In this document: one piece after another, positions 1 to 64,000 of the stretch
How the letters are laid out: the number at the start of each line of letters is the position of its first letter
Numbering within the stretch: the first letter of the stretch is position 1
Assembly (NCBI GenBank): GCA_001773775.1
Contig: MEXR01000032.1
Location: 7,266 to 71,265, forward strand
DNA from: Candidatus Amesbacteria bacterium RIFOXYB1_FULL_44_23
GTDB taxonomy: Bacteria; Patescibacteriota; Microgenomatia; CAZETR01; Amesbacteraceae
Direction of reading: 5' to 3'
DNA length: 64,000 nt
Position numbers and translations under genes: made by a program
The notes under the pieces: generated by a model
Seen by the model: only the letters and a program-made list of their open reading frames with translations
Databases searched by the model: none
What the model was told of the DNA's origin: nothing

Positions 1-1800
1 GGCTTCGGGGTAGGTTTCGGATATTTTAAGGCTTCCGAAAAAAGCTGCGGCGCAAACCCCGGCAATTCTGGTGAGATACACGGCAGTTGTTTCAAGGTCA
101 CTAAGAAGCCGACCTTTATGTCTTCTCAGGCCAAAAGCTTCATAGGTAGTGGGTGTTTCGTGGGGCCAGAGTTTTTTGAGTTTCTGAACAATTTGTTCCA
201 GTGAGGCCGGTTGGGGACCGACTTTTAGATCGGCTTTTTCTAAAGCGGCGTCGATTATTTTAGGCACCAGAACCGAGTTGTCGTAGCAATCAATTTCTTG
301 GGATTTGGGTGTGGTTAGGGAGTAGAATTTGGCGAGCCGGTCGGAGGATGAGAAGGGCGGGTTGTCCGAGAAGGCGAAATCGGTGTTGCGATCGCTGACT
401 GAAAAGGCCGAAGTCAGAATATCCTGAGCGGCAAATTTCAGAAGATGCTGGAACGAGTTTGGGTTTTGACGAACAGCATCGAATAGGAGATCTCTGAATT
501 CATAGAAACGAAGATGGTTAATCCATCTTAAACTGGGCAGCTGAGCCAGTTGTAACAGATTAGTATCTGAAAGACGATTAAGGTATGCGTGGTTAGTCGT
601 CCGGGCTTTGGCAGGTAAATTCGGATCGGCAGAAAACAAGTCGATTAGCTTTTCAATGGTTGACCTGACGGTTTGGGGCGATGCCGGAAGATGGGGCGGA
701 AGATTTTCTGCAAATTGGTCAAAAACAGAACCCCACTTCTGGGTGAAATTACGAGCGGCTGATTCCTTTTGCCGGGACAGGTTTTCTCTGGCAGATCTGA
801 CAGCAATCGGATCGGGTGGCTCGAGCAGGCCGTGTTTGCCCAGAACTGCAATTCTGGGAGAACGGAGGCTTTTTTCCAGAGCGGAGACACTGCCTGCCAG
901 TCGATTGCAGGTTTCGATATGGTCACAGGAGGGCAGATTGAGAATCAGCGGTTGGTAAGAAAAGGGTTCCGGGGGTGAGAAAAGATCCGGGCGGGTGGAA
1001 AGTATTCTATACGGGGCGATGTCTTTATACGTTTCCTGAGGAAAATGTAAGTTTATGGTTGTGATAGTTGAGAGTTTTTTTACTAGGCGTGCAAGGTCAG
1101 GGTGGTCGACGAGCTGGTTATTGTTAATAATTTCCAGCAGTCCTATGGCAGTTGATTCAGGTTTAGGCCTAAAAAAATCAGAATTTAAGGTTTCATAAAT
1201 CATGCTGGGATACACTCTGTCAATTTCGGACAGGAAAAATATGCCCTTTTTGGCTATACCGGGAAAGCGGTCATATCCGGCAAGGGTGCGGTATTTTTGT
1301 TGGGGGTGGCCAGGATCCCAGCCTGTTTCGAGTGGTCTTTGGTAGATGGAATTTGCGTCGTTGGGATTTAGGAATTCCGGAGACGAGTGAGTTAAGAGGT
1401 TGTTAGAGACAAAGTTTTGAGCGATTTTGTCACCTTGAGCCAGGCGTCCATCCCCGGTGGTTGAATAGGATCTTTCCGCACCAGAAAACAACAACAAAGC
1501 GATGTCTGTAGCCGGGTTGGTGGATGGAGGATTTGGGAGGTCGTGGTTTAAACAAAGGATGCTAACGGCCCGCATCTGTTTGAAGAGAATTTCAGCAAGC
1601 AGACCTTCTTCTATAGTAAGATTTTGGGATTGTTGTACAGATACGTATTGAAGATTCTTTCTGATAAATTGTTCAATGCGGCGGGTTTGATTTGTGTTCA
1701 TCCATTTTTCCAGTTTTTCCAAAGTGTCGGTGTTTAAAAATTCAGGAGTCAGGGGTTTGGGGGCTATTTCTTTACCGGTTGAGGCAGACTCTGTATCCAT
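1..1800 (-). CDS. Large hypothetical protein, N-terminal 600 aa (C-terminus beyond window start). Possible alkaline-phosphatase-superfamily/PglZ-like metal-site motifs (GWDPGHP, GYDRFPG), unconfirmed.
   Basis: I translated the minus strand by hand. The frame is open from the ATG at 1800..1798 through position 1 (600 codons, no stops), with an in-frame stop immediately upstream. It is absent from the ORF track because it has no stop inside the window, and only short nested ORFs exist in other frames. Confidence 0.6.
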   Translation of the reverse strand, partial: MDTESASTGKEIAPKPLTPEFLNTDTLEKLEKWMNTNQTRRIEQFIRKNLQYVSVQQSQNLTIEEGLLAEILFKQMRAVSILCLNHDLPNPPSTNPATDIALLLFSGAERSYSTTGDGRLAQGDKIAQNFVSNNLLTHSSPEFLNPNDANSIYQRPLETGWDPGHPQQKYRTLAGYDRFPGIAKKGIFFLSEIDRVYPSMIYETLNSDFFRPKPESTAIGLLEIINNNQLVDHPDLARLVKKLSTITTINLHFPQETYKDIAPYRILSTRPDLFSPPEPFSYQPLILNLPSCDHIETCNRLAGSVSALEKSLRSPRIAVLGKHGLLEPPDPIAVRSARENLSRQKESAARNFTQKWGSVFDQFAENLPPHLPASPQTVRSTIEKLIDLFSADPNLPAKARTTNHAYLNRLSDTNLLQLAQLPSLRWINHLRFYEFRDLLFDAVRQNPNSFQHLLKFAAQDILTSAFSVSDRNTDFAFSDNPPFSSSDRLAKFYSLTTPKSQEIDCYDNSVLVPKIIDAALEKADLKVGPQPASLEQIVQKLKKLWPHETPTTYEAFGLRRHKGRLLSDLETTAVYLTRIAGVCAAAFFGSLKISETYPEA

Positions 1801-1836
1801 ACCGGGATTATTTTAGCTGATGTATGATGTGAAGAC

Positions 1837-2136
1837 ATGAGGCAGAACTCGATCGGTACCTGGATTCTGAAGTTTGTTTTTTGGACTCTGCATTTAGGAT
1901 TTGTAATTTGGGTATGGAAGGTGCCACAGATTTCCGGAGGGGTGTATATGGCAAACGGAAAATTGTATGACCCCAATTTGGCAAGCTGGGGATTTAAGTC
2001 GGGTGCGGCTTTTTTGGGGATGTTTGGAGCTTTTCAGGTGGCGAAATTCAGATGGATGTGGGGACTGGGCGTTTTGGGGGTAAACATTCTTTTGATGGTC
2101 TGTTATTGGATGTTTATGCTGTCCTGGGGAGAATGA
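1837..2136 (+). CDS. Small hydrophobic membrane protein, hypothetical
   Basis: 99-aa ORF with at least 3 predicted TM segments (WILKFVFWTLHLGFVIWVW, AAFLGMFGAF, LGVLGVNILLMVCYWMFML). The overlapping minus ORF 1894..2424 is low-complexity and looks spurious. Confidence 0.4.
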   Translation: MRQNSIGTWILKFVFWTLHLGFVIWVWKVPQISGGVYMANGKLYDPNLASWGFKSGAAFLGMFGAFQVAKFRWMWGLGVLGVNILLMVCYWMFMLSWGE

Positions 2137-2173
2137 CTGTGGTAAGGCTGGCGACTTTGGAAGGGCGGATATT

Positions 2174-2776
2174 GTGGGGTATGAATGTGGATTAGTAAAG
2201 ATGTTAGGATATAATATTGCGATGGCAAATTCCGAAAAAAGAGACAGAATAAGCAGAATCGAGGCGCTACAAGAGTTGTGGCAACATTCCCGGAGAGTAG
2301 GAAAGCTGGCGGTGACTTTGGGGGGCAAATTTAGTTTGAAAAAGGGCGAATTGGAAGTTTTGGAGAGAGCGGCAAAGTTGCACGATGTGGGAAAGTTATT
2401 GATGATTAGACTGGTGTCCGGCAATGGCAGTTTAACCGCAAAAGAGAGAGAAAAACTTAGATATCATCCGGCCCTGGGAGTGTTACTGGTAGGACTATGG
2501 TTAGGTTCGACCGGAAGAGAGGTTGTAATGCAGCACCATGAACAACCAAACGGTTTAGGTTACCCGCGCGGTTTACGAGAAGATCAAATACACCCACTTG
2601 CAGGAATACTTGCAGTGGCAGACCATTATGATGCATTGGCTAGCGACCGGTGTTATCGAAAGCGATTTAAGTTATCCAAGGTGATACAAATGTTAGAGGA
2701 CGAAGCGGCACTGGGAATTTTAAACCCAGGGGTGGTGGAAAAAGCGGTTAAGCTGTGGGGAAACGGAGTTAGATAA
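2174..2776 (+). CDS. HD-GYP domain protein (c-di-GMP phosphodiesterase family)
   Basis: Carries the HD motif (LHDVGK) and the HD-GYP signature HHEqpNGLGYP. The start is ambiguous among 2174, 2201 and 2222. Confidence 0.7.
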   Translation: MGYECGLVKMLGYNIAMANSEKRDRISRIEALQELWQHSRRVGKLAVTLGGKFSLKKGELEVLERAAKLHDVGKLLMIRLVSGNGSLTAKEREKLRYHPALGVLLVGLWLGSTGREVVMQHHEQPNGLGYPRGLREDQIHPLAGILAVADHYDALASDRCYRKRFKLSKVIQMLEDEAALGILNPGVVEKAVKLWGNGVR

Positions 2777-3194
2777 CCTTAACGCCCATTGATCTAGCGG
2801 TTCCGGATACGGATTTGATGGCGGCTTCCAGGGTGTCACAGTTCATATCTCCCAATTTCTTTTGGGCAATTTCTTTGATTTGTTCCTGGGTGATATTGCC
2901 GGCAGTTTCCCGACCCGGTTTTTTGGCGGCCAATTCAAGCCCTAAAGCCTTTTTGATCAAAGCGGAAACCGGTGGAAGTTTGGTGACAAAAGTGAAGCTG
3001 CGATCTTCATAGACGGTGATAACAGCCGGAATAATGTCACCTTTCTGATCCTTGGTTTTGTCATTGTATTGTTTGACAAAATCCATGATGGCAATACCGT
3101 GCTGACCTAAAGCCGGACCTACCGGAGGAGCAGGGGTAGCGGAACCTGCCGGAAGGTTTAACTTTAAAACGACTTTAACTTTTTTGGGTGCCAT
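2769..3194 (-). CDS. rplK: 50S ribosomal protein L11
   Basis: MAPKKVKVVLKLNLPAGSATPAPPVGPALGQHGIAIMDFVKQYN is the canonical L11 N-terminus. I trimmed the start to the MAPKK methionine inside the longer ORF 2769..3233. Confidence 0.9.
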   Translation of the reverse strand: MAPKKVKVVLKLNLPAGSATPAPPVGPALGQHGIAIMDFVKQYNDKTKDQKGDIIPAVITVYEDRSFTFVTKLPPVSALIKKALGLELAAKKPGRETAGNITQEQIKEIAQKKLGDMNCDTLEAAIKSVSGTARSMGVKVI

Positions 3195-3430
3195 AGTGTT
3201 TAAGGAAGGGTAATTGACGACATATAAGAGCAAGTTCCATTTTTGGTTACTTCAGTTTTCAGGGTTTGGGGCGAGAGAGGGTGTCCAGGTTGTTTGGAGG
3301 CACAAAAAAAATTATTTAGGACTTTTAGAGGGAGAGCTTCTAAATCATATTGATGTCCATTAAACATACATCCTTCACATTGAGCGGAGACGAATTTGGA
3401 TAGTTCGAGTAGGGTTGGCATGGGCTTAGA

Positions 3431-3649
3431 TTATATACTAAATCTATTCGTCTGATTACGATGGTCTTCTGTCGACGTCTGTGGGATCTGTCTTTTAAAA
3501 GCACATCGGTTACAATTTTGACTTAGGTGTTTCTTAAGTTGCTCTGGCGTTTGAGGCCTGTTTGATCTAGGAGAACCGCAGAACTCCGGGCGACCGGTGG
3601 TTTCTGGAGTGTAACTACAATCTGAGCAAACGGTTTCTGTGTAGGCCAT
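3431..3649 (-). CDS. Small zinc-ribbon-like protein (CxxC...CxxC), hypothetical
   Basis: 72-aa ORF between nusG and rplK with CSDC ... CNRC pairs. It loosely resembles an L33-like fold, but the true rpmG is elsewhere at 28882..29055. Confidence 0.3.
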   Translation of the reverse strand: MAYTETVCSDCSYTPETTGRPEFCGSPRSNRPQTPEQLKKHLSQNCNRCAFKRQIPQTSTEDHRNQTNRFSI

Positions 3650-3655
3650 AGTATT

Positions 3656-4342
3656 CTAGATCTTTTTAACTTGCAGGAAATCTAACTCTACCGGGGTTTC
3701 GCGGCCAAAGATGGAGACCAGGACGCGAAGCTTACCTGAGGCTTCATCAATGCTTTCGATTGAACCCAGGAAGTCGGCAAAGGGACCATCGGTAATTTTG
3801 ACGGCTTCACCAACACTGAAGTTGGCTTTGTACTTGGGAGCTCCGATGGAAGCAAATTGCATGATGGCTTCAACTTCGGTGGTGGAGAGGGGGGTGGGTT
3901 TGCTACCAACGCCGACAAATCCGGTAACACCGGCGGTGGTTCTGACTACCAGCCAGGAATCATCGTCCAACAGCATTTTGACCAGCAGATATCCGGGAAA
4001 GATTTTTTCCTTGACCGAAGATTTTTTGCCGTGCCTGATTTGGATCTTGTCCTGAGTGGGGATGAGAACTTCAAAAACTTTGTCGGTGTGACCCAGGGTA
4101 GAGACTCTTTGGCGCAGGGTTTCGGCAACCCGGGCCTCGTGGCCGGAGTAGGTATGGACGACATACCAATGAGCTTTCTTGCCTTCAGGAAGATTTTTTT
4201 CCTCACTGATGATGATATGTCCCGGGATGACTTTTGAACCTAAACCTCTTTCAGTGACACTGCTGGCCGGAGCCGGAGTGTTGGTGACAGGCGGGGTTTG
4301 AGCTGAAGTATCGGATTGAGGATCAAAAATTGAATCTGGCAT
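3656..4342 (-). CDS. nusG: Transcription termination/antitermination factor NusG (with ~55-aa N-terminal extension)
   Basis: NGN motif HWYVVHTYSGHE and KOW domain (GEAVKITDGPFADFLGSIESID); located in the conserved position secE-nusG-rplK. Confidence 0.85.
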   Translation of the reverse strand: MPDSIFDPQSDTSAQTPPVTNTPAPASSVTERGLGSKVIPGHIIISEEKNLPEGKKAHWYVVHTYSGHEARVAETLRQRVSTLGHTDKVFEVLIPTQDKIQIRHGKKSSVKEKIFPGYLLVKMLLDDDSWLVVRTTAGVTGFVGVGSKPTPLSTTEVEAIMQFASIGAPKYKANFSVGEAVKITDGPFADFLGSIESIDEASGKLRVLVSIFGRETPVELDFLQVKKI

Positions 4343-4343
4343 A

Positions 4344-4583
4344 TTATTGGGTGGTAACTAGTTTTAACAAGTTGGTAAAAACAAAATCTAAACCTCCGAC
4401 ATAGGCTCCTACAAAAAGAGAAATGCCGAGAACTATGATGGTCAGATTAATGGTTTGCTGGCGGGTGGGCCAGGTGACCAATTTTAGTTCAGAGACGGTA
4501 TCTTTAAAATAAGAGACAAGATTCATTGGATGATTGTACCAACAAAAAAGAGTCTTAGCGACTCGTGTCAAGGATTGTAGCAC
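4344..4583 (-). CDS. secE: Preprotein translocase subunit SecE
   Basis: Single C-terminal TM helix preceded by ...ELKLVTWPTRQQ, the SecE signature, sitting immediately upstream of nusG. The real start may be the internal Met (MNLVSYF..., about 4526). Confidence 0.75.
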   Translation of the reverse strand: MLQSLTRVAKTLFCWYNHPMNLVSYFKDTVSELKLVTWPTRQQTINLTIIVLGISLFVGAYVGGLDFVFTNLLKLVTTQ

Positions 4584-4605
4584 TTAAAACGGGGGGATTC
4601 AATAT

Positions 4606-5073
4606 TCAAACTGCTAGGGCTGGGGAGGGGGTAGTTTGTTCGGGGTGATCGGGTTGGGGCGGATCGGCAACTGCTTTTTGTGTGACCGGAAGTTCTTTTT
4701 TGATGCGGTTGGCCACTTCTTCAATGCTGAACGGAACAGCTCCCGTTTCGGAAGCTCGGTCTGGGCAATCGATAAATTTCCAGACTCCGGCTGCGGCACA
4801 GTACAGGGTGTCTTTTGAACCTTTTGATCTAAGATACGGACAAACTCTGATACAGGGACGTTCGTCAATTAAAACATCGGGATCGGCCTCAATAACCGGA
4901 ATTTGCGGAAATATAGGACAACTGGCTATTCTGAACAGACCGATCGCCCTCATAGCATCTGCGTTGCTGGTTTGAAGAGTTTTAAGGTAGGCTTCGGTAA
5001 TTTGGGCGGGTGGGAATTGGGCAATCATCTTTAATTCAAGATGCAAGTTGCGAAGTTGCTCTTCTGAGGCCAT
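4606..5073 (-). CDS. Hypothetical protein, Cys-containing
   Basis: 155-aa ORF co-directional with and immediately downstream of the 5107..6168 gene; no recognisable motif. Confidence 0.4.
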   Translation of the reverse strand: MASEEQLRNLHLELKMIAQFPPAQITEAYLKTLQTSNADAMRAIGLFRIASCPIFPQIPVIEADPDVLIDERPCIRVCPYLRSKGSKDTLYCAAAGVWKFIDCPDRASETGAVPFSIEEVANRIKKELPVTQKAVADPPQPDHPEQTTPSPALAV

Positions 5074-5106
5074 TTGATCGGATGATATTGCCTGATGATC
5101 ACAATG

Positions 5107-6168
5107 TCAATTGGGTTGCATTTGCAGCTGAGACCACCAGTTGGAGAGCCAAGCGAAGGCGGTGATTTCGGTAAGGGAAGACTGGGTGAATGTTTCCGTA
5201 AAGGTGACGGCGGGTGGAGCGCTGATGGTTTTTTCGACGTGGGGGCCGAAAGATTTACCACAGTGGGGACACGGGTCGTGGCCAAAAGTGAGAACGGTAC
5301 CAATTTCCCGGCAACAAAGCGGACATCCTATGCAAAATACTTCCTGACCGATATGGAAATCGTAGGAGGCGGAAGTGGAAACGTAGACTGAGTTTGATTC
5401 CCCGCATCCGGAACCGGAAAAATCCATTGATTGACCTGAGATACTTACCATCTGGGTTTCGGCCTGAGCCCCAACCCGGTGCGGGGAGACGTCTTTAGCT
5501 AAATCAGCCTGAATGGCGATGGCAACCGGAATCATGTCTTGAGTGAGCTTTTGGCAACGGTTTTTAATTTCTCCGGAGTTGATTTGGCCCCAGACTTCGT
5601 CTGGTAAGTCGATCCAACGTTGAGCCAGTTTGCAAAGGTCTGTTGGGGAAGATGACGTAACGGAAAGAGGGGTCATGGCGGCGTCCTGGTTATGCAGGGG
5701 GGGGAGGTTTTTGGTGTCTGAAATGAGGGCAAATTGGTTAAGTCTGGCTTCGGTTTTTTGGGGGGATTCGTGGCGAAGCGGAATTCCGTAGGCGTCAAAA
5801 GTAACGGCGCCGTTTTGGTTTTTGACAAAATACAAATCGAGCCGGCCTTCAGGAAAATTGCTGGCCGGGCTGACCAGAATTACCAGTCGGTGTCGGTTGT
5901 CAGGGGTGCTTTGAATATGTCTTTCCAGATCCAGGGCAGCCAGAGAAGCATCAAAATCCGGTTTTTTAGTACTCAGGTTTTGGGGCAGACGGTTAAACCA
6001 CCAGATGCGATTCGGATCAATGTCTTTGTTAGTAGAAGCGGCTTCTACATTGAGCGAGGCGACGTCTGAGCTAACTTCTTCAAGAGGGGACGATCGGTAT
6101 AGGGAAACGTCGAGAGCGACGCGGGATTCGTTTGACATAGATTTTCCTGCTCGGGAACAGTGAACCAT
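5107..6168 (-). CDS. Hypothetical protein with C-terminal zinc-ribbon-like Cys cluster (CIGCPLCC...CPHCGK)
   Basis: 353-aa ORF with no recognisable catalytic motif; C-terminal cysteine cluster. Confidence 0.45.
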   Translation of the reverse strand: MVHCSRAGKSMSNESRVALDVSLYRSSPLEEVSSDVASLNVEAASTNKDIDPNRIWWFNRLPQNLSTKKPDFDASLAALDLERHIQSTPDNRHRLVILVSPASNFPEGRLDLYFVKNQNGAVTFDAYGIPLRHESPQKTEARLNQFALISDTKNLPPLHNQDAAMTPLSVTSSSPTDLCKLAQRWIDLPDEVWGQINSGEIKNRCQKLTQDMIPVAIAIQADLAKDVSPHRVGAQAETQMVSISGQSMDFSGSGCGESNSVYVSTSASYDFHIGQEVFCIGCPLCCREIGTVLTFGHDPCPHCGKSFGPHVEKTISAPPAVTFTETFTQSSLTEITAFAWLSNWWSQLQMQPN

Positions 6169-6515
6169 TAGTTTTCTGACTTTACAGTTGCGGCACAGTG
6201 GAGGAATTTCACCTCACTTCCTGAAACATGGTTTGGGGACTATATTTGCGGATTCGGGGTAGAATGTCAAGAAGAAAATGAACGCAGAAAACAGCCGTTA
6301 TTTGCTATGTTGTTGCGGAAGTAAGCTGAAATGTCCGACTTCGGTTCTGATAACCAGCATCTGGAAAGATGACGGACTGTGTACAGCTAACTGTCAAAGA
6401 AAAATCGACCAGGGATGGGTAGGCGAAGTTGAGCCGGTGGAAATACTACCAAACAGTGAAGGGAAGGAAGTGGCGGTGTGTGTTTTTGGAAGAATGTATG
6501 TTTTGGAGTGGAAAA

Positions 6516-7547
6516 CTATTGGGTTTTGCGGTCTGCTGCCAGAAGAGGTTTTAGAACCCGGGCAAGTTTTGCCGGATCGTGACGGATGCGATACAGTGTC
6601 GGAGTGATGCTGAAGACGTCTGCTTTAACAGGGGTAATATCGGATTTGATAAGTTCCTGAAGCTGAGAGTCGGTCCAGCCCAGAAAGTGTGAATGTTCGG
6701 CGGCGTAAGTGTCGGCTACTTTGGGATACTTGGTATCAAATTGATTTTCGGTAAGATGGGGACAGATAAAATAATCAAACGGATGTTTGAGCTTAGTGTA
6801 TTTTTGGAAAAGTCGAAGAAAATCGGCAGGTGAGAAACGATGAGTCTGGTTGCGGTTGGAAACCAAATTACTAACAAAAATGGTGGTGGCCTTTGAGGAC
6901 TTTAAGGCCGAAGTGATGCCGGTGGGAAGAAGATTACTGATAACCGATCCGTAGATACTGCCGGGGCTGTAAATGATGTGAGTAGCCTCCTGGATGGCGG
7001 TGACGGCTTGTTTGGTTGCTTTAACCGGGCGATCCAGCCAAATGTGAGTGATGACATTGGTGGAGAGGGACTGTTTGTCCAATTCATGTTCGCCGCAGAA
7101 AGTGTTGCCCAGCGAAGTGCTAAAACACAAATTGGCTGGTTCTGAGGTAATGGGAATGGCAGTACCCTGGAAGTGGATACCCAACAGTTGTTCTAAGTGG
7201 GATTGAACTTTTATAAAATCACCGTGGTATTTTTCCAGGAGAGCGTAGTAGATGGTGTAGCCGAGGTTACGGTTGCGGCCGTCGGTAAAGCTGACCAGGT
7301 CAATAAAAGATGAGACCTGTTCCAGATGATTTTGCTTGTCAGAAACCAAAGCCAGCAGGTTTCTAAGTAAGTCGGAAATGGCAATTACCCGGTCTCGTTC
7401 ATCGCTTCTGATAACACCGGTTTTACCGCCGCTGTCAGTGGAGGCTGAGACGGCTGAAATGTCAGTAAATCCAGCCATGGCCAGGGATTTGAGGATGGTA
7501 GGGGATCCGGTGCCGCCGCCTATAGTGACAATTTTAGTAGTTTTCAT
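6516..7547 (-). CDS. YvcK/CofD-family (UPF0052) protein
   Basis: N-terminal IVTIGGGTGSPTILKSL matches the GGGTG motif of the gluconeogenesis factor / 2-phospho-L-lactate transferase family. Confidence 0.5.
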   Translation of the reverse strand: MKTTKIVTIGGGTGSPTILKSLAMAGFTDISAVSASTDSGGKTGVIRSDERDRVIAISDLLRNLLALVSDKQNHLEQVSSFIDLVSFTDGRNRNLGYTIYYALLEKYHGDFIKVQSHLEQLLGIHFQGTAIPITSEPANLCFSTSLGNTFCGEHELDKQSLSTNVITHIWLDRPVKATKQAVTAIQEATHIIYSPGSIYGSVISNLLPTGITSALKSSKATTIFVSNLVSNRNQTHRFSPADFLRLFQKYTKLKHPFDYFICPHLTENQFDTKYPKVADTYAAEHSHFLGWTDSQLQELIKSDITPVKADVFSITPTLYRIRHDPAKLARVLKPLLAADRKTQ

Positions 7548-7553
7548 TCAAAA

Positions 7554-7784
7554 TCAGGGTTTGTTGCCTAAGACAAATCTAAGCGTTTCTTTCTTTTCTG
7601 CTTGGAATTCTGGCTTCTTCATAATTCTGAGCGCATTTTGGCGATGCCTTTCGGCGCTTTTTTCGTCACCTCTCAACTCCGCTTCCAGAGCCATACCAAG
7701 CTCTAACTGAGCTTTTTCTTCTGCCGTGGAGGGAGGCGCTAAGAATTCGCTTCTCATAATGGTGATGATACTACTTGGAATCAA
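7554..7784 (-). CDS. Small hypothetical protein
   Basis: 76-aa ORF, charged and helical; no motif. Confidence 0.25.
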   Translation of the reverse strand: MIPSSIITIMRSEFLAPPSTAEEKAQLELGMALEAELRGDEKSAERHRQNALRIMKKPEFQAEKKETLRFVLGNKP

Positions 7785-7992
7785 CTTTGGGGGTGGTTGA
7801 GTGGGAGTCGGTGGTAGTAGTACCCAGGACTTTTAAGTTTTGACGACGATTGTTTAGAGTTAGGGCGGTGTATGAGATGACGATAGTTAAGGCCAGAAGT
7901 GAAACCATGGCCAGGCTAAAAGAGGCGCGGTGAATCAGCCGCCAGTCAGATGAGCGCATATAGAATTTAGGCTGAGGGAAATCTTCGTACAT
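7771..7992 (-). CDS. Small membrane protein, hypothetical
   Basis: 73-aa ORF with one TM segment (ASFSLAMVSLLALTIVISYTAL). Confidence 0.3.
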   Translation of the reverse strand: MYEDFPQPKFYMRSSDWRLIHRASFSLAMVSLLALTIVISYTALTLNNRRQNLKVLGTTTTDSHSTTPKVDSK

Positions 7993-8021
7993 GCGGTGAT
8001 ATTATATACCCAGGGTGAAAT

Positions 8022-8867
8022 ATGTTAGGAAAAAGAATAAAACTGGCGGTTGAACATGAGTGGGACTTTTTAGGATCAAAACAAAGCTATCGAAAGCTGG
8101 GGCAAGGTCTGCCGGTAGTTTTGTTGCACGGATCGATGGTGGCTGACCCCTGGGACGGATTTGAAAAACGGCTGGCGGAGCATTTTGAAGTGTATGTGCC
8201 GGATTTGCCAGGTTTCGGGGCTTCGGATGCGATTGAAGGCCGGGTGCATGACACACAATTTTTTTCTGAGGCTTTAGCTGAGTTTTTGAAACACAGTAAA
8301 TTGGAGCAGGCGCCAATAATCGCTTTTTCTCTGGGGGCGGTGGTAGCAGTGAAGACGGCATCGGGCGGAGGGACTTTGGGAAAGCTAATACTGGTGGGGC
8401 TACCCATCAGACTTGAAAGTAAACTATTGGATCAAATTTGCCGGATGCCGCTTATTGCCAGACGGGTACTGGCAACTGATGAACTAACCCGAGGAGGCGT
8501 ACTTCTGGCAATACTAAAAGACGTAATCGGGATTACGGAAGCTAAATTTTTGCCGAAATATTTAAATTTGCTGCGCACAACCGACGTGCGGGCGATGGTG
8601 GACACGGATCTGATTTCAGAAGTGGAGAAAGAGTTGCCGTGGTATTTAAACCGGATAACTAATCCGGTTTGGTTTGTCTACGGAGAACATGACAAGCTGA
8701 AAAACGGAGCCGAGAAGTGGCTACAACGGCGGATAATGGTGGTTAAGGGAGCCGGGCATGATGTATTTATCGGGCGGCCCGAGGCCACTCTGACACTAAT
8801 TAGAAGGATTTTGGAAAAACAACAAAGTCTTTGGGACAAAATCAGGAGGTGGTGGAATGGGGCGTAA
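8022..8867 (+). CDS. Alpha/beta-fold hydrolase
   Basis: VVLLHGSMV (oxyanion HG), nucleophile elbow AFSLGAVVA (GxSxG-like), and His in GAGHDVF near the C-terminus. Confidence 0.6.
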   Translation: MLGKRIKLAVEHEWDFLGSKQSYRKLGQGLPVVLLHGSMVADPWDGFEKRLAEHFEVYVPDLPGFGASDAIEGRVHDTQFFSEALAEFLKHSKLEQAPIIAFSLGAVVAVKTASGGGTLGKLILVGLPIRLESKLLDQICRMPLIARRVLATDELTRGGVLLAILKDVIGITEAKFLPKYLNLLRTTDVRAMVDTDLISEVEKELPWYLNRITNPVWFVYGEHDKLKNGAEKWLQRRIMVVKGAGHDVFIGRPEATLTLIRRILEKQQSLWDKIRRWWNGA

Positions 8868-10179
8868 AGTTTTTATTGCAATATTGATTTTGGGATTTTT
8901 GGTGTGGGTGCATACCCGGGGGTTTGTAGTCGGGGATGAGGGATATTTATTAAATGCCGGAGCCCGGATGATGGATGGTCAATGGCCGTATCGGGATTTT
9001 CAATTTGTGTATCAGCCATTAACGGCTTATTTAAATTTTTTGGCGTTTAAGTTTTGGGGAGTAAGTATTTTGTCGTCGCGGGTAATGGCGATTTTAGTCA
9101 GCGGTCTGGGAGTCGTGGCAATTTTTAAAATATTTGGACAAACCAAGTGGGGGATAGCGGTAGTGGTGAGTTACTTACTGTGGGGTCCGGGACAAATTAA
9201 TTTTTTGGCCCCGACAATGATTTGTTTGGCGTTGGGACTATGGCATGTGTGGGGGCTTAAAAATGGAAAATGGATGCTGGTTGGAGTAACAGCCGGACTG
9301 GTAATTCTGACTAAACAAAATTTCGGACTGGCCATTTTGTTACTTGATTTGTTCTATATAAAAAGGTTTGTAACAGGCTATTTCTACGGTTTATTGGGTA
9401 TTATTCTTGCGCATAGTGTAATTCTTTTTTTGACCGGTTCAATGATGATGTACCTGGTTGAATTGTATGAAACGACAGTAGTTAAAATCGGACTGAAAGG
9501 AATCTTTACCACCGCCTGGCCATGGGAGTATCCGCAACCATTAATTATCAAATTGGTTAAGACAGCAATCTATGCAGTTCCGGCTATTTTGGCGGTTAAG
9601 GAACTTAGAAACGACAAAGTATTGGCATTGTTGGTATTGGCATTTTACGGACTGAGCATTAGACCGACCACTGACTGGATCCATCTGACCCCCTTACTGG
9701 CAATCAGCGGCCTTTTAATTTCTGGGAAATACAGAACGTGGTTTATGGCTGGTTGGATTGCTGCTGGAGTATTGGTTTTGGGGTACGGAGGATATTACAA
9801 GTGGGGGAAACCGATTGTTGAGCAAACGGTGGTTTGGAAAATCGGGTTAGAAGTTCCGGAGCTGGCCAGTGAGAAATATGTTTTTATTTATAGCTACAGC
9901 CCGGGATGGTATGTAGTGTTGGGGAAACAAAATCCAACCCCTTACGACTATCTGCATTCAGGAATATTGGACACCAAAATTGAGAGGAGAGTAATCGGTG
10001 AATTGCTGGTTAATAAAGTTCAATACGTACTGGCTGACGGGCAATTGGAGGCTGATAGATCAAGGATTGCCGAGTTTGTGGTAGCCAATTACAGTAAAGT
10101 AGCGGTGGTTGAGAATCTGACACTATGGAAATCAAATTCAGTTTTGTATGCACTGGAAACGGGGACTAATAGTAGGTGA
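8857..10179 (+). CDS. Polytopic membrane protein, probable GT-C-fold glycosyltransferase-like
   Basis: At least 10 TM helices. A DE motif (VVGDEGYLLNAG) sits in the first extracytoplasmic loop, as in ArnT/PMT-type glycosyltransferases. The start overlaps the upstream gene by 11 nt. Confidence 0.4.
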   Translation: MGRKVFIAILILGFLVWVHTRGFVVGDEGYLLNAGARMMDGQWPYRDFQFVYQPLTAYLNFLAFKFWGVSILSSRVMAILVSGLGVVAIFKIFGQTKWGIAVVVSYLLWGPGQINFLAPTMICLALGLWHVWGLKNGKWMLVGVTAGLVILTKQNFGLAILLLDLFYIKRFVTGYFYGLLGIILAHSVILFLTGSMMMYLVELYETTVVKIGLKGIFTTAWPWEYPQPLIIKLVKTAIYAVPAILAVKELRNDKVLALLVLAFYGLSIRPTTDWIHLTPLLAISGLLISGKYRTWFMAGWIAAGVLVLGYGGYYKWGKPIVEQTVVWKIGLEVPELASEKYVFIYSYSPGWYVVLGKQNPTPYDYLHSGILDTKIERRVIGELLVNKVQYVLADGQLEADRSRIAEFVVANYSKVAVVENLTLWKSNSVLYALETGTNSR

Positions 10180-10227
10180 GTAGGGAGTAAGCCTTGCGGG
10201 AATCTTGCGTTAATTATGCGGGAAAAG

Positions 10228-10563
10228 TTATTTTTGAGCAACAAGAAAAGCGATGATACTGAGAATGTAGACGCTAAGCCAGAGAGTAGTAAAAATGACC
10301 AGTTTTACGGCTTTTTTTGGTTGCTTGCTGTCCCAAAAAAGTAAAAATGCCTGACCTAAAAACATCAAAGAAGTGATGACAGCCGAAACGATGAATAACG
10401 ACAAAAATAAGGCCGGTCCGAGAATGCTGGGTGAAGATCCAAACCAATGGTTACCGTTTAGCATGATCGATCCGATTAAAAGACAGTAGACAAAGATTCC
10501 GGTTGCCTGCAGGAAAGCGGTAAATTCCAAAGAAAGTTTACTTAGCACTAGATTATTATACAC
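10228..10563 (-). CDS. Membrane protein, hypothetical
   Basis: 111-aa ORF with 3-4 TM segments. Confidence 0.4.
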   Translation of the reverse strand: MYNNLVLSKLSLEFTAFLQATGIFVYCLLIGSIMLNGNHWFGSSPSILGPALFLSLFIVSAVITSLMFLGQAFLLFWDSKQPKKAVKLVIFTTLWLSVYILSIIAFLVAQK

Positions 10564-10581
10564 GCCTTGGGAAGGTGGAGT

Positions 10582-10980
10582 TTAGAATGAGGGTTGGAAT
10601 TCAATTTCGGGTTTAATCTGTTGGAATTTAATGGTGGGTTGGGGTGTGGGAGTGGGAGTAATGATTAGTGGTTTTATGGGAAGTTTCGGATTAACTAATT
10701 TCCAGGTTGGTTTGGGAGTGGGTTGGGGTGTGGTGGTGGGGGTAGCAGAAGGGGCAATGGTAGAAGATGGGGTGGCTGGAGCAGGAGTTTCGCTGGGTGA
10801 AGGAGTGACAGTAGGAGTAGTTTCGGTCTGGGCGGAAAGAACTTGTTTTTGACGGGTGCCAAAGTAGTATGCGGCGGCAACGACTCCGACCAAGAGTAAG
10901 GTAATGGCGATGCCGGAGATAAAAAACTTAGCAGATCCAGAGGAGGTTTTGGGAGTCGGAGTGAGGGTATTGTCTTCCAC
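10582..10980 (-). CDS. Membrane-anchored Pro/Thr-rich protein
   Basis: N-terminal TM segment (FISGIAITLLLVGVVAAAYYF) followed by a TPTVTPSPSETPAPATP low-complexity linker. Confidence 0.45.
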   Translation of the reverse strand: MEDNTLTPTPKTSSGSAKFFISGIAITLLLVGVVAAAYYFGTRQKQVLSAQTETTPTVTPSPSETPAPATPSSTIAPSATPTTTPQPTPKPTWKLVNPKLPIKPLIITPTPTPQPTIKFQQIKPEIEFQPSF

Positions 10981-11061
10981 TAGTTTCGGATAATAGTCTC
11001 AAATAAATCGCATGTCAATCCTGGTTTAATTGTCACCATCTCCTTCCTATGTCCTATAGGA

Positions 11062-11070
11062 TGGTATAAT
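11062..11070 (+). promoter_or_regulatory. Extended -10 element (TGGTATAAT) 10 nt upstream of the ATG of the 11080 gene; probably a leaderless transcript
   Basis: tggTATAATgctcaaatcATG; no room for a Shine-Dalgarno sequence. Confidence 0.4.
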
Positions 11071-11079
11071 GCTCAAATC

Positions 11080-11928
11080 ATGTTTGATAAAGAAATTGGT
11101 GATAAGTATGGTCCGAAGAATGAGCCATATTTGGGGGCTAGAGTATTGGCTTTGCTACCCAGGTTGATCGGTAAAAGAGGCGAGTTTGTAGTTGGATTAT
11201 TTTCATATCTGAGGTGGGTGGATGACTTGATGGATGAGGGGAAGCAACCTACCAAGTCTAAGCTCGAATTTATGGAGCGGCAAATGGTGCTGGCAACCGG
11301 GATTGATGAAATTAAGCCAGCAAACCCCGAACCAGAAGAAGAATTTTTTTCCAATCTTCCGTGGAACGTAGTGCCCAGGGAAACTCGTCACAGAGTTCAG
11401 ATGATTTTGGGGTCTGTGATTGATGACGTAAATAATCAAGGATTCAAGGTTAGAACAGATCGAGAAATAAGGCATTACAACTGGAGGACAATGTGGCCAA
11501 TTATGGACGGGTTATTTCTGGTTTTAAATGGAAAACCTGCAAAGCCAGGAGTTCAGGTTATGAGGTTTTTGGATGCTTGTGTCAGGATAGGGAGCCTGGA
11601 GGGTTTGGGTGACGATTTGTCCCAGGAGGTAATAAAGCTGCCTGTGGAGTTTGAGAGAGAGACTGCAGTAACAAAGCAATCGGTGCTAGAAAAATTAGAT
11701 GAGAAGTGGTTTTCCGCAGAGAAAAAAAGAAACCTGAATGAGATTGCGGTCAATGCGTTGGGATTTTTGAAATTAGATATTCCGGCGTGGCAGAAATTGT
11801 TGTGTCTTGGCTATGCTGCTGAAATTTTGGTAACTAAGAGCTTGGGAGTTAGTCTAAAAAAAGCAATCCAAGGAGCTGTATCCGAAACGGTAGATGTTGG
11901 AAATTTGAATGAGACAGAAGCCATATAG
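11080..11928 (+). CDS. Squalene/phytoene synthase-like (head-to-head isoprenoid synthase fold) protein
   Basis: YLRWVDDLMDE matches the (Y/F)xxCRxxDDxxD first Asp-rich motif. The size (282 aa) fits the family; the second motif is weak. Confidence 0.35.
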   Translation: MFDKEIGDKYGPKNEPYLGARVLALLPRLIGKRGEFVVGLFSYLRWVDDLMDEGKQPTKSKLEFMERQMVLATGIDEIKPANPEPEEEFFSNLPWNVVPRETRHRVQMILGSVIDDVNNQGFKVRTDREIRHYNWRTMWPIMDGLFLVLNGKPAKPGVQVMRFLDACVRIGSLEGLGDDLSQEVIKLPVEFERETAVTKQSVLEKLDEKWFSAEKKRNLNEIAVNALGFLKLDIPAWQKLLCLGYAAEILVTKSLGVSLKKAIQGAVSETVDVGNLNETEAI

Positions 11929-12026
11929 ACGAGATCGAAAAAGTAATGCTGAGGCGGTTTTAGGAATAGAGATTTGGCCAAGATTTGAGTGAGGATTTAC
12001 TGCGCTGTTAGCTCATGTCCTATAGT

Positions 12027-12055
12027 TTGACTTTATAAGGAAAAATGCTTATAAT
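12027..12055 (+). promoter_or_regulatory. Consensus sigma70-type promoter TTGACT-N17-TATAAT
   Basis: ttgact (12027..12032), 17-nt spacer, tataat (12050..12055), 26 nt upstream of the ATG at 12082. Confidence 0.55.
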
Positions 12056-12081
12056 GCCGCCATATTTGTTGCGGGAAGCCT

Positions 12082-13176
12082 ATGAAAATACCGGCGGATT
12101 TATCGAGAGCTTTGACGGGATTTAGGCGGGTTTTTACAGGCGTTAATAAACAAAGCAAAACCAGGATAAATGACAGGGAAAAGATAACGGTAATTTTGAC
12201 CGGGTTCGGGGGAAAGGATGTTTTGGGAAATTGGTCCGGGGAAACGGCCCCTTTCTTAAAGGAAATGAAAGATCTTTTGGACGTAAGAAATAAAGTGCGA
12301 TTGTGCAATTTGGCATATGAAGGAGAACTGTACGGAAGCCGGGTTTTGGTAGCGGCAACCGGAATGGCTAAAGTGAAGACCACGGCCTGTTTATCAGAGA
12401 TTCTGCATGTTTATGATAAGAAAATAAGAGAGGTTATTTTGGTCGGGATTGCCGGCATAACCCCAATGAAGGGCGGGATTTTAGATAGTTTGGGAAAGGT
12501 GCGAAAGTCGGAGCCGGCCATGTTGGGTGATGTTTGCGTCAGCTTTCTGGCAGTGGATTACGATTTGCAGCATTATGGTGCCGATTGCGGCAGATCGAGT
12601 TTGCCGGAACCTAAATTTTGGGATCAAAAAAGCACATTTCAGGCTAAGTTCATAAAGGGAGATAAGAAGTTGGCAGATGAGCTTCTTTCTGCCTGCAAAA
12701 AAGTGCGCTGGCCGGCTGTACCTAAGGGGGTGGAAAAAATTAACACCTTATATCACTCCGGAAGCCGATTTCCTAAAGTGTGGGAACCTTGGGAATGTCT
12801 GGAAGTGACCAGTGACTTATATTGGCACGATTTAAGATCTGATTGCAGAGCCCGGGAGCTGGCCGGAGGACTGTTGAGGAGGGAATACGGCAGGAAAATT
12901 TCCCCAGATTCGGTGCTGGTAGTTTCTTCCATGGAAGCGGTGGCCTGCGGGGCAGTTGTGGAATGGTGGAACAGGGATCACAAACGGGCAATTGGGTTTT
13001 CTTACGTCAGGGGGGCTAGTAACTTTAGTCACCCATATGTAGACACTGACGGAAAGCCGGTTTTAGGGGCCCTGGAGAGCCTGAAAATGTCGGCAAAATC
13101 GGGAGGGGCCTCGTATGCAATGCAGACTGAAGCGTTACCGGTATTAAAAATGCTTGAATTGAGATCATATGTTTAA
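12082..13176 (+). CDS. Nucleoside phosphorylase superfamily protein (PNP_UDP_1; MTA/SAH-nucleosidase-like)
   Basis: ...SRVLVAATGMAKVKTTACLSEILHVYDKKIREVILVGIAGI parallels the MTAN/PNP SGIGKV...A..T and V(I/L)N.G.AGG core. Confidence 0.5.
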   Translation: MKIPADLSRALTGFRRVFTGVNKQSKTRINDREKITVILTGFGGKDVLGNWSGETAPFLKEMKDLLDVRNKVRLCNLAYEGELYGSRVLVAATGMAKVKTTACLSEILHVYDKKIREVILVGIAGITPMKGGILDSLGKVRKSEPAMLGDVCVSFLAVDYDLQHYGADCGRSSLPEPKFWDQKSTFQAKFIKGDKKLADELLSACKKVRWPAVPKGVEKINTLYHSGSRFPKVWEPWECLEVTSDLYWHDLRSDCRARELAGGLLRREYGRKISPDSVLVVSSMEAVACGAVVEWWNRDHKRAIGFSYVRGASNFSHPYVDTDGKPVLGALESLKMSAKSGGASYAMQTEALPVLKMLELRSYV

Positions 13177-13720
13177 TAGTTTGAAAACAAATGTCGCATT
13201 ACTAATGCAGAGCCCGAAGGACTACTTGTATTCCTTTGTATATTCGGATAACTCGAAAGTGGAAATACGCCGGTTTGATCCCAGATCGGTAGCGGCGGCT
13301 GAAAAACTAATTAAGAAACTTAAGAGGCTTTGTCCTAAGATAACAGTTGTTTTAATCGGATCGGTAGGCTTGGGAATTGACGGCCGGGGAGACATTGATT
13401 TGTGTGCCTGTGCTGCGAAGACTAAACTGCCGGTTTATTACCGGAGGATAACAAAAAATTTCGGTAAACCGGTAAAAATCAGAAGTGAATTTCGGCAGTG
13501 GGAGTTTGAGAGAAATGGTTTTCCGGTAGAGCTGTACTTGTCTAATACAAAAGACCAAAGATTTAAAGAGCAAGTTAGATTGTTTAACTTGCTGAAAAAT
13601 AATCCAGCTTACCTACGGGAGTATCAGAGCATTAAAAGATTAATGAACCATGGATCTGAGAGAGAGTATGTATTAAGAAGAATGGAGTTTTTTAACAGGA
13701 TTTCGGGCCAAAGACAATAA
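13169..13720 (+). CDS. GrpB-like nucleotidyltransferase-fold protein
   Basis: IGSVGLGIDGRGDIDL matches the GS...DxD nucleotidyltransferase motif; the size and C-terminal region fit GrpB/UPF0157. Confidence 0.5.
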   Translation: MFNSLKTNVALLMQSPKDYLYSFVYSDNSKVEIRRFDPRSVAAAEKLIKKLKRLCPKITVVLIGSVGLGIDGRGDIDLCACAAKTKLPVYYRRITKNFGKPVKIRSEFRQWEFERNGFPVELYLSNTKDQRFKEQVRLFNLLKNNPAYLREYQSIKRLMNHGSEREYVLRRMEFFNRISGQRQ

Positions 13721-13766
13721 ATGTTGACTGGAAATTTATGGGCGGGAAGCTATACTTATTTAAGAG

Positions 13767-14171
13767 ATGAAACCTGAAAAGGTGATGCTAGTTGTGAGCG
13801 CAGTAGTAATTGCGTTGGGAGTGGGGATTTACGCGGTAAAAGCGACTGGATTCTTCAAAAGAGTCGGTGGTAGAGTTGTTACCAATCTGTTTGAAGTTAA
13901 GTGTAAAGAAAATGAAGAATATGTAGTGACCCAGGCAGGCGGAAAGAAACTTTGTGTCAAAAGACCAAAAGACGGAGGTAAAAGTTGCACTAAAAGCAGC
14001 GAGTGTGAAACGGGTAAATGCGTGAGTAAAGAATATTATGGAGCTACTAGCGGAACCTGTTTTAATTCAAACTACCACCAGCCTTGTATATTTTGGTTGT
14101 GGACGGTTGAAGAATCTCAAGCCCGGGAAAAACCAGCAGCTAATGTTATTCAGGGTCCTTGTGTTTATTAG
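13767..14171 (+). CDS. Secreted/anchored small cysteine-rich protein
   Basis: N-terminal signal/anchor (VMLVVSAVVIALGVGIYAV) followed by a Cys-rich region (CVKRPKDGGKSCTKSSECETGKCVSK...TCF...PCVY). Confidence 0.5.
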   Translation: MKPEKVMLVVSAVVIALGVGIYAVKATGFFKRVGGRVVTNLFEVKCKENEEYVVTQAGGKKLCVKRPKDGGKSCTKSSECETGKCVSKEYYGATSGTCFNSNYHQPCIFWLWTVEESQAREKPAANVIQGPCVY

Positions 14172-14269
14172 GTGTTAATAGAGAAGGTATTAATAGTCGT
14201 TTTGTAACCGCAAGTGGTTAGTGGTCCGAAAGGAGATTTGAAAAACGAATCTTGTTATAATTCCGGATT

Positions 14270-14839
14270 ATGGTTTTGCAGAAAGGTGAAGTTGTAGGTT
14301 TGTATATTGCGGCTCAGGGTCAAAGACCTAAAGAGGGACTGCGAAGAGCGGCGATGAATCCGGTAGATTATGTGTTAGCCGTAGCGGGATTTGGATTGAT
14401 GGGTGACAGATATTACCTAAACAGGTTACTGGGTTCTTATTCTAAAACGGCCCGAATTCCTGACATTTTTCGTCAAGTTACGTTTATGGGAATGGAAGAT
14501 TTTGAGGCCGGGGTTTTGGAGATGAGTGGTCGGATGGATATACGTGAAACGCGGAGAAACATCATAACCAGGGGAATCGATTACCGGGAATTGAAGAAAA
14601 AAACTATTCGGATAGTCAGTGATTCAAGAACCAGGAGGTTTGCCGGATTTTTAACCGAGGAAGAGTGTACTCCTTGTAACATCCCCGATGACGGAAAGTT
14701 GGGATTTAAGGAGGCTTTCGGTTCTGAGTGGAGAGGAGGAGTAAGAGCTCAAGTTACGAAAACCGGGTTGGTGGAGATGGGATATCAGGTGTTGGTGATG
14801 GACCGAAAACCAGGGATAATTACAGACGCACAGCAGTAG
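14270..14839 (+). CDS. MOSC-domain-like protein (tentative)
   Basis: Pattern of Gly and conserved Arg (RRNIITRGID, GFKEAFGSEWRGGVRAQV) resembles a YiiM/MOSC beta-barrel; weak. Confidence 0.35.
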   Translation: MVLQKGEVVGLYIAAQGQRPKEGLRRAAMNPVDYVLAVAGFGLMGDRYYLNRLLGSYSKTARIPDIFRQVTFMGMEDFEAGVLEMSGRMDIRETRRNIITRGIDYRELKKKTIRIVSDSRTRRFAGFLTEEECTPCNIPDDGKLGFKEAFGSEWRGGVRAQVTKTGLVEMGYQVLVMDRKPGIITDAQQ

Positions 14840-14854
14840 CAGTAACTATGATGT

Positions 14855-15139
14855 TTAAGGCAGAAAATAGGCGACTAGCCACAGCGGAATAGCAGTCAGG
14901 GACAGTTTTCCCAGAAGTCCGATATAACCTCTTTTTAAGACGACAAATCCACCAGCAATGCCTGTGACATCAAGGGGAAAGGTAACCAGGTTGCAATAGG
15001 GTTTGCACCAATTGTGAGGCCGGTGCAGTATGTCCGTTAAGCCGTTATTTAAGTTCAGGGTTTGCAGAATATCTCTACCCAGATGGTATAGGGAGAAGGC
15101 AAGAAGGCAGATGAAACACAATCTGGCTAATTTAGTCAC
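14855..15139 (-). CDS. Small membrane protein, hypothetical
   Basis: 94-aa ORF with two hydrophobic segments and Cys pairs. Confidence 0.35.
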   Translation of the reverse strand: MTKLARLCFICLLAFSLYHLGRDILQTLNLNNGLTDILHRPHNWCKPYCNLVTFPLDVTGIAGGFVVLKRGYIGLLGKLSLTAIPLWLVAYFLP

Positions 15140-15261
15140 GAATAAAAGTATAACAACTGAGATGAGTATTCATCTCAAATACTGACTTAATAGTTTGCAA
15201 CCAGAACAAGATCAGTTTATGCGATCTGATTGGGGTGAAGTCTGATAGACCCAAAAGCCAG

Positions 15262-15672
15262 TTACTTACAATCCTTTGGACAATTGCAGTAATCTTCGTA
15301 TTGCGAGTCACAGACTCCGTTTCCACACGGGCTGCAAATAGCATTGGGTCCACCCATAATCATGCCGCAGGTTCCTCGACCTTTGTTTGTTGGGGGTTGT
15401 TTTTTCTGGATAGATACCAGTCCGGGACAACATTTTTTAATCTTGATGTCGGGATTTATTTTTCCGGTTCGGAAGTCAAAGTTGCTGATGGGGATTTCAC
15501 CTGCGTTTGAACAGTATGTTTCGGAAGTATTGGTGGCAGGAGTCGTTGAGGGGGAGATTTGATTTGTGTCTGCCTTTTTGGGCAAGACATTTTGATATAG
15601 GAGATATCCTGAGCTTGCAACAAAGATTGCAAGCATGATTAAGGGGAGCAACCCAGAGCCCTTTTGGTTCAC
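15262..15672 (-). CDS. Secreted small cysteine-rich protein
   Basis: Signal/anchor (LLPLIMLAIFVASSGYLLY), Thr-rich linker, then 10 Cys in 60 aa (KCCPGLV...GTCGMIMGGPNAICSPCGNGVCDSQYEDYCNCPKDCK). Confidence 0.5.
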   Translation of the reverse strand: MNQKGSGLLPLIMLAIFVASSGYLLYQNVLPKKADTNQISPSTTPATNTSETYCSNAGEIPISNFDFRTGKINPDIKIKKCCPGLVSIQKKQPPTNKGRGTCGMIMGGPNAICSPCGNGVCDSQYEDYCNCPKDCK

Positions 15673-15807
15673 AATTCAGTATCTTTTAATGTGGGGGAGA
15701 TGTCAATAATTGTGTTTGCAAAACCAGCGAGCAATGCCAAAACCTACTTTTTGATGTTTGTTTGATCGCGTTTTGAATGGCAATGAATATTCAAATAATT
15801 TGTTAGC

Positions 15808-16011
15808 TTAGCCTTGTAATAATGGGCAGTTTGGGTCGCAGTTGCCGTTGCAACTTATGTCGAGGGGCAAGCCATTTTCAGGTATCAAGATGGGAACTCT
15901 CTGATTGCACCATTTTCCATCCTTTCCAGCTTTTAAAACTCCAGCTGCGACTAACTTATCAACGTCGGGATTAATACCGGGATTTGCGAGCTCTCTGCAT
16001 TCTTTTGGCAT
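15808..16011 (-). CDS. Small cysteine-rich protein, hypothetical
   Basis: 67-aa ORF (CNQRVPILIPENGLPLDISCNGNCDPNCP). Confidence 0.3.
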   Translation of the reverse strand: MPKECRELANPGINPDVDKLVAAGVLKAGKDGKWCNQRVPILIPENGLPLDISCNGNCDPNCPLLQG

Positions 16012-16079
16012 GCTTGCATTATATCCCGGGACCCTAGTGAGTAAATTGATGACGATTCAGCCGAAGAATGCGGGCTTTG

Positions 16080-16814
16080 TTAGAGCCTACTTTTAGGATT
16101 TTGGAAATTCACTTGCAAAAGGAGTTGGGGAATTGAAGCGGTGTCGCTTATAAAATAGCGGAATTCTTCCGTGTACGGGTAAATGTATTTCAGCTGCATA
16201 CCACTGCCTGAGGTGCTGCTTTTTGATACTATCCGGGTAAGACAAGCGACTTTTATCTGATCGTTTCTAACCCCGTATATACACTCTGGCTGATAAGTAG
16301 CGCTTTGAGCTCCCTGGGCCGGGGAAAAACTATAACCCGGTTTAACATAATATTTCTGTCCTGACCAGGCGTTTTGTTTGGCCCACTCTAAAGTAGAAAA
16401 TCCCAAAATATCCCTATGATAAGTTGCCTGATCCGGTTGGGTTACTTGATGGTAGTAAACCCATTCCTTTCCGGGGAGATCAGATGAGCCGGTTTTAAAC
16501 AAATTTAAATCTTCTGGGCATGCACCTTTGGGAGGACATTTGCGGAGATCCATTAACCAGTTCAAAACATCCTGATTGGTTATTACTTGAGATTCTGATA
16601 CGGGCGCCCATTTGACTTTGGAAGGTAAAGAGGGAGGAGTAAGACTGGTAGATGTGGGCATGGGGGTAACGTTTGGCGTGGTTGGGGAGGGGTTATCCGG
16701 GTATGGAAGGTTGGTGATGGTTGAAACCTGCGGTGATCTTAAAAATATGATTATAAATACCGAAAAGGTGACAACGGCAACTAACAAGAGGGGGAGAAAA
16801 GACGATTTGGGCAT
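16080..16814 (-). CDS. Secreted/membrane-anchored hypothetical protein
   Basis: N-terminal TM/signal (FLPLLLVAVVTFSVFIIIFL), a Pro/Thr-rich linker, then a C-terminal domain with conserved Cys. Confidence 0.45.
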   Translation of the reverse strand: MPKSSFLPLLLVAVVTFSVFIIIFLRSPQVSTITNLPYPDNPSPTTPNVTPMPTSTSLTPPSLPSKVKWAPVSESQVITNQDVLNWLMDLRKCPPKGACPEDLNLFKTGSSDLPGKEWVYYHQVTQPDQATYHRDILGFSTLEWAKQNAWSGQKYYVKPGYSFSPAQGAQSATYQPECIYGVRNDQIKVACLTRIVSKSSTSGSGMQLKYIYPYTEEFRYFISDTASIPQLLLQVNFQNPKSRL

Positions 16815-16904
16815 GTCCTTTTATATTATTATCCGATCAAACTTTAAATTCAATGTGGTAAGCATGGACAGAGCATTCGAAGCTATGATGTTCTGATTTG
16901 ACAA

Positions 16905-17171
16905 AACGTTGAGCCGGATGGTACCATTCGTCTACAATTTGCAAAAGCGTTTAAGTTTGGTTTCCCGCCAAACAAGCTGCTTGCGATGAGCAAGACGGAA
17001 GTCAACCGTAAGAATGAGACAAAGCGTGTCGGTAACGGAGCGCTACAAGCGTAAGCTTTTAGTTCCACCGAAAGGTGGTTTTTTTGTAGCTTACGAAAGC
17101 AGGGTGGTACCACGAGAAACCTCGTCCTTGCTCTTCAAGAAATATCTTGGAGGGTGAAGGCGAGGTTTTTT
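16905..17171 (+). promoter_or_regulatory. T-box leader (tRNA-sensing riboswitch), presumably proline-specific, ending in an intrinsic terminator
   Basis: The conserved T-box sequence AGGGTGGTACCACGAG lies at 17101..17116. A terminator hairpin (acctcgtcctt 17119..17129 pairing with aaggcgaggt 17157..17166, one bulge) is followed by T6 at 17166..17171, right before the ATG at 17172. The downstream operon ends in proS. Confidence 0.6.
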
Positions 17172-18566
17172 ATGTTTACAAATGCAAAACTTATACAAAA
17201 GAACTGGCGAAATACCCTGAAACAAGGGCAGGTGTCTTTGGTGGTCGTGAGGGAGGGAGAGGTTTTGTATGCCAATAAGGTGTCCGGAGTTTCTGGTCTG
17301 GTTGATTGTTTTAAGCAGGATTTATTGTCAGGAAGTGAGGTCTATGACACCAAGATTGGGTTGGCGGCGGCGAAACTTTTAGTGTGGGGGAAGGCAAGAT
17401 CAGTGTTTGCACTTACGGCGAGTCAGTCCGCTGTAAACTTTTGCAAAGCAAATAATCTGGCAGTTGAGAGTGTGAAGCAGGTGGACCGGTTGTACTTTTC
17501 TAATGATTTAGGTGGATGCCTATTTGAGAAGACAGCCTTCGGAGCGCAGAGAGCGGAAGATTTAATCAGGGGTTTGGAAGGACTAGGGGAGGTAAGAGTT
17601 GAGAGGTGTACAAAAGACGGTGTCTTTCCCCTGAATTATTATTCCACGTCAAATAGAAAAACATGGGTCAATCTGCAAGGGAAATGGACTGCGGTCAGGC
17701 ATCCTGAAATGGATAAGGCGATCAGAGTTGGGAGAAAGAAAGCCCGGACTGTGGCGACCTGCGAAGTTAAAAGAGGAGATATGGTAGTGGTCGGAGACGG
17801 GTTGGGGGTGTATGAGGAGAAAGTCGAGTTGAAAAAGGGCCAGGATTTTGGCTTTATGAGTAGTGAGGTTAGTGCAGAGAGGCCCAAAGAAGCACTGATT
17901 GGCAGGGTGGCTGAAATAATGCGGGAAAGCAGGCGAGAGGGTAAGCGAACGCTTTTAGTAGGGGGTCCGGCGATAGTTCATACCGGTTCGGGAAAATATT
18001 TGTCCGGACTAATCCGGTCCGGATGGATAGACGTACTGTTTGGAGGAAACGCCATAGCTGCTCATGACTTAGAAGAAAATTATCTGGGGACGTCTTTGGG
18101 GACAGAGGTGACTTCCGGAAACAGGATTGAGGGGGGTCATCATCATCACCTGAGGACTATCAATACGATTCGGTTTTACGGGGGAATTAAAAATGCCGTG
18201 GTCGCCAAAGTGATTAAATCCGGAATTTTTTATGAGTGTGTCCGAAGCGGAACGAAGTTTGTTTTAGCCGGGTCCATCAGGGACGACGGTCCGTTAACAG
18301 ACGTGATCACAGATTCGGTAAGGGCACAAATGGAGATGAGAAAAGAAACCAGAAATGGTTTCGGCGTAGCCCTGATGGTGGCTACGACTTTACACTCAGT
18401 TGCTACGGGCAATTTGTTGTCTTTTGATACCACCAAAATCATCGTTGATGACAATCTGGCTTCAGTGACTAAGTTAGCTGATCGGGGGACTAATGCCTTA
18501 GGAATTGTGACCGATTGCGCTTATTTTTTGAGCCAATTATGTAATAAGCTGGAGGTGGAGATATGA
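17172..18566 (+). CDS. Conserved hypothetical protein (465 aa) under T-box control, coupled to proS; possibly ornithine-cyclodeaminase/LOR-SDH-like (speculative)
   Basis: The ORF track starts at a GTG at 17154, but that sits inside the terminator and T-run. The first ATG at 17172 is more plausible. The stop overlaps the proS start (ATGA). The C-terminal half has Gly-rich motifs (LLVGGPAIVHTGSG, GGHHHH) and no clear family. Confidence 0.55.
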   Translation: MFTNAKLIQKNWRNTLKQGQVSLVVVREGEVLYANKVSGVSGLVDCFKQDLLSGSEVYDTKIGLAAAKLLVWGKARSVFALTASQSAVNFCKANNLAVESVKQVDRLYFSNDLGGCLFEKTAFGAQRAEDLIRGLEGLGEVRVERCTKDGVFPLNYYSTSNRKTWVNLQGKWTAVRHPEMDKAIRVGRKKARTVATCEVKRGDMVVVGDGLGVYEEKVELKKGQDFGFMSSEVSAERPKEALIGRVAEIMRESRREGKRTLLVGGPAIVHTGSGKYLSGLIRSGWIDVLFGGNAIAAHDLEENYLGTSLGTEVTSGNRIEGGHHHHLRTINTIRFYGGIKNAVVAKVIKSGIFYECVRSGTKFVLAGSIRDDGPLTDVITDSVRAQMEMRKETRNGFGVALMVATTLHSVATGNLLSFDTTKIIVDDNLASVTKLADRGTNALGIVTDCAYFLSQLCNKLEVEI

Positions 18567-19993
18567 AAGATTTTATTAAAAAGAATTTACCCAAAAAGAG
18601 TCAAAGCTTGTCTGAATGGTATAACCGGGTGGTAATGCTGGCTGAACTGGCTGATTATGGACCCGCCAGAGGGACTATGATTTTTCGGCCTTACGGATAT
18701 GCGATTTGGGAAACGGTGCAGAAATACATGGATGAGAAAATCAAGGCCAGCGGGGTGGAGAATGCATATTTTCCGCTTTTTATCCCCGAGTCTTTATTGG
18801 CTAAAGAGAAAGATCATATCAAGGGGTTTGCTCCTGAGTTGGCGGTAGTAACGATCGGAGGCGGAGAAGAATTGAAGGAGAGGCTGGTAGTAAGACCGAC
18901 CAGTGAAACGATAATGTACCAGGCGTATGCCAATTGGATAAAGTCATGGCGGGACTTGCCGGTTTTGGTTAACCAATGGAATAACGTAGTCCGCTGGGAA
19001 AAACGTACTTATCTGTTTCTTCGGACTCTGGAATTTCTGTGGCAGGAAGGACATTGTGCTCATGCGACCTGGGAAGAGTCGTGGGAGAGGGTGCTGTGGG
19101 GAATTAAATTGTACGAGCAAACATATCGTGAAATATTTGCATTGCCAACGGTGGTGGGAAGGAAATCGGAATCTGAGAAGTTTGCCGGGGGTGTGGCGAC
19201 TTTGACTTGTGAAGTTTTGATGCCGGAAGGCAAGGCTTTGCAGGGTTGCACATCGCATGATTTGGGGCAAAATTTTTCCAGAGCACAGAACATCAAGTTT
19301 CAGGATAAAGACAGAAGTGCCAAATATGTCTGGCAAAACAGCTGGGGTTTTACCACCAGATCTATAGGAGGAATGCTAATGGCACATGGGGATGATGCGG
19401 GAGCGGTACTGCCCCCAAGAGCTGCTCCTGTTCAAGTAGTAATCATATTGGCAAAAAGCGAAACCGACGTAACGGAGTATGCCAAAAAAGTTGAGTTGGA
19501 GTTGGTTCAACTGGGTTTAAGAGTGAAATTGGACGATCGGGAAGAGGAGTCAATGGGGTACAAAATCAATAAATGGGAACTGAGAGGGGTGCCCTTACGG
19601 ATTGAAATTGGCATTAAAGAGGTGAGGAGTCAGAATTTGACGATTGTTAGAAGGGACAACCAGACCAGACTTCTGATTTCAAATAACAACTTGGGAACAG
19701 TCAAGACGTTGCTGGACACTATTCAGTCTGATATGTTGGCTAGGCAGGAAAGATTTCTAGCTGAGAATACTTTTGAGGCTATTACGTATAATAGATTTAG
19801 CGAAATAATGAAAACAACGAAAGGTTTTATTAAGGCGTTTTGGTGCGAGCGAGCGGAATGCGAAATGACAATTAAAGAAGAGACCAAAGCTTCGACTAGA
19901 TGCCTTCCTTTGGATGCGCCGAAAGAAAACGGAGTCTGTGTTAAATGCGGTGAACCGGCAATTCACCGCTGGTTATTTGCTCAGGCCTATTGA
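18563..19993 (+). CDS. proS: Prolyl-tRNA synthetase, archaeal/eukaryotic type (no INS editing domain)
   Basis: Class II motifs (FRPYGYAIWE, RPTSETIMY, WNNVVRWE, TRSIGG) and a C-terminal zinc-binding extension. Confidence 0.9.
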   Translation: MKDFIKKNLPKKSQSLSEWYNRVVMLAELADYGPARGTMIFRPYGYAIWETVQKYMDEKIKASGVENAYFPLFIPESLLAKEKDHIKGFAPELAVVTIGGGEELKERLVVRPTSETIMYQAYANWIKSWRDLPVLVNQWNNVVRWEKRTYLFLRTLEFLWQEGHCAHATWEESWERVLWGIKLYEQTYREIFALPTVVGRKSESEKFAGGVATLTCEVLMPEGKALQGCTSHDLGQNFSRAQNIKFQDKDRSAKYVWQNSWGFTTRSIGGMLMAHGDDAGAVLPPRAAPVQVVIILAKSETDVTEYAKKVELELVQLGLRVKLDDREEESMGYKINKWELRGVPLRIEIGIKEVRSQNLTIVRRDNQTRLLISNNNLGTVKTLLDTIQSDMLARQERFLAENTFEAITYNRFSEIMKTTKGFIKAFWCERAECEMTIKEETKASTRCLPLDAPKENGVCVKCGEPAIHRWLFAQAY

Positions 19994-20007
19994 GGAGGTG
20001 ATGATGC

Positions 20008-20343
20008 ATGGCAACTATTGATGATTTTAACGCACTAGATATCAGAGTGGGAAAAATTGTGGAAGTTGAGGATTTCCCCGAGGCAAGGAAACCTTCATAT
20101 AAGCTAACAATTGATTTTGGACCAGAAATCGGGATAAAGCACTCAAGCGCTCAATTGGTTAAGCACTACACAAAAGAAGAGCTAAAAAACAAGCTGGTGT
20201 TGGGTGTGGTCAATTTTCCCCCGCGCCAAATCGGTCCTTTTATATCCGAATCACTTACTCTGGGAGTTCCGGATGAAAACCATGATTGCATTCTAATTGC
20301 ACCCGATAAAGCCACGGCAGTGGTAGGAGGAAAACTATATTAG
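20008..20343 (+). CDS. tRNA-binding domain protein (CsaA/Trbp111/EMAP-like OB fold)
   Basis: LDIRVGKIVEVEDFPEARKPSYKLTIDFGPE is the classic tRNA-binding OB-fold signature. Confidence 0.7.
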   Translation: MATIDDFNALDIRVGKIVEVEDFPEARKPSYKLTIDFGPEIGIKHSSAQLVKHYTKEELKNKLVLGVVNFPPRQIGPFISESLTLGVPDENHDCILIAPDKATAVVGGKLY

Positions 20344-20555
20344 GATTGATTCCAGAATTCGAATTTCGATCTAGCGTCGATACTATTAGACGAGTTCTGA
20401 TCAGGGTTTGGGTGGGTATGGGCGGAAATCCGTTCGAACCTGTTTAGCCATTAAGTTATTATTGGGTTATGTTCAAAATCGTGGCCTGCCCGGTTGATAA
20501 AAGAGAAGTGGGGGAGTTGGCTCGTGAGATCGGGGGCTTTTATATTTGAAAATGT

Positions 20556-20786
20556 ATGACTAAACGACAGGTTTGGCAAACGATAGCCTTGGATTTGAAG
20601 AGAGCGGCTAATTATTTGCATGCTAAGAGATACCGGCAGGCAGAATTTTATTTAGATGAGGCCAAACAACTGTACAAGACCGCTTCTTTTGACGACAAGA
20701 TGCGCTCTGTTGAGAAGTTTATAAGCTTTAGCGGTGATCCGGAAGGGATTTTGTTGGGGAGCAGTATTATTTCAGGGAGACTGTAA
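20556..20786 (+). CDS. Small hypothetical protein
   Basis: 76-aa ORF in an AT-rich stretch. Confidence 0.25.
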   Translation: MTKRQVWQTIALDLKRAANYLHAKRYRQAEFYLDEAKQLYKTASFDDKMRSVEKFISFSGDPEGILLGSSIISGRL

Positions 20787-20875
20787 AACCCGGCTGGCCT
20801 GATGGAAAGTATTCTAGCCTGTTCCTCTCAAATTTAGTATTTACTATCTTTGTAAAATATGTTAGAAGTTCTTAA

Positions 20876-21109
20876 ATGTCAGATGAACGTTTAGGTCCGG
20901 CAGAAACAAGGGTAGATATTAGAAGATATATCGAAGAACACCCCGAAGGTGTAAATATTTCTCCAACTGTTCTTGCGGCCATTGCTAGGCAGAGAAAATG
21001 GTCGGATCTTGTAGATCCTGTAAGAAGAATAACTTCAGGTCTAAAAACTTTAGGAGTTGTACGTATAGAGGGTTTAATTGCTAAACCCGTTCCTCGAAGG
21101 AAGCATTAA
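20876..21109 (+). CDS. Small hypothetical protein
   Basis: 77-aa ORF in an AT-rich stretch. Confidence 0.25.
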   Translation: MSDERLGPAETRVDIRRYIEEHPEGVNISPTVLAAIARQRKWSDLVDPVRRITSGLKTLGVVRIEGLIAKPVPRRKH

Positions 21110-21264
21110 AATTTGTTCAGAGGGCTTTGATGGAAGACGTCTGCGGTAAACCACTACCCCCTTTGATACAGAACGAAGCTGTTACGCACAAAATTTAACA
21201 TAACAGACTAGATAGAATGGCCTCACGCGGTTATAATCTCACTTAGTAAAACAACTAAATAGCC

Positions 21265-22074
21265 ATGAATATGCCTGATTTCGATGAGTCTCGAGTTATA
21301 TTTGAAAAGAGATGGCAGGAGTATGTTAATAATTTTCTTGCCTCACCATCTAATTCCAAGGTATTTAAAGCGTACGAGTCCGGGGGAATCTTATCTCCTG
21401 AAAATAGGAATGTGGTAGAGCATCAAATCATGGCAAGATTCGTAGTTGAGGTGTTGTGTGATTTGTGTGGTGTAGACGGAAATGAAAAGGAAGACGGCTT
21501 AACAGCAGCAAGTCTGCACGATTTCAATGTGCTCGAAGAAAAATTCGGCAGAAGAAACGGGAAATATAAACATTACCGGGATATAGAATCGCTGAAAGAA
21601 AAAGATCGTAATACACTCAGAGAGTTGGGGTTTTCAGAGGAAGCAATTAGTCTGACGGATGCTAACATAACGCACGAAGAGGGGGGTCCAAAATCACTAA
21701 CCGCGATGTTTTTGTTCTTGGCTGACGCCTGCATCTCCGGAACAAAAATCGTAGATATCAGAAAAAGATTTGCGGATACAAGGATGGGGTGGCGCAGCGA
21801 CAAGAAGCGAATAGATGATAAAACAGCGCAGGAGAATGCATATTATTATGATCATTTTTGGAAAGGGGCTCCGGGGCACGGAGACAGGCCGCATGATGAA
21901 GTACAACTGGAAACTGCCGCAAGAATATGTAGTGATTTGGTAGGAATATTAAGAGAGAAGCAGGCAGATACTAAAAATCCCAAATACGCACGCATATTTG
22001 GCCCAAATGGAGATTCAAACCTACTTCCAGAGTATATACGGGATAAAGTGAACGAAAAAGTTGCAAACGTCTAA
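21265..22074 (+). CDS. Hypothetical protein, possible HD-domain phosphohydrolase
   Basis: H...HD pattern (VVEHQIMARF ... AASLHDFNVLEE); weak. Confidence 0.35.
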   Translation: MNMPDFDESRVIFEKRWQEYVNNFLASPSNSKVFKAYESGGILSPENRNVVEHQIMARFVVEVLCDLCGVDGNEKEDGLTAASLHDFNVLEEKFGRRNGKYKHYRDIESLKEKDRNTLRELGFSEEAISLTDANITHEEGGPKSLTAMFLFLADACISGTKIVDIRKRFADTRMGWRSDKKRIDDKTAQENAYYYDHFWKGAPGHGDRPHDEVQLETAARICSDLVGILREKQADTKNPKYARIFGPNGDSNLLPEYIRDKVNEKVANV

Positions 22075-22149
22075 GGGGAGATTTGTAATATTCATTGGGA
22101 TTAGTTCTCGATATTTGCAGGGACTGGCGGACTGTCTGGGAACCTGGTT

Positions 22150-23220
22150 TTGGGTATAATCAGTCTTATGGATGAAATTAAAGTAGCTTCACTAGAAGAT
22201 TTGGGTTGGGGTGGGTATTTTAAAAATGAACACTCTATAGCCAGAGTGGTTGCCGAATATAGAGAAGCGTATAGGGTCAGAAGCATAAATGGAGAATTTT
22301 TAGCAAAAATTACCGGTAAACAACTGTTTTTGGCGACCAAACGGGAAGATTATCCGGCGGTAGGTGATTTCGTGGTGATAGATGAAATGTCCGGGAAAAA
22401 AGCAGTAATTCGTGAGGTGTTGCCCAGAAAGACCTGGCTTAAGAAGAAGTACAGCGATAAAGAAGAAAACCAGCTGATAGCAACTAACATAGACGCGGCA
22501 TTTATAGTGGGATCTCCGGATAAGGATTACAGTTTGAATCGTTTTGAGAGATATTTAGTTATTGCTAAGGACGGGGGAATTAAGCCGGTCTTAATTATTA
22601 ACAAAACCGACTTACTTTCTGAGGCGGAATTGCGCGCCAAAATATCGGAGATTAAGGAAAGATTTGGGGAGGTTGATATTCTTCTGACTAGTACAGTGAC
22701 TGAGCTGGGATTAGGAGAGCTGGAAAAGTATATTCTAAGGGGTAAGACATATTGCTTTTTGGGTTCTTCCGGAGTAGGCAAATCGACACTTATAAATAAA
22801 TTACTGGGTAAAAATGAAATTAAAACGATGGAAATTAGTGAAACATCCGGCAGGGGAAAACACACCACCTCAACCAGGGAGATGTATTTTTTAAAAAACG
22901 GGGGAATAGTCATTGATAACCCAGGAACCAGGGAGGTGGGTACGGGAGATTCAGTTAGGGGTATGGAAAATGTGTTTGATGAAATAAGATTACTGTCTCA
23001 AAACTGCAGATTTTCTGATTGCACGCATACAAACGAACCTAATTGTGCGATTATCACAGCCGTGGAGTCTGGAAGTTTGGATAAAGATAAATATGCGAAT
23101 TTTCTAAAGTTACGAAAAGAATCGGAATTTTATAAAATGAGTGAGCTGGATAGAAGAGCTAAAGATCGGAAGTTTGGAAAATTTGTTAAGAAGGCAAAAA
23201 ATGAGCTTGAGATGTATTGA
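22150..23220 (+). CDS. rsgA: Ribosome small-subunit-dependent GTPase A (RsgA/YjeQ)
   Basis: Circularly permuted GTPase motifs (NKTDL, GSSGVGKSTLIN, DTPG-like DNPGTRE) and the RsgA zinc finger CRFSDCTHTNEPNC. Confidence 0.85.
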   Translation: MGIISLMDEIKVASLEDLGWGGYFKNEHSIARVVAEYREAYRVRSINGEFLAKITGKQLFLATKREDYPAVGDFVVIDEMSGKKAVIREVLPRKTWLKKKYSDKEENQLIATNIDAAFIVGSPDKDYSLNRFERYLVIAKDGGIKPVLIINKTDLLSEAELRAKISEIKERFGEVDILLTSTVTELGLGELEKYILRGKTYCFLGSSGVGKSTLINKLLGKNEIKTMEISETSGRGKHTTSTREMYFLKNGGIVIDNPGTREVGTGDSVRGMENVFDEIRLLSQNCRFSDCTHTNEPNCAIITAVESGSLDKDKYANFLKLRKESEFYKMSELDRRAKDRKFGKFVKKAKNELEMY

Positions 23221-23300
23221 ATTTTTTACTTAAAGCTATTTTGCAGGTTTGGACGCCATAGCCCTGAGCGGAGTCGAAGGGGAAGATACTCGAATTTTGT

Positions 23301-23936
23301 ATGGGCAACTTGCCTCTTTTGGAACTAAGCAATAAAATCCGGCAAATGGCTCGTGAACGCGGGTTTGAATGTCTGTTTAGCAGTAATCCAAAGGTTTATT
23401 TTATCGAGCAAGTTATTGAACAGCTCGATGTACTCGAGGCTCTCTTTTTGTGGGAACAGGGATTGGAACATATCTCTGGCTTAGTGACTGGATGTTTCGA
23501 TATACTACACCCTGATCAAGTTGAGTTTTTACAAGCAGGAAAAAGAAAGGTTCAGACGTTAATTGTGGGGGTTGATAGGGATGAAACGGTGAGACTAAAA
23601 GGTCCAGGAAGACCAATTTTTAATCTTAGACAAAGGTGCGAAATGCTGGCGGCTCTTGATTGTGTAGACTTAGTTTTTCCAATTCCCTTTGCTTTGGGAA
23701 GGTATGAGGAGTCACCCGAAAACGCTACCTTGTTCGAAGCCTTAACTGATAGATTATTCAACTCTACTTTGCCGAGGCAAGGTATACATTGTCTAATAAC
23801 AAATGAAGCTGCAGATCCGTTTTGGCGGGAAAAGAAAGAGCGGGCTGAAAAACTGGGAGTTGGCTATATTGGTTTGAATATGGAGAGATCTACTAGCTCG
23901 AGTCAGGTGGCAACTAAAATTCAAACAGGGGGTTAG
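23301..23936 (+). CDS. Cytidylyltransferase-like nucleotidyltransferase (HxGH family; RfaE domain II / TagD-like)
   Basis: GCFDILHPDQVEFLQ is an H-x-G-H-type motif in the right position, followed by VGVDRDETV... Confidence 0.5.
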   Translation: MGNLPLLELSNKIRQMARERGFECLFSSNPKVYFIEQVIEQLDVLEALFLWEQGLEHISGLVTGCFDILHPDQVEFLQAGKRKVQTLIVGVDRDETVRLKGPGRPIFNLRQRCEMLAALDCVDLVFPIPFALGRYEESPENATLFEALTDRLFNSTLPRQGIHCLITNEAADPFWREKKERAEKLGVGYIGLNMERSTSSSQVATKIQTGG

Positions 23937-23951
23937 GCATTCTTTATGGTT

Positions 23952-23978
23952 GCAGCCCTGGATGGAAGACATCCGAAC
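23952..23978 (+). repeat. 27-nt direct repeat copy 1 (GCAGCCCTGGATGGAAGACATCCGAAC)
   Basis: 25/27 identical to 24782..24808; contains a small hairpin ggatg-gaaga-catcc. Confidence 0.6.
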
Positions 23979-24008
23979 CTATTACTCTCAAAACCGATAA
24001 TAGAGTAT

Positions 24009-24698
24009 CTATTTTAATATTTCTCTTACAGTAGCCTGGACAAGGATTTCCATTGTATCGATAATTTCAGAGTTCTGTATATGGGGGGTGATTAATTGTA
24101 AATCTGTGCACGCAAGCAGAATTGTTTTTGGACCCTGGTCTAGTAGTCCTTTGGTTATTTTTAACAATTTTTCCCTGTCTTCACCATCCTGTCTACTGTG
24201 AACCAGGTGGTTGATGATTTCGCCCATTTGGTTCTGATCCTCCTCAACTGGACTTTTTACTTTTATACCATTTGAGGTAAGAACCTCTTCATATAACCTT
24301 TTTCTGATGGTGGAGGAGGTGGCTAAAAGACCAACTTCGGTGACTTTGTTACTATTGAGGCGACTTAATGTTTCATCCACTATGCTCAAAACAGGGACTT
24401 TCACTGATTCTCGGATTTGGTTAATAAAAATATGAACTGAGTTACATGGGATGACGATAAAATCTGCTCCGCCCTTCTCCAGTCTTTTAGCGGCATCTAA
24501 CAGATAAGGCAGATATTTTTCTTCTCCCTGAGAATTCTTGATGAATTCCTCTTCTATCTGATAGGGGAGGGGGACGTTCCAAATCAGCATTGGCGGACGG
24601 TTTATCCGATCCTTTTCAAAACAGGAGAAAATTACCTCCAGATAAAATTTGGAAGTTGTTTCCGGACCCAGTCCGCCAATTATGCCTGCAGTTTTCAT
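24009..24698 (-). CDS. Asp/Glu/hydantoin racemase family protein (aspartate racemase-like)
   Basis: MKTAGIIGGLGPETT ... two catalytic Cys regions (IVIPCNSVH, LLACTDL). Confidence 0.75.
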   Translation of the reverse strand: MKTAGIIGGLGPETTSKFYLEVIFSCFEKDRINRPPMLIWNVPLPYQIEEEFIKNSQGEEKYLPYLLDAAKRLEKGGADFIVIPCNSVHIFINQIRESVKVPVLSIVDETLSRLNSNKVTEVGLLATSSTIRKRLYEEVLTSNGIKVKSPVEEDQNQMGEIINHLVHSRQDGEDREKLLKITKGLLDQGPKTILLACTDLQLITPHIQNSEIIDTMEILVQATVREILK

Positions 24699-24781
24699 TC
24701 TCGGACTTAATTATATAGCAGGTTCGATTCCAATTAGCCGTTGATATAGTTTGATATGTTTTTTAGCTTCAAATTGAGTTA

Positions 24782-24808
24782 GCTGCCCTGGATGGAAGAC
24801 ATTCGAAC
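24782..24808 (+). repeat. 27-nt direct repeat copy 2 (GCTGCCCTGGATGGAAGACATTCGAAC)
   Basis: Flanks the racemase gene together with copy 1; sits at the left edge of the AT-rich island. Confidence 0.6.
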
Positions 24809-24864
24809 TTTTTACGTTCAGTTATCTTGTTAGTTGGAATAAACAGACTTATACTTTTTCCGTA

Positions 24865-25230
24865 ATGATAATAAATCGTAATAATTCGCGTTTTTGGGAG
24901 GCTTTGGAAGATATATTGAATAATTCTTCAGTAGTAATAGACCGGCCAGGGGGCAGTGCTCATCCAAGATTTCCGAAGTTTATTTATCCTCTGGATTATG
25001 GTTTCCTCGAAGGGACTTCTTCTATGGATGGTGGGGGAATTGACGTGTGGAAGGGGACCGGTACTAACGGTTTTGATGCGATACTTTGTGTTGTTGACAC
25101 AATCAAAAAAGATTCAGAAATAAAAATATTACTTAACTGCACCCCAGAAGAAAAAAGAAAGGTGCTGGAGTGTCAGAATACAAAAAAGATGAAGGCTATG
25201 ATGATAAATCGCGACGGGACACTTTCGTGA
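24865..25230 (+). CDS. Minimal inorganic-pyrophosphatase-like protein (family I core motif only)
   Basis: DRPGGSAHPRFPKFIYPLDYGFLEGTSSMDGGGIDVW parallels the family I PPase core DR......YP.NYGYI..T...DGDP.DV. At 121 aa it lacks the usual N-terminal strands. Confidence 0.35.
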   Translation: MIINRNNSRFWEALEDILNNSSVVIDRPGGSAHPRFPKFIYPLDYGFLEGTSSMDGGGIDVWKGTGTNGFDAILCVVDTIKKDSEIKILLNCTPEEKRKVLECQNTKKMKAMMINRDGTLS

Positions 25231-25404
25231 AAAGCTAGACGTCGTCTGGTGAAGCTAAACGAAAGATTGTTACAAAGCTCTGTTGTGGCAGGACTAGTGG
25301 ACTATGTTGGAACCTGGTTTAGGGAAAATAGGTTTGGTTTTGCTGTGTAAATGGTGGGGGGCGGGTAAACCCGTTAGCTTTATTGTCGTAAAATTACTGA
25401 GGTA

Positions 25405-25986
25405 TTGGAAAGACAGCCTTTTTGGGTTAATATCGCCCCAGGAACGAGTATGAGTGACGATATTAAATGGGTGGTAGATAATGCAGTGAAGTTATCTATT
25501 TTGGCGATAGCCTTATCAGTGGCATATTACTTTGTATTTTTTTTGCCAAATAAACAGAACCAGGAATTGGAATTAAAAAGGCAACAGTATCAGGACCAGA
25601 TAGTTGCCCAGCAAAAGGAAGACGAACGGGAACAACAAAAGATTTTAGATGTACAGAAACAGGCTGCAGAGAATAGGTCATTATTGGATAAGTGTTTGGA
25701 AAACGCTGAAGATTCGTATCACCTGAATTGGAGAAATAGTTGTAGGACAAGAGGATTAATGCCAAGTGGGTGTGAGGAGGAGTCAATTAACCTGGAGTTT
25801 TCTGATTATCAGAAACAACATAATTTGCCAACTTCTACCATTGAGGGATGGGATGATTATTGGAAAGTTTACAGTGCAAAAAAGGATAAATGTACCTGCA
25901 GCTTGCCTACATATAATGCAGACGACATAACTGAGACTGAAAAAAACTCAAAGGACGAATGCTTTAAAAGATATCCACAGAATTAG
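25405..25986 (+). CDS. Membrane-anchored hypothetical protein (coiled-coil, C-terminal Cys-rich)
   Basis: TM segment (LSILAIALSVAYYFVFFL), a Q/E-rich coiled coil, and C-terminal Cys residues. AT-rich context; alternative start about 25450. Confidence 0.4.
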   Translation: MERQPFWVNIAPGTSMSDDIKWVVDNAVKLSILAIALSVAYYFVFFLPNKQNQELELKRQQYQDQIVAQQKEDEREQQKILDVQKQAAENRSLLDKCLENAEDSYHLNWRNSCRTRGLMPSGCEEESINLEFSDYQKQHNLPTSTIEGWDDYWKVYSAKKDKCTCSLPTYNADDITETEKNSKDECFKRYPQN

Positions 25987-26085
25987 GGGTATATTACGGT
26001 TGGTGTTGTCGCTGGAACCTGGTTTAGCCTGAATTGGTGGAGAGAAAGGGGGATTAGCCTTTGCTGGGTGGTTTAGGAGGAGTGG

Positions 26086-26436
26086 ATGTTTGTACTGCGC
26101 AGGACTAAGATTACCCAGGACATGGACGAGGAAAATAATGCTCTTTCTTATTTATTTTGGGGTGGGGTAATAGTCTTCATTATTTGGGCATTCATTTTTA
26201 ACAATAAGCCCGATACTGAATACATTAGGGAAGAATTCGACAATGGTAAGGCTATCGAAATGGAGGTTGACGACTCGATCACTAGAGACAATTGGGAGTG
26301 TACAGGTGATTGCTCTGGTCATGATGCTGGATATGAATGGGCAGAAGAGAAGGGGATAACTGATCCAAGTGACTGTGGTGGCAAATCAGAGTCTTTTATA
26401 GAGGGGTGTGAGGCTTATGCGAACGAAAATTATTAA
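26086..26436 (+). CDS. Small membrane protein with Cys-rich C-terminus, hypothetical
   Basis: TM segment (LFWGGVIVFIIWAFIF) and CTGDCSGHDAG...CGGKSESFIEGC. Confidence 0.35.
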   Translation: MFVLRRTKITQDMDEENNALSYLFWGGVIVFIIWAFIFNNKPDTEYIREEFDNGKAIEMEVDDSITRDNWECTGDCSGHDAGYEWAEEKGITDPSDCGGKSESFIEGCEAYANENY

Positions 26437-26537
26437 GGTAGGTGGGCATTGATGGGGTGGGGGACTACGTGGGAACCTTTTTTGTTTGTATTGATAGAAG
26501 GTATGGGGAAGTAAACCTTGTCAGGAATTTTTGTGCC

Positions 26538-27032
26538 CTAGGGTCCTTTTTTTAGGTTAGATCGGAAATTTATCCAACTTATAAAAATTTTTACTCTGTC
26601 AATGAGGCTCAGATTTGAAAGTAAGGTGTCTGCTCTGTCTCCAATGTGTTCAATGTAGTCCTTAAAATAATTTATTTCAGATTGCTTTGGTTCAAAGATT
26701 GATTCCCCGCCGGTGAAGCTGGGAATTTTTTTCCAATCCTGTACAAATGCTCTAATCATGGTTGAGAGTGATGGGTTGTACATTTTGACATTTCTAGCGA
26801 TGTGTATCAGGCGTTGTGATATGTTTTCAGAGAATTTGAGCGATGGTAAACATTGTTCTTCGAATTCGGCCAACCGATCTTGAATTTTATTTCTAAGCTT
26901 GCGTTTTTCGGTCTCATCTTCACCCAAGGATTTAAGCTTATTAGACAAGTTGTAGTTGTAAAATATTCCGATCAAACTGATTACTGCGGGTACTGAGGCT
27001 AAGACCAAAGCAAATTTTTCTGAAAGTGTCAT
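26538..27032 (-). CDS. Membrane-anchored hypothetical protein (second gene of the LexA-divergent cassette)
   Basis: 164-aa ORF with an N-terminal TM helix (FALVLASVPAVISLIGIFY). It lies 9 nt downstream of the 308-aa ORF on the same strand. Confidence 0.5.
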   Translation of the reverse strand: MTLSEKFALVLASVPAVISLIGIFYNYNLSNKLKSLGEDETEKRKLRNKIQDRLAEFEEQCLPSLKFSENISQRLIHIARNVKMYNPSLSTMIRAFVQDWKKIPSFTGGESIFEPKQSEINYFKDYIEHIGDRADTLLSNLSLIDRVKIFISWINFRSNLKKGP

Positions 27033-27041
27033 ATATTACGT

Positions 27042-27968
27042 TTATGCAAAAAGTTTTGTTATTTCCGAATCCCATGATTCAGTATGGATAACTCTTTTGA
27101 TCGATAAATTGCCTTGTATTATCTGTGCTTTGGTGAGTTTGGAAAGGGTTTCCCAGTTGTTCCCAAATACGTAAGTGGCGTTGCCATACTTGATGCACTC
27201 GAGTAGGTAAAAGCCTCTTTGCCCAAAGCCAAAAACTACATACCCCTGAAAACCGCCAAAACCAATGGCGTGTAGGGTGGGTTTGTAACTTCGAATTTTG
27301 TCTACCCTATGTGTAGCCCATGGCTGGTTACCTTTGGGTAGCTGATTTATGACCGTTTTTAATCTATCGGACACCCTTTCCCAGGGGTATTCACCTGGTG
27401 GGAGTATTTCCCAGTTGAGTCTTACTTCTTTAGGTGAAAAGTAACCTTCGAGATTATTGGAGACAATGTCGAATTCACCAAAAATTTCAAGCATCAAGTT
27501 TGCGAGGTGGAGAACTTCCTTTTCGTTTTCTGGTTTGCTTTGAACTACCCGGCTGGAAAACATGAGTTCGCCTGTTGGAGTTTGAAGTATTTCGAGTTCT
27601 TCTGAGGGTGGTAGCACTTTTTCTCTGGGATATCTTTGGTAAGGAACATCAACAAATTTGCTCATTGGAACTGTGTTGTAACGGCCGTCCCATTGTTTCC
27701 AATGCCACTTGACTGTGCGGTAAGCAGTTTCCATTGGTAGATCAGTTCTTTTTATTTCCTTGCCCAGGGCATTGAATCTGGTAGTTGGGCCAAATGTGGG
27801 TGGGGGGAGTATTTTGTGACCTACTGAAATGGGTAAGTTGAAACCAATTCTAATGGCTATCTGGTCAGTGGTGGAGTTGGTGGTGGCAATGAGTCGAAAT
27901 TGTTCACCTGGTTTTAAGAATCCAAAATAAGACTTGTAATCGTGGATTGACGTCTTTTTAATCTTCAT
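27042..27968 (-). CDS. Hypothetical 308-aa protein (first gene of the LexA-divergent cassette); no recognisable family
   Basis: Long clean ORF, AT-rich, with Gly/aromatic-rich C-terminal motifs (GFGGFQGYVVFGFGQRGFYLLE). Transcribed divergently from the LexA-like repressor across an 83-nt region containing palindromes. Confidence 0.55.
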   Translation of the reverse strand: MKIKKTSIHDYKSYFGFLKPGEQFRLIATTNSTTDQIAIRIGFNLPISVGHKILPPPTFGPTTRFNALGKEIKRTDLPMETAYRTVKWHWKQWDGRYNTVPMSKFVDVPYQRYPREKVLPPSEELEILQTPTGELMFSSRVVQSKPENEKEVLHLANLMLEIFGEFDIVSNNLEGYFSPKEVRLNWEILPPGEYPWERVSDRLKTVINQLPKGNQPWATHRVDKIRSYKPTLHAIGFGGFQGYVVFGFGQRGFYLLECIKYGNATYVFGNNWETLSKLTKAQIIQGNLSIKRVIHTESWDSEITKLFA

Positions 27969-27979
27969 GAGGCTGATTG

Positions 27980-27996
27980 TACCACAATTTCTGGTA
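27980..27996. promoter_or_regulatory. Candidate LexA operator palindrome TACCA-N7-TGGTA (second palindrome CAAGA-N4-TCTTG at 28001..28014)
   Basis: Perfect inverted repeats in the divergent intergenic region between the cassette and the lexA-like gene. Confidence 0.3.
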
Positions 27997-28051
27997 AATG
28001 CAAGATTGTTCTTGTATAGTGTGTTATGATTTAATACGATTGAAAGGCATT

Positions 28052-28669
28052 ATGGTAGGATTACATCCAAGGCAAATAAAAATTCTGGAGCTGCTGAAAG
28101 GTGGTGATGGCCAGGGTTTAAGCGTGAGGGAGATTCAGAACTTACTTGGGATTTCCTCACCAAGTGTTGTTCAGCACCACATTGTTCAATTGGAGCGGAA
28201 GGGTTATCTTCGCAGAAATCCTAATAACCCTCAGGATTTTCAGGTTTTGGCTGATAGCCCTGATAGGGAAGTGACCTATTTGAACGTTTATGGGTTGGCT
28301 CAGTGTGGTCCAGGAGGGAGAATTCTTGATGGCAATCCCATTGAGAGAGTTCCCATCAGCTCAAAATTGCTTGGATTCTCCTCCTCGGAAGCATTTATGG
28401 TTAAGGCGAAAGGAGATTCGATGGTGCCACTTATTGCTGAGAACGACTATGTGGTTGCTAGGGTAACGAATGACAAACCACCTGGGGGTGAAATTGTTGT
28501 TGCTGTCAATGATGGTAATGCGACAATAAAAAAAATAAATTATTCAGGAGGTGAGGTTGTCTTGTCGTCTATTAACAGGGATTATTCGCCAATGATTGTA
28601 TCGCCAGATTTCAGGGTGGAGGGTGTAGTTAGAGGTGTATATAAATATGCCAATCCCACGGTAAAATAA
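28052..28669 (+). CDS. lexA: LexA-type transcriptional repressor (wHTH + S24 peptidase)
   Basis: N-terminal LexA DNA-binding domain (RQIKILELL...GLSVREIQNLLGISSPSVVQHHIVQLERKGYLRR). S24 catalytic Ser in GDSM and Lys in ...NATIKK. Start trimmed to MVGLHP; the upstream in-frame extension from 27998 would overlap the promoter palindromes. Confidence 0.8.
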   Translation: MVGLHPRQIKILELLKGGDGQGLSVREIQNLLGISSPSVVQHHIVQLERKGYLRRNPNNPQDFQVLADSPDREVTYLNVYGLAQCGPGGRILDGNPIERVPISSKLLGFSSSEAFMVKAKGDSMVPLIAENDYVVARVTNDKPPGGEIVVAVNDGNATIKKINYSGGEVVLSSINRDYSPMIVSPDFRVEGVVRGVYKYANPTVK

Positions 28670-28769
28670 TTTATGGCGAAAATATCATGGTCGGAGGCAT
28701 TGGCTGATTATTTGGGGGGATGAGACGTCGAGTTACCAATCCTTGGTGGGGAAATTTGGGGTATCGAAG

Positions 28770-28840
28770 CAGGGACGGGAGGAATCGAACCTCCACTAGA
28801 GCTTTTGGAGAGCCCAGGTCTACCATTAACCTACGTCCCT
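28770..28840 (-). tRNA. tRNA-Trp (anticodon CCA)
   Basis: Hand-folded cloverleaf: acceptor AGGGACG/CGTCCCT, D-arm, anticodon stem GGGCT/AGCTC with loop CUCCAAA, T-arm GGAGG-TTCGATT-CCTCC. CCA not encoded. Confidence 0.75.
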
Positions 28841-28881
28841 AGACAGTTTAATTTTACAGGAGTTGCTGAAGAAAGAGAAGC

Positions 28882-29055
28882 TTACTTGAGTTTGGCGTTT
28901 TCCTTGTGGGTGGTGTGCTTTCGGCACTTCTTACAGAATTTATCCAACTGGATTTTTTCGGGGACGTTAACCTTGTTACGTTCTCCGATATAGTTTTGGG
29001 TTTTGCAGACGCTGCAAACAAAACCAAAGATCTGACGGGCACCTTTTTTGGCCAT
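28882..29055 (-). CDS. rpmG: 50S ribosomal protein L33
   Basis: Hand translation gives MAKKGARQIFGFVCSVCKTQNYIGERNKVNVPEKIQLDKFCKKCRKHTTHKENAKLK (57 aa), the canonical L33 zinc ribbon. It was missed by the ORF track (<60 aa); the track ORFs 28854..29042(-) and 28805..28993(+) are wrong-frame artefacts. Confidence 0.85.
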   Translation of the reverse strand: MAKKGARQIFGFVCSVCKTQNYIGERNKVNVPEKIQLDKFCKKCRKHTTHKENAKLK

Positions 29056-29090
29056 AGTTTTGTGATTTTACTCGAAACTGCCTCCCATGT

Positions 29091-29501
29091 CTATTGGGTG
29101 ACTGGCGGAACTGGGGTAGCAGCCGCTGGTTGGGTTGGCATGTTCCAGGCCGGAGAAACTGGAGCCGGAGCACTTGAGAGCGGTGCTTGTGGCATTGTTG
29201 CCGGAGCCATGGGAACTACGGGTTCTGGGGCTACTGGAGCTATGACAACCGGTTCCGGAGCCATTACCGGTGGTGGGGTCACGACAGGGGTCGGACTGAA
29301 AACCGGAGTGGGGGGAACGCTGACTGTGGCTGCTGCCTGGTCAATACTGGCCTGAGCCTGACTGACGTCTGGGGCGACTGAGGCTGCTGTGGTTGCGGTA
29401 GAGTTTTCTACGCCACAACGTTCGCATACCCAAACAGTGCGGCCATCGTTGGTGGTAACAGCTTGACAGTTGACGCAGTTAATTGGTTGTTGAGGATCCA
29501 A
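29091..29501 (-). CDS. Zinc-ribbon (CxxC...CxxC) protein with long Pro/Ala/Val-rich tail, hypothetical
   Basis: N-terminal CVNCQAVTTNDGRTVWVCERCG followed by a PTPVVTPPPVMAPEPVV low-complexity region; immediately upstream of rpmG on the same strand. Confidence 0.45.
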   Translation of the reverse strand: MDPQQPINCVNCQAVTTNDGRTVWVCERCGVENSTATTAASVAPDVSQAQASIDQAAATVSVPPTPVFSPTPVVTPPPVMAPEPVVIAPVAPEPVVPMAPATMPQAPLSSAPAPVSPAWNMPTQPAAATPVPPVTQ

Positions 29502-29604
29502 AAAAATTCACCCCCTGATAAATTGCGCGAAAATAAATTGCGCAATAGCCTGTTAACTATATGTGATAATTGACACCCCGGTCAAGACACAACACAATGG
29601 ATAG

Positions 29605-30816
29605 GTGGACTACGCAAGTAAGTTGGGGGGAATGCAAAGCTTTTCATTGTCGGGAATGTCTTCCCCGGTTGAGATTGTGGACCAGGTGATCGGTCAGGCG
29701 GTAAAAGATTCGGCTTCGGATATTTTGTTTGAGCCTCAGGAGAAAGATGTGGCGGTCAGACTGAGAGTAGATGGAGTGCTGCAGGTGGTGGGAGTAATGC
29801 CGCACGGAGCTTACGATCAGGTGCTGTCAAGAATCAAGGTGTTGGGAAATATGGACGTAACTGAAAGCAGGAAACCTCAGGAATCAAAGATAAGATTTGA
29901 AGTGGACGGGCATCCGTATGTGCTAAGGGCTGCTATTGTATCTACCAATTTCGGACAAATGGTGGCTTTAAGAGTTCTTGACGCCCCTAAATTCACTGAA
30001 TTTACGGATTTGGGAATGTCGGCTGACCTGTCAGATAAAATCAAAAAGAACATTTCCGGGAGATACGGATTGTTTTTGGTCTGCGGACCGACGGGATCCG
30101 GAAAAACTACAACGGTGCATGCCTGTTTGAAGCATTTAAATGATGGGGAAGTAAATATCATGACCTTGGAAGACCCGATTGAATACATCATGGGCGGAAT
30201 TAATCAGATGCAGATTGGGGAAGAGGTGGGATTGGACTTTGTTTCCGGACTGAAACTTATTTTGCGACTGAATCCGGACATTGTTTTTGTGGGAGAAATC
30301 CGGGATGCGGAAACGGCCCGGATTGCGGTTCAGGCATCACTGACCGGGCATTTGGTTATTTCAACAATTCACGCCCGAAACAGTGTGGGAGCGTTGTACA
30401 GATTGATAGATTTGGGAGTGGACCGATACATGATCAATTACGCCCTGCGGGCAATTGTGTCACAAAGGCTGATGCGGCGGGTGTGTGACCACTGTAAGGA
30501 AGAGTATGCACCGGAACAAACTGAGGTGAAGGCATATGTCACCGAAAAAGGAGCACCGCCTTCAAGGCTTGTGCATGGAAGGGGATGTGATTTGTGTAAT
30601 CAGACCAAGTATCGGGGCAGGGTGGGAATTTACGAGCTGTTAGAAATGGACGATGGTGTAAGGCAAATGGTGACTTCAGTGGCATCAGAATCAGAATTCA
30701 GGGCTGGTTTAAACAGTAAAGGTTGGGTGGGAATGAACCACGAGGGGATTAGACTGGTGGATGAAGGAGTAACTTCACTGCGGGAGTTTGTGAGAACAAT
30801 GTACGATGCGAGGTAA
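29605..30816 (+). CDS. Type II/IV secretion ATPase (PilB/GspE family)
   Basis: Walker A LVCGPTGSGKTTT, Asp box TLEDPIE, Walker B VGEIRD, His box, C-terminal tetracysteine (CDHC...CDLC). At 403 aa it is short. Confidence 0.8.
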   Translation: MDYASKLGGMQSFSLSGMSSPVEIVDQVIGQAVKDSASDILFEPQEKDVAVRLRVDGVLQVVGVMPHGAYDQVLSRIKVLGNMDVTESRKPQESKIRFEVDGHPYVLRAAIVSTNFGQMVALRVLDAPKFTEFTDLGMSADLSDKIKKNISGRYGLFLVCGPTGSGKTTTVHACLKHLNDGEVNIMTLEDPIEYIMGGINQMQIGEEVGLDFVSGLKLILRLNPDIVFVGEIRDAETARIAVQASLTGHLVISTIHARNSVGALYRLIDLGVDRYMINYALRAIVSQRLMRRVCDHCKEEYAPEQTEVKAYVTEKGAPPSRLVHGRGCDLCNQTKYRGRVGIYELLEMDDGVRQMVTSVASESEFRAGLNSKGWVGMNHEGIRLVDEGVTSLREFVRTMYDAR

Positions 30817-30827
30817 TAGAAGTGAGC

Positions 30828-30902
30828 TGGAGCCTGGAGTGAGAATCGGACTCACGACTTCATTCTTACCAAGAATGCGTTCTGCCACTGAACTACCCAG
30901 GC
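30828..30902 (-). tRNA. tRNA-Thr (anticodon GGU), CCA encoded
   Basis: Hand-folded: acceptor GCCTGGG/TCCAGGC, D-arm GTTC-AGTGGCA-GAAC, anticodon stem CATTC/GAATG with loop UUGGUAA, T-arm GTGAG-TCCGATT-CTCAC, 3' CCA. Confidence 0.75.
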
Positions 30903-30958
30903 GACGTAATTATTATATCTGACTAAATGCTGATGTGAAGAGTTAAAGACCCTTTAGA

Positions 30959-31312
30959 CTACTTACTTTCTTTTCGGGTGTCGTAAAGTCGGCGGGTAAG
31001 ATCCTCGCTGGCCAGAATCCACTTGTGATGAGTGGTTTGGTTGACGTATTTTAGTTGAAAGCTTAGATCGAGAAGAGCGGTAATTTTAGCTATGGATAAA
31101 ATGCATTTTTCCAAAGTTTTGGGCACATCTGATTCTGAGAATCGGGTTGAACTTTCGGCAAAGTCTTCCAAAAGTGAAGTACCCAGGTTGCGAATTTGGG
31201 GAATCAAGCCTGAGCTTTCATAGCTGGGGAAACTACCGGTGAGGACAAACAGGTCTTTGGTATATTGACGGAGTTGTTCGTAAAGAACTTGATTTAGAAA
31301 TTTAAAGGACAT
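30959..31312 (-). CDS. Four-helix-bundle protein (TIGR02436-like)
   Basis: FPSYESSGLIPQIRNLGTSLLEDFAES...SESD...LSIAKITALLDL fits the FP..E..GL..Q.RRAA.S...NIAEG pattern of this family. Confidence 0.5.
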   Translation of the reverse strand: MSFKFLNQVLYEQLRQYTKDLFVLTGSFPSYESSGLIPQIRNLGTSLLEDFAESSTRFSESDVPKTLEKCILSIAKITALLDLSFQLKYVNQTTHHKWILASEDLTRRLYDTRKESK

Positions 31313-31332
31313 GATAAATTTATATCACAATT

Positions 31333-32100
31333 TTATCTGAAAGTTAGAAGAGAAGTCTCTAAAAGATCCTTGTGTTTGTCCCAGGCGGATTCGAGTGAGG
31401 TGGCGGTGACAATATACGCCCGGCTATCTTCAATGAGAATGAGTTGGATATTTTTGATGTGAAAGACACCCTGAACAAAAGTGCCGCCAATGATTCTGGC
31501 CTGGGATCCGGCTGTTGTTGTAACCGGCCGATCTTCGGTTGAGCGATAGTTTTGCAAAAGCTTGGGCAGCATCTCTTTGGTGGCGGCTACATAGGTATCC
31601 AAATCTAGACCGGGAACCGATTCTGAGGTGACGTTGATATTGGTGGTGAACTGGTTTTCGCCTTCTTTGTCCGTTTGGTTGTTAAAGAAAAAAACCAGGG
31701 TGCCAAATTGTCCGCTTTCGTCCGTTCGCCAACCTTTGGGGGCATTGATTTTGAAACCAAATTTAGAGTTGGTGTACGCAGTCTGTTCGAGAGAACTTGA
31801 AACTGATTGCTGGGTGGGAGCGGGTTTGGGATCGATAAGGAGTTCGGTTGATGGTTTTTTGGTGTTAACAAAGAAATAAATACCGATTGAAGCCAGGCTG
31901 ACTAGTAAAATAGCGATAAAGCCGGTTAAGAGGTGGTTTTTAGGACGGGGTGGGGCAATGGTGGTAGTGGCCTGAGATAGAGCTTCGTCGATGTCGTGCT
32001 GCTGCCATCCTTGTTGGATCAGGGTTTGGATGATTGATGAGGGCGATATCCCAGACTGGATTTGTTGCCTGATGTAGTCGAGCAGTTGCTGATTTGCCAT
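31333..32100 (-). CDS. Membrane-anchored hypothetical protein (256 aa)
   Basis: Start trimmed to MANQQLL... (ATG 32100..32098), because the longer track ORF (to 32235) runs through tRNA-Tyr. One TM (LLTGFIAILLVSLASIGIYFFV) and an extracytoplasmic domain. Confidence 0.5.
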   Translation of the reverse strand: MANQQLLDYIRQQIQSGISPSSIIQTLIQQGWQQHDIDEALSQATTTIAPPRPKNHLLTGFIAILLVSLASIGIYFFVNTKKPSTELLIDPKPAPTQQSVSSSLEQTAYTNSKFGFKINAPKGWRTDESGQFGTLVFFFNNQTDKEGENQFTTNINVTSESVPGLDLDTYVAATKEMLPKLLQNYRSTEDRPVTTTAGSQARIIGGTFVQGVFHIKNIQLILIEDSRAYIVTATSLESAWDKHKDLLETSLLTFR

Positions 32101-32184
32101 GGTGCCGGGAGCAGGATTCGAACCTACGTAGCCTAAGGCGCCTGATTTACAGTCAGGTGTGATTGACCGCTCCACCATCCCGGC
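32100..32184 (-). tRNA. tRNA-Tyr (anticodon GUA), long variable arm, CCA encoded
   Basis: Hand-folded: acceptor GCCGGGA/TCCCGGC, anticodon stem CCTGA/TCAGG with loop CUGUAAA, long variable arm CGCCTTAGGCTACG, T-arm with GGTTCGAATCC, 3' ACCA. Confidence 0.8.
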
Positions 32185-32274
32185 GATAATTATGATTTTA
32201 ACAAAATTCAGACGCTTCGTGTTGCTGACGGTCAAATCTTTAAGTACTTGAACTCTTGTTACTGACGAAATATA

Positions 32275-33054
32275 TCATTCCCAATCTTCGATTAGGGGTC
32301 GATATTCTCTTTGAATTTCTAAATATGATTTTTTGAGAATGACTTCAAGTTTTATCTGGGGGAATAGATGTCTAAATAAAGCATCTCTTTCTTGTGAATA
32401 TAAATTCATGTAGTTTTTAACTTCGATATAAGTTTTAACTTTAGGCAAATAGAAGTCTGGACGGTAGGTGTGGATTCCTAGATTAAAACGTCTGGGGGCA
32501 TATTGCCATTTAATCCCGACTAAATTGAACGTTCTGGCAAGATTGGCTTCCCATGTACTATAAAAACAAATTTTGGGATCAATATCGATTCTTACTCCAG
32601 ATTTGCCTTTTGAGGCCTTAGGCGACGTGGTTTGATGGCCAATCGTGGTTATGGCACAAAGAGAGCTACAGTATTTTCGTGACTTTGTTAAGTACCTGGC
32701 GACTTTAAATATTTGTTTACAATCAGGGTTTTGGCAGGTCAGGGTGACAAGTGGCAATTTTACTTGTTTAGGAGGTCTGATCCCGGCAAGTTTGAGACAT
32801 TTCGAAATTTTATTTCTGATTATTTCTGGCATGTGTTTTCCCGTGTTGTGAAACTGAGCCGAACATCTTCTTGAACAGAATATTTGCCTAGCGTACGGCT
32901 TTGTCTCAAAAATACTTGAACATTTTGGGTTGGGACAAACCTTGGTAATAGTGGGGCTAGTTAACTTTGTATATTTTCCAGCTAGCCAATTGGCTTTAGT
33001 AATGCGGGATTGTTTGGATCGATACGTAGGGGTTTGGTAGAACTGGGGTGCCAC
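32275..33054 (-). CDS. Zinc-finger + PD-(D/E)xK nuclease-like protein (homing-endonuclease-like), inserted within the tRNA cluster
   Basis: Duplicated C4 fingers (CPNPKCSSIF..C.RRCS and CQNPDCKQIF..CSSLC). The C-terminal TYRPDFYLP...YIEVK fits the PD...(D/E)xK nuclease core. AT-rich. Confidence 0.5.
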   Translation of the reverse strand: MAPQFYQTPTYRSKQSRITKANWLAGKYTKLTSPTITKVCPNPKCSSIFETKPYARQIFCSRRCSAQFHNTGKHMPEIIRNKISKCLKLAGIRPPKQVKLPLVTLTCQNPDCKQIFKVARYLTKSRKYCSSLCAITTIGHQTTSPKASKGKSGVRIDIDPKICFYSTWEANLARTFNLVGIKWQYAPRRFNLGIHTYRPDFYLPKVKTYIEVKNYMNLYSQERDALFRHLFPQIKLEVILKKSYLEIQREYRPLIEDWE

Positions 33055-33103
33055 ACTTTAATTATTCCGAAATTTACCCGAATGTCAAGAGAAATAGATT
33101 ATG

Positions 33104-33174
33104 AGCCGATGGGCAGAATTGAACTGCCGTCTGAGGGTTACAAAACCTCGGCTCTGCCATTGAGCTACATCGGC
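33104..33174 (-). tRNA. tRNA-Thr (anticodon UGU), tentative
   Basis: Hand-folded: acceptor GCCGATG/CATCGGC, D-arm GCTC-AATGGCA-GAGC, anticodon loop UUUGUAA, T-arm GGCAG-TTCAATT-CTGCC. There is a U-C mismatch at the 31-39 closing pair, so the anticodon call needs tRNAscan. Confidence 0.6.
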
Positions 33175-33418
33175 TTAACTAAGATGATTTTACAATAAAA
33201 AGTCCTGCCAATAGGGATGAAAGGTTTCTCCCTGAGGGAACTCAGGTGGGCGAGCTGTTCTGACAACTAATGGAGTCAGAAACGATTTCAAAAGTACTAG
33301 GACGTTTGAAATATTAAGCAAGCCCTGAGAAATTTAAATAGTCAAGGAAAACATCCTTTGCTATCCCATTTTGACAGGACCCTTTAATTATATAGGAAGA
33401 GCGCAATAGGGGAAATGG

Positions 33419-34057
33419 CTAAGGAAACAGAAAACCGAGAAGAAAATTGGCGATGGGGGAAACAAGGAGTGAGGCGATTGACGCCCCACCAATAATAGGC
33501 AGAATCAGGAGTAACAAAATAAGAGGCCGGTTTTGGTTTTGATAGCGAAGGGCGGATTCGTTGGACATGAGAAGGCCAATAATTTTAGAGCCATCCAGTG
33601 GGGGAACTGGGATTAAATTAAACAGGGCCAAGAAAATATTCAGGCGGACTAAAGAATAAACAACTGCACCTACTAGCATGGGCGGGCTGGTGAAATTTAA
33701 AACAACAGCCAATAAGACAGCCATGATTAAATTACTGGCCGGTCCGGCCAGGGCGATTAAGGCGGTATCCTTTTTGGGATTTTTTAAATTGAAGGGGTCA
33801 AAAGGGGCAGGTTTTCCCCAACCAAAAAAACCGGTGACTAAAATAACCAAAGTTCCCATGGGGTCTAAATGGGCCAGGGGATTTAAGGTAGTCCGGCCCA
33901 GGGAACGGGGAGTGGGGTCTCCCAGATAATCGGCCATGTAGGCGTGGGCTGCCTCATGAATACCGATGGCCATAATTAATCCACCGAAAATAAGCGCAAA
34001 AGCAGCCGGTGAGGAAACCAGGAGATCAAGCATTAGGGTTGGTAGTGATTTAGCCAA
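33419..34057 (-). CDS. Site-2 protease family zinc metalloprotease (peptidase M50-like)
   Basis: HExxH within a TM segment (IGIHEAAHAYMADYLG) plus a multi-TM topology. Confidence 0.6.
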   Translation of the reverse strand: MAKSLPTLMLDLLVSSPAAFALIFGGLIMAIGIHEAAHAYMADYLGDPTPRSLGRTTLNPLAHLDPMGTLVILVTGFFGWGKPAPFDPFNLKNPKKDTALIALAGPASNLIMAVLLAVVLNFTSPPMLVGAVVYSLVRLNIFLALFNLIPVPPLDGSKIIGLLMSNESALRYQNQNRPLILLLLILPIIGGASIASLLVSPIANFLLGFLFP

Positions 34058-37000
34058 GTAACGTAATCGGCACCGTCTACTTTACCATCATTATTGAAAT
34101 CACCGACACTGGCTCCACCGGCAACTGCTTGTTCATAGTGATTTAGCCAAATGATGTAATCGAGTCCGTCAATTTTTAAATCACTGTTGGCATCACCAGG
34201 AATCGGAGTGGGGATGGCACTGGGCGTTTGGGTGGGGGACTGAGTTGAAGTGGGAACAGAAATAGTCGGCTGGAGAGTGGGTACGGGAGTAATAAGAGAG
34301 GTGCCGGGAGCGGAGATGGTTTTGGTCAGTCCCTGGATGTAGAAAAGATCGCCGGTTTTTAGCGCGGGGACATCTACGTACGGCTCTAATTGACTGCGGG
34401 TGGCATTAAGAACGTAGCGTTTGGCGTTTAGAAGACCGGTTCTGTCCTGCCAGGGCTGAACACTAACTTCTCCGGCTGCTTCCGGGGCGTTAACCATAAA
34501 CCAGTAGGGAGCCATACGTTCATAGGCTGTCACCTGATTGGTGACTTCCGGTAGGGCATGCTGGCTCATGAAAGAGCCGACTTCGGGGACCAGGTCGAGA
34601 AAATCAACCGTGAAGGTGTAAGCGCCGCCGGTAAGGGCGCCGCTTCTGAAGTAGAGCAGATCGTAGATCAGGCCGTAGGTCGAATATTGGGACCACTGAG
34701 TGCCGATTTGCTGGGTGTGGAAAGTAATTTCTCCCACATCGGGCCGGTATGCCTGGACCGTCCACAAGTGGCCACCATTTTCAAACCCGGTTTGGGAGAG
34801 GCTTTCGGGGTTTTTACTTAAGGCCAGGCGCATCAAAAGCAGTTTAGTGAAGACCTGTTTTTGGGTATCGGTGTTGGCTGCGGCCTGATTGCCTAATTTA
34901 ATATAGCCCAGATATCCGGCCAGGTAGTTATTAAGAGTGTAGGGAGTGCTAATTCTGAAGCGGTTCCCGGTAAAGGGATTTTGGAGCTTGTTGGAAACTG
35001 CGGAAAAGAGAGTTTGGGCATTGCCGAATTCCTGAGCATATTTGGCCAGGGTATATAAACTTTTGGGTGAGTAAGACCAGCCTTGAGTATCGATAGACCA
35101 GTTTACAGAGGTGTTTTGGTTTATAACCCGATTGGCCCGGTTGAACTCATATTCAAAATCCGGAAGAGGGAGATGGTCTTCCCGGCGGGTTCCACTGCCA
35201 AAGCCGGTGTGGACGATCGAAGTGATTGGATCGTGACTGTATTCACTCTGAATGTAAGTGCGAAGGGCCAATTGCTGATCTGACGGAAGTAGCGGTAGTG
35301 CATCAAGCAGAGTAAGAATTGTTTCTGAGGGGTTGTGGTAATACTGGAACAGCCATTCTCCGGCTGAGTTGTCTAAGTTATTGAGAATGCCGTAGTAAAT
35401 GCGGTAGGGGCGTAAATGTCCGGCAGTTTCCATAGCTGAAATCTCCCGGCTTAAGCGAGAAACCAGCGGATCTGAAGCTGAAGCTGCAGTGGATGAAGCC
35501 GGGGATTGGGTCCACAAAGAGGAAACTCCGGGAATGGTCACGCTAAGTTGACCGGTGTTGGCAACGGCAGCCCATCTGCCTAAAGGAAGAGGGTAATTAA
35601 GATCCAGGTGGTTTGCCAGGGGCTGGGAGTTGAAAGTGATTTGAGTGTTATTCCAGGCAGCCAGCGCGGTAGTGGGAGGAATAAAGGCGACATCTGAAGG
35701 AGTACTGCCACCGGCAAATCCGAATTTAGTAAAAGCGGAATAACTGTAAGTTTGGGTGGCACTAGCGGTGGTAAAGGAGGAGTTTTCGGTCCAGGAGGTG
35801 GGGAAAACTCTGGCCAGCTGATCGATTTGATCGGCTTTGGATACTTCAGCTGTGTTCGGCCCTGCTACCTGCCAGCGATCTAAGATTGAGTTCAGGCGAT
35901 CGTCGGCATAATAGGTGGGGCCTTTGCCGGGTAAGGGACTGCTTAAACCATTAAAAGGAGTAAGGCTGATGTGTCCGGTTGATGAGGCAAAGTTTAAGAT
36001 GATTCCGGTTGAACGGACGCTGATTGAGGAAGGACGATTTTCCAAGGAAACGACAACCGGAAACCAGCGATGGTTGTCGGAAGTGTCCCAGACTATAAAC
36101 CAGCCGTCGGTCAGGCTGCTGCCGGCAACGTCGCCTGCGCCGATAACCCGGGTGATTCCGGATGCGGATGGATAGGCAATTCCGGCAACCGGCCCGGAGA
36201 GTTTGAGATATGAGCCGGTGTTATGTAATAGCAGGGTAGGAGTAACAGGCGAGGTGCGGATAGTCAGAGTGCCGTTGTCATAAGTAGAAGTGAGGGTAGG
36301 AGCAAATGTCGAAGCTGTGACTGTGGTTTGGGTGGGCATAAGTGAGGGGTGGGCAATAACAGAAAATGGATTAAACACATACATGGGATACGAATTCAAA
36401 GCGGCGTTTGGCCTAAGGTCTAAATACGATTCCTGTTGGTGCCATGTAGGCCAGATGTTGGTATTGGAGGTGACATTGGAAAAGATTCCGGTAATTTTTA
36501 GAGGACCTTCGGTGGCTGTTACCTGGACGCCGGTATTTTTGTTTCGAATTGAAGCAATGGCGGCGGTTTGATTCCAAAGGTATTGTTTGGCAGTTCCCTG
36601 GGAACTGAATTCAACCAGGGCGTTATTGGTGATGGAGTAGACCTTCCCGCGAAAAGGAATCATGGGCGCCTGATCACCGGATTTCCAATAGCCATATGGC
36701 CAACCCCGGCGGAACAATTCGGGAACGAGGTAACTTAAGAAGCTGTCGCCGCCCTGATCCCAATAATTGCTGGACTGGGTAGGGCTGGATGAATAACGAA
36801 AGACTCTGGCTGCCCGTTCGGCCATCAGTTTATGGTGAATAAAGTTGGGGCCGGCCGCATAGGCTGAGGGTTCGTCGATGGCCCAGTTACCTTCAGGTAA
36901 ACTGAAATATCTACTGCCGGGAACCCAACCTACCAGTCCCCCCCGGCCGATGGCACTATTGGTGATGTAGTTGTTGCGGGCGTAAAGTACGTTATCAGAT

Positions 37001-38229
37001 CCGATAAGCGGAGGATAAGCGGTGCCGGCTTTTCCGCCAACATAAGCAAATGGCATATGGTCGTCAACCTGGCCATTGCCTTCCAAATCGGCTAGATATT
37101 CATTTCCGTTGGCAGCGTAGACCATGAAATAAGTCCGGCGGTAAGCACGATTGGCAGATTCAGTGACCCGGGTGGCCGGATCGCAGGTGGTGGTGTTTTC
37201 CGAGAGAATATAAGTTTCGTTTTGGTTGTCTAAATAGGTGATGTGTTTAGCAGCGCTAAGCATGGAAAATCCGTGCATCCAGGGCTGATTTCCGGCTTCA
37301 ATGGGCACAATGGGCAGAAAGGAGGTAAAGGAGTTACGGTCGCATGTGCTGCCCTGCGAATACAAATCGGTTGATTCCAGGTGGGTTTGAGTGATGTCAA
37401 ACAAACGAACGAAGATGACATATTTGGTGCCGTTGTACGAATAAACGACCGGCCAGTAGGACTGAAACATGGGACCGGGAAATTTGTCTTTTTGCGGGGT
37501 GGATGGGTCGGCGTCTGATTTCCAAATGATGGCTCCGGTGTCGGCACTGATGGCATAAGCATGCATGTCGTTACTGGCGACATACAGAACTCCGGCATCG
37601 TAGGCAGGGGATTGGTAAATGGTTCCACCGGTTTGCTGACGCCACTTAAGCGATCCGGTATTGAGATCAAAGGCATAAACTGATCCATCTCTGTTGGCGG
37701 CATAAACGGTATTGTTTATGACAATCGGATTGCTTTGAAACCCGGCTTCAGCTTCTGGACTGCGCCATAGAAGCTGATACGAATTACCATTATCCTTGAT
37801 GGCGTGAATCCGCTTGTCCATTCCGGGAAGGTAAGCTACCCCGGCTACGACGGTAGGGGAGTTTCCTGAAGGAAGCGAAGTAGGATAATGCCATTTCAGT
37901 CCGGAGGTAGCTTGTCTTGATGGAGTGTCGAATCGGACGGCCGAAGGGTCAACGGCATACAATCCATCGGAAGCGGCCACATAAATAGTGTCACGACCCT
38001 GGGAATCTTTTGTAGCTATGGGGTGAATACGTTGGGAAACATAAGAACCGATGGGCAAAAACCAGTCGGGAGTTAATGTACCGGGAACATCTTCTGAAAC
38101 TGTACTGGTGCGGTTATAGTTGCCGGCTACGGTAAACCAGTCAGTGGAGGGAGGCAGGGTTTGGGCGCGAGCAAGCTGAGGGGAACCGAGTAAACATACT
38201 AAAAGTATTAATAGATTGACGACTGTCAT
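34033..38229 (-). CDS. Giant secreted protein (1398 aa): signal peptide, PQQ-like beta-propeller repeats, C-terminal tandem dockerin-type Ca-binding repeats
   Basis: Signal peptide MTVVNLLILLVCLLGSPQLARAQT. Repeated ...DG.VYA.D..TG...W motifs (YAVDPSA, VYAFDLNTGSLKWRQ, YAISADTGAIIWK). C-terminus GDANSDLKIDGLDYIIWLNHY ... GDFNNDGKVDGADYVTWLNHY (dockerin-like DxNxDGxxD). Confidence 0.7.
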   Translation of the reverse strand: MTVVNLLILLVCLLGSPQLARAQTLPPSTDWFTVAGNYNRTSTVSEDVPGTLTPDWFLPIGSYVSQRIHPIATKDSQGRDTIYVAASDGLYAVDPSAVRFDTPSRQATSGLKWHYPTSLPSGNSPTVVAGVAYLPGMDKRIHAIKDNGNSYQLLWRSPEAEAGFQSNPIVINNTVYAANRDGSVYAFDLNTGSLKWRQQTGGTIYQSPAYDAGVLYVASNDMHAYAISADTGAIIWKSDADPSTPQKDKFPGPMFQSYWPVVYSYNGTKYVIFVRLFDITQTHLESTDLYSQGSTCDRNSFTSFLPIVPIEAGNQPWMHGFSMLSAAKHITYLDNQNETYILSENTTTCDPATRVTESANRAYRRTYFMVYAANGNEYLADLEGNGQVDDHMPFAYVGGKAGTAYPPLIGSDNVLYARNNYITNSAIGRGGLVGWVPGSRYFSLPEGNWAIDEPSAYAAGPNFIHHKLMAERAARVFRYSSSPTQSSNYWDQGGDSFLSYLVPELFRRGWPYGYWKSGDQAPMIPFRGKVYSITNNALVEFSSQGTAKQYLWNQTAAIASIRNKNTGVQVTATEGPLKITGIFSNVTSNTNIWPTWHQQESYLDLRPNAALNSYPMYVFNPFSVIAHPSLMPTQTTVTASTFAPTLTSTYDNGTLTIRTSPVTPTLLLHNTGSYLKLSGPVAGIAYPSASGITRVIGAGDVAGSSLTDGWFIVWDTSDNHRWFPVVVSLENRPSSISVRSTGIILNFASSTGHISLTPFNGLSSPLPGKGPTYYADDRLNSILDRWQVAGPNTAEVSKADQIDQLARVFPTSWTENSSFTTASATQTYSYSAFTKFGFAGGSTPSDVAFIPPTTALAAWNNTQITFNSQPLANHLDLNYPLPLGRWAAVANTGQLSVTIPGVSSLWTQSPASSTAASASDPLVSRLSREISAMETAGHLRPYRIYYGILNNLDNSAGEWLFQYYHNPSETILTLLDALPLLPSDQQLALRTYIQSEYSHDPITSIVHTGFGSGTRREDHLPLPDFEYEFNRANRVINQNTSVNWSIDTQGWSYSPKSLYTLAKYAQEFGNAQTLFSAVSNKLQNPFTGNRFRISTPYTLNNYLAGYLGYIKLGNQAAANTDTQKQVFTKLLLMRLALSKNPESLSQTGFENGGHLWTVQAYRPDVGEITFHTQQIGTQWSQYSTYGLIYDLLYFRSGALTGGAYTFTVDFLDLVPEVGSFMSQHALPEVTNQVTAYERMAPYWFMVNAPEAAGEVSVQPWQDRTGLLNAKRYVLNATRSQLEPYVDVPALKTGDLFYIQGLTKTISAPGTSLITPVPTLQPTISVPTSTQSPTQTPSAIPTPIPGDANSDLKIDGLDYIIWLNHYEQAVAGGASVGDFNNDGKVDGADYVTWLNHYQP

Positions 38230-38346
38230 AACTGATATTTAACTATAGCTAATCATAATAGTATATTTGCGAACGGATGTGAACAGGTATTTGGATTGCA
38301 GTGATTTGCTGATTGCAAGGATTAGGGGGTATGCTAAAATTTGCGC

Positions 38347-38547
38347 ATGGCTTACGTGTGTGATAATTGTGGAAAAGGCGTGCAATATGGAGAGTCGCAT
38401 ACTCATGGACGGGGTGTGGCAGGAGGCAGGTGGAAGAAAAGAGCACCCAGAACCAGAAAAGTGTTTAAACCTAATTTGCACAAATGGGAAGGATTGAGAT
38501 TGTGTACCAAGTGTCTAAGAAAACTTAAGGGGAGTAAGGGAAAGTAA
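38347..38547 (+). CDS. rpmB: 50S ribosomal protein L28 (Zn-ribbon type)
   Basis: MAYVCDNCGKGVQYGESHTHGRGVAGGRWKKRAPRTRKVFKPNLH matches L28 (RVCQVTGKRP..GNNRSHA.N.TKRRF.PNLH). Confidence 0.75.
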   Translation: MAYVCDNCGKGVQYGESHTHGRGVAGGRWKKRAPRTRKVFKPNLHKWEGLRLCTKCLRKLKGSKGK

Positions 38548-39315
38548 TTTGAGACGTTTGCCTTCAGGATTTATAGTCCACAAGCCAGGCCATGGCCAAT
38601 AGGCTCTGAATTTGGAATCAAGAAGGGGAGATTTTGCGGCCAGCTGGGATTTCAATTCAGGATACGGGACAAAGCCGTCCTGGCGGGTAAGCTTTCTGGT
38701 GTAGGTAGATTGGGAATCGTCCTGGGCAACAGGGTGAATGGACTTTGGAAGTGAGTTGTTTTGAAGCAAATCAAGAAACAAATCGGTACCTTTTTCAAAT
38801 AATCTCTTTCCCAATATTGGGGGAGTGTCGGTGTCTAAAATGACGTCTTTTTTTTGGGCGACAACCGGTCCGTGATCCATCTGAGCATCCAGTTGAATAA
38901 CGGTTACACCGGTATCTTTTTCTCCATCAAGTATTTGCTGTTGCAGGGGTGAAGGACCCCTATATTTAGGAAGCATTGATGGGTGAATATTGTATATTTG
39001 ATTATTAAATATACTCAGTATGTTTTGCGGAATAATCTGGCCGAATGCCGCCACCAGACCCAGTGTTTGGTTGTGGGAATCAATAAAATTTTCAGGTAGT
39101 TTTTTAAGCGATTCTATAACATGGATTTGATACTTTTGGGCCAGTACTTTTACGGGATTGGGGGTAAGTTTTAGATGGCGACCTACCGGTTTGTCAGGCG
39201 AGGTGACTACGTAACGCAGCTGAATGTCGTTGGAGGTGAGTTGGTGGTGGATTAATTTGTCTAAAACCGGAAGGGAGTACTCAGAGGAGCCAAAAAAAAT
39301 GAGATTTATGCTCAT
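38515..39315 (-). CDS. fmt: Methionyl-tRNA formyltransferase
   Basis: N-terminal IFFGSSEYSLPVL and HPSMLPKYRGPSPLQQQIL (the HPS/SLLP...RG formyltransferase motif); downstream of def. Confidence 0.8.
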   Translation of the reverse strand: MSINLIFFGSSEYSLPVLDKLIHHQLTSNDIQLRYVVTSPDKPVGRHLKLTPNPVKVLAQKYQIHVIESLKKLPENFIDSHNQTLGLVAAFGQIIPQNILSIFNNQIYNIHPSMLPKYRGPSPLQQQILDGEKDTGVTVIQLDAQMDHGPVVAQKKDVILDTDTPPILGKRLFEKGTDLFLDLLQNNSLPKSIHPVAQDDSQSTYTRKLTRQDGFVPYPELKSQLAAKSPLLDSKFRAYWPWPGLWTINPEGKRLKLLSLTPLKFS

Positions 39316-39334
39316 GATTTGATTCTATACTAAT

Positions 39335-39598
39335 TTGGTTGATTTGAAATATATTCTGTCTATAATGTGCAGTATGTCTAACTCAGAAGCTAGAGAACAG
39401 AGGGGTGACGATAAGCAGCCTCCTCAGGAGCCTTCTGACATGCAAAAGCTTTATGATGCAGCGGTGGAAGGTAATAATGCAATGGCTGATGGCGATAGAA
39501 AAAAAGCCAGGTTAGCTCTTCATCGGGTAACATGGTTGACAGAAAAAATGAAAGATGTTGACAGAAATACTGAGAGCAAGCAAGAAGAAGTAACCTAG
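39335..39598 (+). CDS. Small acidic hypothetical protein (uncertain)
   Basis: 87-aa ORF filling the gap between def and fmt on the opposite strand. Confidence 0.2.
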   Translation: MVDLKYILSIMCSMSNSEAREQRGDDKQPPQEPSDMQKLYDAAVEGNNAMADGDRKKARLALHRVTWLTEKMKDVDRNTESKQEEVT

Positions 39599-40140
39599 AT
39601 CGTCACTTCTTCGTAAACTTCACCCTTGATCAGATACAATTTTGAATGTTGAGTGAGAACGTGGTCGACAAAAAGAATTCCGTTTAAGTGATCGGTTTCG
39701 TGTTGGATGATGTGAGCTAAAAACCCGGTGAACACACCTGTTTTTTCAACTAATTGAGGCTCGGGCTGGGTCATATCGATGTCTTGGTATTTGACGGTAA
39801 CTGATTGGGATCTTTTAATGGGGGAATAGTGGTTGGGGATTGAGAGGCAGCCTTCATAGACGCCGTTTTTGGCGTTCGGCTGTTGCAGGCGCTGGCTGTA
39901 TTGAGTGATTTCGGGATTGATAAACAAAAGCGGTGGTTTTTTGAGGTCGGGTCTGGCTAAGAATAACTTAAGCGGTTCTCCTACCTGAGGAGCTGCCAGG
40001 CCTACTCCTTCAGGATCTTTGGCAGACAGCAAAGTTTGGGTCATATCCTCAATCAGATCCAGAAGTTTTTTGTCGACTCTTTCTACCGGTTTGGTTATCT
40101 GACGCAGGACAGGATGGGGAACGCAAACTATTCTGGCCAT
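39595..40140 (-). CDS. def: Peptide deformylase
   Basis: Three PDF motifs: GVGLAAPQVG, EGCLSIP, HETDHLNG. Confidence 0.9.
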   Translation of the reverse strand: MARIVCVPHPVLRQITKPVERVDKKLLDLIEDMTQTLLSAKDPEGVGLAAPQVGEPLKLFLARPDLKKPPLLFINPEITQYSQRLQQPNAKNGVYEGCLSIPNHYSPIKRSQSVTVKYQDIDMTQPEPQLVEKTGVFTGFLAHIIQHETDHLNGILFVDHVLTQHSKLYLIKGEVYEEVTI

Positions 40141-42140
40141 GAGTCGATTTTAGCAGACTGGGAGGCAATTTCTTCAAGTTGTAGTTTGGGGTCGGCAAAA
40201 TCAGGCTTAAGTTTTAATGAGTTTTCGAACTCCGCTTTGGCTTTGGGGAACTGCTCTTGGTACTTGTAGATCACGCCCAGATTGTAGGGAATCCGGGGAT
40301 CGGTGGGAGAAATTTCGGAAGCCGTAAGTAAATACTTAGCGGCAGAATCTAACATCTCCGGGTTGACTGTAGAGAGAATGATGGCGGCTTTTGAAGCTGA
40401 TTTGTAGTAGTTGGGGTGGTGGGGATTGGCAGAAATGGATTTATTGATGAGAAACTCAGTGATTTTTTTCAGTCCGGCCGAGGTGGAGGCATCCGAATCC
40501 GAAGTAAGAACTGACATATATGCGGTGGCCAGGGCCAGTTCTGAGGAGATGGCCGGCTCGCTAGAGTTGAGTTCGTAGGCCTGATTGAGTTTTTGGTAGG
40601 CAGAAACAATGTAGGAAACTTCCTGGGTCAGAGCAAAAGCGCGCAGATCGGTTTGACCGCCGGAGTATTTGGTGTCGGCTAACCAGTAACGGGCAAGCAT
40701 TAATTGAACGTATCCGGCCGCACAAAGGGCAATTAAAAACAGAAATACATTTCTGAAACTGTTTTCGGAAGGAGGCAGAGGGACTGGGGGGTCACGTTGA
40801 AAAGAGAGACTAATTGCAGGGAGTAAAAACATGAGTATTTGTACCGGAACTACTGAAAAGCCCCAAAAGTTTGTAAAGGGGATGGTTAACCAGCCAGCCA
40901 AAAGGGCGAGACTTAGATTTGAGTAGGTCGGGTCTATTTTTTTAGCATGGTCGGATTTTGAGGCCAGTGGGGCTGGGGGAGGAATCAAGACCGACCTAAT
41001 CAGTACGTACCCCATGACTACCAGCAAAACCAGGTATGACCCCAGGCCGAGAATGCCGGTGGTAGTTAAGTAGTTTAAGAATTCATTGTGGGCTTTGTTG
41101 TATAAAAGTTCCCATTCGGAAGTCGCGTTGTGTTCCGGGGGACGATTTTGATAGTAGGCCATGGTAAAGGTTTCCGGACCGGTGCCTATCAGGATAGTTT
41201 GATTTGATGACAGCCAGGCTCTGACAGCTCCGGTCCAGACTATTTTTCTGATGGCTTCGGAGTTAGTGCCGCCTGATTCCAAAACCGTGCCGGTGGGAGT
41301 TTTTACGGGTGGGGAGGTGTTAGTGGGCGGAAAAAGATAGTCGCGAAAAGGGTTTGAGATAAGAAGCGGGAAAACAATCACCGAAAGCCAGGCGATAACG
41401 GCCAGGTAATTTTTTACGGTTTTAATACCGGACTGTTTAATAGTTAAACCCCAGAAGACCAGCCACGAGAGGCCAAAAGCCAACATGCCGGACCGGCTTT
41501 TAGTGTAGATGAGACAGACAAAAAGAAGTGCAAAAAGAAACAAATGAAAATAACCACCCTTTTTTGAAGTCAGCCAGGAGAGGGGAATAAAGACCAAAGC
41601 AATTAGATATGAAGCCAGCCAATTGGGCTGGCCGAGAGTACTAAAGACCCGGTTTTGAACGTCCTGAACCCAGATATGGGCGTCGATCCCCATGTGCTGG
41701 GCTGCGCCGTAAAGCGAGACCAGGAAAGCTGCTAATAAAGCGAATTTTAGATTTGTCAGAGTTGATTTACGGTCCATGTAGGTGACAAAGCTCCAATACA
41801 AAAGGCTGTAGCTGACCAAAGAAAGAAGACCGCCGTTGAAGCGGGAATAATACCCTAAAAGAGAGATTTGCTGATTGATGGAAAAAAAGAAACTCAGTAG
41901 TTGACTGGCCAGAAACAGCAGGATGGGCCAGTCTAAAAGAGAACGGCGAAAAATAATTTTACGCTGAAAAATCATATCCGAGACCCAGGCAAAGACGATT
42001 ACGGAAGTGAGGCTGTAGGTGGCGACGATTTTGTTAAATTCAAAAAGCTCGGAGTTGTTAGGAAGAAAAATGAGGGGAACCAGGACTAACAGTAAGTGGA
42101 AACAAATGCGGATGACTTTCGCCGGCCAGGACATAGACAT
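40128..42140 (-). CDS. O-antigen ligase (Wzy_C)-like polytopic membrane protein fused to C-terminal TPR repeats
   Basis: About 12 TM helices with the ligase-loop motif YTKSRSGMLAF, then a TPR-like helical region (YAIYKYQEQFPKAKAEFENSLKLKPDFADP). Confidence 0.55.
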   Translation of the reverse strand: MSMSWPAKVIRICFHLLLVLVPLIFLPNNSELFEFNKIVATYSLTSVIVFAWVSDMIFQRKIIFRRSLLDWPILLFLASQLLSFFFSINQQISLLGYYSRFNGGLLSLVSYSLLYWSFVTYMDRKSTLTNLKFALLAAFLVSLYGAAQHMGIDAHIWVQDVQNRVFSTLGQPNWLASYLIALVFIPLSWLTSKKGGYFHLFLFALLFVCLIYTKSRSGMLAFGLSWLVFWGLTIKQSGIKTVKNYLAVIAWLSVIVFPLLISNPFRDYLFPPTNTSPPVKTPTGTVLESGGTNSEAIRKIVWTGAVRAWLSSNQTILIGTGPETFTMAYYQNRPPEHNATSEWELLYNKAHNEFLNYLTTTGILGLGSYLVLLVVMGYVLIRSVLIPPPAPLASKSDHAKKIDPTYSNLSLALLAGWLTIPFTNFWGFSVVPVQILMFLLPAISLSFQRDPPVPLPPSENSFRNVFLFLIALCAAGYVQLMLARYWLADTKYSGGQTDLRAFALTQEVSYIVSAYQKLNQAYELNSSEPAISSELALATAYMSVLTSDSDASTSAGLKKITEFLINKSISANPHHPNYYKSASKAAIILSTVNPEMLDSAAKYLLTASEISPTDPRIPYNLGVIYKYQEQFPKAKAEFENSLKLKPDFADPKLQLEEIASQSAKIDSWPE

Positions 42141-42182
42141 GATTCTACATTAAAAATTGGATTGGGGTAAAATTGTGAATGC

Positions 42183-43166
42183 ATGGAAAAAACAGTTACC
42201 CGGCGAATGATTTTATCGGTGGCAGAAACTGTGGGGATGACTTCAAAAAAGGTTTTGGAAGTATTATTTCTTTTAAGACACGGACAAGCGGTTGAAAATA
42301 ATGAATTGGTTAAACGGACAGGAGTGTCGCGAAACGTGCTTAATTTGTTAAAAAAAGAGTGGTCTGAACTGTTACTTCCGGGTACCGACAAAACCCAGAT
42401 GAAGCCAGAAGTGGTAGGGGAGTTGGATTTACTGTTCGGAGAAGGTTGGCAGCCTGATGATAGCCTGTGGAGGGTATTAGACGGAGAGCTGGGAAGAAGA
42501 ATGATGAATCTTTTAGACAAATATGCTCATTTAAGACCGGAGCCAAACAGGGCGTACGATCAGTTTTATGCCACAAAAGAAACGGTGGCCAAAAGAGCTG
42601 AGCTATTAAATTTTATGGATGACGTGGCCGGCAAAAGATTGTTGTTTTTAGGAGATGATGATTGGGGATCGGTGGGGGTTGGGTTACAAAAGCAGGCAGA
42701 AAAAGTAGTGGCTTTGGACGTAGACAAACGGATGCTGGGAAGTATCAGACAGCTGGCTGAACTGGAGAAGTTGGAGATTGAAACCGAAATGTACGATGCC
42801 AGAGACCCGCTTTTCAACAAGTGGGCCGGGAAGTTTGATGTGGTGTTTACGGATCCGCCATACACCCCACAGGGAGTGGAGTTATTCCTGTCCAGAGCCG
42901 TGTCTGGTTTGGACCTGTCCAAACAGACAGCAAGAATATACTTGTGCTTTGGTAACAGTGATCGGGCCAAAGAACGGTTTTTGCCAATTTACGAACTATT
43001 TGTGAAGTCGGGGTTGATGATTCGGTGGGTGTGGGATAAATTTAACAGATATCAGGGGGCGGAATCGATCGGGAGCGCCAGCAGCTTGTTTATATTAGAA
43101 ACTACATCTAAAACAAAACCGTTAATTTCAGGTAAAAACCATGGAGCAATCTACACCAATAATTAA
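42183..43166 (+). CDS. BpsA-like branched-chain polyamine aminopropyltransferase (DUF43 family), tentative
   Basis: GDDD motif (LLFLGDDDWGSVG) and DPPY (VVFTDPPYTP) in a Rossmann-like C-terminal domain. It sits immediately upstream of, and overlapping, the SAM decarboxylase gene. Confidence 0.5.
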   Translation: MEKTVTRRMILSVAETVGMTSKKVLEVLFLLRHGQAVENNELVKRTGVSRNVLNLLKKEWSELLLPGTDKTQMKPEVVGELDLLFGEGWQPDDSLWRVLDGELGRRMMNLLDKYAHLRPEPNRAYDQFYATKETVAKRAELLNFMDDVAGKRLLFLGDDDWGSVGVGLQKQAEKVVALDVDKRMLGSIRQLAELEKLEIETEMYDARDPLFNKWAGKFDVVFTDPPYTPQGVELFLSRAVSGLDLSKQTARIYLCFGNSDRAKERFLPIYELFVKSGLMIRWVWDKFNRYQGAESIGSASSLFILETTSKTKPLISGKNHGAIYTNN

Positions 43167-43482
43167 TCATTTTGTGGCCTTAATTCGATTAGCAGGAGTG
43201 GACGATTGGGGAAACCTAGCCAGTAATTTGGCCGAGAGCCTAATCCAAAAGCTGAACTTAACGGTGATTAAATCTGACAGTCACAACTTTTCTCCCCACG
43301 GAGAAACAAGAGTGTATTTATTGTCACAGTCGCATCTGGCAATTCATACCTGGCCGGAAGACGGGGTGATGCATGTGGACCTAGTCACCTGCAGCGAAGC
43401 CAATTTAGGTCAGTTTGAGGAGGGGGTACGACCGGACTTCCTCAGGGAGAAAATAATTGATTTGCAGGCGAGAAAAGTATAG
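43141..43482 (+). CDS. speH: S-adenosylmethionine decarboxylase proenzyme (class 1a, SpeH-type)
   Basis: Self-cleavage/pyruvoyl motif region LSQSHLAIHTWPE (ESH.S.HTWPE consensus); size 113 aa. Confidence 0.8.
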   Translation: MEQSTPIINHFVALIRLAGVDDWGNLASNLAESLIQKLNLTVIKSDSHNFSPHGETRVYLLSQSHLAIHTWPEDGVMHVDLVTCSEANLGQFEEGVRPDFLREKIIDLQARKV

Positions 43483-43517
43483 AAGAGAAGATCGAAAAAG
43501 ACGGAGCGATATGGGAA

Positions 43518-43862
43518 ATGGTAAAATGGGTGATGACAGAAAAAGGCAGCTGGCATAAATTTAGAAGGACAAGTCCCAGTTGGAGAGAAGTTGATGATAC
43601 AGAGAGTAGGGCCATTCAGGAAGCGTTAAGGATAGCGGATGAGGTCGTCAGATTGAGAGACGCAGCTATTTCGAAGGTGGATCCGCAAGTGGGGGAGATG
43701 CAAAAGTTGGTTAAGCAAAAAGCAAGGAGGGGGGAACTGGATATGGGCTTGGTGTTAAAAATTGCCGAAAGAATGGCTGACTTAGAGCAATCGGGTAAGA
43801 TACCCAGCACAGAGGCTTTAGAGAATCAGGCGAGAACAAAATTGGGTCTTTTAAAGCATTAG
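43518..43862 (+). CDS. Hypothetical helical protein
   Basis: 114-aa ORF; no motif. Confidence 0.3.
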   Translation: MVKWVMTEKGSWHKFRRTSPSWREVDDTESRAIQEALRIADEVVRLRDAAISKVDPQVGEMQKLVKQKARRGELDMGLVLKIAERMADLEQSGKIPSTEALENQARTKLGLLKH

Positions 43863-44776
43863 CCAATAGTTTCTGGCTCGAGAACGGATTTTAAACGTTG
43901 AGCAAACTGGGTTGGGTTTTGATAGCGATCTTTAGATTCTTTGGCTAAAGCTTTTTGAAAGATAGTAACTAATTCAGAAGGTGCGTTTGGAATTGAATTG
44001 GGATCTAGGCTAGCTCCGTTTTGGAAATCGTTGTAGTCTGGTAAACGGCCACCTAAGGCTTGGTAAGCTACTGCTGCTAAGCTGTAGACCTGGGCTTGGG
44101 GATTGGCGACTTCAATTTGACCTGCCTGAGTCCAGGTAAAGGTATTTAATTCTGGAGGGGAATAGACTTCGTTGGTACCGACTAGTCCGTGTTGGGTGAC
44201 CGTGGAAACAGTCATACCCAGATCTGAGAGGGCGTATGATCCATCGTCCCTGCGCCAGATTTGGGCGGGGCTAATGTCTGTATTTATGACCTGTTCAGTT
44301 TCTCTCAGATAATCGAGAGCTGAGGCTATCTGAGTGACCATGGCAGCGACTTGTGGCAACCGGTCAGAAGAAGGAAGGGTGGCTATGTGTTCTGTGGCGG
44401 TTACGGGAAGAAATTCCCGAACCAAGGCTGGGAATTTCTTGGTTGAGGTTAGAGGTATCTCAGTTGTAGCGTATGCCAAAGCCAGATTCGGGTGTGTATT
44501 TTTCATTAGTATTTCAGCCTCAATTTTGAATTGATCGGCTATTAAATTATCCCCATAAGCCAGGACAGTATTTCCCCGGGGAAACAGCATTTTTACTACT
44601 ACTTTCTTACCTTTTAGCTTGCCTTGGTAAGTAATGGCAAAGTCACCTGCTCCCAGGGGTGAATTAAGGTCGATAGTCAGGCCAGAAGGAGTTTGGGGAG
44701 CCCACTCTTTTTTTGAGGATAAGGCCCGAACGACGGCTGCCGGACGGTCTTGGCTGATTTCAGGATTGGAATCCAT
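43859..44776 (-). CDS. Eukaryotic-like protein kinase domain protein with atypical catalytic loop (possible pseudokinase)
   Basis: Gly-loop LGAGDFAITYQGKL, VVVK lysine, DFG-like SDLG, APE-like YSPPE; but HRD is replaced by INTDISPAQI. Confidence 0.5.
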   Translation of the reverse strand: MDSNPEISQDRPAAVVRALSSKKEWAPQTPSGLTIDLNSPLGAGDFAITYQGKLKGKKVVVKMLFPRGNTVLAYGDNLIADQFKIEAEILMKNTHPNLALAYATTEIPLTSTKKFPALVREFLPVTATEHIATLPSSDRLPQVAAMVTQIASALDYLRETEQVINTDISPAQIWRRDDGSYALSDLGMTVSTVTQHGLVGTNEVYSPPELNTFTWTQAGQIEVANPQAQVYSLAAVAYQALGGRLPDYNDFQNGASLDPNSIPNAPSELVTIFQKALAKESKDRYQNPTQFAQRLKSVLEPETIG

Positions 44777-44820
44777 AGATTAGTTAGATTATATGTTAAG
44801 TAATATAAATTTAAAGCGAG

Positions 44821-44905
44821 GGGCCCGCGCTCGAAGACTAGTTGCGTTTTTAAACTTTACGTAGAACGTAAAGAACACAATTTTGTCTTATGTGAGCGCG
44901 GGCCC
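44821..44905. repeat. Perfect 12-bp GC-rich inverted repeat (GGGCCCGCGCTC / GAGCGCGGGCCC) with 61-nt loop
   Basis: Read directly; lies between two same-strand genes (downstream of 44922..46268, upstream of the kinase-like gene). Confidence 0.6.
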
Positions 44906-44921
44906 AGGCAGTGATGAGTTT

Positions 44922-46268
44922 CTATCGTTTGAACAGGTTTTCAGGTCTTAGGTCTGGCAAAGGGATTTCTGTAATTTCATAGAGTGGACTATATTTCGCT
45001 CTGGTGGCCTCCCACCATTGCCAGCCTTGTCCTACCTCTAGCCACGTTGATTCAGGAGAAGCCCCGTGCCCGTTCCAATCCTTGTTTGAAAGGATCCACG
45101 CACAATTCCAAAGGAGGTCCTTTGGGTTGAAAAAACTTTGTGAATCGATTCGAATGCACCCGCCTGGTGGGCACAAATAACCTAGTGGGCGAACGGGTGC
45201 CGACAGAACAGTGAACCAAACATATTTGTTCACTATCAGTAGCACCGCTACGTGCGCCTGTTGTCTGTTCGTAGCGTCTACTCCTGCGTAGATACGGACA
45301 CTTCCATTTGAGTGGCCATCTCCTTTTTTATGCAGACAGTAGCCGGCTGAACAGACTGTAGCAGCGGTTAAGGCTGCTTTTATAACTTGCTCCGATTCAT
45401 TTCCTAACTGATCACCCCATCCAGGTAGGGGCGATCCATGCCGTGTTGACATCCAAACGGCTTCCGAAAGCGAGGCCGCAGTGAGGGGTGGTCCTAAAAG
45501 TTCAGGACCCGCGTCGCTAGATAGCAGTGTGGCGATTGAGGCTAGTACAAATACTCTGGACAACACTACTACTGCGCCGTCCGTTATGAATTCGTACCCG
45601 ACCGTTTTATACGCCAGTGATGCGATAGTCGCAACACTGGTGTCATTGGCCTCAAAAGCTATAACCTCTTCATTTTCTGGGAATGAATCACACCAGAATA
45701 TTGAAGTCTCGCTATCATCAGTCGTAGGCTGCCAAGGGCTTGAGGTCAATGTCCCATTGCATGTAAGAGCTTGCCACATTAATGTAGCAGAGTTTCCAAC
45801 AACAACCCCATCATCTCTGGCAAAAACTATGCTTCCACTTTCCCTGGACACGGCGGTACTCCAGGTATAGTAGTGGTGAATTTCCCCAGATTGGGGAGGG
45901 GCGACAAAAAAGTCATAAATTCCCCCGTTGGGGTTTATTTCCCAACCAAAATTCATCCGGAGAACTTGCTCTAGTGTTACGTCTACCCCACACAGTGTGC
46001 GGATAGAATCGGTTGCGAATTGCCAAGGGTTTGTTACTCCGGCTGGTATTTCAACCCTGCATATAGGGGTTTTGAGATCGAGAACTGGTTCTGGGTTTAC
46101 ATTTTCGATAGCTGGCTGAGAAGCCGGCTGAACTGAATCCGACGAGGCATTGATTAAGTCTGTTGGGGCTTTGTCGGGAATGGCGGTGGCAGTTGGTCCG
46201 CCACATTTTGCGGCCATTATAAAAACTGAACTGGCCAGCATCAATCGAACAAGCTTATTAAGCTTCAT
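44922..46268 (-). CDS. Secreted hypothetical protein (448 aa), Cys-containing C-terminal domain
   Basis: Signal peptide (LVRLMLASSVFIMAAKCG); no confident family. Preceded by a ~95-nt purine-rich leader. Confidence 0.5.
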   Translation of the reverse strand: MKLNKLVRLMLASSVFIMAAKCGGPTATAIPDKAPTDLINASSDSVQPASQPAIENVNPEPVLDLKTPICRVEIPAGVTNPWQFATDSIRTLCGVDVTLEQVLRMNFGWEINPNGGIYDFFVAPPQSGEIHHYYTWSTAVSRESGSIVFARDDGVVVGNSATLMWQALTCNGTLTSSPWQPTTDDSETSIFWCDSFPENEEVIAFEANDTSVATIASLAYKTVGYEFITDGAVVVLSRVFVLASIATLLSSDAGPELLGPPLTAASLSEAVWMSTRHGSPLPGWGDQLGNESEQVIKAALTAATVCSAGYCLHKKGDGHSNGSVRIYAGVDATNRQQAHVAVLLIVNKYVWFTVLSAPVRPLGYLCPPGGCIRIDSQSFFNPKDLLWNCAWILSNKDWNGHGASPESTWLEVGQGWQWWEATRAKYSPLYEITEIPLPDLRPENLFKR

Positions 46269-46678
46269 TGTGATCTCCTTTTCTTTTTCTTTTGGTCGTT
46301 TTTTTTGGCCCTTTTTCTTCCTATGCTTCTTCCTTTTTCCTTTTTTTATCCTTTCTTAGCCTCTCTGAACCGGTGGGCTGGAAAACCGAGATTGCTTTTA
46401 GGTCCCATGGATGCAATCCGCAAAAGGGGATACCAATTTGAGTTATCCCGCTTAACGGATTGCACCGTAGACCTATAGCTTTATAGAACTACATCACTAC
46501 CATTTTAATGTGCTAGATTGCAAAAAAGGCGCAAATAGTTCCTTGGAATTCAAGAAACCTGCGCCTGATTTACATGGATATATCCTATAATAAATATAGT
46601 CGAAAGTCAAGTATTATAGGGTATTTGCCGGTAAGGGTGGATTTTGGAGCCTGTGTGGGAGTATGATGGGGAGGCTTT

Positions 46679-47575
46679 ATGGCTAAAAAAGTAACCAAGG
46701 CGGTGATTCCGGCGGCTGGGTTTGGGACCCGGTTTTTGCCTCAAACCAAGGCTATGCCAAAGCAAATGTTACCAATCGTAGACAAGCCTATTATTCAGTA
46801 CGTGGTAGAGGGGCTGGTGAAGTCGGGAATTGAGGATATTATCGTGGTCACCAACTACCACGAACGGGCGATTGAGGATCATTTTGACCGACCACATGCC
46901 GATCTGACTGAGAACATCTTGATGGGTGGTGAGAAGAAACGACCACTTCTTGATATCCTAAACGAGATTTCAGACATGGCTAATTTTGTATATGTCAGAC
47001 AGAAGGGGCCGTATGGTAACGGAACCCCATTATTAAACGTCAGGAACCTGGTCGGAGATGAACCGTTTATATATACCTGGAGCGATGAGTTTATTGATAC
47101 CAATGGAGGCAAGTCGGTATTTGAGCAGCTGATCGAGGTGTACAACGAATACGGCTGTTCGGTGATGGGCTCGATAAGAGCCAGATCTGATGAAGACTAC
47201 AAGCGGTTTGGGTTTGCAGCCGGCAAGGAATTAAGACCGGGTTTAATTGACGCTGACGCAATTATTGAAAAGCCGGGAAAGGAGAAGGCTCCTTCAAACC
47301 TAGCTCAGGTGACGGCTTATTTGTTTACTCCGGAAATCTTTGCCAAAATTTCTGAGGCCAAGGACAGGCTAAAAGAAGGGGAAGAGCTATGGTATAACGA
47401 TGCGCTCAAATTGATGCTGGCTGATGGTCAAAGGGTTCTGGCTAAAGAAATTGAGGGGGGAATTTATCGTGACGCGGGAACAAAAATTGAATATCTGAAG
47501 ACGGTGGTTTCAATGGCAATGAAACACCCTGAAGTGGGGGAAGAATTTTCAAAGTGGCTTAGGGAATTGAAGTAA
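46679..47575 (+). CDS. galU: UTP--glucose-1-phosphate uridylyltransferase
   Basis: KAVIPAAGFGTRFLPQTKAMPKQMLPIVDKPIIQY is the canonical GalU N-terminus. Confidence 0.85.
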   Translation: MAKKVTKAVIPAAGFGTRFLPQTKAMPKQMLPIVDKPIIQYVVEGLVKSGIEDIIVVTNYHERAIEDHFDRPHADLTENILMGGEKKRPLLDILNEISDMANFVYVRQKGPYGNGTPLLNVRNLVGDEPFIYTWSDEFIDTNGGKSVFEQLIEVYNEYGCSVMGSIRARSDEDYKRFGFAAGKELRPGLIDADAIIEKPGKEKAPSNLAQVTAYLFTPEIFAKISEAKDRLKEGEELWYNDALKLMLADGQRVLAKEIEGGIYRDAGTKIEYLKTVVSMAMKHPEVGEEFSKWLRELK

Positions 47576-47622
47576 GTTAATAATCAAGAACTTTGCAGGT
47601 TGAATAGTTTCAGGAAACAAGT

Positions 47623-47904
47623 CTAGCGTTCGGATGAAAACCCGCGTCTTTCTGATCCTCTTTCACGCCGGTATCTGTACACTTCTGCCTTTAATTCATT
47701 TCCCGATTGACCGGTTGCAAGGTTAGTAAGGTATGGACATCCGGCGTGAACGCACTTAGCAAAGACCCCTCCAGCAGTTTGACAATTAGAGTCTTTTTTA
47801 GAGGGATGGTTGCAAACGTATTCAGGATGGTTTGGCATATGGCGGAAAAGAAGCATTGTACTAACTGGATAGTAAGATTTTAAGTGGGAGATTTGGATGA
47901 CCAA
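47623..47904 (-). CDS. Small Cys/His-rich protein, hypothetical
   Basis: HPEYVCNHPSKKDSNCQTAGGVFAKCVHAGCPY; the start is possibly the internal Met. Confidence 0.3.
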   Translation of the reverse strand: MVIQISHLKSYYPVSTMLLFRHMPNHPEYVCNHPSKKDSNCQTAGGVFAKCVHAGCPYLTNLATGQSGNELKAEVYRYRRERGSERRGFSSER

Positions 47905-48378
47905 AAAGGCCTTAAATATGATAAAATACAGTTATGTCTAGTAGAATTAATAAGATAAAACCGAGAGTGTCAGATGCGGTTGACGGGGGAGAGGGAACAG
48001 AGATTCACCGAGATAGGTCAGAAGAACATCTGGACCATCGATTTGGATATGGAAGGGAGCTATCTCAGGGAGATACTTCTGACTTTTATCAGCCCGGACG
48101 GAGGGTTTCGGTGGAAGAGGCGCGGCTTCGTCAATTGAGCTTGCAGGAAGGGATGGATCAGCAGGTGGTGGATGAGAATCGGTTTCCGGAAGATCCGGAG
48201 CATGTGACTCGACGCGGGTTGCCTCCATGTCAAAGAGTGAATGATGAGGGTACACGTCGTGGTGACACTCCGGGAAGAAGGAGATAAACCAAGGCTTCTT
48301 TATTGGGAAATCGATTGATGGGTTTTTGGCTTGGGTCTTGAGGAAAAGAGAGGTTAGTGTATATTGCGAGGTAGAGCT

Positions 48379-49440
48379 ATGTTTGATTATATTTTTGGAC
48401 TGTTGTCACATGACGTCGGTATTGATTTAGGGACGGCAAATACCCTGGTACATGTTAAGGGGAAGGGGATAGTGATCCGGGAGCCGTCAGTAGTAGCCAG
48501 ACACAAAAAAACCAAACAGGTACTAGCTATCGGGGAGGAAGCCAAAAAAATGCTGGGGAGAACACCGGCGACCATTGAGGCTATCAGGCCGTTGAAAGAC
48601 GGAGTGATTTCCGACTTTGATGCGACCGAAGCCATGCTGAAAAAATACATCCTGATGGTGCACGAGTCAGGACAAATAATCCCTAAAGTTCCCCGACCGC
48701 GGGTAGTGGTGGGAATTCCTTCAGGGGTGACAGAAGTTGAAAGGCGGGCGGTACAGGAAGCGGCATTGTCGGCAGGAGCTCGGAAATGTTATCTGATTGA
48801 AGAGCCGATGGCAGCAGCCATAGGAGCGGAATTACCAATATCTGATGCCGGAGGGGTGATGGTAATTGATATCGGCGGAGGAACCAGCGAAATGGCAGTA
48901 ATTTCTCTGGGGGGGATTGTTCTTAACAGGTCAATCCGGGTGGCCGGAGATGAGATGGATGAGGCCATCATCCATTTTATGAGGTTAAAATACAATTTAC
49001 TGTTAGGTGAAAGAACGGCTGAGGAACTTAAATTTGCCCTGGGAAATGCCCACGTAACTGCATACGGCGATAAAGACCAAATAAAGTATATGGTGGTTAG
49101 AGGCAGGGATTTGGGTACCGGCTTGCCCAGAACTATTAAAGTAACTTCTACCGAAGTGAGAGAAGCGTTGATGCCGGTTTTAAAACAGATTACGGCCGCT
49201 GCGGCAGAACTGATTGAAGAGACCCCGCCGGAACTGGTGTCGGATATTTTGGAACGGGGGATTGTTCTGGCCGGAGGCGGATCTCAAATTGTGGGGATTG
49301 AGAAGCTTTTGAGTGAAGACACCAAAATGCCGGTGTTTATCACCGAAGACCCGATGACGGCAGTGGTTCGCGGTTGCGGCAGAGTTTTAGAAGATGATGA
49401 ATTACTCAGGAAAGTAAAAGTGGTGGGGGGACTGAGATAG
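48379..49440 (+). CDS. mreB: Rod shape-determining protein MreB
   Basis: MFDYIFGLLSHDVGIDLGTANTLVHVKGKGIV..., plus the actin-fold phosphate motifs. Confidence 0.9.
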   Translation: MFDYIFGLLSHDVGIDLGTANTLVHVKGKGIVIREPSVVARHKKTKQVLAIGEEAKKMLGRTPATIEAIRPLKDGVISDFDATEAMLKKYILMVHESGQIIPKVPRPRVVVGIPSGVTEVERRAVQEAALSAGARKCYLIEEPMAAAIGAELPISDAGGVMVIDIGGGTSEMAVISLGGIVLNRSIRVAGDEMDEAIIHFMRLKYNLLLGERTAEELKFALGNAHVTAYGDKDQIKYMVVRGRDLGTGLPRTIKVTSTEVREALMPVLKQITAAAAELIEETPPELVSDILERGIVLAGGGSQIVGIEKLLSEDTKMPVFITEDPMTAVVRGCGRVLEDDELLRKVKVVGGLR

Positions 49441-49444
49441 ACAG

Positions 49445-51169
49445 GTGGCGGTAAGAAATTATAATGGGACCATGAGAAAGTTTAAGCCGGGGATAGGATT
49501 TTCGGACTTTGTGGTGACGGACCAGATGGAGAAAAGAATAAGAATCGGCGATGATCAGGAAAGGAATTTCCGGATGGGGTGGCTGGTGTGGATTTTGGTA
49601 CTGGTGGGGTTTTCCGTTTTAGGAGTCAGGCTTTTGACACTGCAGGTTTTTTTCGGAGAAAGATACCGACTGTTGTCTGATGAAAACAGAGTCAGGACAA
49701 TTAAGTTAGTGGCTCCCCGGGGGGTGATAGCTGATCGAAACGGAGTTGAACTGGCGGCAAACCGGTTGGTGGGTGAAAAGTGGAGACGGGTGTATTTGGC
49801 CGGAGAGGCGTTTTCTCACATGCTGGGTTATGTAGGAGAAGTGACGGAAGATGAAGTGGGGCTTATGAAAGAGCGGGGATTAAAGTTTCAGGTGGGGGAT
49901 TTTATCGGCAGAAGCGGAGTTGAGGAATATTATGAGGAGGCGTTAAGAGGAATTGACGGGGGAATTCTGGTGGAAGTGGATAACCAGGGTATTGCTGCCA
50001 GGCAGTTGGGTCGAAGACAGCCGGTAGGAGGGGAACGACTGATATTGGGGATTGATGCCGACTTGCAAAAGACGGGGTTTGAGGCTATGGGCAACAAGAA
50101 AGGAGCGGTAGTGGCGTCTGACCCCAAAACGGGGGAACTATTGGTGCTGACCAGTTCGCCAAGTTTTGATGCCAATAGCTTAACGGCTAATTATTCGGAT
50201 TTAATTACCAATGCCGACATGCCGTTTTTGAACAGAACGGTAGGCGGGGTGTATCCACCGGGGTCGATTTTTAAAATGATCACCACATCAGCGGCCATCG
50301 AATCAGGAGAAGTGTTGCCGGGTTTTACTTTTGAGGATGCCGGAGTGATTAAGGTAAATGAATATTCGTACTACAACTGGCTGTTTACCAAAAGGGGAGG
50401 TGTGGAGGGGACGATCGGATTTACCAGGGCGATCACCAGATCGACCGATACTTTTTTTTACAAAGTGGGTGAAAAAACCGGTCCGGAGAATATCGCTGAT
50501 TGGGCGACAAAGTTCGGATTGTCGCAAAAAACGGGAATTGATCTTCCGGGAGAAGTGACGGGGTTAATACCGGATCCAGATTGGAAGATGGAGGTTAAAA
50601 ATGAGCGGTGGTATCTGGGTGACACTTACATCATGTCAATCGGCCAGGGTGACATTCTGGTGACCCCGTTACAAATGAATGTAATGACTAATGTACTGGC
50701 CACAGGCGGAAGTAAATGCGTTCCGCATTTACTAAAGAATCCAAGCGGTAAATGTCAGACACTGCCGATGGCAAAATCGACACTGGATATCATCGAAAAG
50801 GGAATGGTGGGGGCTTGCAGCAGCGGGGGAACGGCTTACGTATTTTTTGATTGGAATGATGCGGCCAAAGCCGGACTATCCCAGGCAGCTTATACCAAAG
50901 CCCCGCCTGAGACCAAGCTGCCACTGGTAGCCTGCAAGACAGGGACGGCGGAGTACTGGGATGTGGCAAGTGGCAAAATGAAAACCCATGGCTGGCTGAC
51001 GGCTTATGCGCCGGCTGATAACCCGCAAATTTCGGTGACGGTGTTGATGGAGGGAGGCGGCGAAGGGTCGGATGTGGCTGCTCCGGTTGTTCGTAAAGTG
51101 CTGGCCAAGTACTTCGGAATAACCGACACATATCCGTATCAAAGTATCAGAAAAGGAGAAGGGGAATAA
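49445..51169 (+). CDS. mrdA: Penicillin-binding protein 2 (class B transpeptidase)
   Basis: N-terminal TM, SxxK (GSIFKMIT), SxN, KTG (CKTGTAE). Confidence 0.8.
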   Translation: MAVRNYNGTMRKFKPGIGFSDFVVTDQMEKRIRIGDDQERNFRMGWLVWILVLVGFSVLGVRLLTLQVFFGERYRLLSDENRVRTIKLVAPRGVIADRNGVELAANRLVGEKWRRVYLAGEAFSHMLGYVGEVTEDEVGLMKERGLKFQVGDFIGRSGVEEYYEEALRGIDGGILVEVDNQGIAARQLGRRQPVGGERLILGIDADLQKTGFEAMGNKKGAVVASDPKTGELLVLTSSPSFDANSLTANYSDLITNADMPFLNRTVGGVYPPGSIFKMITTSAAIESGEVLPGFTFEDAGVIKVNEYSYYNWLFTKRGGVEGTIGFTRAITRSTDTFFYKVGEKTGPENIADWATKFGLSQKTGIDLPGEVTGLIPDPDWKMEVKNERWYLGDTYIMSIGQGDILVTPLQMNVMTNVLATGGSKCVPHLLKNPSGKCQTLPMAKSTLDIIEKGMVGACSSGGTAYVFFDWNDAAKAGLSQAAYTKAPPETKLPLVACKTGTAEYWDVASGKMKTHGWLTAYAPADNPQISVTVLMEGGGEGSDVAAPVVRKVLAKYFGITDTYPYQSIRKGEGE

Positions 51170-51209
51170 TTGACTGGTTACCTAACGACATGTAAAATAT
51201 CTCACTGAT

Positions 51210-51458
51210 ATGGCAAAAACCGGAAATGGAATAGAAGGGGGACCGGGCAAACTCAGAGAAGTTTTAGTGACCGGGTCGATATTAGCAATAATGGGAATTG
51301 GCTTGATTGTTTTACTTGAACAGGGCAAGTTGGATTTGGGTCAGAGATTTTTGGAGGCAGTAGCAATATTAGGAGTGGGGGCGGGAGCTTTATCGAAGAT
51401 TAAGGATTGGATGGGAGCATTAGGTTGGACTAGTACAGATAAGGACAAGAAGAGTTGA
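51210..51458 (+). CDS. Small membrane protein, hypothetical
   Basis: 82-aa ORF with two hydrophobic segments. Confidence 0.3.
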   Translation: MAKTGNGIEGGPGKLREVLVTGSILAIMGIGLIVLLEQGKLDLGQRFLEAVAILGVGAGALSKIKDWMGALGWTSTDKDKKS

Positions 51459-51555
51459 TTGTTTGCTAATAGTGATTTGTGTTTATGCTAAGGTAGCAGA
51501 AGAGAAAAGGACACCCTTTGACACGGTGATTAAACCGCAGTAGGATGCGAAGGCC

Positions 51556-52140
51556 ATGAGTTCAAGGTCGGAATTAATTCAAAAGGCTCGGTTGCCGCAA
51601 GAGTTGGTGGAACAAACTGCATTTGAAGCATTTCGCAATGTAGTAGTTACTTATCTACCACAAACTTCTACTGATTTGTATGATTTTAATGCAGTTGCTG
51701 AACAAGATATGGGCGCATTGAGAATGGCACTTAGAGTTGATTTAATGCCGAAAGATGAACAGAAGATTTTTGATGATTTAACTACCGGGAGCTTGTTGGG
51801 CGACAGCCGGGAGCAAACTCCGTTTGAGCATTTTGCCGAGCAGATAACGGAGGACGATGTGGATAAAATGATTCCGAAAGAATTAAAGGGGCTGGCGTTA
51901 AGGTGGGTAGTGTTGGGAATAGCAGCGAGGGTGCATTTGGCTCGGCGCATGGTAGCAAATATTGCTCAAGATTCGATCCGACCAGTAGACGATATTGGTT
52001 TTAAGAGTTGGTGTGAAATTGGAGCCAATACCAGCACTATGTTTAAAATTGCAAATGGGAGAAAAGTGATTGATGGTAGGTTTGTTTTTTACCGGATATT
52101 AACCAATTCGGGAGTTAAGGCCTATTTAGGCAGTCGGTAA
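51556..52140 (+). CDS. Hypothetical protein
   Basis: 194-aa ORF; no motif. Confidence 0.4.
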   Translation: MSSRSELIQKARLPQELVEQTAFEAFRNVVVTYLPQTSTDLYDFNAVAEQDMGALRMALRVDLMPKDEQKIFDDLTTGSLLGDSREQTPFEHFAEQITEDDVDKMIPKELKGLALRWVVLGIAARVHLARRMVANIAQDSIRPVDDIGFKSWCEIGANTSTMFKIANGRKVIDGRFVFYRILTNSGVKAYLGSR

Positions 52141-52199
52141 AATTAGTGAAGGGGGATTGACGGGAAGGGTAAACTTGTGGGAACGTGTAGGGAGCATTT

Positions 52200-54248
52200 A
52201 TGAACTTGATTATTGTTGAGTCGCCAACTAAAGCCAGGACACTGGCTCGTTTTTTGGGGGCTGGATTTGAAATCCGAGCCAGTTACGGCCATGTCAGAGA
52301 TTTGCCACAAAGAAAGATGGGGGTAAAGATCATTTCTCCTAAGGCTAAAGATTCAGACGGATCGGGTGAATACAAATTCGTGCCCGAATATGTGATGGTG
52401 GATAAGCAAAAGGAGAGAGTAGATGAGATTAAGAAGTTGAGCGAACAGGCTGAGAAAGTATACCTGGCAACAGACCCTGACCGAGAAGGAGAAGCAATTG
52501 CCTGGCACGTGGGACAAGTGCTGGACGTCAAAGGGCTCACCCGGCGAATTGAGTTTCATGAAATTACCGAGAAAGCGATTAAGCTAGCTTTGGAAGATCC
52601 GCGGGAGATTGATACTAAGCTCGTAGACGCCCAACAGGCCAGAAGAATTCTGGACCGGTTGGTGGGATACAAGTTGTCACCTCTTTTGTGGAGAAAAATC
52701 AGAAAAGGACTGTCGGCCGGAAGAGTGCAGAGTGTGGCCGTTCGGCTAATTGTTGATAGGGAACGGGAGATTGAAGCGTTTAAGCCGGAGGAGTATTGGA
52801 ACATCTCAGTTCTGGTTAAGGATGGCCAAAATTCAAAATTTGCGGTAACGCTGGTAGAAAAAAACGGGGAGAAAATAAAAGTTGTCAACGGTGATCAGGC
52901 ACATCAGGTAGAGGAAGATTTGCGACAGGCGATGTATGAAGTTGAGAAGGTGGAGGAGAAGGAAATTAAAAAGTCGCCCCCGGCTCCGTTTACTACTTCC
53001 AGTTTGCAGCAAACAGCGGCAAACAAACTTGGATGGACAGCCAAAAGAACCATGCAGGTGGCTCAAATGCTGTACGAGGAAGGCTACATAACGTATCACA
53101 GGACCGATTCAACCAATGTTGCTACGGAGGCAGCTGAGGGAGTGGCGGTATTTATCACCAACGGCTTCGGGAAGGAATATGCTTTGGATAAACCAAGGTT
53201 TTATAAGACAAAATCAAAAGTGGCCCAAGAGGCACATGAGGCAATCAGGCCTACAGATTTTAGCTCTCAGCACACTGAACATTCGGCACAATTAAACAGG
53301 GATCAGGCCAGATTGTATGAGTTGATATGGAAAAGATTTGTAGGCTGCCAGATGGCGGAAGCGACCGGGGTAAGTGTCAAAGTAAGCGTGAGTGGTAAAA
53401 CCAGCGGAGCAAGTTATGGACTGGAAGCAAAAGGGGAAACGATTAAGTTTGATGGCTGGTTGAAGCTGTATGAAACCGGCGGCCGAAAGGTGCAAGCGGC
53501 AACCGAGGAGTTGGACGAGAAAGAAAATGAAGTGCTGACTTTGCCGGAGATAAAAACAGGTGAGAAATTGGAGTTTGTAGATTTTTCTGGCGAGCAGAAA
53601 TTCACCCAACCTCCGGCTAGGTACAATGACGCCTCTTTAATCAAGGCGCTGGAGGAAAGAGGTATCGGCAGGCCGAGTACGTATGCTCCGATACTGACTA
53701 CGATTCAGGAGCGCCAGTATGTGGAAAGACTGGAAAAAAGACTGAAACCGACCAGTCTGGGAATTGCGGTAAGCGATTTTCTGGTAGCAAACTTTACCGG
53801 GATCGTGGATTACGGATTTACGGCCAGAATGGAGGATGAACTGGACGAAATTGCTAACGGGGACAGACTGTGGCAGCCGACTATTTCTGAGTTCTACGGT
53901 CCATTTGAAGCAGAACTATTAAAAGTCTCGGAAACGGCTCAAAGAGTCAAAGTAGAAGTGGAAATTACCGGGGACAAATGTCCGACATGCGGGCAGGGAG
54001 ATGTGGTGGTCAGGATAGGCAAGTTCGGCAAGTTTTTGGCCTGCAGTAGGTATCCGGAATGCACTTACAAAGCTAATTGGCAGGAAAAAATCGGAGTGGC
54101 TTGTCCCAAATGCGGCGGAGATGTAATTATGAGGAAAACAAAGTCGCACAAGAATTTTTACGGCTGCAGCAATTATCCGAACTGTGATTTTGCCAGTTGG
54201 ACTAAGCCTAAAGCAGAGGCTACGGAAACAGGAGGAAAAAATGAGTGA
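52200..54248 (+). CDS. topA: DNA topoisomerase I
   Basis: TOPRIM (LIIVESPTKARTLARFLG, YGHVRDLP), catalytic Tyr region, C-terminal zinc ribbons (CPTCGQGD..., CPKCGGD...). Confidence 0.9.
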   Translation: MNLIIVESPTKARTLARFLGAGFEIRASYGHVRDLPQRKMGVKIISPKAKDSDGSGEYKFVPEYVMVDKQKERVDEIKKLSEQAEKVYLATDPDREGEAIAWHVGQVLDVKGLTRRIEFHEITEKAIKLALEDPREIDTKLVDAQQARRILDRLVGYKLSPLLWRKIRKGLSAGRVQSVAVRLIVDREREIEAFKPEEYWNISVLVKDGQNSKFAVTLVEKNGEKIKVVNGDQAHQVEEDLRQAMYEVEKVEEKEIKKSPPAPFTTSSLQQTAANKLGWTAKRTMQVAQMLYEEGYITYHRTDSTNVATEAAEGVAVFITNGFGKEYALDKPRFYKTKSKVAQEAHEAIRPTDFSSQHTEHSAQLNRDQARLYELIWKRFVGCQMAEATGVSVKVSVSGKTSGASYGLEAKGETIKFDGWLKLYETGGRKVQAATEELDEKENEVLTLPEIKTGEKLEFVDFSGEQKFTQPPARYNDASLIKALEERGIGRPSTYAPILTTIQERQYVERLEKRLKPTSLGIAVSDFLVANFTGIVDYGFTARMEDELDEIANGDRLWQPTISEFYGPFEAELLKVSETAQRVKVEVEITGDKCPTCGQGDVVVRIGKFGKFLACSRYPECTYKANWQEKIGVACPKCGGDVIMRKTKSHKNFYGCSNYPNCDFASWTKPKAEATETGGKNE

Positions 54249-54618
54249 TCAGTCCAGTCGGGAAGATGAGCCAAGGGTGCATAGCGCCGCCGCCAGAACG
54301 GTTAGAGACGGAACGGCAGTAACAGTGGTAACACTCCTAGCTTCCGCTATTTCCGAAAAGTTTGGGGGAGGGGGGTTTGCGGTTGGACTGTTAGCTATGA
54401 CAATTCTGGCTGGAGTGCAAGCGGTGTCTAAAGTCGAGGCGCATCAGGAGTTGAACGGAGCAAAGATAGAAGAGGTTCCGGGGGCGGGTTTAGTACGTGA
54501 AGTGAGGGCGCAGACTGAAGCTTTTCTGGCTGTACTTAAAAATCTGAGAAGGGAGCCGAAATCAGAAGAGCGGGAGAAAGTAAGCGGGGGGATACAGGAG
54601 TTATCAAACGGAGATTAA
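54241..54618 (+). CDS. Hypothetical protein with hydrophobic core segment
   Basis: ATG overlaps the topA stop (ATGAGTGA); 126 aa. Confidence 0.35.
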   Translation: MSDQSSREDEPRVHSAAARTVRDGTAVTVVTLLASAISEKFGGGGFAVGLLAMTILAGVQAVSKVEAHQELNGAKIEEVPGAGLVREVRAQTEAFLAVLKNLRREPKSEEREKVSGGIQELSNGD

Positions 54619-54675
54619 ATCGGTTTGGATCGTACAACACATTGCAAATAGTGTTGGTTTGAGTAAAATAAGCCA

Positions 54676-55281
54676 ATGAGTGCAAGGAAAGGTTTGTTTG
54701 TGGTGCTTTACGGTCCATCCGGAGTAGGTAAGACCAAACAACTGGATTTGTTGGAAGAAAGATTGAGACGGGAGGGAATAGTAAATAAAAGAGTGGAGTA
54801 TCCGATTTACGATTTGGCGGAAGCAGGACCAACGTTAAAAAAGATTTTATGGAGGCAAAAAGCAGCCCCAGCCGAAGAACAAATGCAGGAACTGTTCGCC
54901 CAGAACAGACGGGATTTCGAGCCCACCCTGAGAACGTGGCTTGATTCAGGAGTGACTGTTCTGGCTGAAGACTACAAAGGTACGGGAATTGTGTGGGGGT
55001 CAGTAAGAGGAGTGGATCCAAAGAGAGTGGAAGAGATCAATGATGGATTTGAAGATCCGGATGTGTCGATACTGATTGACGGACCAAGAAGACTGGATTT
55101 ACGACCCGGGGAGGGTCACATCTACCAACAGAACGAGGATGAGTGGTATCGGGCCAGAAAGATGTACCTGGGAATGGCTGACAAATACGGCTGGATAAGA
55201 GTCGGAGCGGATGCTCCGATTTTGACTGTGGCCGGTAGGATTTGGACTGTGGTTAGACTAGCACTGGCGATGAAGAAGTAA
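54676..55281 (+). CDS. P-loop nucleotide kinase, thymidylate-kinase-like (second copy)
   Basis: Walker A VVLYGPSGVGKT in the N-terminal position; NMP-kinase-like layout; low similarity to the bona fide tmk at 57002. Confidence 0.45.
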   Translation: MSARKGLFVVLYGPSGVGKTKQLDLLEERLRREGIVNKRVEYPIYDLAEAGPTLKKILWRQKAAPAEEQMQELFAQNRRDFEPTLRTWLDSGVTVLAEDYKGTGIVWGSVRGVDPKRVEEINDGFEDPDVSILIDGPRRLDLRPGEGHIYQQNEDEWYRARKMYLGMADKYGWIRVGADAPILTVAGRIWTVVRLALAMKK

Positions 55282-55712
55282 TGCGAGTCAAGATTAAGAG
55301 GTTCGATTTGAGTTTGCCCTTGCCTGAATATAAAACAGCTAAGGCTACTTCTGCAGATCTAAATGCCAGAGAACGCGTGGAAATAAAACCAGGTGAAGTA
55401 AAACTGATCGGTTTAAATATTGCCATAAAAATACCCAACGGATATGTGGGGATTTTGGCAGCTAGAAGTTCAACTCATAAGTTAGGATTAATGGCGGCAA
55501 ACGGTGTGGGAATAATCGATCCGGATTATTGCGGAGATGAAGATGAATGGAAGCTGGCGGCTTTCAATTTTACAAAGAAAAAAGTGGTGGTGGAGAAGGG
55601 GACTCGAATTGCTCAGGTGTTGTTTTTGCCTTGTAAAAGGGCGAAGTGGACGGAGGTTAAAAAAATGGGAATCAGGAACAGAGGAGGATTTGGAACAACG
55701 GGAGTTAAGTAG
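55281..55712 (+). CDS. dut: dUTP diphosphatase
   Basis: dUTPase motifs: ATSADLNA, AARSSTHKLG, GVGIIDPDYCGDE, RIAQVLF, NRGGFGTTG. Confidence 0.9.
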   Translation: MRVKIKRFDLSLPLPEYKTAKATSADLNARERVEIKPGEVKLIGLNIAIKIPNGYVGILAARSSTHKLGLMAANGVGIIDPDYCGDEDEWKLAAFNFTKKKVVVEKGTRIAQVLFLPCKRAKWTEVKKMGIRNRGGFGTTGVK

Positions 55713-55772
55713 TGTGGAAATTTGTAATAAAACCGTTGGTAATTTAAATAGAAGTGTGATAGAAATTTGTGA

Positions 55773-56636
55773 ATGAAATTGGAAGACGGAAGCTATGCGC
55801 CGGCGGAATTTGCACAGGAGTTTGTGGCCAACAGGACTGATTTGACGTATCACGCACTACTACATCGGGTTTTAACTGAAGGGGAAAGGCGGCCAGACAG
55901 GACAGGAGTGGGTACAATCGGAGTATTTGGACATTTTATGGAGTTTGATTTAAGAACACACTTTCCTCTTGGTACCACCAAGAGGTTAAGTTTTAAATCT
56001 ATAGCGGAAGAGCTGTTATGGTTTTTGAGAGGTGAGCAGAATATCCGTTCTTTGCAGGAGCGGGGGGTCAGCATTTGGGATGAGTGGGCTGATGCTGATG
56101 GTAATTTGGGACCGGTATATGGAGTGCAATGGCGAGGTTGGATGACAGCAGGTGGGCAGCGGGTTGATCAAATCGCTAATGTGATTAATGATTTGAGACA
56201 TAATCCACATAGCCGGAGACACATTGTGAGCGCATGGAACGTGGGTGAGATACAGAAGATGGCACTACCTCCGTGCCATTTGTTAGTTCAATTTTACGTG
56301 GATGCCCAAAAAAAATTGTCTGGTCAAATGTATCAACGTTCGGCTGATATTTTTTTGGGGGTGCCGTTTAATATAGCTTCATATGCATTGTTAACCCGGA
56401 TGGTGGCCCAGGTGGTCGGACTTGAACCCGGTTGGCTTAAAATGATTTTAGGGGACGCTCATTTGTATTTGAATCACCTGGAACAGGCAAGGGAACAGTT
56501 AAGCCGGACGCCATTTCCTTCACCAAGGTTGGAGCTGGATCCGGGAGTGACCGAGATTGATGATTTTAGATTTGAACATATTAAGTTGGTTGGCTACCAA
56601 TCTCATCCTTCAATAAAAGCTCAGATTGCGGTGTAG
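55773..56636 (+). CDS. thyA: Thymidylate synthase (ThyA)
   Basis: [29 protein letters not shown] (catalytic Cys), folate-binding region. Confidence 0.9.
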
Positions 56637-56997
56637 GGGGGGTGTGATATATTGGGCGGAAATGATGGTAGAGCAGGAAGTGATGAAAATCAGACCCAGG
56701 TTGCGAATCGGAGCAGCAGGACAAATGACTTTTTTGGCAGGGACCAGAGCTCAGGTAGAACGATCCCACAGGCGGGCGATAGGAATAGGACCAAAAGAGG
56801 AGGAGGCCAAACGAGAAGAAATGTTGGAAAGTTTGGATTATCATCCACGTTACTTGGCACTTGGCTGTCCGCAGTTTTTTGAATTTAGATTCGGAGCAGA
56901 TCTGACAGAATGGATATGCCGCTTGGACGAACCGGGTGATCCTAGGTGTATGAGTAGAAATATGTCACTCGCATTAAAGTTACTTAAGAAGTTGTGA
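56626..56997 (+). CDS. Hypothetical protein in the thyA-tmk gap (position usually occupied by folA)
   Basis: 123 aa (111 from the internal Met); no DHFR motifs. Confidence 0.35.
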
Positions 56998-57001
56998 TAT
57001 A

Positions 57002-57667
57002 TTGTGCGAAATGGGGACTGAAAAAGGGGCATTTATTACTTTTGAGGGTGATGACGGGTGTGGAAAAACGAGCACAATTGGTGAGATCGCTCCAACATTG
57101 ATGAAGATGGGGGTATCTGTATTGTCTGTCCATGAACCAGGTGGGACACAAATAAGCGAACAGATAAGGGGTGTGTTGAGTGCTCATGGAAATCACATGA
57201 TCAGTCCTAGAACTGAGGCATTATTATTTCAAGGAGCCAGGGCTCAGTTGGTGGATGAAAAAATTTTGCCATGGTTGAAAGCAGGGGGAGTGGTATTATC
57301 TGACAGGTTTTACGATAGCACTTTGGCGTATCAGGGTTATGCCAGGGGATTGGACATGGGGGAGTTGAGGCAATTGATAAAATTTGCAACTGGCGGTCTG
57401 AAGCCAGATTTAACTCTTTTTTTTGATGTGCAACCAGAGATTGGGTTGGCTCGGGCTAGTGGGAGAGGTGAAATGGATCGGCTAGATTTGGAAAAATTGC
57501 CTTTCCACAAGAAAGTCTACGAAGGATATCAGGCGTTGATGAAAGAGGAGCCACAGAGATGGAGAAGGGTTGATGCTGGGAAGGATTTGGTCAGTGTTCA
57601 GGCGGAGGCGACAGGCTTGGTGTTGGAATTTTTACGATTAAGAGGAATAGGGCTTTTAGGGTTATAA
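57002..57667 (+). CDS. tmk: Thymidylate kinase
   Basis: FITFEGDDGCGKTS (P-loop), HEPGGT, DRFYDSTLAYQG (DRF.DS..AYQG). Confidence 0.9.
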   Translation: MCEMGTEKGAFITFEGDDGCGKTSTIGEIAPTLMKMGVSVLSVHEPGGTQISEQIRGVLSAHGNHMISPRTEALLFQGARAQLVDEKILPWLKAGGVVLSDRFYDSTLAYQGYARGLDMGELRQLIKFATGGLKPDLTLFFDVQPEIGLARASGRGEMDRLDLEKLPFHKKVYEGYQALMKEEPQRWRRVDAGKDLVSVQAEATGLVLEFLRLRGIGLLGL

Positions 57668-57668
57668 T

Positions 57669-59003
57669 TTGGGGATGGATAAACAAGTGGGGGAGTTGAT
57701 TTACCAGGAGGAAGAAAGACAGCAAAAAACTCTGGCGCTTATTCCTTCAGAGAATTATGCCAGCCCGGCAGTTCGTGAAGCGATGGCCAGCTGCTTTGCC
57801 AACAAGTATGCAGAAGGGTATCCCCAAAAAAGATACTACCAAGGAAACGAAGTGGTCGATAAGTTAGAACGGTTGTGTCAGGAAAGGGCACAAAAGTTGT
57901 TTGGTGTACCCCATGTAAACGTTCAACCATTGTCCGGAGCGCCGGCAAATCTGGCAATAATTAAAGCATTATGGTCGGATAAAAATGATGTTCAATTATC
58001 TCAATTATTGTCTTCAGGGGGCCATTTATCTATGGGCCAGGAAGTGTCAGTTACTAACATGGTGATGCCGGCTGTTTTTTACACTTTGGACAAATCAGGC
58101 GAGATTAACTGGGAGGAACTTTTTGCCAAAGCCAGAGAGCACAAGCCAAGAATCATCTGGTCCGGGGGAACCGGTTACACCAGGATATTTCATTGGGAGA
58201 AGTACAGACTGATTGCTGACGAAGTGGGGGCCTATTTTGTGGCCGACATTTCGCATATCGGAGGACTGGTGGCAGGGGGAGCTCATCCGACACCTGTGCC
58301 TTATGCAGATGTAGTGATGACGACGACCCATAAATCACTGCGAGGCCCTCGGGGAGCTATGATTATGGTGACTGATCGGGGACTGAAAAAGGATCCTGAC
58401 TTGGGTCAAAAAATTGATAAGGCAGTTTTTCCGGGAACTCAGGGTGGGCCTCACATGGAAAATGTAGCTGCCTTGGTGGTGGCTTTGGCAGAGGCGGGGA
58501 CAGAAGAGTTTAAAGAGTACTCCAGACAGATTGTAGCTAACGCCAACACTTTAGCTTCTGAACTGGCCATCCGGGGTTATGAACTGGTTGGGGGAGGAAC
58601 TGAGAATCATATGGTGTGGATTGATTTAAGCAACAAAGGGATTGACGGTTGGACTGCGGCCTGGGCGCTTGAATACGCCGGAATGATTGCCAACCGACAA
58701 ACCGTGCCTGATGATGCCAAGTCGGCTTATTATCCTTCGGGGCTACGGTTGGGAACTCCGGCTGTGACCACCAGGGGAATGAAAGAAGCCGAGATGAAAA
58801 CAATCGCCGGGTGGATTGATAAAGCGGTGGAGAGTTGCCGGGTTGCGGTTGGCAGCAAATACAAAGATATCGGAAATCCGGATAAAGTGAAAGACCAGGA
58901 GGCGAGAAAGAAATTCAAAGATGAGATGGCTTCAGATGCCGTTCTGGCTGGAATTAAAAAAGAAGTTGAAGAGTTGTGCGGGAGGTTTTTATGCCCGCGG
59001 TAA
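57669..59003 (+). CDS. glyA: Serine hydroxymethyltransferase
   Basis: LIPSENYASPAVREAMAS, TTHKSLRGPRGAMI (PLP lysine). Confidence 0.9.
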   Translation: MGMDKQVGELIYQEEERQQKTLALIPSENYASPAVREAMASCFANKYAEGYPQKRYYQGNEVVDKLERLCQERAQKLFGVPHVNVQPLSGAPANLAIIKALWSDKNDVQLSQLLSSGGHLSMGQEVSVTNMVMPAVFYTLDKSGEINWEELFAKAREHKPRIIWSGGTGYTRIFHWEKYRLIADEVGAYFVADISHIGGLVAGGAHPTPVPYADVVMTTTHKSLRGPRGAMIMVTDRGLKKDPDLGQKIDKAVFPGTQGGPHMENVAALVVALAEAGTEEFKEYSRQIVANANTLASELAIRGYELVGGGTENHMVWIDLSNKGIDGWTAAWALEYAGMIANRQTVPDDAKSAYYPSGLRLGTPAVTTRGMKEAEMKTIAGWIDKAVESCRVAVGSKYKDIGNPDKVKDQEARKKFKDEMASDAVLAGIKKEVEELCGRFLCPR

Positions 59004-59758
59004 TTTTTGACGGAAAAAAACTGGCTTTTGAAATTACAAAAGAACTGGAGATGAAAGTAGCCGGGTTGAATAAGAAAAAAGGCAGAAGATTGAAGCTGGT
59101 AACTATTTATAACCCGGATCATGAACCAAGCCGGGTGTACTCGAATATTAAGCAGAAAAAAGCAGAGGAAATCGGGGTGGAGTTTGAGAAGGTGCCGGTT
59201 GGGGGAATGACAGTGGAGCAAATAAGCCGAATAATTGGAAAGCTCAATTTGGATTTATCAGTGGACGGGGTGATGGTCCAATTGCCGTTGGGAACTGCAA
59301 ACGACAAAGAATTAATTGATCAAATTGATTTAAAAAAAGACGTTGACGGACTTAGGGCTAACTCGGTGATAGTGCCGGCAACGGTGAGGGCAGTTTTAAA
59401 AATTCTGGGAGAATTATCTGAACAAAATAATAGTAAGGTGCTGGTGGTCGGTAACCTGGGGTTGGTGGGGGCAAGGTTACAAAAGGAACTGGGGTGTGAA
59501 GGAATGGACAAACATAACTTCGATTCGGAGAAAATTAAAAGCTTCGATGTAGTGATTGGCTGTACGGGTGAAGCGGGGCTAATCAAAGCCGAGATGGTCA
59601 AACAGGGTGTGGTGGCAATTGATGTAGGGTATCCGGTGGGGGATTTTGAACCAGATGTGGCTGATTCAGCTTCATTTTTAACCCCGGTACCCGGCGGAGT
59701 GGGACCGGTGACGGTGGCGATGTTGTTTGCAAATTTGGTGGACCTGGTGTCGGATTGA
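58991..59758 (+). CDS. folD: Bifunctional methylenetetrahydrofolate dehydrogenase/cyclohydrolase
   Basis: IFDGKKLA start, ...YSNIKQKKAEEIGV..., C-terminal TPVPGGVGPVTVAML. Start trimmed to MPAVIF (overlaps the glyA end by 13 nt). Confidence 0.85.
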   Translation: MPAVIFDGKKLAFEITKELEMKVAGLNKKKGRRLKLVTIYNPDHEPSRVYSNIKQKKAEEIGVEFEKVPVGGMTVEQISRIIGKLNLDLSVDGVMVQLPLGTANDKELIDQIDLKKDVDGLRANSVIVPATVRAVLKILGELSEQNNSKVLVVGNLGLVGARLQKELGCEGMDKHNFDSEKIKSFDVVIGCTGEAGLIKAEMVKQGVVAIDVGYPVGDFEPDVADSASFLTPVPGGVGPVTVAMLFANLVDLVSD

Positions 59759-59784
59759 CTATCCTATAGTTTTATGGTTAAATT

Positions 59785-60627
59785 GTGGGTATGAGTTTGG
59801 CGGAGACATTACATTTAGGTGAGGCGGCGGCTGTCTGGAGTGGTAGGTTTAATAAGAGTGGGGTTGAGAGTAAAGCGAGCGCGCAGCGAGTTCCGGAAGA
59901 TAAGAAAGAGAGACGGAGTTTTATGGCCGACAAGTGGAGCAAGTATGAGTCCAGGCTGATGACAGGCGAAATGTCGGTTCAGGAGGCAGTTGATGAGGCC
60001 AGACTGCAAACACGAGACGAGAGACGCCGGCTGGCACAGTCATTGTCCGGACGAATGAAAACCCGGGAAATGCGGGCATGGGCCACTGAACTGGAAGACG
60101 AACGCAGTGTTTGGTATGGAGTGAATCAAAAATTTCGAGGACAGGGAGAGGCCAGGATGGCAGCGGCCAAAAAGATTTACAGAGAACGACAAATGGTATT
60201 GTCAGAAGTGCCGTTACCTAAATCCGAGTTGGCAGACCCTAATTTAACCAGAAGAGCCGGATTGGCACTGACTTTGATGCAGGCCAGAGCAGAAGAGATA
60301 GTTGGACAAAAACCGGCTGGGAAAGTTTCGGGACAAGACAATCAACTTTCTGAACAGCCAGTGCAGAAGATATATTTAGAGGGTCAAGGCGGGGAAATAG
60401 TTTTGTATCAGCTGCGAAAAGCGGCGATCAGGCTGGATCGGGCCAATCGGGCGGTTGAGAGGTTCTTGGACCAGGGAGGATGTGGCAGGCTGGTGGGTGT
60501 GGCATTATTGGGATTGGCAGGACTTCTTGTTTGGCAGCTAGTCGACAATTACTCCGTTGTGTCGGAGTTTATTACTTGCGGCCCGGGTGGATATAATGAT
60601 TGCGGTTGGTTAAAGCCTGAGCCTTAA
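59785..60627 (+). CDS. Hypothetical protein with C-terminal TM helix
   Basis: 280 aa, charged and helical, TM at the C-terminus (LVGVALLGLAGLLVWQL). Confidence 0.4.
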   Translation: MGMSLAETLHLGEAAAVWSGRFNKSGVESKASAQRVPEDKKERRSFMADKWSKYESRLMTGEMSVQEAVDEARLQTRDERRRLAQSLSGRMKTREMRAWATELEDERSVWYGVNQKFRGQGEARMAAAKKIYRERQMVLSEVPLPKSELADPNLTRRAGLALTLMQARAEEIVGQKPAGKVSGQDNQLSEQPVQKIYLEGQGGEIVLYQLRKAAIRLDRANRAVERFLDQGGCGRLVGVALLGLAGLLVWQLVDNYSVVSEFITCGPGGYNDCGWLKPEP

Positions 60628-60645
60628 TTAGCCTTTTTAATCTAA

Positions 60646-61719
60646 ATGATAGACACGTCTGAGCCAGTGCCTATAGGTGAACTGCTTTTTTTAGGAAGAA
60701 AGTTTGAGTGGAGTAAAAACTTGTTGGAGCCGGAAAAAGTCAGGAATCAATTTCAAGCCTTTACTAAAACCCACCCGGAAATTGCCATTTCGGCTCAGGA
60801 GACCGTAAACACCATCACTACCAGCAACAAGATGGCAGCAGAAATATATGAACGATTTTGCCCGGCGGAATACTTAAATTTGGTTTACCACAACGCGGAT
60901 CATGAAGCAGTTACCGGACTGACCGGTCTGAAACTGTTTTTGGGTGGATTGGTCAAACTAGCAGACAAGCCGGAGTATAAGGAGTATTTTGGTGACAGGC
61001 AGAAAGTGGGAAAGCTGATAACCACCGTGGCTTTTTGTCTGGCTAACCATGAAGTGGACGACTGGTTTGATAGGATGGATGAGAATTTTAATCAGGAACA
61101 GATAGAACAAAAGCAGGCGGTGATTGCTGACGGGAAAGCAAAAGTAAGAGAACTTTTAGAAGTGCAAAAAATTAACCCATGGGATTTTCAGGGCTTGGTT
61201 AGTTTGGATGCGTTTTCTGAACCGGTTGAGGTATCTCTTAAGAAGGCAACTGATACACCACAGGCGATTCGGGATTTTTTGGAAGTGGGCAGACAGTCAC
61301 AGTCGGAGGTATTGGCTGATTTGGTTTCGGATAAAGGCCTGAGACAAGAGATACTGCGGGTATATGCAAATTCGGTCAGAGCAGCTGATTTTATGCAGAT
61401 ATTTAATCCGGCCTACAGACAGGAAATTCAGGTCAGGGGAGAGGATGGCCAGGTGCTGCGCAAGACCGCGGGGACAATTGCTTTGGCAACCGAAGTGATC
61501 AAATTCAGACCGAAAATGATTTCCGGAGCGGGGTGGTCAAAAAACGGAGATGGGGTGCTTGATTGGGGGAAAGTAGGCATGGATGCCGGGTTTTACCTGA
61601 AACTGGCCAAACCAAATATTGAATTGGGGCTTAATTATATGAGAAATTTTGATGCGGGTGAGTACGACCGGGCGATGGCAGTGAAAGGGGAATACGATAA
61701 CCGATTTGGAGCGAGTTAA
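60646..61719 (+). CDS. Hypothetical protein, possible HD-like metal site (HNADHE)
   Basis: 357 aa; immediately upstream of the GGDEF gene. Confidence 0.4.
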   Translation: MIDTSEPVPIGELLFLGRKFEWSKNLLEPEKVRNQFQAFTKTHPEIAISAQETVNTITTSNKMAAEIYERFCPAEYLNLVYHNADHEAVTGLTGLKLFLGGLVKLADKPEYKEYFGDRQKVGKLITTVAFCLANHEVDDWFDRMDENFNQEQIEQKQAVIADGKAKVRELLEVQKINPWDFQGLVSLDAFSEPVEVSLKKATDTPQAIRDFLEVGRQSQSEVLADLVSDKGLRQEILRVYANSVRAADFMQIFNPAYRQEIQVRGEDGQVLRKTAGTIALATEVIKFRPKMISGAGWSKNGDGVLDWGKVGMDAGFYLKLAKPNIELGLNYMRNFDAGEYDRAMAVKGEYDNRFGAS

Positions 61720-61738
61720 TTTGGTATCATGAGGGGAT

Positions 61739-63163
61739 ATGGAAGGCCAAGAAGGGTGGGTGCAGAGAAATCCCAGAACCAGAGGAGAGTCCTCAGTCGA
61801 ATTCTGGAAACGGGAAATTAGGGGGGCAATTTTAGATCCCGATACCGAACCTGTCGGAATGCCGGAAGACATTAGGGATCAAACGGCTTTGGAACTGGCT
61901 GCTCAGCAGGGAAATCTAGAGCAACATTCAATGCGCGATTGGATGACCGGAGTTTTAAACAGAGAGGAAATTTTGGATAAGGCACACCGGCTGGTGGGGC
62001 TGGAGAGAGTTCACAAAGATCATAAAGTAGCATTGGCGATTCTGGATTTGGATGACTTTGGCAAGATTGCAAAGCGGGAAGCGACGGAAACGCTTTCCCG
62101 AGTTGATATTGAAAAACAGGCTGACGCTGTTTTAGTAAAAATGACCAGGTTAATAATGGAAAAGAAAAAAGAGGAGCAGACAAAGCCCGGGGGCGAAGTG
62201 TGGAAAAACTTTGATATCGGCCGGCTGGGGGGAGAGGAGTTTTTACTAGTGATTGACGAGAAGGATCCGCAAAAGATAGCCTTGGTGTTGGAGGAAGTGA
62301 GAAAGCTGGTGGAAGCGGAGTTGGCAACGCAGTCGGGAATTTTGGATGTGCGCCCGACACTGACTGCCAGCATGGGAGTAAATTTAGTAGAACCCGGAAG
62401 TGATGTTTCGCAGGGTTTGTTGAAAGCCGATGCGGCGTTGTATAAGGCTAAAGCCCAGGGCAAAAACCAGGTGATGTTTTTTGACGAGTCGATGACAACT
62501 TCAGAGCCAGAAAAACAGGATAATAGGTTGGAAAGGGAGCAGATAGAAAGGGATTCGGTTCTTAAAAGAAGGGAAGAGCTGAGGCTGCAATTTACTGAAG
62601 AATTAAAGGCGCTGACTGATAACCAGGCATATGAAGCCTGGGTGCAGAAAACGGCGGAGAAGTTTGACCTGCTGGAAGCCTCGTCAAGAATGGATAGCCT
62701 GACTAAAGTTGATCATCGGGGAGCAGCCGAGCTGGCACTAACCGATATGCTTGAGCATGCCCGGGAGAATAATGAAACATTACGGGTGGTGGCAGTGGAC
62801 ATTGCGAGATTTAAAAGTGTGAACGACAATTTAGGACACCCCGAAGGAGATGAGGCATTAAAAGCGGTGGCTGAAGTGATGACAGAGGCCAGTCAAACTA
62901 TCGGGGGAGGGGGAAATGAAGTGGCCAGATGGCGGCCGGGGGGGACGTTTATTCTGGCCAGCACACATCAGGAAGTTGACGCTCAAGATGAGCAGCTGGC
63001 CCTGGATCTCAAAGTAAAGCTGGACCAGGTATTAAGTAAATGGAAGGTTTCGGCAGATGTGGCAGTAGTCAAAGTTGATCCTAATAAGCTGACCGGGGTA
63101 AGAGAGCTGTCGCAGGCTTTAGATGTGGAACTGACCCGGGTAAAAAGCGAGAGAAAGGGATAG
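61739..63163 (+). CDS. Tandem GGDEF-domain protein (one canonical GGEEF, one degenerate)
   Basis: First domain: RLGGEEF and KADAALYKAKAQGKN. Second domain: DIARFKSVNDNLGHPEGDEALKAVA with RWRPGGTFIL in place of GG(D/E)EF. Confidence 0.7.
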   Translation: MEGQEGWVQRNPRTRGESSVEFWKREIRGAILDPDTEPVGMPEDIRDQTALELAAQQGNLEQHSMRDWMTGVLNREEILDKAHRLVGLERVHKDHKVALAILDLDDFGKIAKREATETLSRVDIEKQADAVLVKMTRLIMEKKKEEQTKPGGEVWKNFDIGRLGGEEFLLVIDEKDPQKIALVLEEVRKLVEAELATQSGILDVRPTLTASMGVNLVEPGSDVSQGLLKADAALYKAKAQGKNQVMFFDESMTTSEPEKQDNRLEREQIERDSVLKRREELRLQFTEELKALTDNQAYEAWVQKTAEKFDLLEASSRMDSLTKVDHRGAAELALTDMLEHARENNETLRVVAVDIARFKSVNDNLGHPEGDEALKAVAEVMTEASQTIGGGGNEVARWRPGGTFILASTHQEVDAQDEQLALDLKVKLDQVLSKWKVSADVAVVKVDPNKLTGVRELSQALDVELTRVKSERKG

Positions 63164-63275
63164 AAATTTTTACCGATTGAAGAGGAGGGTTTTTTTGATA
63201 TAATAACTTCTGTTAATTCGCACTCCGATGAGGTTCTCCTTGTCAAAAGCCGTCGGAGGAGGATAAGGAGAACTT

Positions 63276-64000
63276 ATGCAAGATATTTCTTTGAATGATC
63301 TACTAGAAGCGGGGTGTCACTTTGGACATCAGAAGCGACGTTGGAATCCGGCCATGACCAGGTTCATCTACGGGGAGAGAGACGGAGTGCATATTTTTGA
63401 TTTGGCCAAAACAAAATTAGGCTTAGAACAAGCCTGTGAGTTTGCCAAAAATACGGCTGCTTCGGGAGGAAAGATACTGTTTGTGGCCACCAAAAGACAG
63501 GCAGCTGATTTTGTAAAAAATGAAGCCATCAGAGTAGGAATGCCGTATATCACAGTGCGCTGGATGGGAGGGTTTTTAACCAACTACGGACATTTGTCAA
63601 AAAGCATGAAGAAGCTGGCTGATGACAAAACCAAAAGAGAAGCCGGGGATTTTAAGAAATACACCAAGAAAGAAAGACTACTTATTGACAGAGAAATTGC
63701 TAAGTTAGAGAAGTTTTTTTCGGGAGTAATGGATTTACCGGGAATGCCGGCAGCTTTGTTTGTGGTTGATACCCACAGAGAAGATGTGGCAGTTCGGGAG
63801 GGTTTTCGAATGGGAGTTCCGGTAATCGGAATTGTGGACACCAACTCGGATCCGACCATGGTCGAACACGTCATCCCAGCCAACGATGACGCCGTAAAAT
63901 CGATTGAATTGATTGTAAAAACTGTGGCTGATGCGATAGAAGAAGGCAAGAAACAAGGTGAAGCGGTCGAAGCCAAAGCAACGGAGAAGGTTAAATCTAA
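63276..64000 (+). CDS. rpsB: 30S ribosomal protein S2 (3' end beyond window)
   Basis: MQDISLNDLLEAGCHFGHQKRRWNPAMTRFIYGERDGVHIFDL is the canonical S2 N-terminus. RBS GGAGGAGGATAAGGAG upstream. Not in the ORF track because no stop lies within the window. Confidence 0.9.
   Translation, partial: MQDISLNDLLEAGCHFGHQKRRWNPAMTRFIYGERDGVHIFDLAKTKLGLEQACEFAKNTAASGGKILFVATKRQAADFVKNEAIRVGMPYITVRWMGGFLTNYGHLSKSMKKLADDKTKREAGDFKKYTKKERLLIDREIAKLEKFFSGVMDLPGMPAALFVVDTHREDVAVREGFRMGVPVIGIVDTNSDPTMVEHVIPANDDAVKSIELIVKTVADAIEEGKKQGEAVEAKATEKVKS

What the first reader, a model, noticed from the sequence alone, without database searches (positions are those of the whole stretch)
26538..28051. Uncharacterised two-gene cassette (308-aa soluble + 164-aa membrane-anchored) divergent from LexA, with palindromic operator candidates
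The 308-aa protein has no motif I can place; it has a Gly/aromatic-rich C-terminus (GFGGFQGYVVFGFGQRGFYLLE). The 164-aa protein follows 9 nt downstream and has a single N-terminal TM helix. The pair is divergently transcribed from a genuine LexA across 83 nt containing two perfect palindromes: TACCA-N7-TGGTA at 27980..27996 and CAAGA-N4-TCTTG at 28001..28014. A soluble effector plus small membrane partner under SOS control is the layout of SOS-induced toxins and abortive-infection modules. Here neither partner resembles a known family, so this may be a new LexA-controlled stress or defence module.
Basis: partly seen in the sequence, partly recalled or inferred. Interest (0 to 1): 0.72.

Follow-up and report, generated by a model that had tools for sequence, protein, structure and literature searches.

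The report
LexA-linked gene of unnamed widespread family
Next to a LexA repressor gene sits a 308-residue protein from a large, unnamed, horizontally mobile family that very often lies beside DNA-damage-sensing repressors and may share the DNA-binding core of the Zorya defence protein ZorC. The small membrane protein after it is only a local add-on.

Summary

The 164-aa membrane protein is not a conserved partner. It has only 10 homologs, and none of the five loci examined has a 308-family gene or a LexA gene nearby.

The 308-aa protein is the real finding.
- It belongs to a family of at least 2,058 clusters at 50% identity, about 300-315 aa, with no Pfam, NCBIfam, PHROGs or PDB match; PADLOC gives only weak ZorC hits.
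- The family is spread across bacteria and some archaea, on plasmids, a conjugative element and genomic islands, and in 100 of 5,426 E. coli genomes.
- In 35 of 79 species-level loci it lies within 2 kb of a LexA/S24 gene (11) or an M78 peptidase gene (25).
- Two copies that are 75% identical carry different regulator types.
- The four closest relatives all have a divergent LexA and a conserved promoter.
- The gene coupled downstream varies: TIR, Schlafen, DUF2188 or membrane proteins.

Three weak signals point to ZorC, whose EH motif is needed for dsDNA binding. They align E257, GNAxY, H295 and W299 with ZorC residues.

Best reading: a damage-inducible, probably DNA-binding accessory or defence gene. 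Its function is untested.

The parts
27042..27968 (-). Gene for the 308-aa protein, a member of a large unnamed family. Basic (pI 9.4), no transmembrane segment. The C-terminal half (about residues 205-304) is possibly an EH-signature-like domain.
   Evidence: ORF. Family: 570 or more homologs and 2,058 representatives at 50% identity. No curated family or solved relative. ZorC signals. pI.
26538..27032 (-). Gene for the 164-aa protein with one N-terminal transmembrane helix (residues 7-25). It starts 9 nt after the 308-aa gene and is probably co-transcribed. It is a lineage-specific add-on, not a conserved partner.
   Evidence: Only 10 homologs. In the five loci examined they lie elsewhere, without a 308-family or LexA gene. 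Absent from 80 related loci. The same 308+164 arrangement is seen only on contigs that carry the identical 308-aa protein.
28052..28669 (+). LexA-family repressor gene (205 aa): LexA winged-helix DNA-binding domain plus S24 self-cleaving peptidase domain. Transcribed divergently from the 308-aa gene.
   Evidence: 51% identical to the LexA at the same genomic place in L025. The GDSM serine and IKK lysine are present. The cleavage site reads Cys-Gly instead of Ala-Gly (read from the sequence).
27969..28051 (.). 83-nt divergent control region between the two start codons.
   Evidence: Aligned with five related loci (alignment A4).
27976..28003 (-). Inferred promoter of the 308-aa operon: -35 TTGCAT (28003..27998), 16-nt spacer, TG-extended -10 TGGTACAAT (-10 hexamer 27981..27976). 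Only 7 nt separate the -10 from the ATG, so the mRNA may be leaderless.
   Evidence: The homologous position in L062, L005, L094, L095 and L097 reads TTGAC(T)-N16-TACAAT, and TACAAT is invariant in all six. The window's own hexamers fall below the simple scanner's threshold, so the promoter is inferred by homology.
27980..27996 (.). Palindrome 1, TACCA-N7-TGGTA. It lies between the -35 and -10 and overlaps the -10. Best candidate for the LexA operator.
   Evidence: Relatives have TTCTA-N7-TAGTA at the same place. The window differs by a symmetric change, C in the left arm and G in the right. This is a single event and the element is not enriched in the window.
28001..28014 (.). Palindrome 2, CAAGA-N4-TCTTG. 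It consists of the conserved CAAGAAC box (28007..28014, minus strand) plus the TTG of the -35 element. On the + strand it overlaps a weak candidate lexA promoter (TTGTAT 28012..28017, 17 nt, TACGAT 28035..28040).
   Evidence: CAAGAAC is invariant in all six aligned loci. The right arm is the -35 TTG in the relatives. The lexA promoter assignment is my reading of the sequence and is weak.
28769..28840 (-). tRNA-Trp gene that borders lexA, with rpmG beyond it at 28882..29055 (-). This is context only. L025 has the same order: rpmG, tRNA-Trp, LexA, 308-family gene.

Best explanation
This is a DNA-damage-inducible accessory operon placed back to back with a LexA-family repressor gene.

Proposed steps:
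1. LexA binds in the 83-nt spacer, most likely at the dyad between the -35 and -10 of the 308-aa gene's promoter, and keeps the operon off.
2. Single-stranded DNA produced by damage or by an invading element activates RecA. LexA then cleaves itself and the 308-aa and 164-aa genes are expressed.
3. The 308-aa protein is the conserved working part. Its C-terminal half probably is a divergent EH-signature domain like the dsDNA-binding core of Zorya ZorC, so it most likely binds DNA.
4. It acts on invading or damaged DNA, alone or together with whatever gene is coupled downstream. Here that gene encodes a lineage-specific membrane-anchored protein.

Shown: the gene order; the family's size and spread; its repeated adjacency to LexA/S24 or HTH+M78 regulators; the swap of regulator type between close copies; the conserved promoter; the variable downstream gene.

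Inferred: LexA binding at these sites; induction by damage; DNA binding by the 308-aa protein; a defence or conflict role.
For: Regulator association:
- 35 of 79 species-level loci (71 of them with at least 1.5 kb of upstream sequence) have an S24 (11) or M78 (25) peptidase gene within -2000..+1500 nt.
- Only 2 of the loci with such a gene in the ±6 kb flanks have it solely outside that window.
- 28 of the 35 are upstream and divergent (my count from the listing).
- Pfam confirms the domains. NCBIfam shows that all ten LexA-like neighbours tested match lexA at full length and that 4 pass the equivalog cut-off.
- For comparison, fewer than 10% of CBASS operons carry CapH+CapP or CapW (PMC13228613).

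Regulator swap:
- The L023 copy (HTH_3 + M78) and the L037 copy (LexA) are 75% identical, and both are followed by DUF2188.
- S24-linked and M78-linked members are interspersed on a neighbour-joining tree.

The window's own clade:
- P0001, P0003 (L062), P0004 and P0005 all have a divergent LexA.
- They share the promoter TCAAGAAC-N4/5-TTGAC-...-TAGTACAAT despite 50-58% protein identity.

Mobile or defence context:
- Shedu, type ISP restriction, AAA_15/OLD, integrases, transposases and a TrwC relaxase are among the immediate neighbours.
- The family occurs on plasmids next to helicase/ATPase pairs, on a conjugative element and in a restriction/Abi island with M78 + HTH + family gene + DUF2188.
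- In E. coli it sits next to a tRNA gene at an island or prophage end in the two genomes examined, and 100 of 5,426 genomes carry it.
- Lau et al. 2022 list a 'DUF2188 + hypothetical protein' operon with CapH/CapP among known or likely defence systems.

EH-domain link:
- 7 of 22 family members weakly hit the PADLOC ZorC model.
- hhalign gives P 0.006, above all 40 permuted controls. E257, G262-N263-A264-x-Y266, H295 and W299 fall in register with ZorC E400, G405-N406-A407-x-Y409, H443 and W458.
- The four 308-family positions E257, N263-Y266, H295 and W299 are at least 93% conserved in 79 sequences.
- ZorC's EH motif is required for dsDNA binding and for defence (PMC11946911).
- The family's median pI is 9.07.
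Against: - No experiment exists on any family member.
- The operator is inferred. The palindromes are not enriched in the window, and the symmetric base change is a single event.
- The regulator link is not universal. About 2 of 24 viral-contig loci and 0 of 8 plasmid and E. coli loci have an S24 or M78 gene nearby. Enterobacterial copies have no CTG-N10-CAG LexA box upstream.
- The EH link is weak. Pfam EH_Signature did not hit 28 members at the thresholds used (E ≤ 1 for 22, E ≤ 0.1 for 6). hhalign probability is only 6%. A1 against a single ZorC sequence gave nothing. Foldseek found nothing in PDB. The ZorC alignment used has low diversity.
- lexA lies at the same chromosomal place (rpmG, tRNA-Trp) in two genomes. 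That also fits an ordinary chromosomal SOS gene rather than a mobile defence module.
- The LexA cleavage site reads Cys-Gly, so self-cleavage is assumed, not shown.
Confidence: 0.55

Rival explanations
1. The 308-aa protein is an ordinary, vertically inherited member of the SOS regulon of this lineage, working in DNA repair or damage tolerance on the cell's own chromosome, not in conflict with foreign DNA.
For: - lexA and the 308-family gene lie at the same housekeeping place (rpmG, tRNA-Trp) in the window and in L025, with 51% LexA identity.
- Among the 13 Patescibacteria-labelled loci, the 11 with upstream sequence all have a LexA or an XRE-type HTH gene beside the family gene (my tally).
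- The link to damage-sensing regulators is much stronger than reported for defence operons.
- A DNA-binding EH-like domain would also suit repair.
- Plasmid-borne, LexA-linked damage-tolerance cassettes such as umuDC and imuA-imuB-dnaE2 show that repair genes can be sporadic too (my own knowledge).
Against: - The distribution is patchy: 100 of 5,426 E. coli genomes, in the two examined next to a tRNA gene at an island or prophage end; plasmids; a conjugative element; restriction and Abi neighbours.
- Flanks are extremely variable.
- TIR and Schlafen genes are coupled downstream in close relatives.
- No known repair gene recurs beside it.
Confidence: 0.2
2. One reading: the 308-aa and 164-aa proteins form a functional two-part module: a soluble toxin or effector with a small membrane partner, under SOS control.
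For: - A 9-nt gap and the same strand make co-transcription likely.
- Contigs carrying the identical 308-aa protein show the same pair.
- Other family loci also have membrane proteins coupled downstream: L025 (214 aa), L046 and L050.
Against: - The 164-aa family has 10 members, and none of the five loci examined has a 308-family gene or LexA.
- No homolog is present in 80 family loci.
- It is not similar to the 214-aa protein of L025.
- About half of the family loci have no coupled downstream gene at all.
Confidence: 0.1
3. The family serves mobile elements themselves, for example as an anti-defence, establishment or regulatory protein carried on plasmids, conjugative elements and prophage ends. 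The neighbouring repressors are then the elements' own switches.
For: - In L098 the gene is divergent from the nikA-relaxase-coupling protein genes, with RadC and DUF2958 genes nearby.
- Integrases, transposases and ArdC are among the neighbours.
- 24 loci occur in viral contigs, many of them near contig ends.
- ImmR/ImmA-type HTH + M78 pairs are classic switches of mobile elements (my own knowledge; also discussed).
Against: - The family is rare in phage collections: 1 of 50,697 phage records and 24 of 2.9 million viral contigs.
- Where the regulators are present, no phage or conjugation genes follow the family gene.
- In the window, lexA lies among housekeeping genes and no tRNA-derived att repeat was found.
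Confidence: 0.1
4. The adjacency to lexA in this window has no regulatory meaning, and the palindromes are chance. The 308-aa gene is constitutive.
For: - The palindromes are at chance frequency in the window.
- The window's promoter hexamers are weak.
- Many family loci have no regulator nearby.
Against: - The divergent LexA is conserved in all four closest relatives, with a conserved promoter/operator block.
- Regulators cluster within 2 kb in 36 of the 38 regulator-locus cases.
- The regulator type was swapped between 75%-identical copies.
Confidence: 0.05

Closest known systems
ZorC, the EH-signature protein of type I Zorya (E. coli; PDB 8R68; Hu et al. 2024, PMC11946911)
   Same: - A possible shared core. 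The motif E...GNAxY...H...W is in register (308-aa E257, N263-Y266, H295, W299 against ZorC E400, N406-Y409, H443, W458).
- A preceding helix carries an invariant Arg.
- Both families are basic, and both occur in defence islands.
- In ZorC this motif is needed for sequence-independent dsDNA binding.
   Different: - ZorC is 560 aa, has extra N-terminal helices and a C-terminal globular domain, and works with the ZorAB membrane motor and the ZorD nuclease.
- The 308-aa family is about 300 aa and stands alone. None of the neighbours scanned against Pfam matched a ZorA, ZorB or ZorD family. Its N-terminal half (residues 1-200) has no counterpart.
- Pfam EH_Signature did not detect it.
- Homology is suggestive only.
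Operons controlled by CapH/CapP (HTH + M78 peptidase), in particular the 'DUF2188 + hypothetical protein system' of Extensimonas perlucida in Lau et al. 2022 (bioRxiv 10.1101/2022.04.27.489752)
   Same: - The architecture M78 peptidase + HTH, divergent from a hypothetical protein followed by DUF2188, is seen in L023, L063, L079 and L102.
- The regulator logic is the same: a repressor that is cleaved after DNA damage.
- The paper lists these operons as known or likely defence systems.
   Different: - The window uses LexA (self-cleaving S24) instead of HTH + M78 and has no DUF2188 gene.
- I could not obtain the Extensimonas sequences, so identity of its 'hypothetical protein' with this family is unverified.
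- The paper did not study or name the protein.
SOS genes transcribed divergently from lexA that encode membrane-anchored cell-division inhibitors (B. subtilis YneA, M. tuberculosis ChiZ, C. glutamicum DivS; my own knowledge)
   Same: The 164-aa protein has a single N-terminal transmembrane helix and lies in an operon divergent from lexA.
   Different: - No LysM or other recognisable domain.
- It is the second gene, not the first.
- In the five loci examined, its homologs in other genomes are not next to lexA.
LexA-controlled toxin or bacteriocin operons (colicin activity gene plus lysis gene; TisB, SymE; my own knowledge)
   Different: No sequence or fold similarity to any such protein. There is no immunity gene, and the pair is not conserved.

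Membership tests
LexA (SOS repressor), for the ORF at 28052..28669 | N-terminal LexA-type winged-helix DNA-binding domain | tested here: met
   PF01726 LexA_DNA_bind, E 2.4e-11, residues 1-60.
LexA (SOS repressor), for the ORF at 28052..28669 | C-terminal S24 peptidase domain with a Ser/Lys dyad | tested here: met
   PF00717, E 7e-20. The GDSM serine and the IKK lysine can be read in the alignment.
LexA (SOS repressor), for the ORF at 28052..28669 | Score at or above the curated lexA equivalog cut-off (TIGR00498, 110.95 bits) | tested here: not met
   104.5 bits with a full-length match, positions 2-200 of 203. Relatives in the same clade score 79-96 bits. Four LexA neighbours of other family members pass.
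LexA (SOS repressor), for the ORF at 28052..28669 | Ala-Gly self-cleavage site | tested here: not met
   The sequence reads GLAQ-CG-PGG, that is Cys-Gly at the aligned place, also in L025. Whether Cys-Gly is cleaved is unknown.
LexA (SOS repressor), for the ORF at 28052..28669 | Binds an operator in its own promoter region; RecA-dependent cleavage | not testable with these tools
   Candidate sites only. Needs EMSA or footprinting and a cleavage assay.
EH-signature domain proteins (ZorC-like), for the 308-aa protein | Conserved Glu and His of the EH motif with surrounding network residues (ZorC E400, H443, W458, R335) | tested here: inconclusive
   E257, H295 and W299 align with E400, H443 and W458. 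GNAxY is shared. R221 lies on the preceding helix, one turn from the R335 position. The 308-family residues are at least 93% conserved.
EH-signature domain proteins (ZorC-like), for the 308-aa protein | Significant match to an EH-signature or ZorC profile | tested here: inconclusive
   The PADLOC ZorC model hits 7 of 22 members, best E 0.0018. hhalign P 0.006, probability 6%, above 40 of 40 permuted controls. Pfam PF15611 gave no hit in 28 members at the thresholds used (E ≤ 1 for 22, E ≤ 0.1 for 6). A ZorC-EH HMM ranks a family member first among 5,699 ORFs, but at E 0.31.
EH-signature domain proteins (ZorC-like), for the 308-aa protein | Fold similarity to the ZorC core | tested here: inconclusive
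Type I Zorya system | zorA, zorB (MotAB-like) and zorD (Snf2/nuclease) genes next to zorC | tested here: not met
   The neighbouring ORFs in the window show no such genes. No ZorA-, ZorB- or ZorD-type family appears among the Pfam families reported for the immediate neighbours in 79 loci. Compare the real locus.
CapH/CapP-regulated 'DUF2188 + hypothetical protein' operon (Lau et al. 2022) | Divergent HTH (CapH-like) and M78 peptidase (CapP-like) genes upstream | tested here: not met
   The window has LexA instead. The feature is met in relatives L022, L023, L029, L063 and L102.
CapH/CapP-regulated 'DUF2188 + hypothetical protein' operon (Lau et al. 2022) | DUF2188 gene in the operon | tested here: not met
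   No DUF2188 gene next to the window's gene. One is present in 10 of 79 loci and in L102 and L116.
CapH/CapP-regulated 'DUF2188 + hypothetical protein' operon (Lau et al. 2022) | The 'hypothetical protein' of that operon belongs to the 308-aa family | not tested
   The sequences WP_144728457.1 and WP_144728459.1 could not be fetched. Only the architecture matches.
Known anti-phage defence proteins (PADLOC-DB 2.0) | Significant match to any model | tested here: not met
   The window's protein has 0 hits at E ≤ 1. Among 22 members there are only the weak ZorC hits.
SOS cell-division inhibitors of the YneA/ChiZ type, for the 164-aa protein | Single transmembrane helix plus a LysM or peptidoglycan-binding domain; conserved next to lexA | tested here: not met
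   The transmembrane helix is present. There is no LysM or other domain. In the loci examined its homologs are not next to lexA.

The most novel reading that the evidence does not exclude
The 308-aa family is a new, very widespread class of stand-alone EH-domain DNA-binding proteins. They would form a DNA-damage-triggered immune (or DNA-protection) system of their own, independent of the Zorya motor. A proteolytic repressor (LexA, or HTH + M78) keeps them silent, and they recruit or license interchangeable partners: TIR, Schlafen, DUF2188 or membrane proteins.
Probability: 0.3. Interest if true: 0.8.

Novelty: new variant of a known kind. Interest (0 to 1): 0.62.

Why it matters
A family of at least 2,000 sequence clusters with no name, no Pfam model and no solved relative is tied far more tightly to DNA-damage-sensing repressors than known defence operons are. 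About 44% of species-level loci have such a regulator, against under 10% reported for CBASS.

If the ZorC link holds, it would give the EH-signature domain a second, much simpler context in which to study what the domain does on DNA. At present it is known only from Zorya, and its function there is not understood beyond DNA binding.

The family is directly testable. Natural copies exist in E. coli, Enterobacter, Pantoea, Lactococcus and Deinococcus, and compact regulator-plus-gene cassettes (L023, L037, L102) could be cloned as they are.

For uncultured Patescibacteria, the conserved promoter block next to lexA also offers a concrete candidate LexA operator.

Tried and rejected
Searches that led nowhere:
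- Single-sequence searches of both proteins against Pfam, NCBIfam, PADLOC and PHROGs gave nothing usable. A lone Imm11 hit (E 0.015) was not repeated in 21 other members.
- PDB by sequence and by profile gave nothing.
- Foldseek against PDB and BFVD gave nothing. AFDB50 was not available.
- The A1 profile against a single ZorC sequence gave nothing.
- Rfam found only the tRNA.
- Full-text searches for four accession numbers of family members found no paper.
- The Patescibacteria SOS paper (Sanchez-Osuna et al. 2017) and Burroughs & Aravind 2020 are not in the library. The published Patescibacteria LexA motif therefore could not be compared.

Ideas considered and dropped:
- Restriction enzyme with a controller protein. 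A DNA methyltransferase recurs in only 4 loci.
- Prophage early gene next to a CI-like repressor. The family is rare in phage records and viral contigs, and regulators are scarce there.
- Genomic island integrated at tRNA-Trp. No repeat of the tRNA end was found in 12000..29000, and base composition is unremarkable.
- SOS control in trans in enterobacteria. There is no CTG-N10-CAG box upstream.
- The 164-aa protein and the 214-aa membrane protein of L025 being the same family. They are not similar.
- More operator copies in the window. None beyond chance, and no GAAC-N4-GTTC site.
Full report
**1. What is in the sequence**

- a 308-aa ORF at 27042..27968 (-);
- a 164-aa ORF at 26538..27032 (-), starting 9 nt after the first;
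- a LexA-like ORF on the + strand.

Read from the ATG at 28052, the LexA-like protein (205 aa) matches Peptidase_S24 (7e-20), LexA_DNA_bind (2.4e-11) and the lexA equivalog TIGR00498 over its full length. Its score is 104.5 bits, just under the cut-off of 110.95. The catalytic serine and lysine are present. The cleavage site reads Cys-Gly rather than Ala-Gly, as it also does in a relative.

The 164-aa protein has one hydrophobic helix at residues 7-25. The 308-aa protein has none and is basic.

Both palindromes are present. Their frequency in the window is what chance gives.

The exact 308-aa protein occurs on 24 or more metagenome contigs. The two loci shown have the same gene arrangement.

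**2. The 164-aa gene is a local add-on**

- It has only 10 homologs, at 60-69% identity apart from one 100%-identical entry (P0121).
- In the five loci examined (L081-L085) these lie in other contexts, sometimes as two copies, with no 308-family gene and no LexA.
- No homolog is present in any of 80 loci that encode a relative of the 308-aa protein.

The 'two-gene cassette' is therefore not a conserved unit.

**3. The 308-aa protein belongs to a large unnamed family**

- A word-indexed search found 570 relatives.
- An exhaustive profile search found 2,058 representatives at 50% identity with E ≤ 1e-3, of which 1,471 have E ≤ 1e-10.
- Nearly all of the 150 best-scoring representatives listed are 300-315 aa and match end to end, with no fusions.
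- Members come from many bacterial phyla and from Methanobacteria.
- None carries a name other than 'hypothetical protein'.
- No Pfam, NCBIfam or PHROGs model matches, including when 28 members were scanned against Pfam. PADLOC gave only the weak ZorC hits described in section 6.
- PDB searches by sequence and by profile found nothing.

**4. Where the family lives**

Flanking genes differ almost completely from locus to locus.
- Immediate neighbours include Shedu, a type ISP restriction enzyme, AAA_15/OLD, DUF4365, Fic, RelA/SpoT, ArdC, integrases, transposases and a TrwC relaxase.
- The family is on 19 plasmids. In Lactococcus SK11 plasmid 5 it lies directly after a large DEAD/DEAH-box helicase gene. 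In Sinorhizobium it follows an AAA ATPase plus helicase pair. In Deinococcus it lies next to such a pair.
- It occurs on a conjugative element and in an island with Vsr, an HpaII restriction-modification pair and Abi_C.
- It is present in 100 of 5,426 complete E. coli genomes. In the two examined it sits next to a tRNA gene at the end of an island or prophage.
- It is rare in phages: 1 of 50,697 records and 24 of 2.9 million viral contigs.

**5. The recurrent partner is a damage-sensing repressor**

I built local HMMs from Pfam-verified seeds and scanned the 79 species-level loci.
- 35 loci have an S24/LexA-like gene (11) or an M78 (ImmA/IrrE/CapP-like) peptidase gene (25) within -2000..+1500 nt. 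71 of the 79 loci have at least 1.5 kb of upstream sequence.
- Only 2 further loci have such a gene elsewhere in the ±6 kb flanks.
- By my count from the listing, 28 of the 35 are upstream and divergent.

Pfam confirms three regulator layouts:
- HTH_3 (~112 aa) plus M78 (~170 aa) pairs;
- HTH-M78 fusions;
- a three-gene set of an M78 peptidase with two unnamed proteins.

All ten LexA-like neighbours tested match lexA at full length, and four pass the equivalog cut-off.

The L023 copy (HTH + M78) and the L037 copy (LexA) are 75% identical, and both are followed by DUF2188. On a neighbour-joining tree the two regulator types are interspersed. So the regulator type has been exchanged while the cargo stayed the same. 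The common denominator is a repressor that is destroyed after DNA damage.

Fewer than 10% of CBASS operons carry comparable regulators (PMC13228613).

The association is not universal. It is low in viral contigs (about 2 of 24) and absent in the 8 plasmid and E. coli loci examined. Enterobacterial copies have no LexA box upstream.

Lau et al. 2022 show a 'DUF2188 + hypothetical protein system' with CapH/CapP among known or likely defence systems. L023 and L102 have exactly that architecture. I could not check the sequences from the paper.

**6. The window's own clade**

The four closest relatives are 50-58% identical. All have a divergent LexA directly upstream.

Their spacers share a block: TCAAGAAC, 4-5 nt, TTGAC(T), GTTCTAG, TTTTTG, TAGTACAAT. 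I read it as a -35 element, a 16-nt spacer and a -10 element.

The window has CAAGAAC, TTGCAT, TACCAG, AAATTG, TGGTACAAT at the same positions.
The change is symmetric in the two arms. It is the best operator candidate.
- Palindrome 2 is the conserved CAAGAAC box plus the TTG of the -35 element.

In L025 the order rpmG, tRNA-Trp, LexA, family gene is the same as in the window. So this lexA may well be the chromosomal one. No att-like repeat of the tRNA end was found.

The gene coupled downstream (-4 to +9 nt) differs in every relative:
- the 164-aa membrane protein here;
- a CAP12/Pycsar-type TIR protein in L094;
- a Schlafen/AlbA_2 protein in L095;
- small ORFs and a DUF4238 protein in L097;
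- an unnamed 235-aa protein in L062;
- DUF2188 in 10 loci;
- other membrane proteins in L025, L046 and L050.

**7. A lead on what the protein is**

Three independent weak signals point to ZorC, the EH-signature protein of type I Zorya.
- 7 of 22 members hit the PADLOC ZorC model (best E 0.0018).
- A local profile-profile alignment compared family residues 200-308 (208 sequences) with ZorC residues 315-475 (18 sequences, taken from the E24377A locus, its homologs and metagenome loci). It scores 21.1 (P 0.006). Forty column-permuted controls gave mean 12.8, sd 2.3 and maximum 20.0.

The alignment puts E257, G262-N263-A264-x-Y266, H295 and W299 on ZorC E400, G405-N406-A407-x-Y409, H443 and W458. 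The ZorC residues are invariant in the 18-sequence alignment apart from Y409 (F in three). E257, N263, A264, Y266, H295 and W299 are at least 93% conserved in the 308-aa family, and G262 is invariant in the 22-sequence alignment.

In ZorC, Glu400 and His443 form a network with Asp332, Arg335, Trp339 and Trp458. The motif is needed for sequence-independent dsDNA binding and for defence (PMC11946911).

Against the link:
- Pfam EH_Signature did not detect the family.
- hhalign probability is only 6%.
- A ZorC-EH HMM ranks a family member first among 5,699 ORFs, but only at E 0.31.

I rate the EH link at about one in two. The family's median pI of 9.07 fits nucleic-acid binding.

**8. Verdict**

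There is a new module linked to LexA, but its unit is 'damage-sensing repressor plus 308-aa family gene', not '308 plus 164'.

The most likely working: LexA represses the operon at the dyad in the promoter. DNA damage or invading DNA leads to LexA self-cleavage. The 308-aa protein, probably a DNA-binding protein with a ZorC-like EH core, then acts on DNA, alone or with a variable partner.

A conflict or defence role is favoured by the patchy, island-borne distribution and by the TIR and Schlafen neighbours. A DNA-repair or tolerance role is the main rival. Nothing about function has been tested experimentally.

Noticed in passing
window 22121-22154, 25291-25324, 26454-26487 (and 26013-26038): A ~34-nt element (GGACTGGCGGACTGTCTGGGAACCTGGTTTTGGG and variants, 65-82% identical) recurs just after gene ends. 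It may be a repeated terminator-like or intergenic element.
   Followed up: no
window 20792-20830, 23952-23990, 24782-24820: A second repeated 39-nt element (GCAGCCCTGGATGGAAGACATCCGAACCTATTACTCTCA and variants, 62-85% identical) lies in intergenic positions.
   Followed up: no
window 28052-28669 (LexA residues ~80-90); L025 5237-5860: The LexA of the window and that of L025 read GLAQ-CG-PGG where LexA normally has its Ala-Gly self-cleavage site. This is a Cys-Gly site conserved in two genomes whose LexA proteins are 51% identical.
   Followed up: partly
window 28800-29700; ORF 29091..29501 (-); ORF 29605..30816 (+): A GC-rich patch (0.53-0.54 against about 0.42 around it) coincides with a 136-aa ORF that is rich in Pro, Ala and Thr and starts with two CxxC pairs. 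A PilB/GspE-like ATPase gene sits between tRNA genes.
   Followed up: no
L032, L033, L066, L067, L069, L071, L073, L074 (about 1.2 kb upstream of the family gene); also L017, L053: Mostly in beta-proteobacterial loci, the family gene is preceded by a divergent three-gene set: an M78 peptidase (~270 aa), a ~130-aa protein and a ~197-aa protein without Pfam hits. This may be a third type of peptidase-controlled switch.
   Followed up: partly
L027 4777-5550 (-), L034 4768-5466 (-): In two Saccharibacteria loci the upstream divergent genes encode an HTH_3 + SocA/Panacea antitoxin-domain protein and a small protein. This is a possible PanA-type toxin-antitoxin pair beside the family gene.
   Followed up: no
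L098 1-3927: The family gene is divergent from the nikA-like, relaxase and coupling-protein genes of a conjugative element. It would then sit where a transfer origin and leading region are expected. RadC and DUF2958 genes lie nearby.
   Followed up: no
L089 7500-8000; L047 5500-5890; L059 5600-5890: E. coli, Enterobacter and Pantoea copies share a conserved non-coding stretch of ~400 nt upstream, with ATGTAGTG...CACTACAT inverted repeats and a hairpin. It has no Rfam match and no LexA box.
   Followed up: partly
L081 3512-4036 and 5001-5525; L082 3-527 and 669-1193: The 164-aa protein's family occurs as two 174-aa copies close together in related genomes, so it looks like a small expanding lineage-specific membrane-protein family.
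   Followed up: no
L093 3756-3971; L018 27-293; L022 1209-1481; L001 and L003 upstream ORFs: Small proteins are often translationally coupled upstream of the family gene: a KTSC-domain protein in Deinococcus, ~88-90-aa proteins in two Patescibacteria, and a 100-aa family in L001, L003 and L015.
   Followed up: no

Follow-up and report, generated by a model that had tools for sequence, protein, structure and literature searches.

Free-standing homing endonucleases are found mainly in phages, organelles, introns and inteins, and F-CphI has been proposed as a further homing-endonuclease family since the listing of these families. That listing comprised six families (PMC6083498). A free-standing enzyme located among tRNA genes has been described in phage T4, in which the GIY-YIG homing endonuclease SegB is encoded within the tRNA gene cluster; part of the site that it recognises is a conserved element of tRNAs (the TpsiC stem-loop), and its inheritance takes in flanking tRNA DNA (PMC2330249). 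For CPR bacteria, our literature search yielded only insertions in rRNA genes with LAGLIDADG enzymes (PMC11270868), and no account of the nuclease family or of the chromosomal site described below.

We analysed a tRNA gene cluster in a 64,000-nucleotide stretch of DNA (hereafter the window), in which three protein genes separate three tRNA genes (Table 1). As judged from its sequence, the gene located between tRNA-Thr(UGU) and tRNA-Tyr, here called NUC, is probably a free-standing homing endonuclease gene, active now or until recently, which occupies a fixed slot between these two tRNA genes.

Table 1. Features of the tRNA cluster and its surroundings (positions within the window)
Feature	Position	Strand	Remarks
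tRNA-Trp	28769-28840	minus	3' of rpmG; ARAGORN
rpmG (L33)	28882-29055	minus	downstream on the cluster strand; profile search
tRNA-Thr(GGU)	30828-30902	minus	ARAGORN and Rfam; CCA encoded
promoter-like TTCACA-16-TATAAT	30912-30939	minus	ends 9 nt 5' of tRNA-Thr(GGU); scan 11/12
four-helix-bundle protein (“23S rRNA intervening sequence protein” family)	30959-31312	minus	117 aa; TIGR02436 / PF05635
membrane-anchored PsbP/DcrB-like protein	31333-32100	minus	255 aa; Pfam PsbP
tRNA-Tyr(GUA)	32100-32184	minus	ARAGORN and Rfam; CCA encoded; 3' boundary of the nuclease slot
extended -10-like TGTTAAAAT	32195-32203	minus	10 nt 5' of tRNA-Tyr; putative element, read by eye
NUC, putative free-standing homing endonuclease	32275-33054	minus	259 aa; zinc-finger PD-(D/E)xK nuclease
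slot promoter TTGACA-16-AATAAT	33061-33088	minus	spacer with TTCGG..TTCGG; scan 11/12
tRNA-Thr(UGU)	33103-33174	minus	ARAGORN and Rfam, 64.1 bits; without encoded CCA; fixed 5' boundary of the nuclease slot

The order of the three minus-strand tRNA genes and their separation by three protein genes, proposed in an earlier sequence-only reading of this DNA, were borne out by ARAGORN and Rfam, which agreed on all of them (Rfam scores of 60-64 bits). The same reading had noted the absence of glyT and tuf from the cluster. Neither a tRNA-Gly gene nor tuf was indeed found in the region by ARAGORN or by ORF and profile searches, and the locus retains the Thr(UGU)-Tyr-Thr(GGU) order of the thrU-tyrU-glyT-thrT-tufB type of operon while lacking its two other genes. 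However, this is not a local peculiarity: compact relatives likewise have no tRNA-Gly and tuf in the cluster, the usual form of which in this lineage is Thr-Tyr-Thr-rpmG-Trp, and the absence is thus the norm and not a local loss. In relatives the cluster runs on directly into rpmG and tRNA-Trp, which in the window are parted from it by pilB (plus strand) and a zinc-ribbon gene. In the relatives L138 and L141, tRNA-Thr(UGU) is followed after 6-7 nt by tRNA-Tyr, with tRNA-Thr(GGU) immediately adjoining, and then by L33 and Trp. Such uninterrupted clusters show that the intervening genes of the window are true insertions. Ahead of tRNA-Tyr, NUC-positive relatives retain TGTGTAGAAT, comparable to the extended -10-like element of the window.

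The predicted NUC protein has a conserved helix at its N-terminus, followed by a pair of C4 zinc fingers that flank a NUMOD3-like motif; a basic linker (TTSPKASKGK) then leads to the PD-(D/E)xK domain. The AT-rich ORF with duplicated zinc fingers and a PD-(D/E)xK core proposed in the sequence-only reading proved real: its GC content is 38.8% and its GC3 35.8%, compared with 45.6% for the window, and all 22 homologues share the eight cysteines of the fingers as well as residues E169, D200, E211 and K213. The catalytic residues, an AlphaFold2 model (pLDDT above 90 across the nuclease domain) and matches of this fold to T7 endonuclease I, Bax1, TnsA, Vsr and I-Bth0305I all place the protein in the PD-(D/E)xK superfamily. 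Its closest solved relatives are T7 endonuclease I and Bax1 (over residues ~156-253). At the sequence level, the NUC family profile matched T7 endonuclease I chains in the PDB at an E value of 7e-5, and NUC itself matched PHROG 9019 (“Holliday junction resolvase”) at 3e-16. The Pfam family Phage_endo_I (PF05367) scored 16.8 bits (E 0.005), below its gathering threshold of 29.1 bits, which is passed by some NUC orthologues and superfamily members. NUC is thus a relative, and not a curated member, of Phage_endo_I, and the best reading of its putative homing activity is that of a T7-endonuclease-I/Bax1-like type. Pfam gave no match to PF11645 (PDDEXK_5, the I-Ssp6803I family), and the suggestion of a Vsr/DUF559 or HNH nuclease had to be abandoned, as no sequence profile of these families matched the domain.

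The wider superfamily of NUC (10,238 matches) bears NUMOD3 and HTH modules, and one of its members lies inside a DnaE intein. A phage origin of the orthologous group was also considered and dropped, since no relative was present on the viral contigs of IMG/VR.

NUC would be expressed from a promoter specific to the slot, the -10 element of which ends 6 nt ahead of the GTG start codon, so that its mRNA is predicted to have no leader or almost none. The leaderless arrangement is common in this genome. In the 2.48 Mb of DNA fetched for the analysis, a related promoter motif has 25 occurrences, all of them in the Thr(UGU) slot (25/25), as found with a flexible-spacing regular expression, which the window copy escapes because its -10 is AATAAT.

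The first sample of relatives was chosen by the presence of the nuclease, which made the gene look like a core gene. In this sample, NUC is located 0-78 nt 3' of tRNA-Thr(UGU) in 64 of the 65 evaluable loci, which represent many lineages of Patescibacteria, and this adjacency persists even where all other surroundings are rearranged. Among the same 38 genomes, mean identity is higher for NUC (55.7%) than for EF-Ts (48.4%) or S2 (41.5%), and intact copies are under purifying selection (dN/dS of 0.06-0.16, i.e. about 0.1). The NUC distances track those of the host markers rpsB and tsf to a moderate extent (r of 0.65-0.72, with a significant Mantel correlation), and 11 of 35 neighbour-joining splits are common to NUC and these markers, compared with 18 of 35 in the control and 0.2 at random; much of the history of NUC has therefore been vertical. 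NUC may be partly domesticated, or may serve the host in some way. This conservation and host tracking, together with the translation-gene neighbourhood conserved in Parcubacteria and the likeness in sequence and fold to a junction resolvase, including the PHROG 9019 match, favour an alternative in which the hosts inherit NUC vertically as a gene of their own (e.g. a domesticated Holliday-junction or branched-DNA resolvase), which happens to be linked to the transcription unit of tRNA-Thr(UGU) and is often lost in streamlined genomes. We nevertheless consider this unlikely, as it fits poorly with the zinc fingers and NUMOD3, which are sequence-reading modules typical of site-specific homing enzymes, and with what was found when relatives were sampled independently of the nuclease.

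Anchoring the sample on the tRNA (80 metagenome loci with a Microgenomates-type tRNA-Thr) or on tsf revealed a very different picture. Many Microgenomates that have the same tRNA lack NUC, and in Parcubacteria it is missing from all six close, tsf-anchored relatives of a NUC-bearing genome (0/6), with the tRNA in place; the searches yielded at least 3906 clusters of tsf vs 148 of NUC. Estimates of NUC prevalence are based on about 60 loci plus 6, with several metagenome loci representing the same allele from different samples, and intact NUC was represented by roughly a dozen distinct alleles among the sampled loci with the Microgenomates gene order. Frameshifted, truncated or deleted, or nuclease-domain-only forms were detected in L074, L094, L111, L124 and L142, and frameshifted or truncated ones also in L064-L069, although errors in the assembly of genomes from metagenomes may account for some of these apparent pseudogenes. 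Two loci (L086 and L088) retain only the promoter. The uninterrupted junction that the sequence-only reading had proposed to look for was observed in L092/L093, L102, L117, L138 and L141, in which the slot is empty and tRNA-Thr(UGU) and tRNA-Tyr are 6-39 nt apart.

Moreover, the slot can be filled by other genes, of which the LAGLIDADG, PDDEXK_5 and HNH-chimeric ones are not resolvases. Its occupants include a LAGLIDADG_3 protein (1.1e-9), a 135-aa PDDEXK_5 protein (PF11645, I-Ssp6803I-like) in L075 and L091 (1e-23), and chimeric proteins in which the zinc-finger module of NUC (HMM E values of 1e-14 to 1e-29) is fused to an HNH domain (PF01844) or to the C-terminal part of the HTH-type occupant. 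A further occupant is an unclassified 219-aa HTH protein, for the C-terminal domain of which Pfam, PDB and PHROGs returned nothing beyond the HTH. Three states of the slot (empty, NUC and PDDEXK_5) were observed on contigs with identical tRNA-Thr genes and near-identical 5' ends of tRNA-Tyr. No difference in tRNA sequence that might mark target or immunity distinguishes empty from occupied alleles; their tRNAs are identical, and comparing them therefore pointed to no target site. Presence and absence of the gene at a fixed site among close relatives, as well as decayed copies and the takeover of the site by other endonuclease families, are the features expected of a homing endonuclease, and suggest that the Thr(UGU) slot is a hot spot at which mobile nuclease genes settle within a cellular tRNA operon. 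The NUC gene of the window is one state of this recurrent, phylum-wide slot. The idea of an invasion of the tRNA operon by selfish genes is thus supported for the nuclease, given the empty, decayed and alternatively occupied slots, but not as a one-off event, nor for the other two inserted genes.

The nucleotide composition of NUC also argues against a host gene. Its GC3 is below that of the conserved neighbours in 88% of 57 loci, with a mean gap of 11.8 points (none of the other gene families deviates by more than 6.4 points), and its slope against host GC3 is 0.46. The copy present in the window shows no tracking of its host: its identity to every other NUC is 48-54% regardless of how closely the hosts are related (M50 34-65%), and the NUC of the closest host, L011, is only 49% identical to it. 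Host tracking thus appears weak in Microgenomates. The sequence-only reading had named an ancient conserved core gene of normal composition as the finding that would speak against a selfish origin; the gene proved to be patchy, with aberrant GC3 throughout the phylum, and after the tRNA- and tsf-anchored sampling we rejected the “ancient conserved core gene” as the main reading of NUC. It should be borne in mind that sampling anchored on a gene of interest can disguise a selfish element as a core gene.

Alternatively, the flank of tRNA-Thr might be a variable hot spot that generally attracts accessory or defence genes, NUC being a non-homing nuclease of a restriction-like or anti-phage kind. 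The contents of both the slot and the adjacent Tyr-Thr(GGU) interval do vary, and PADLOC gave a faint match to HEAT_CxxC_PD-DEXK (E 0.004). However, PADLOC found no significant match to a defence family, for which reason the view of NUC as a known anti-phage defence gene was rejected; NUC has no methylase, immunity gene or other such partner beside it; each slot has a single occupant with a common promoter in front; and all identifiable alternative occupants belong to homing-endonuclease families or carry modules of the homing-endonuclease type. We therefore regard this explanation as very improbable, and retain that of a homing endonuclease.

The second variable interval, between tRNA-Tyr and tRNA-Thr(GGU), contains the two remaining genes. 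The start codon of the membrane-protein gene had been said to abut the 3' end of tRNA-Tyr, and this is so: the final A of the CCA encoded by the tRNA gene doubles as the A of its ATG (position 32100). Five homologues begin at the same M-x-N-Q, which identifies a 300-aa ORF call running through the tRNA as an over-extension. The assignment to PsbP is marginal (25.6 bits, just over the cutoff of 23.5) and DcrB is under its cutoff (23.5 vs 27.2 bits); homologues carry PF01789/PF08786. Neither a promoter nor a Shine-Dalgarno sequence was found upstream of the gene, which is therefore presumably co-transcribed with tRNA-Tyr. The identification of the other gene as TIGR02436-like was confirmed by scores above the cutoffs of both TIGR02436 (34.1 bits, cutoff 24) and PF05635 (38.5 bits, cutoff 33.8). 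Its homologues are located between Tyr and Thr(GGU) in L102 (49% identity) and 3' of Thr(GGU) in L005 (30% identity), and a homologue of the membrane protein occurs in an unrelated context in L071. There are no paralogues of these two genes or of NUC elsewhere in the window.

Since tRNA genes are classic integration sites, the three genes could in principle have arrived at one of them together, as a transposon or on an island mobilised by an integrase, and it is this general role of tRNA genes that speaks for such an origin. The ORFs, however, include neither an integrase nor a transposase, the only repeats in the DNA are short chance ones, none of them an att-like direct repeat of a tRNA 3' end or a terminal inverted repeat, and the three genes occur independently of each other in relatives. 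This explanation is effectively refuted. The membrane-protein and four-helix-bundle genes are separate, lineage-specific insertions, and are not demonstrably selfish.

If NUC is a homing endonuclease, its N-terminal module (zinc fingers, NUMOD3-like motif and linker) would bind specific DNA at or near the gene-less Thr(UGU)-Tyr junction, and the Mg2+-dependent C-terminal PD-(D/E)xK domain, with its four invariant catalytic residues, would cut the bound DNA. Recombinational repair off a gene-bearing template would then copy the gene, and possibly its flanks, into the slot. Once fixed, NUC would decay and be lost, leaving the slot open to re-invasion by the same or another nuclease family. Cleavage by NUC, the identity of its target site and gene conversion are steps that we infer.

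We tentatively propose a broader reading, in which free-standing homing endonucleases throughout Patescibacteria might use the 3' flank of tRNA-Thr(UGU) as a landing pad in the cellular chromosome. No fewer than five nuclease architectures would compete for it, including a previously unrecognised homing family based on a T7-endonuclease-I/Bax1-type domain, and recombination would have joined one zinc-finger/NUMOD3 module to several catalytic domains (PD-(D/E)xK, HNH and others). Breaks made by these nucleases may drive the turnover of genes in the Tyr-Thr(GGU) interval, and the enzymes may regulate their own synthesis, with the TTCGG..TTCGG promoter serving as the operator.

If NUC is indeed a homing endonuclease, it would add a T7-endonuclease-I-like catalytic type to the six listed homing families (PMC6083498), and would provide compact scaffolds for zinc-finger nucleases, the target of which is presumably long. 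The apparent presence of a fixed chromosomal slot within a tRNA operon, recurring across a huge uncultured bacterial radiation, with intact, decayed and replaced copies and empty slots visible side by side, could then serve as a natural system for studying the life cycle of homing endonucleases in cellular genomes. As homing needs the transfer of DNA from cell to cell, the slot would also have a bearing on DNA exchange among CPR bacteria.

Several known enzymes resemble NUC in part. I-Bth0305I (PDB 3r3p) is an EDxHD, Vsr-like enzyme, whereas NUC has the canonical E/PD/ExK residues and no match to it at the sequence level. The recognised PD-(D/E)xK homing family, PDDEXK_5 (I-Ssp6803I), shares the restriction fold; however, I-Ssp6803I is intron-encoded, whereas NUC is free-standing and larger, carries zinc-finger and NUMOD3 modules, lacks a PF11645 match and has a nuclease domain nearest to that of T7 endonuclease I and Bax1. 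The latter two (PDB 1m0d and 2pfj for T7 endonuclease I, 6p66 and 6p4w for the nuclease domain of Bax1) have the same E..PD..ExK catalytic layout as NUC, but T7 endonuclease I is a structure-specific junction resolvase without zinc-finger or NUMOD3 modules, and archaeal Bax1 works with the XPB helicase. Enzymes of the I-TevI type, built of a catalytic domain, a linker and zinc-finger, NUMOD or HTH modules, are, like NUC, modular proteins with a nuclease domain tethered to small DNA-binding modules and NUMOD3-like motifs, and the joining of the N-terminal module of NUC to a PD-(D/E)xK, HNH or other domain recalls their domain shuffling. The likeness is one of architecture and not of measured homology, since the DNA-binding module of NUC is N-terminal (the reverse order) and the catalytic fold is different. 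Finally, T4 SegB is a GIY-YIG enzyme of a phage genome, whereas NUC, a putative homing enzyme, is a zinc-finger PD-(D/E)xK protein of cellular Patescibacteria chromosomes; in both cases the nuclease gene is free-standing, lies between tRNA genes and is missing in relatives.

The three minus-strand tRNAs of the window are separated by three ORFs, and every detail of this arrangement noticed in the sequence-only reading was borne out by ARAGORN, Rfam, ORF analysis and profile matches (see the table). The same reading took the region for a tRNA operon invaded by selfish genes. We found this view supported for the zinc-finger PD-(D/E)xK nuclease gene (NUC), since the interval that it occupies between tRNA-Thr(UGU) and tRNA-Tyr (the slot) is empty, decayed or refilled in relatives. 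NUC of the window exemplifies a slot next to tRNA-Thr(UGU) that recurs in Patescibacteria and houses homing-endonuclease-type genes; no earlier description of this slot was found in the searchable literature.

Features of the window (by position) and the occurrence of slot states and inserted genes at relatives' loci (L handles)
Feature	Position or loci	Strand	Basis or remark
tRNA-Thr(UGU)	33103-33174	minus	ARAGORN, Rfam
NUC promoter, TTGACA-16-AATAAT	33088-33061	minus	between tRNA-Thr(UGU) and NUC
NUC, 259 aa	32275-33054	minus	ORF between Thr(UGU) and Tyr
tRNA-Tyr(GUA)	32100-32184	minus	ARAGORN, Rfam
Membrane-anchored PsbP/DcrB-like protein gene	start ATG at 32100	minus	ORF, profile matches
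Four-helix-bundle gene	30959-31312	minus	TIGR02436 and PF05635, both above curated cutoffs
tRNA-Thr(GGU)	30828-30902	minus	ARAGORN, Rfam
136-aa protein, N-terminal zinc ribbon, Pro/Ala/Val-rich tail, GC 58%	29091-29501	minus	between pilB and rpmG
Starts with -10-like hexamer, examples	39315(-), 40140(-), 47934(+), 54676(+), 27968(-), 14270(+)		
Slot: intact NUC, examples	L084, L085, L087, L089, L096, L097, L100, L101, L103, L105, L107, L128		
Slot: degenerate NUC	L124, L142		frameshifted
Slot: degenerate NUC	L074, L094		internal deletions
Slot: degenerate NUC	L111, L056		nuclease domain alone remaining
Slot: chimera, NUC N-terminal zinc-finger module + HNH	L076, L098, L114		PF01844
Slot: chimera, NUC N-terminal zinc-finger module + other C-terminus	L130		
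Slot: 260-aa HTH + LAGLIDADG_3 protein	L073, L090, L121, L131, L151		1.1e-9
Slot: 219-aa HTH-type protein	L082, L104, L125, L148		
Slot: 135-aa PDDEXK_5 protein	L075, L091		1e-23
Slot: promoter-only remnant	L086, L088		
Slot: empty	L092/93, L102, L117, L138, L141		Thr-Tyr gap 6-39 nt
Tyr-Thr(GGU) cargo: membrane protein + four-helix-bundle gene	window		
Tyr-Thr(GGU) cargo: four-helix-bundle gene alone	L102		49% identical
Tyr-Thr(GGU) cargo: two unknown ORFs	L011, L089		
Tyr-Thr(GGU) cargo: other gene pairs	L006, L008		
Tyr-Thr(GGU) cargo: CapA-like gene	L090, L104, L131	opposite	
tRNA-Thr(UGU) with non-canonical elbow	L004, L005, L007, L009, L011, L012, L014-L016 (~4880-4955), L072-L151		

Scanning of GTDB species genomes for NUC yielded 67 loci (Microgenomates, Parcubacteria, Berkelbacteria and others). 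Upstream DNA is present in 65 of them, and 64 of these have a same-strand tRNA-Thr(UGU) 0-78 nt ahead of NUC (57 detected by ARAGORN and 7, which ARAGORN missed, by Rfam), locus L044 being the sole exception. Upstream of the locus, Parcubacteria have rpmE-prfA-rpsB-tsf plus a gene for a small membrane protein, and Microgenomates have def-fmt-L28-M50. In a comparison of 38 genomes, NUC identity was correlated with rpsB identity (r 0.72) and tsf identity (r 0.65) at Mantel p <0.0005, and mean identity is higher for NUC (55.7%) than for tsf (48.4%) and rpsB (41.5%). The NUC and marker NJ trees have 11 of 35 splits in common (control 18/35; random 0.2), and dN/dS of NUC in the closest pairs is 0.06-0.16. 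Such strong conservation and a partly host-congruent tree show that NUC has persisted vertically for long; they are also compatible with a host-beneficial role, though we consider this unlikely. Taken alone, these results portray the ancient core gene that the sequence-only reading had named as incompatible with its own interpretation; sampling independent of the nuclease contradicts this picture.

Every locus of the first sample had been chosen for the presence of NUC, and the scan was therefore repeated with tRNA-Thr(UGU) itself as the anchor. Metagenome contigs were searched for the distinctive Microgenomates-type tRNA-Thr(UGU) and the DNA following it was classified, about 14 loci being excluded as unrelated tRNA arrays. 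Intact NUC was represented by about 12 distinct alleles. Elsewhere the slot holds degenerate NUC (disrupted copies also occur in 5 of the 67 GTDB loci, L064-L069), chimeras that retain its zinc-finger module (HMM E 1e-14 to 1e-29), other proteins, a promoter-only remnant or nothing. The 219-aa occupant has an HTH that matches HTH domains from phage HNH and homing endonucleases, its C-terminus being without assignment, and the homing endonuclease I-Ssp6803I is itself a PDDEXK_5 member (PMC3424549). At loci L138 and L141 the cluster is fully compact, with the order Thr-Tyr-Thr-(L33)-Trp. The Thr-Tyr junction is also uninterrupted in L117, whose host is fairly closely related to that of the window, with M50 63% identical to that of the window and the same zinc-ribbon gene and L33. 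Three slot states were seen on contigs whose tRNA-Thr is identical and whose tRNA-Tyr 5' ends are near-identical: an empty 24-nt spacer, NUC (833 nt) and PDDEXK_5 (433 nt). In L088 and L148 the 60 nt following tRNA-Thr, promoter included, are identical, but tRNA-Tyr comes after 361 nt in L088 and 695 nt in L148; the HTH-type gene is mostly gone from L088, a locus apparently caught in the course of decay by deletion.

In Parcubacteria, six relatives of the NUC-bearing locus L043 were collected by tsf (76-85% identical). All six contain rpsB-tsf-membrane protein-tRNA-Thr(UGU) and none carries NUC, the next genes being PaaX-like, GNAT or unknown. At least 3906 clusters came from the search with tsf and at least 148 from that with NUC, a contrast which, since both counts are lower bounds, is only suggestive. 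NUC of the window is 48-54% identical to every other Microgenomates NUC irrespective of host relatedness (M50 34-65%); even in the closest host, L011 (M50 65%, PilB 72%), the value is 49%.

In Microgenomates, all 25 copies of the motif TTGACW-TCG..-N-TTYGG-..-TAnnnT in the 2.48 Mb of DNA retrieved lie in the slot, where the motif precedes NUC, LAGLIDADG, HNH chimeras, the HTH type and one remnant. The presence of one motif before unrelated occupants indicates that ORFs were swapped behind a common promoter/operator. The promoter spacer contains a TCG..TTYGG direct repeat (window 33061-33088, minus strand), which may be an operator; before HTH-type occupants the repeat, read by eye, has the reverse-complement form CCCGAA..CCCRAA. 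Six nucleotides separate the end of the -10 from the GTG start of NUC in the window, and phylum-wide the -10 (often TGnTATAAT) lies 6-9 nt ahead of the NUC start codon. A strong -10-like hexamer stands 5-9 nt before the start codon in about 14 of the 63 predicted window genes, and only 14 of the 63 have an SD-like sequence. Leaderless initiation looks common in this genome, and NUC is consequently not special in having such a start. A gap of 0-12 nt between the tRNA and the ATG in about 12 Parcubacteria NUC loci leaves no space for a separate promoter, which implies co-transcription of NUC with the tRNA.

The eight Cys of NUC form two C4 fingers, followed by the C-terminal PD-(D/E)xK domain; none of the eight varies across 22 aligned homologues, nor do E169, D200, E211 and K213. 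NUC matches PHROG 9019 (3e-16) and scores 16.8 bits, under the family cutoff, against Pfam Phage_endo_I. Its family profile matched the solved structures of Bax1 and T7 endonuclease I, the latter also ranking top in Foldseek, and these are the nearest relatives of the catalytic domain. Full-length homologues number at least 148 (256-263 aa, 43-56% identity), and every named one among them originates from Patescibacteria. The window itself traces to contigs of a CPR (Patescibacteria) bacterium from groundwater metagenomes. The wider superfamily comprises 10,238 matches, with the same nuclease domain joined to NUMOD3 and HTH modules. The domain serves in an intein too, as the endonuclease insert (~832-942) of the 1403-aa DnaE (PolIII alpha) P0173 matches its profile (1e-26). 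The GC content of NUC is 38.8% (GC3 35.8%), that of the window 45.6%. Over 57 loci, NUC GC3 is below that of conserved neighbours in 88% (mean gap 11.8 points; any other family deviates by at most 6.4 points) and tracks that of the host at a slope of only 0.46, ranging from 0.17 to 0.59 against 0.16-0.84 in the hosts. Horizontal spread is one explanation; another is selection for AT-rich synonymous sites, connected with low expression or an unstructured leaderless mRNA.

The tRNA-Tyr-Thr(GGU) interval (window 30903-32099) is a second variable slot, whose cargo differs by lineage; many relatives have the two tRNAs side by side. L086 has the CapA-like gene after tRNA-Tyr, with no Thr(GGU) detected, and L071 carries a membrane-protein homologue in an unrelated context. 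Compared with the compact cluster, the membrane-protein and four-helix-bundle genes are insertions, but no mark of the selfishness ascribed to them as well in the sequence-only reading was found. The encoded CCA of tRNA-Tyr ends in the A of the membrane-protein ATG (window 32098-32103, minus strand; CACCATGG), and the M-x-N-Q N-terminus common to five homologues confirms this start. Because of the one-base overlap, a single transcript could yield both CCA-ended tRNA-Tyr and an intact AUG only by cleavage after the discriminator base and re-addition of CCA; a CCA-adding enzyme is required in any case, since tRNA-Thr(UGU) has no encoded CCA. Neither promoter nor SD was found between tRNA-Tyr and this gene, so its mRNA is probably freed by tRNA-Tyr 3' end processing. 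The four-helix-bundle gene has TGnTATAAA, read by eye, 6 nt ahead of its ATG. Elsewhere in the window, the 136-aa zinc-ribbon gene adjoins rpmG, as it does in L011, L088, L117 and L148, and an AdoCbl-II (cobalamin) riboswitch (6162-6234, minus strand), with 39.5 bits against a gathering score of 36.5, directly adjoins the start of ORF 5107-6168(-).

The Microgenomates-type tRNA-Thr(UGU) at the slot has a non-canonical elbow: the D-loop, AGAAGT, lacks the usual GG, and the T-loop is TTGCRAA or TGGCAGA, not TTCRAAT. Seven such tRNAs missed by ARAGORN have Rfam scores of 46-57 bits. By analogy with T4 SegB, which recognises the tRNA TpsiC stem-loop (PMC2330249), this feature might conceivably be connected with targeting by the endonuclease or escape from it; empty and occupied alleles do not differ in it. 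In L010 (3815-3900) tRNA-Thr(UGU) is 86 nt long, its variable region being enlarged by 13 inserted nt (GGGGCTTAACGCCATT).

An integrase- or transposon-borne element at the locus was rejected (no integrase, att repeat or inverted repeat), as was a known defence gene (no significant defence-family match for NUC), and no NUC copy was found on viral contigs. The data match what is expected of free-standing homing endonucleases, because the site is fixed, near-identical alleles differ in presence or absence, decayed copies occur, several endonuclease families and domain-swapped chimeras occupy one slot, and aberrant composition is combined with purifying selection on intact copies. An endonuclease gene would invade the slot, decay, be lost and be replaced by another, NUC presumably cleaving a target site and spreading by gene conversion. 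One analogue already known is T4 SegB, a free-standing homing endonuclease encoded among clustered tRNA genes; a conserved tRNA element is part of its recognition site (PMC2330249). By its catalytic domain, NUC falls outside the six homing-endonuclease families listed in PMC6083498, as usually defined; both NUC and I-Ssp6803I belong to the broad PD-(D/E)xK superfamily.
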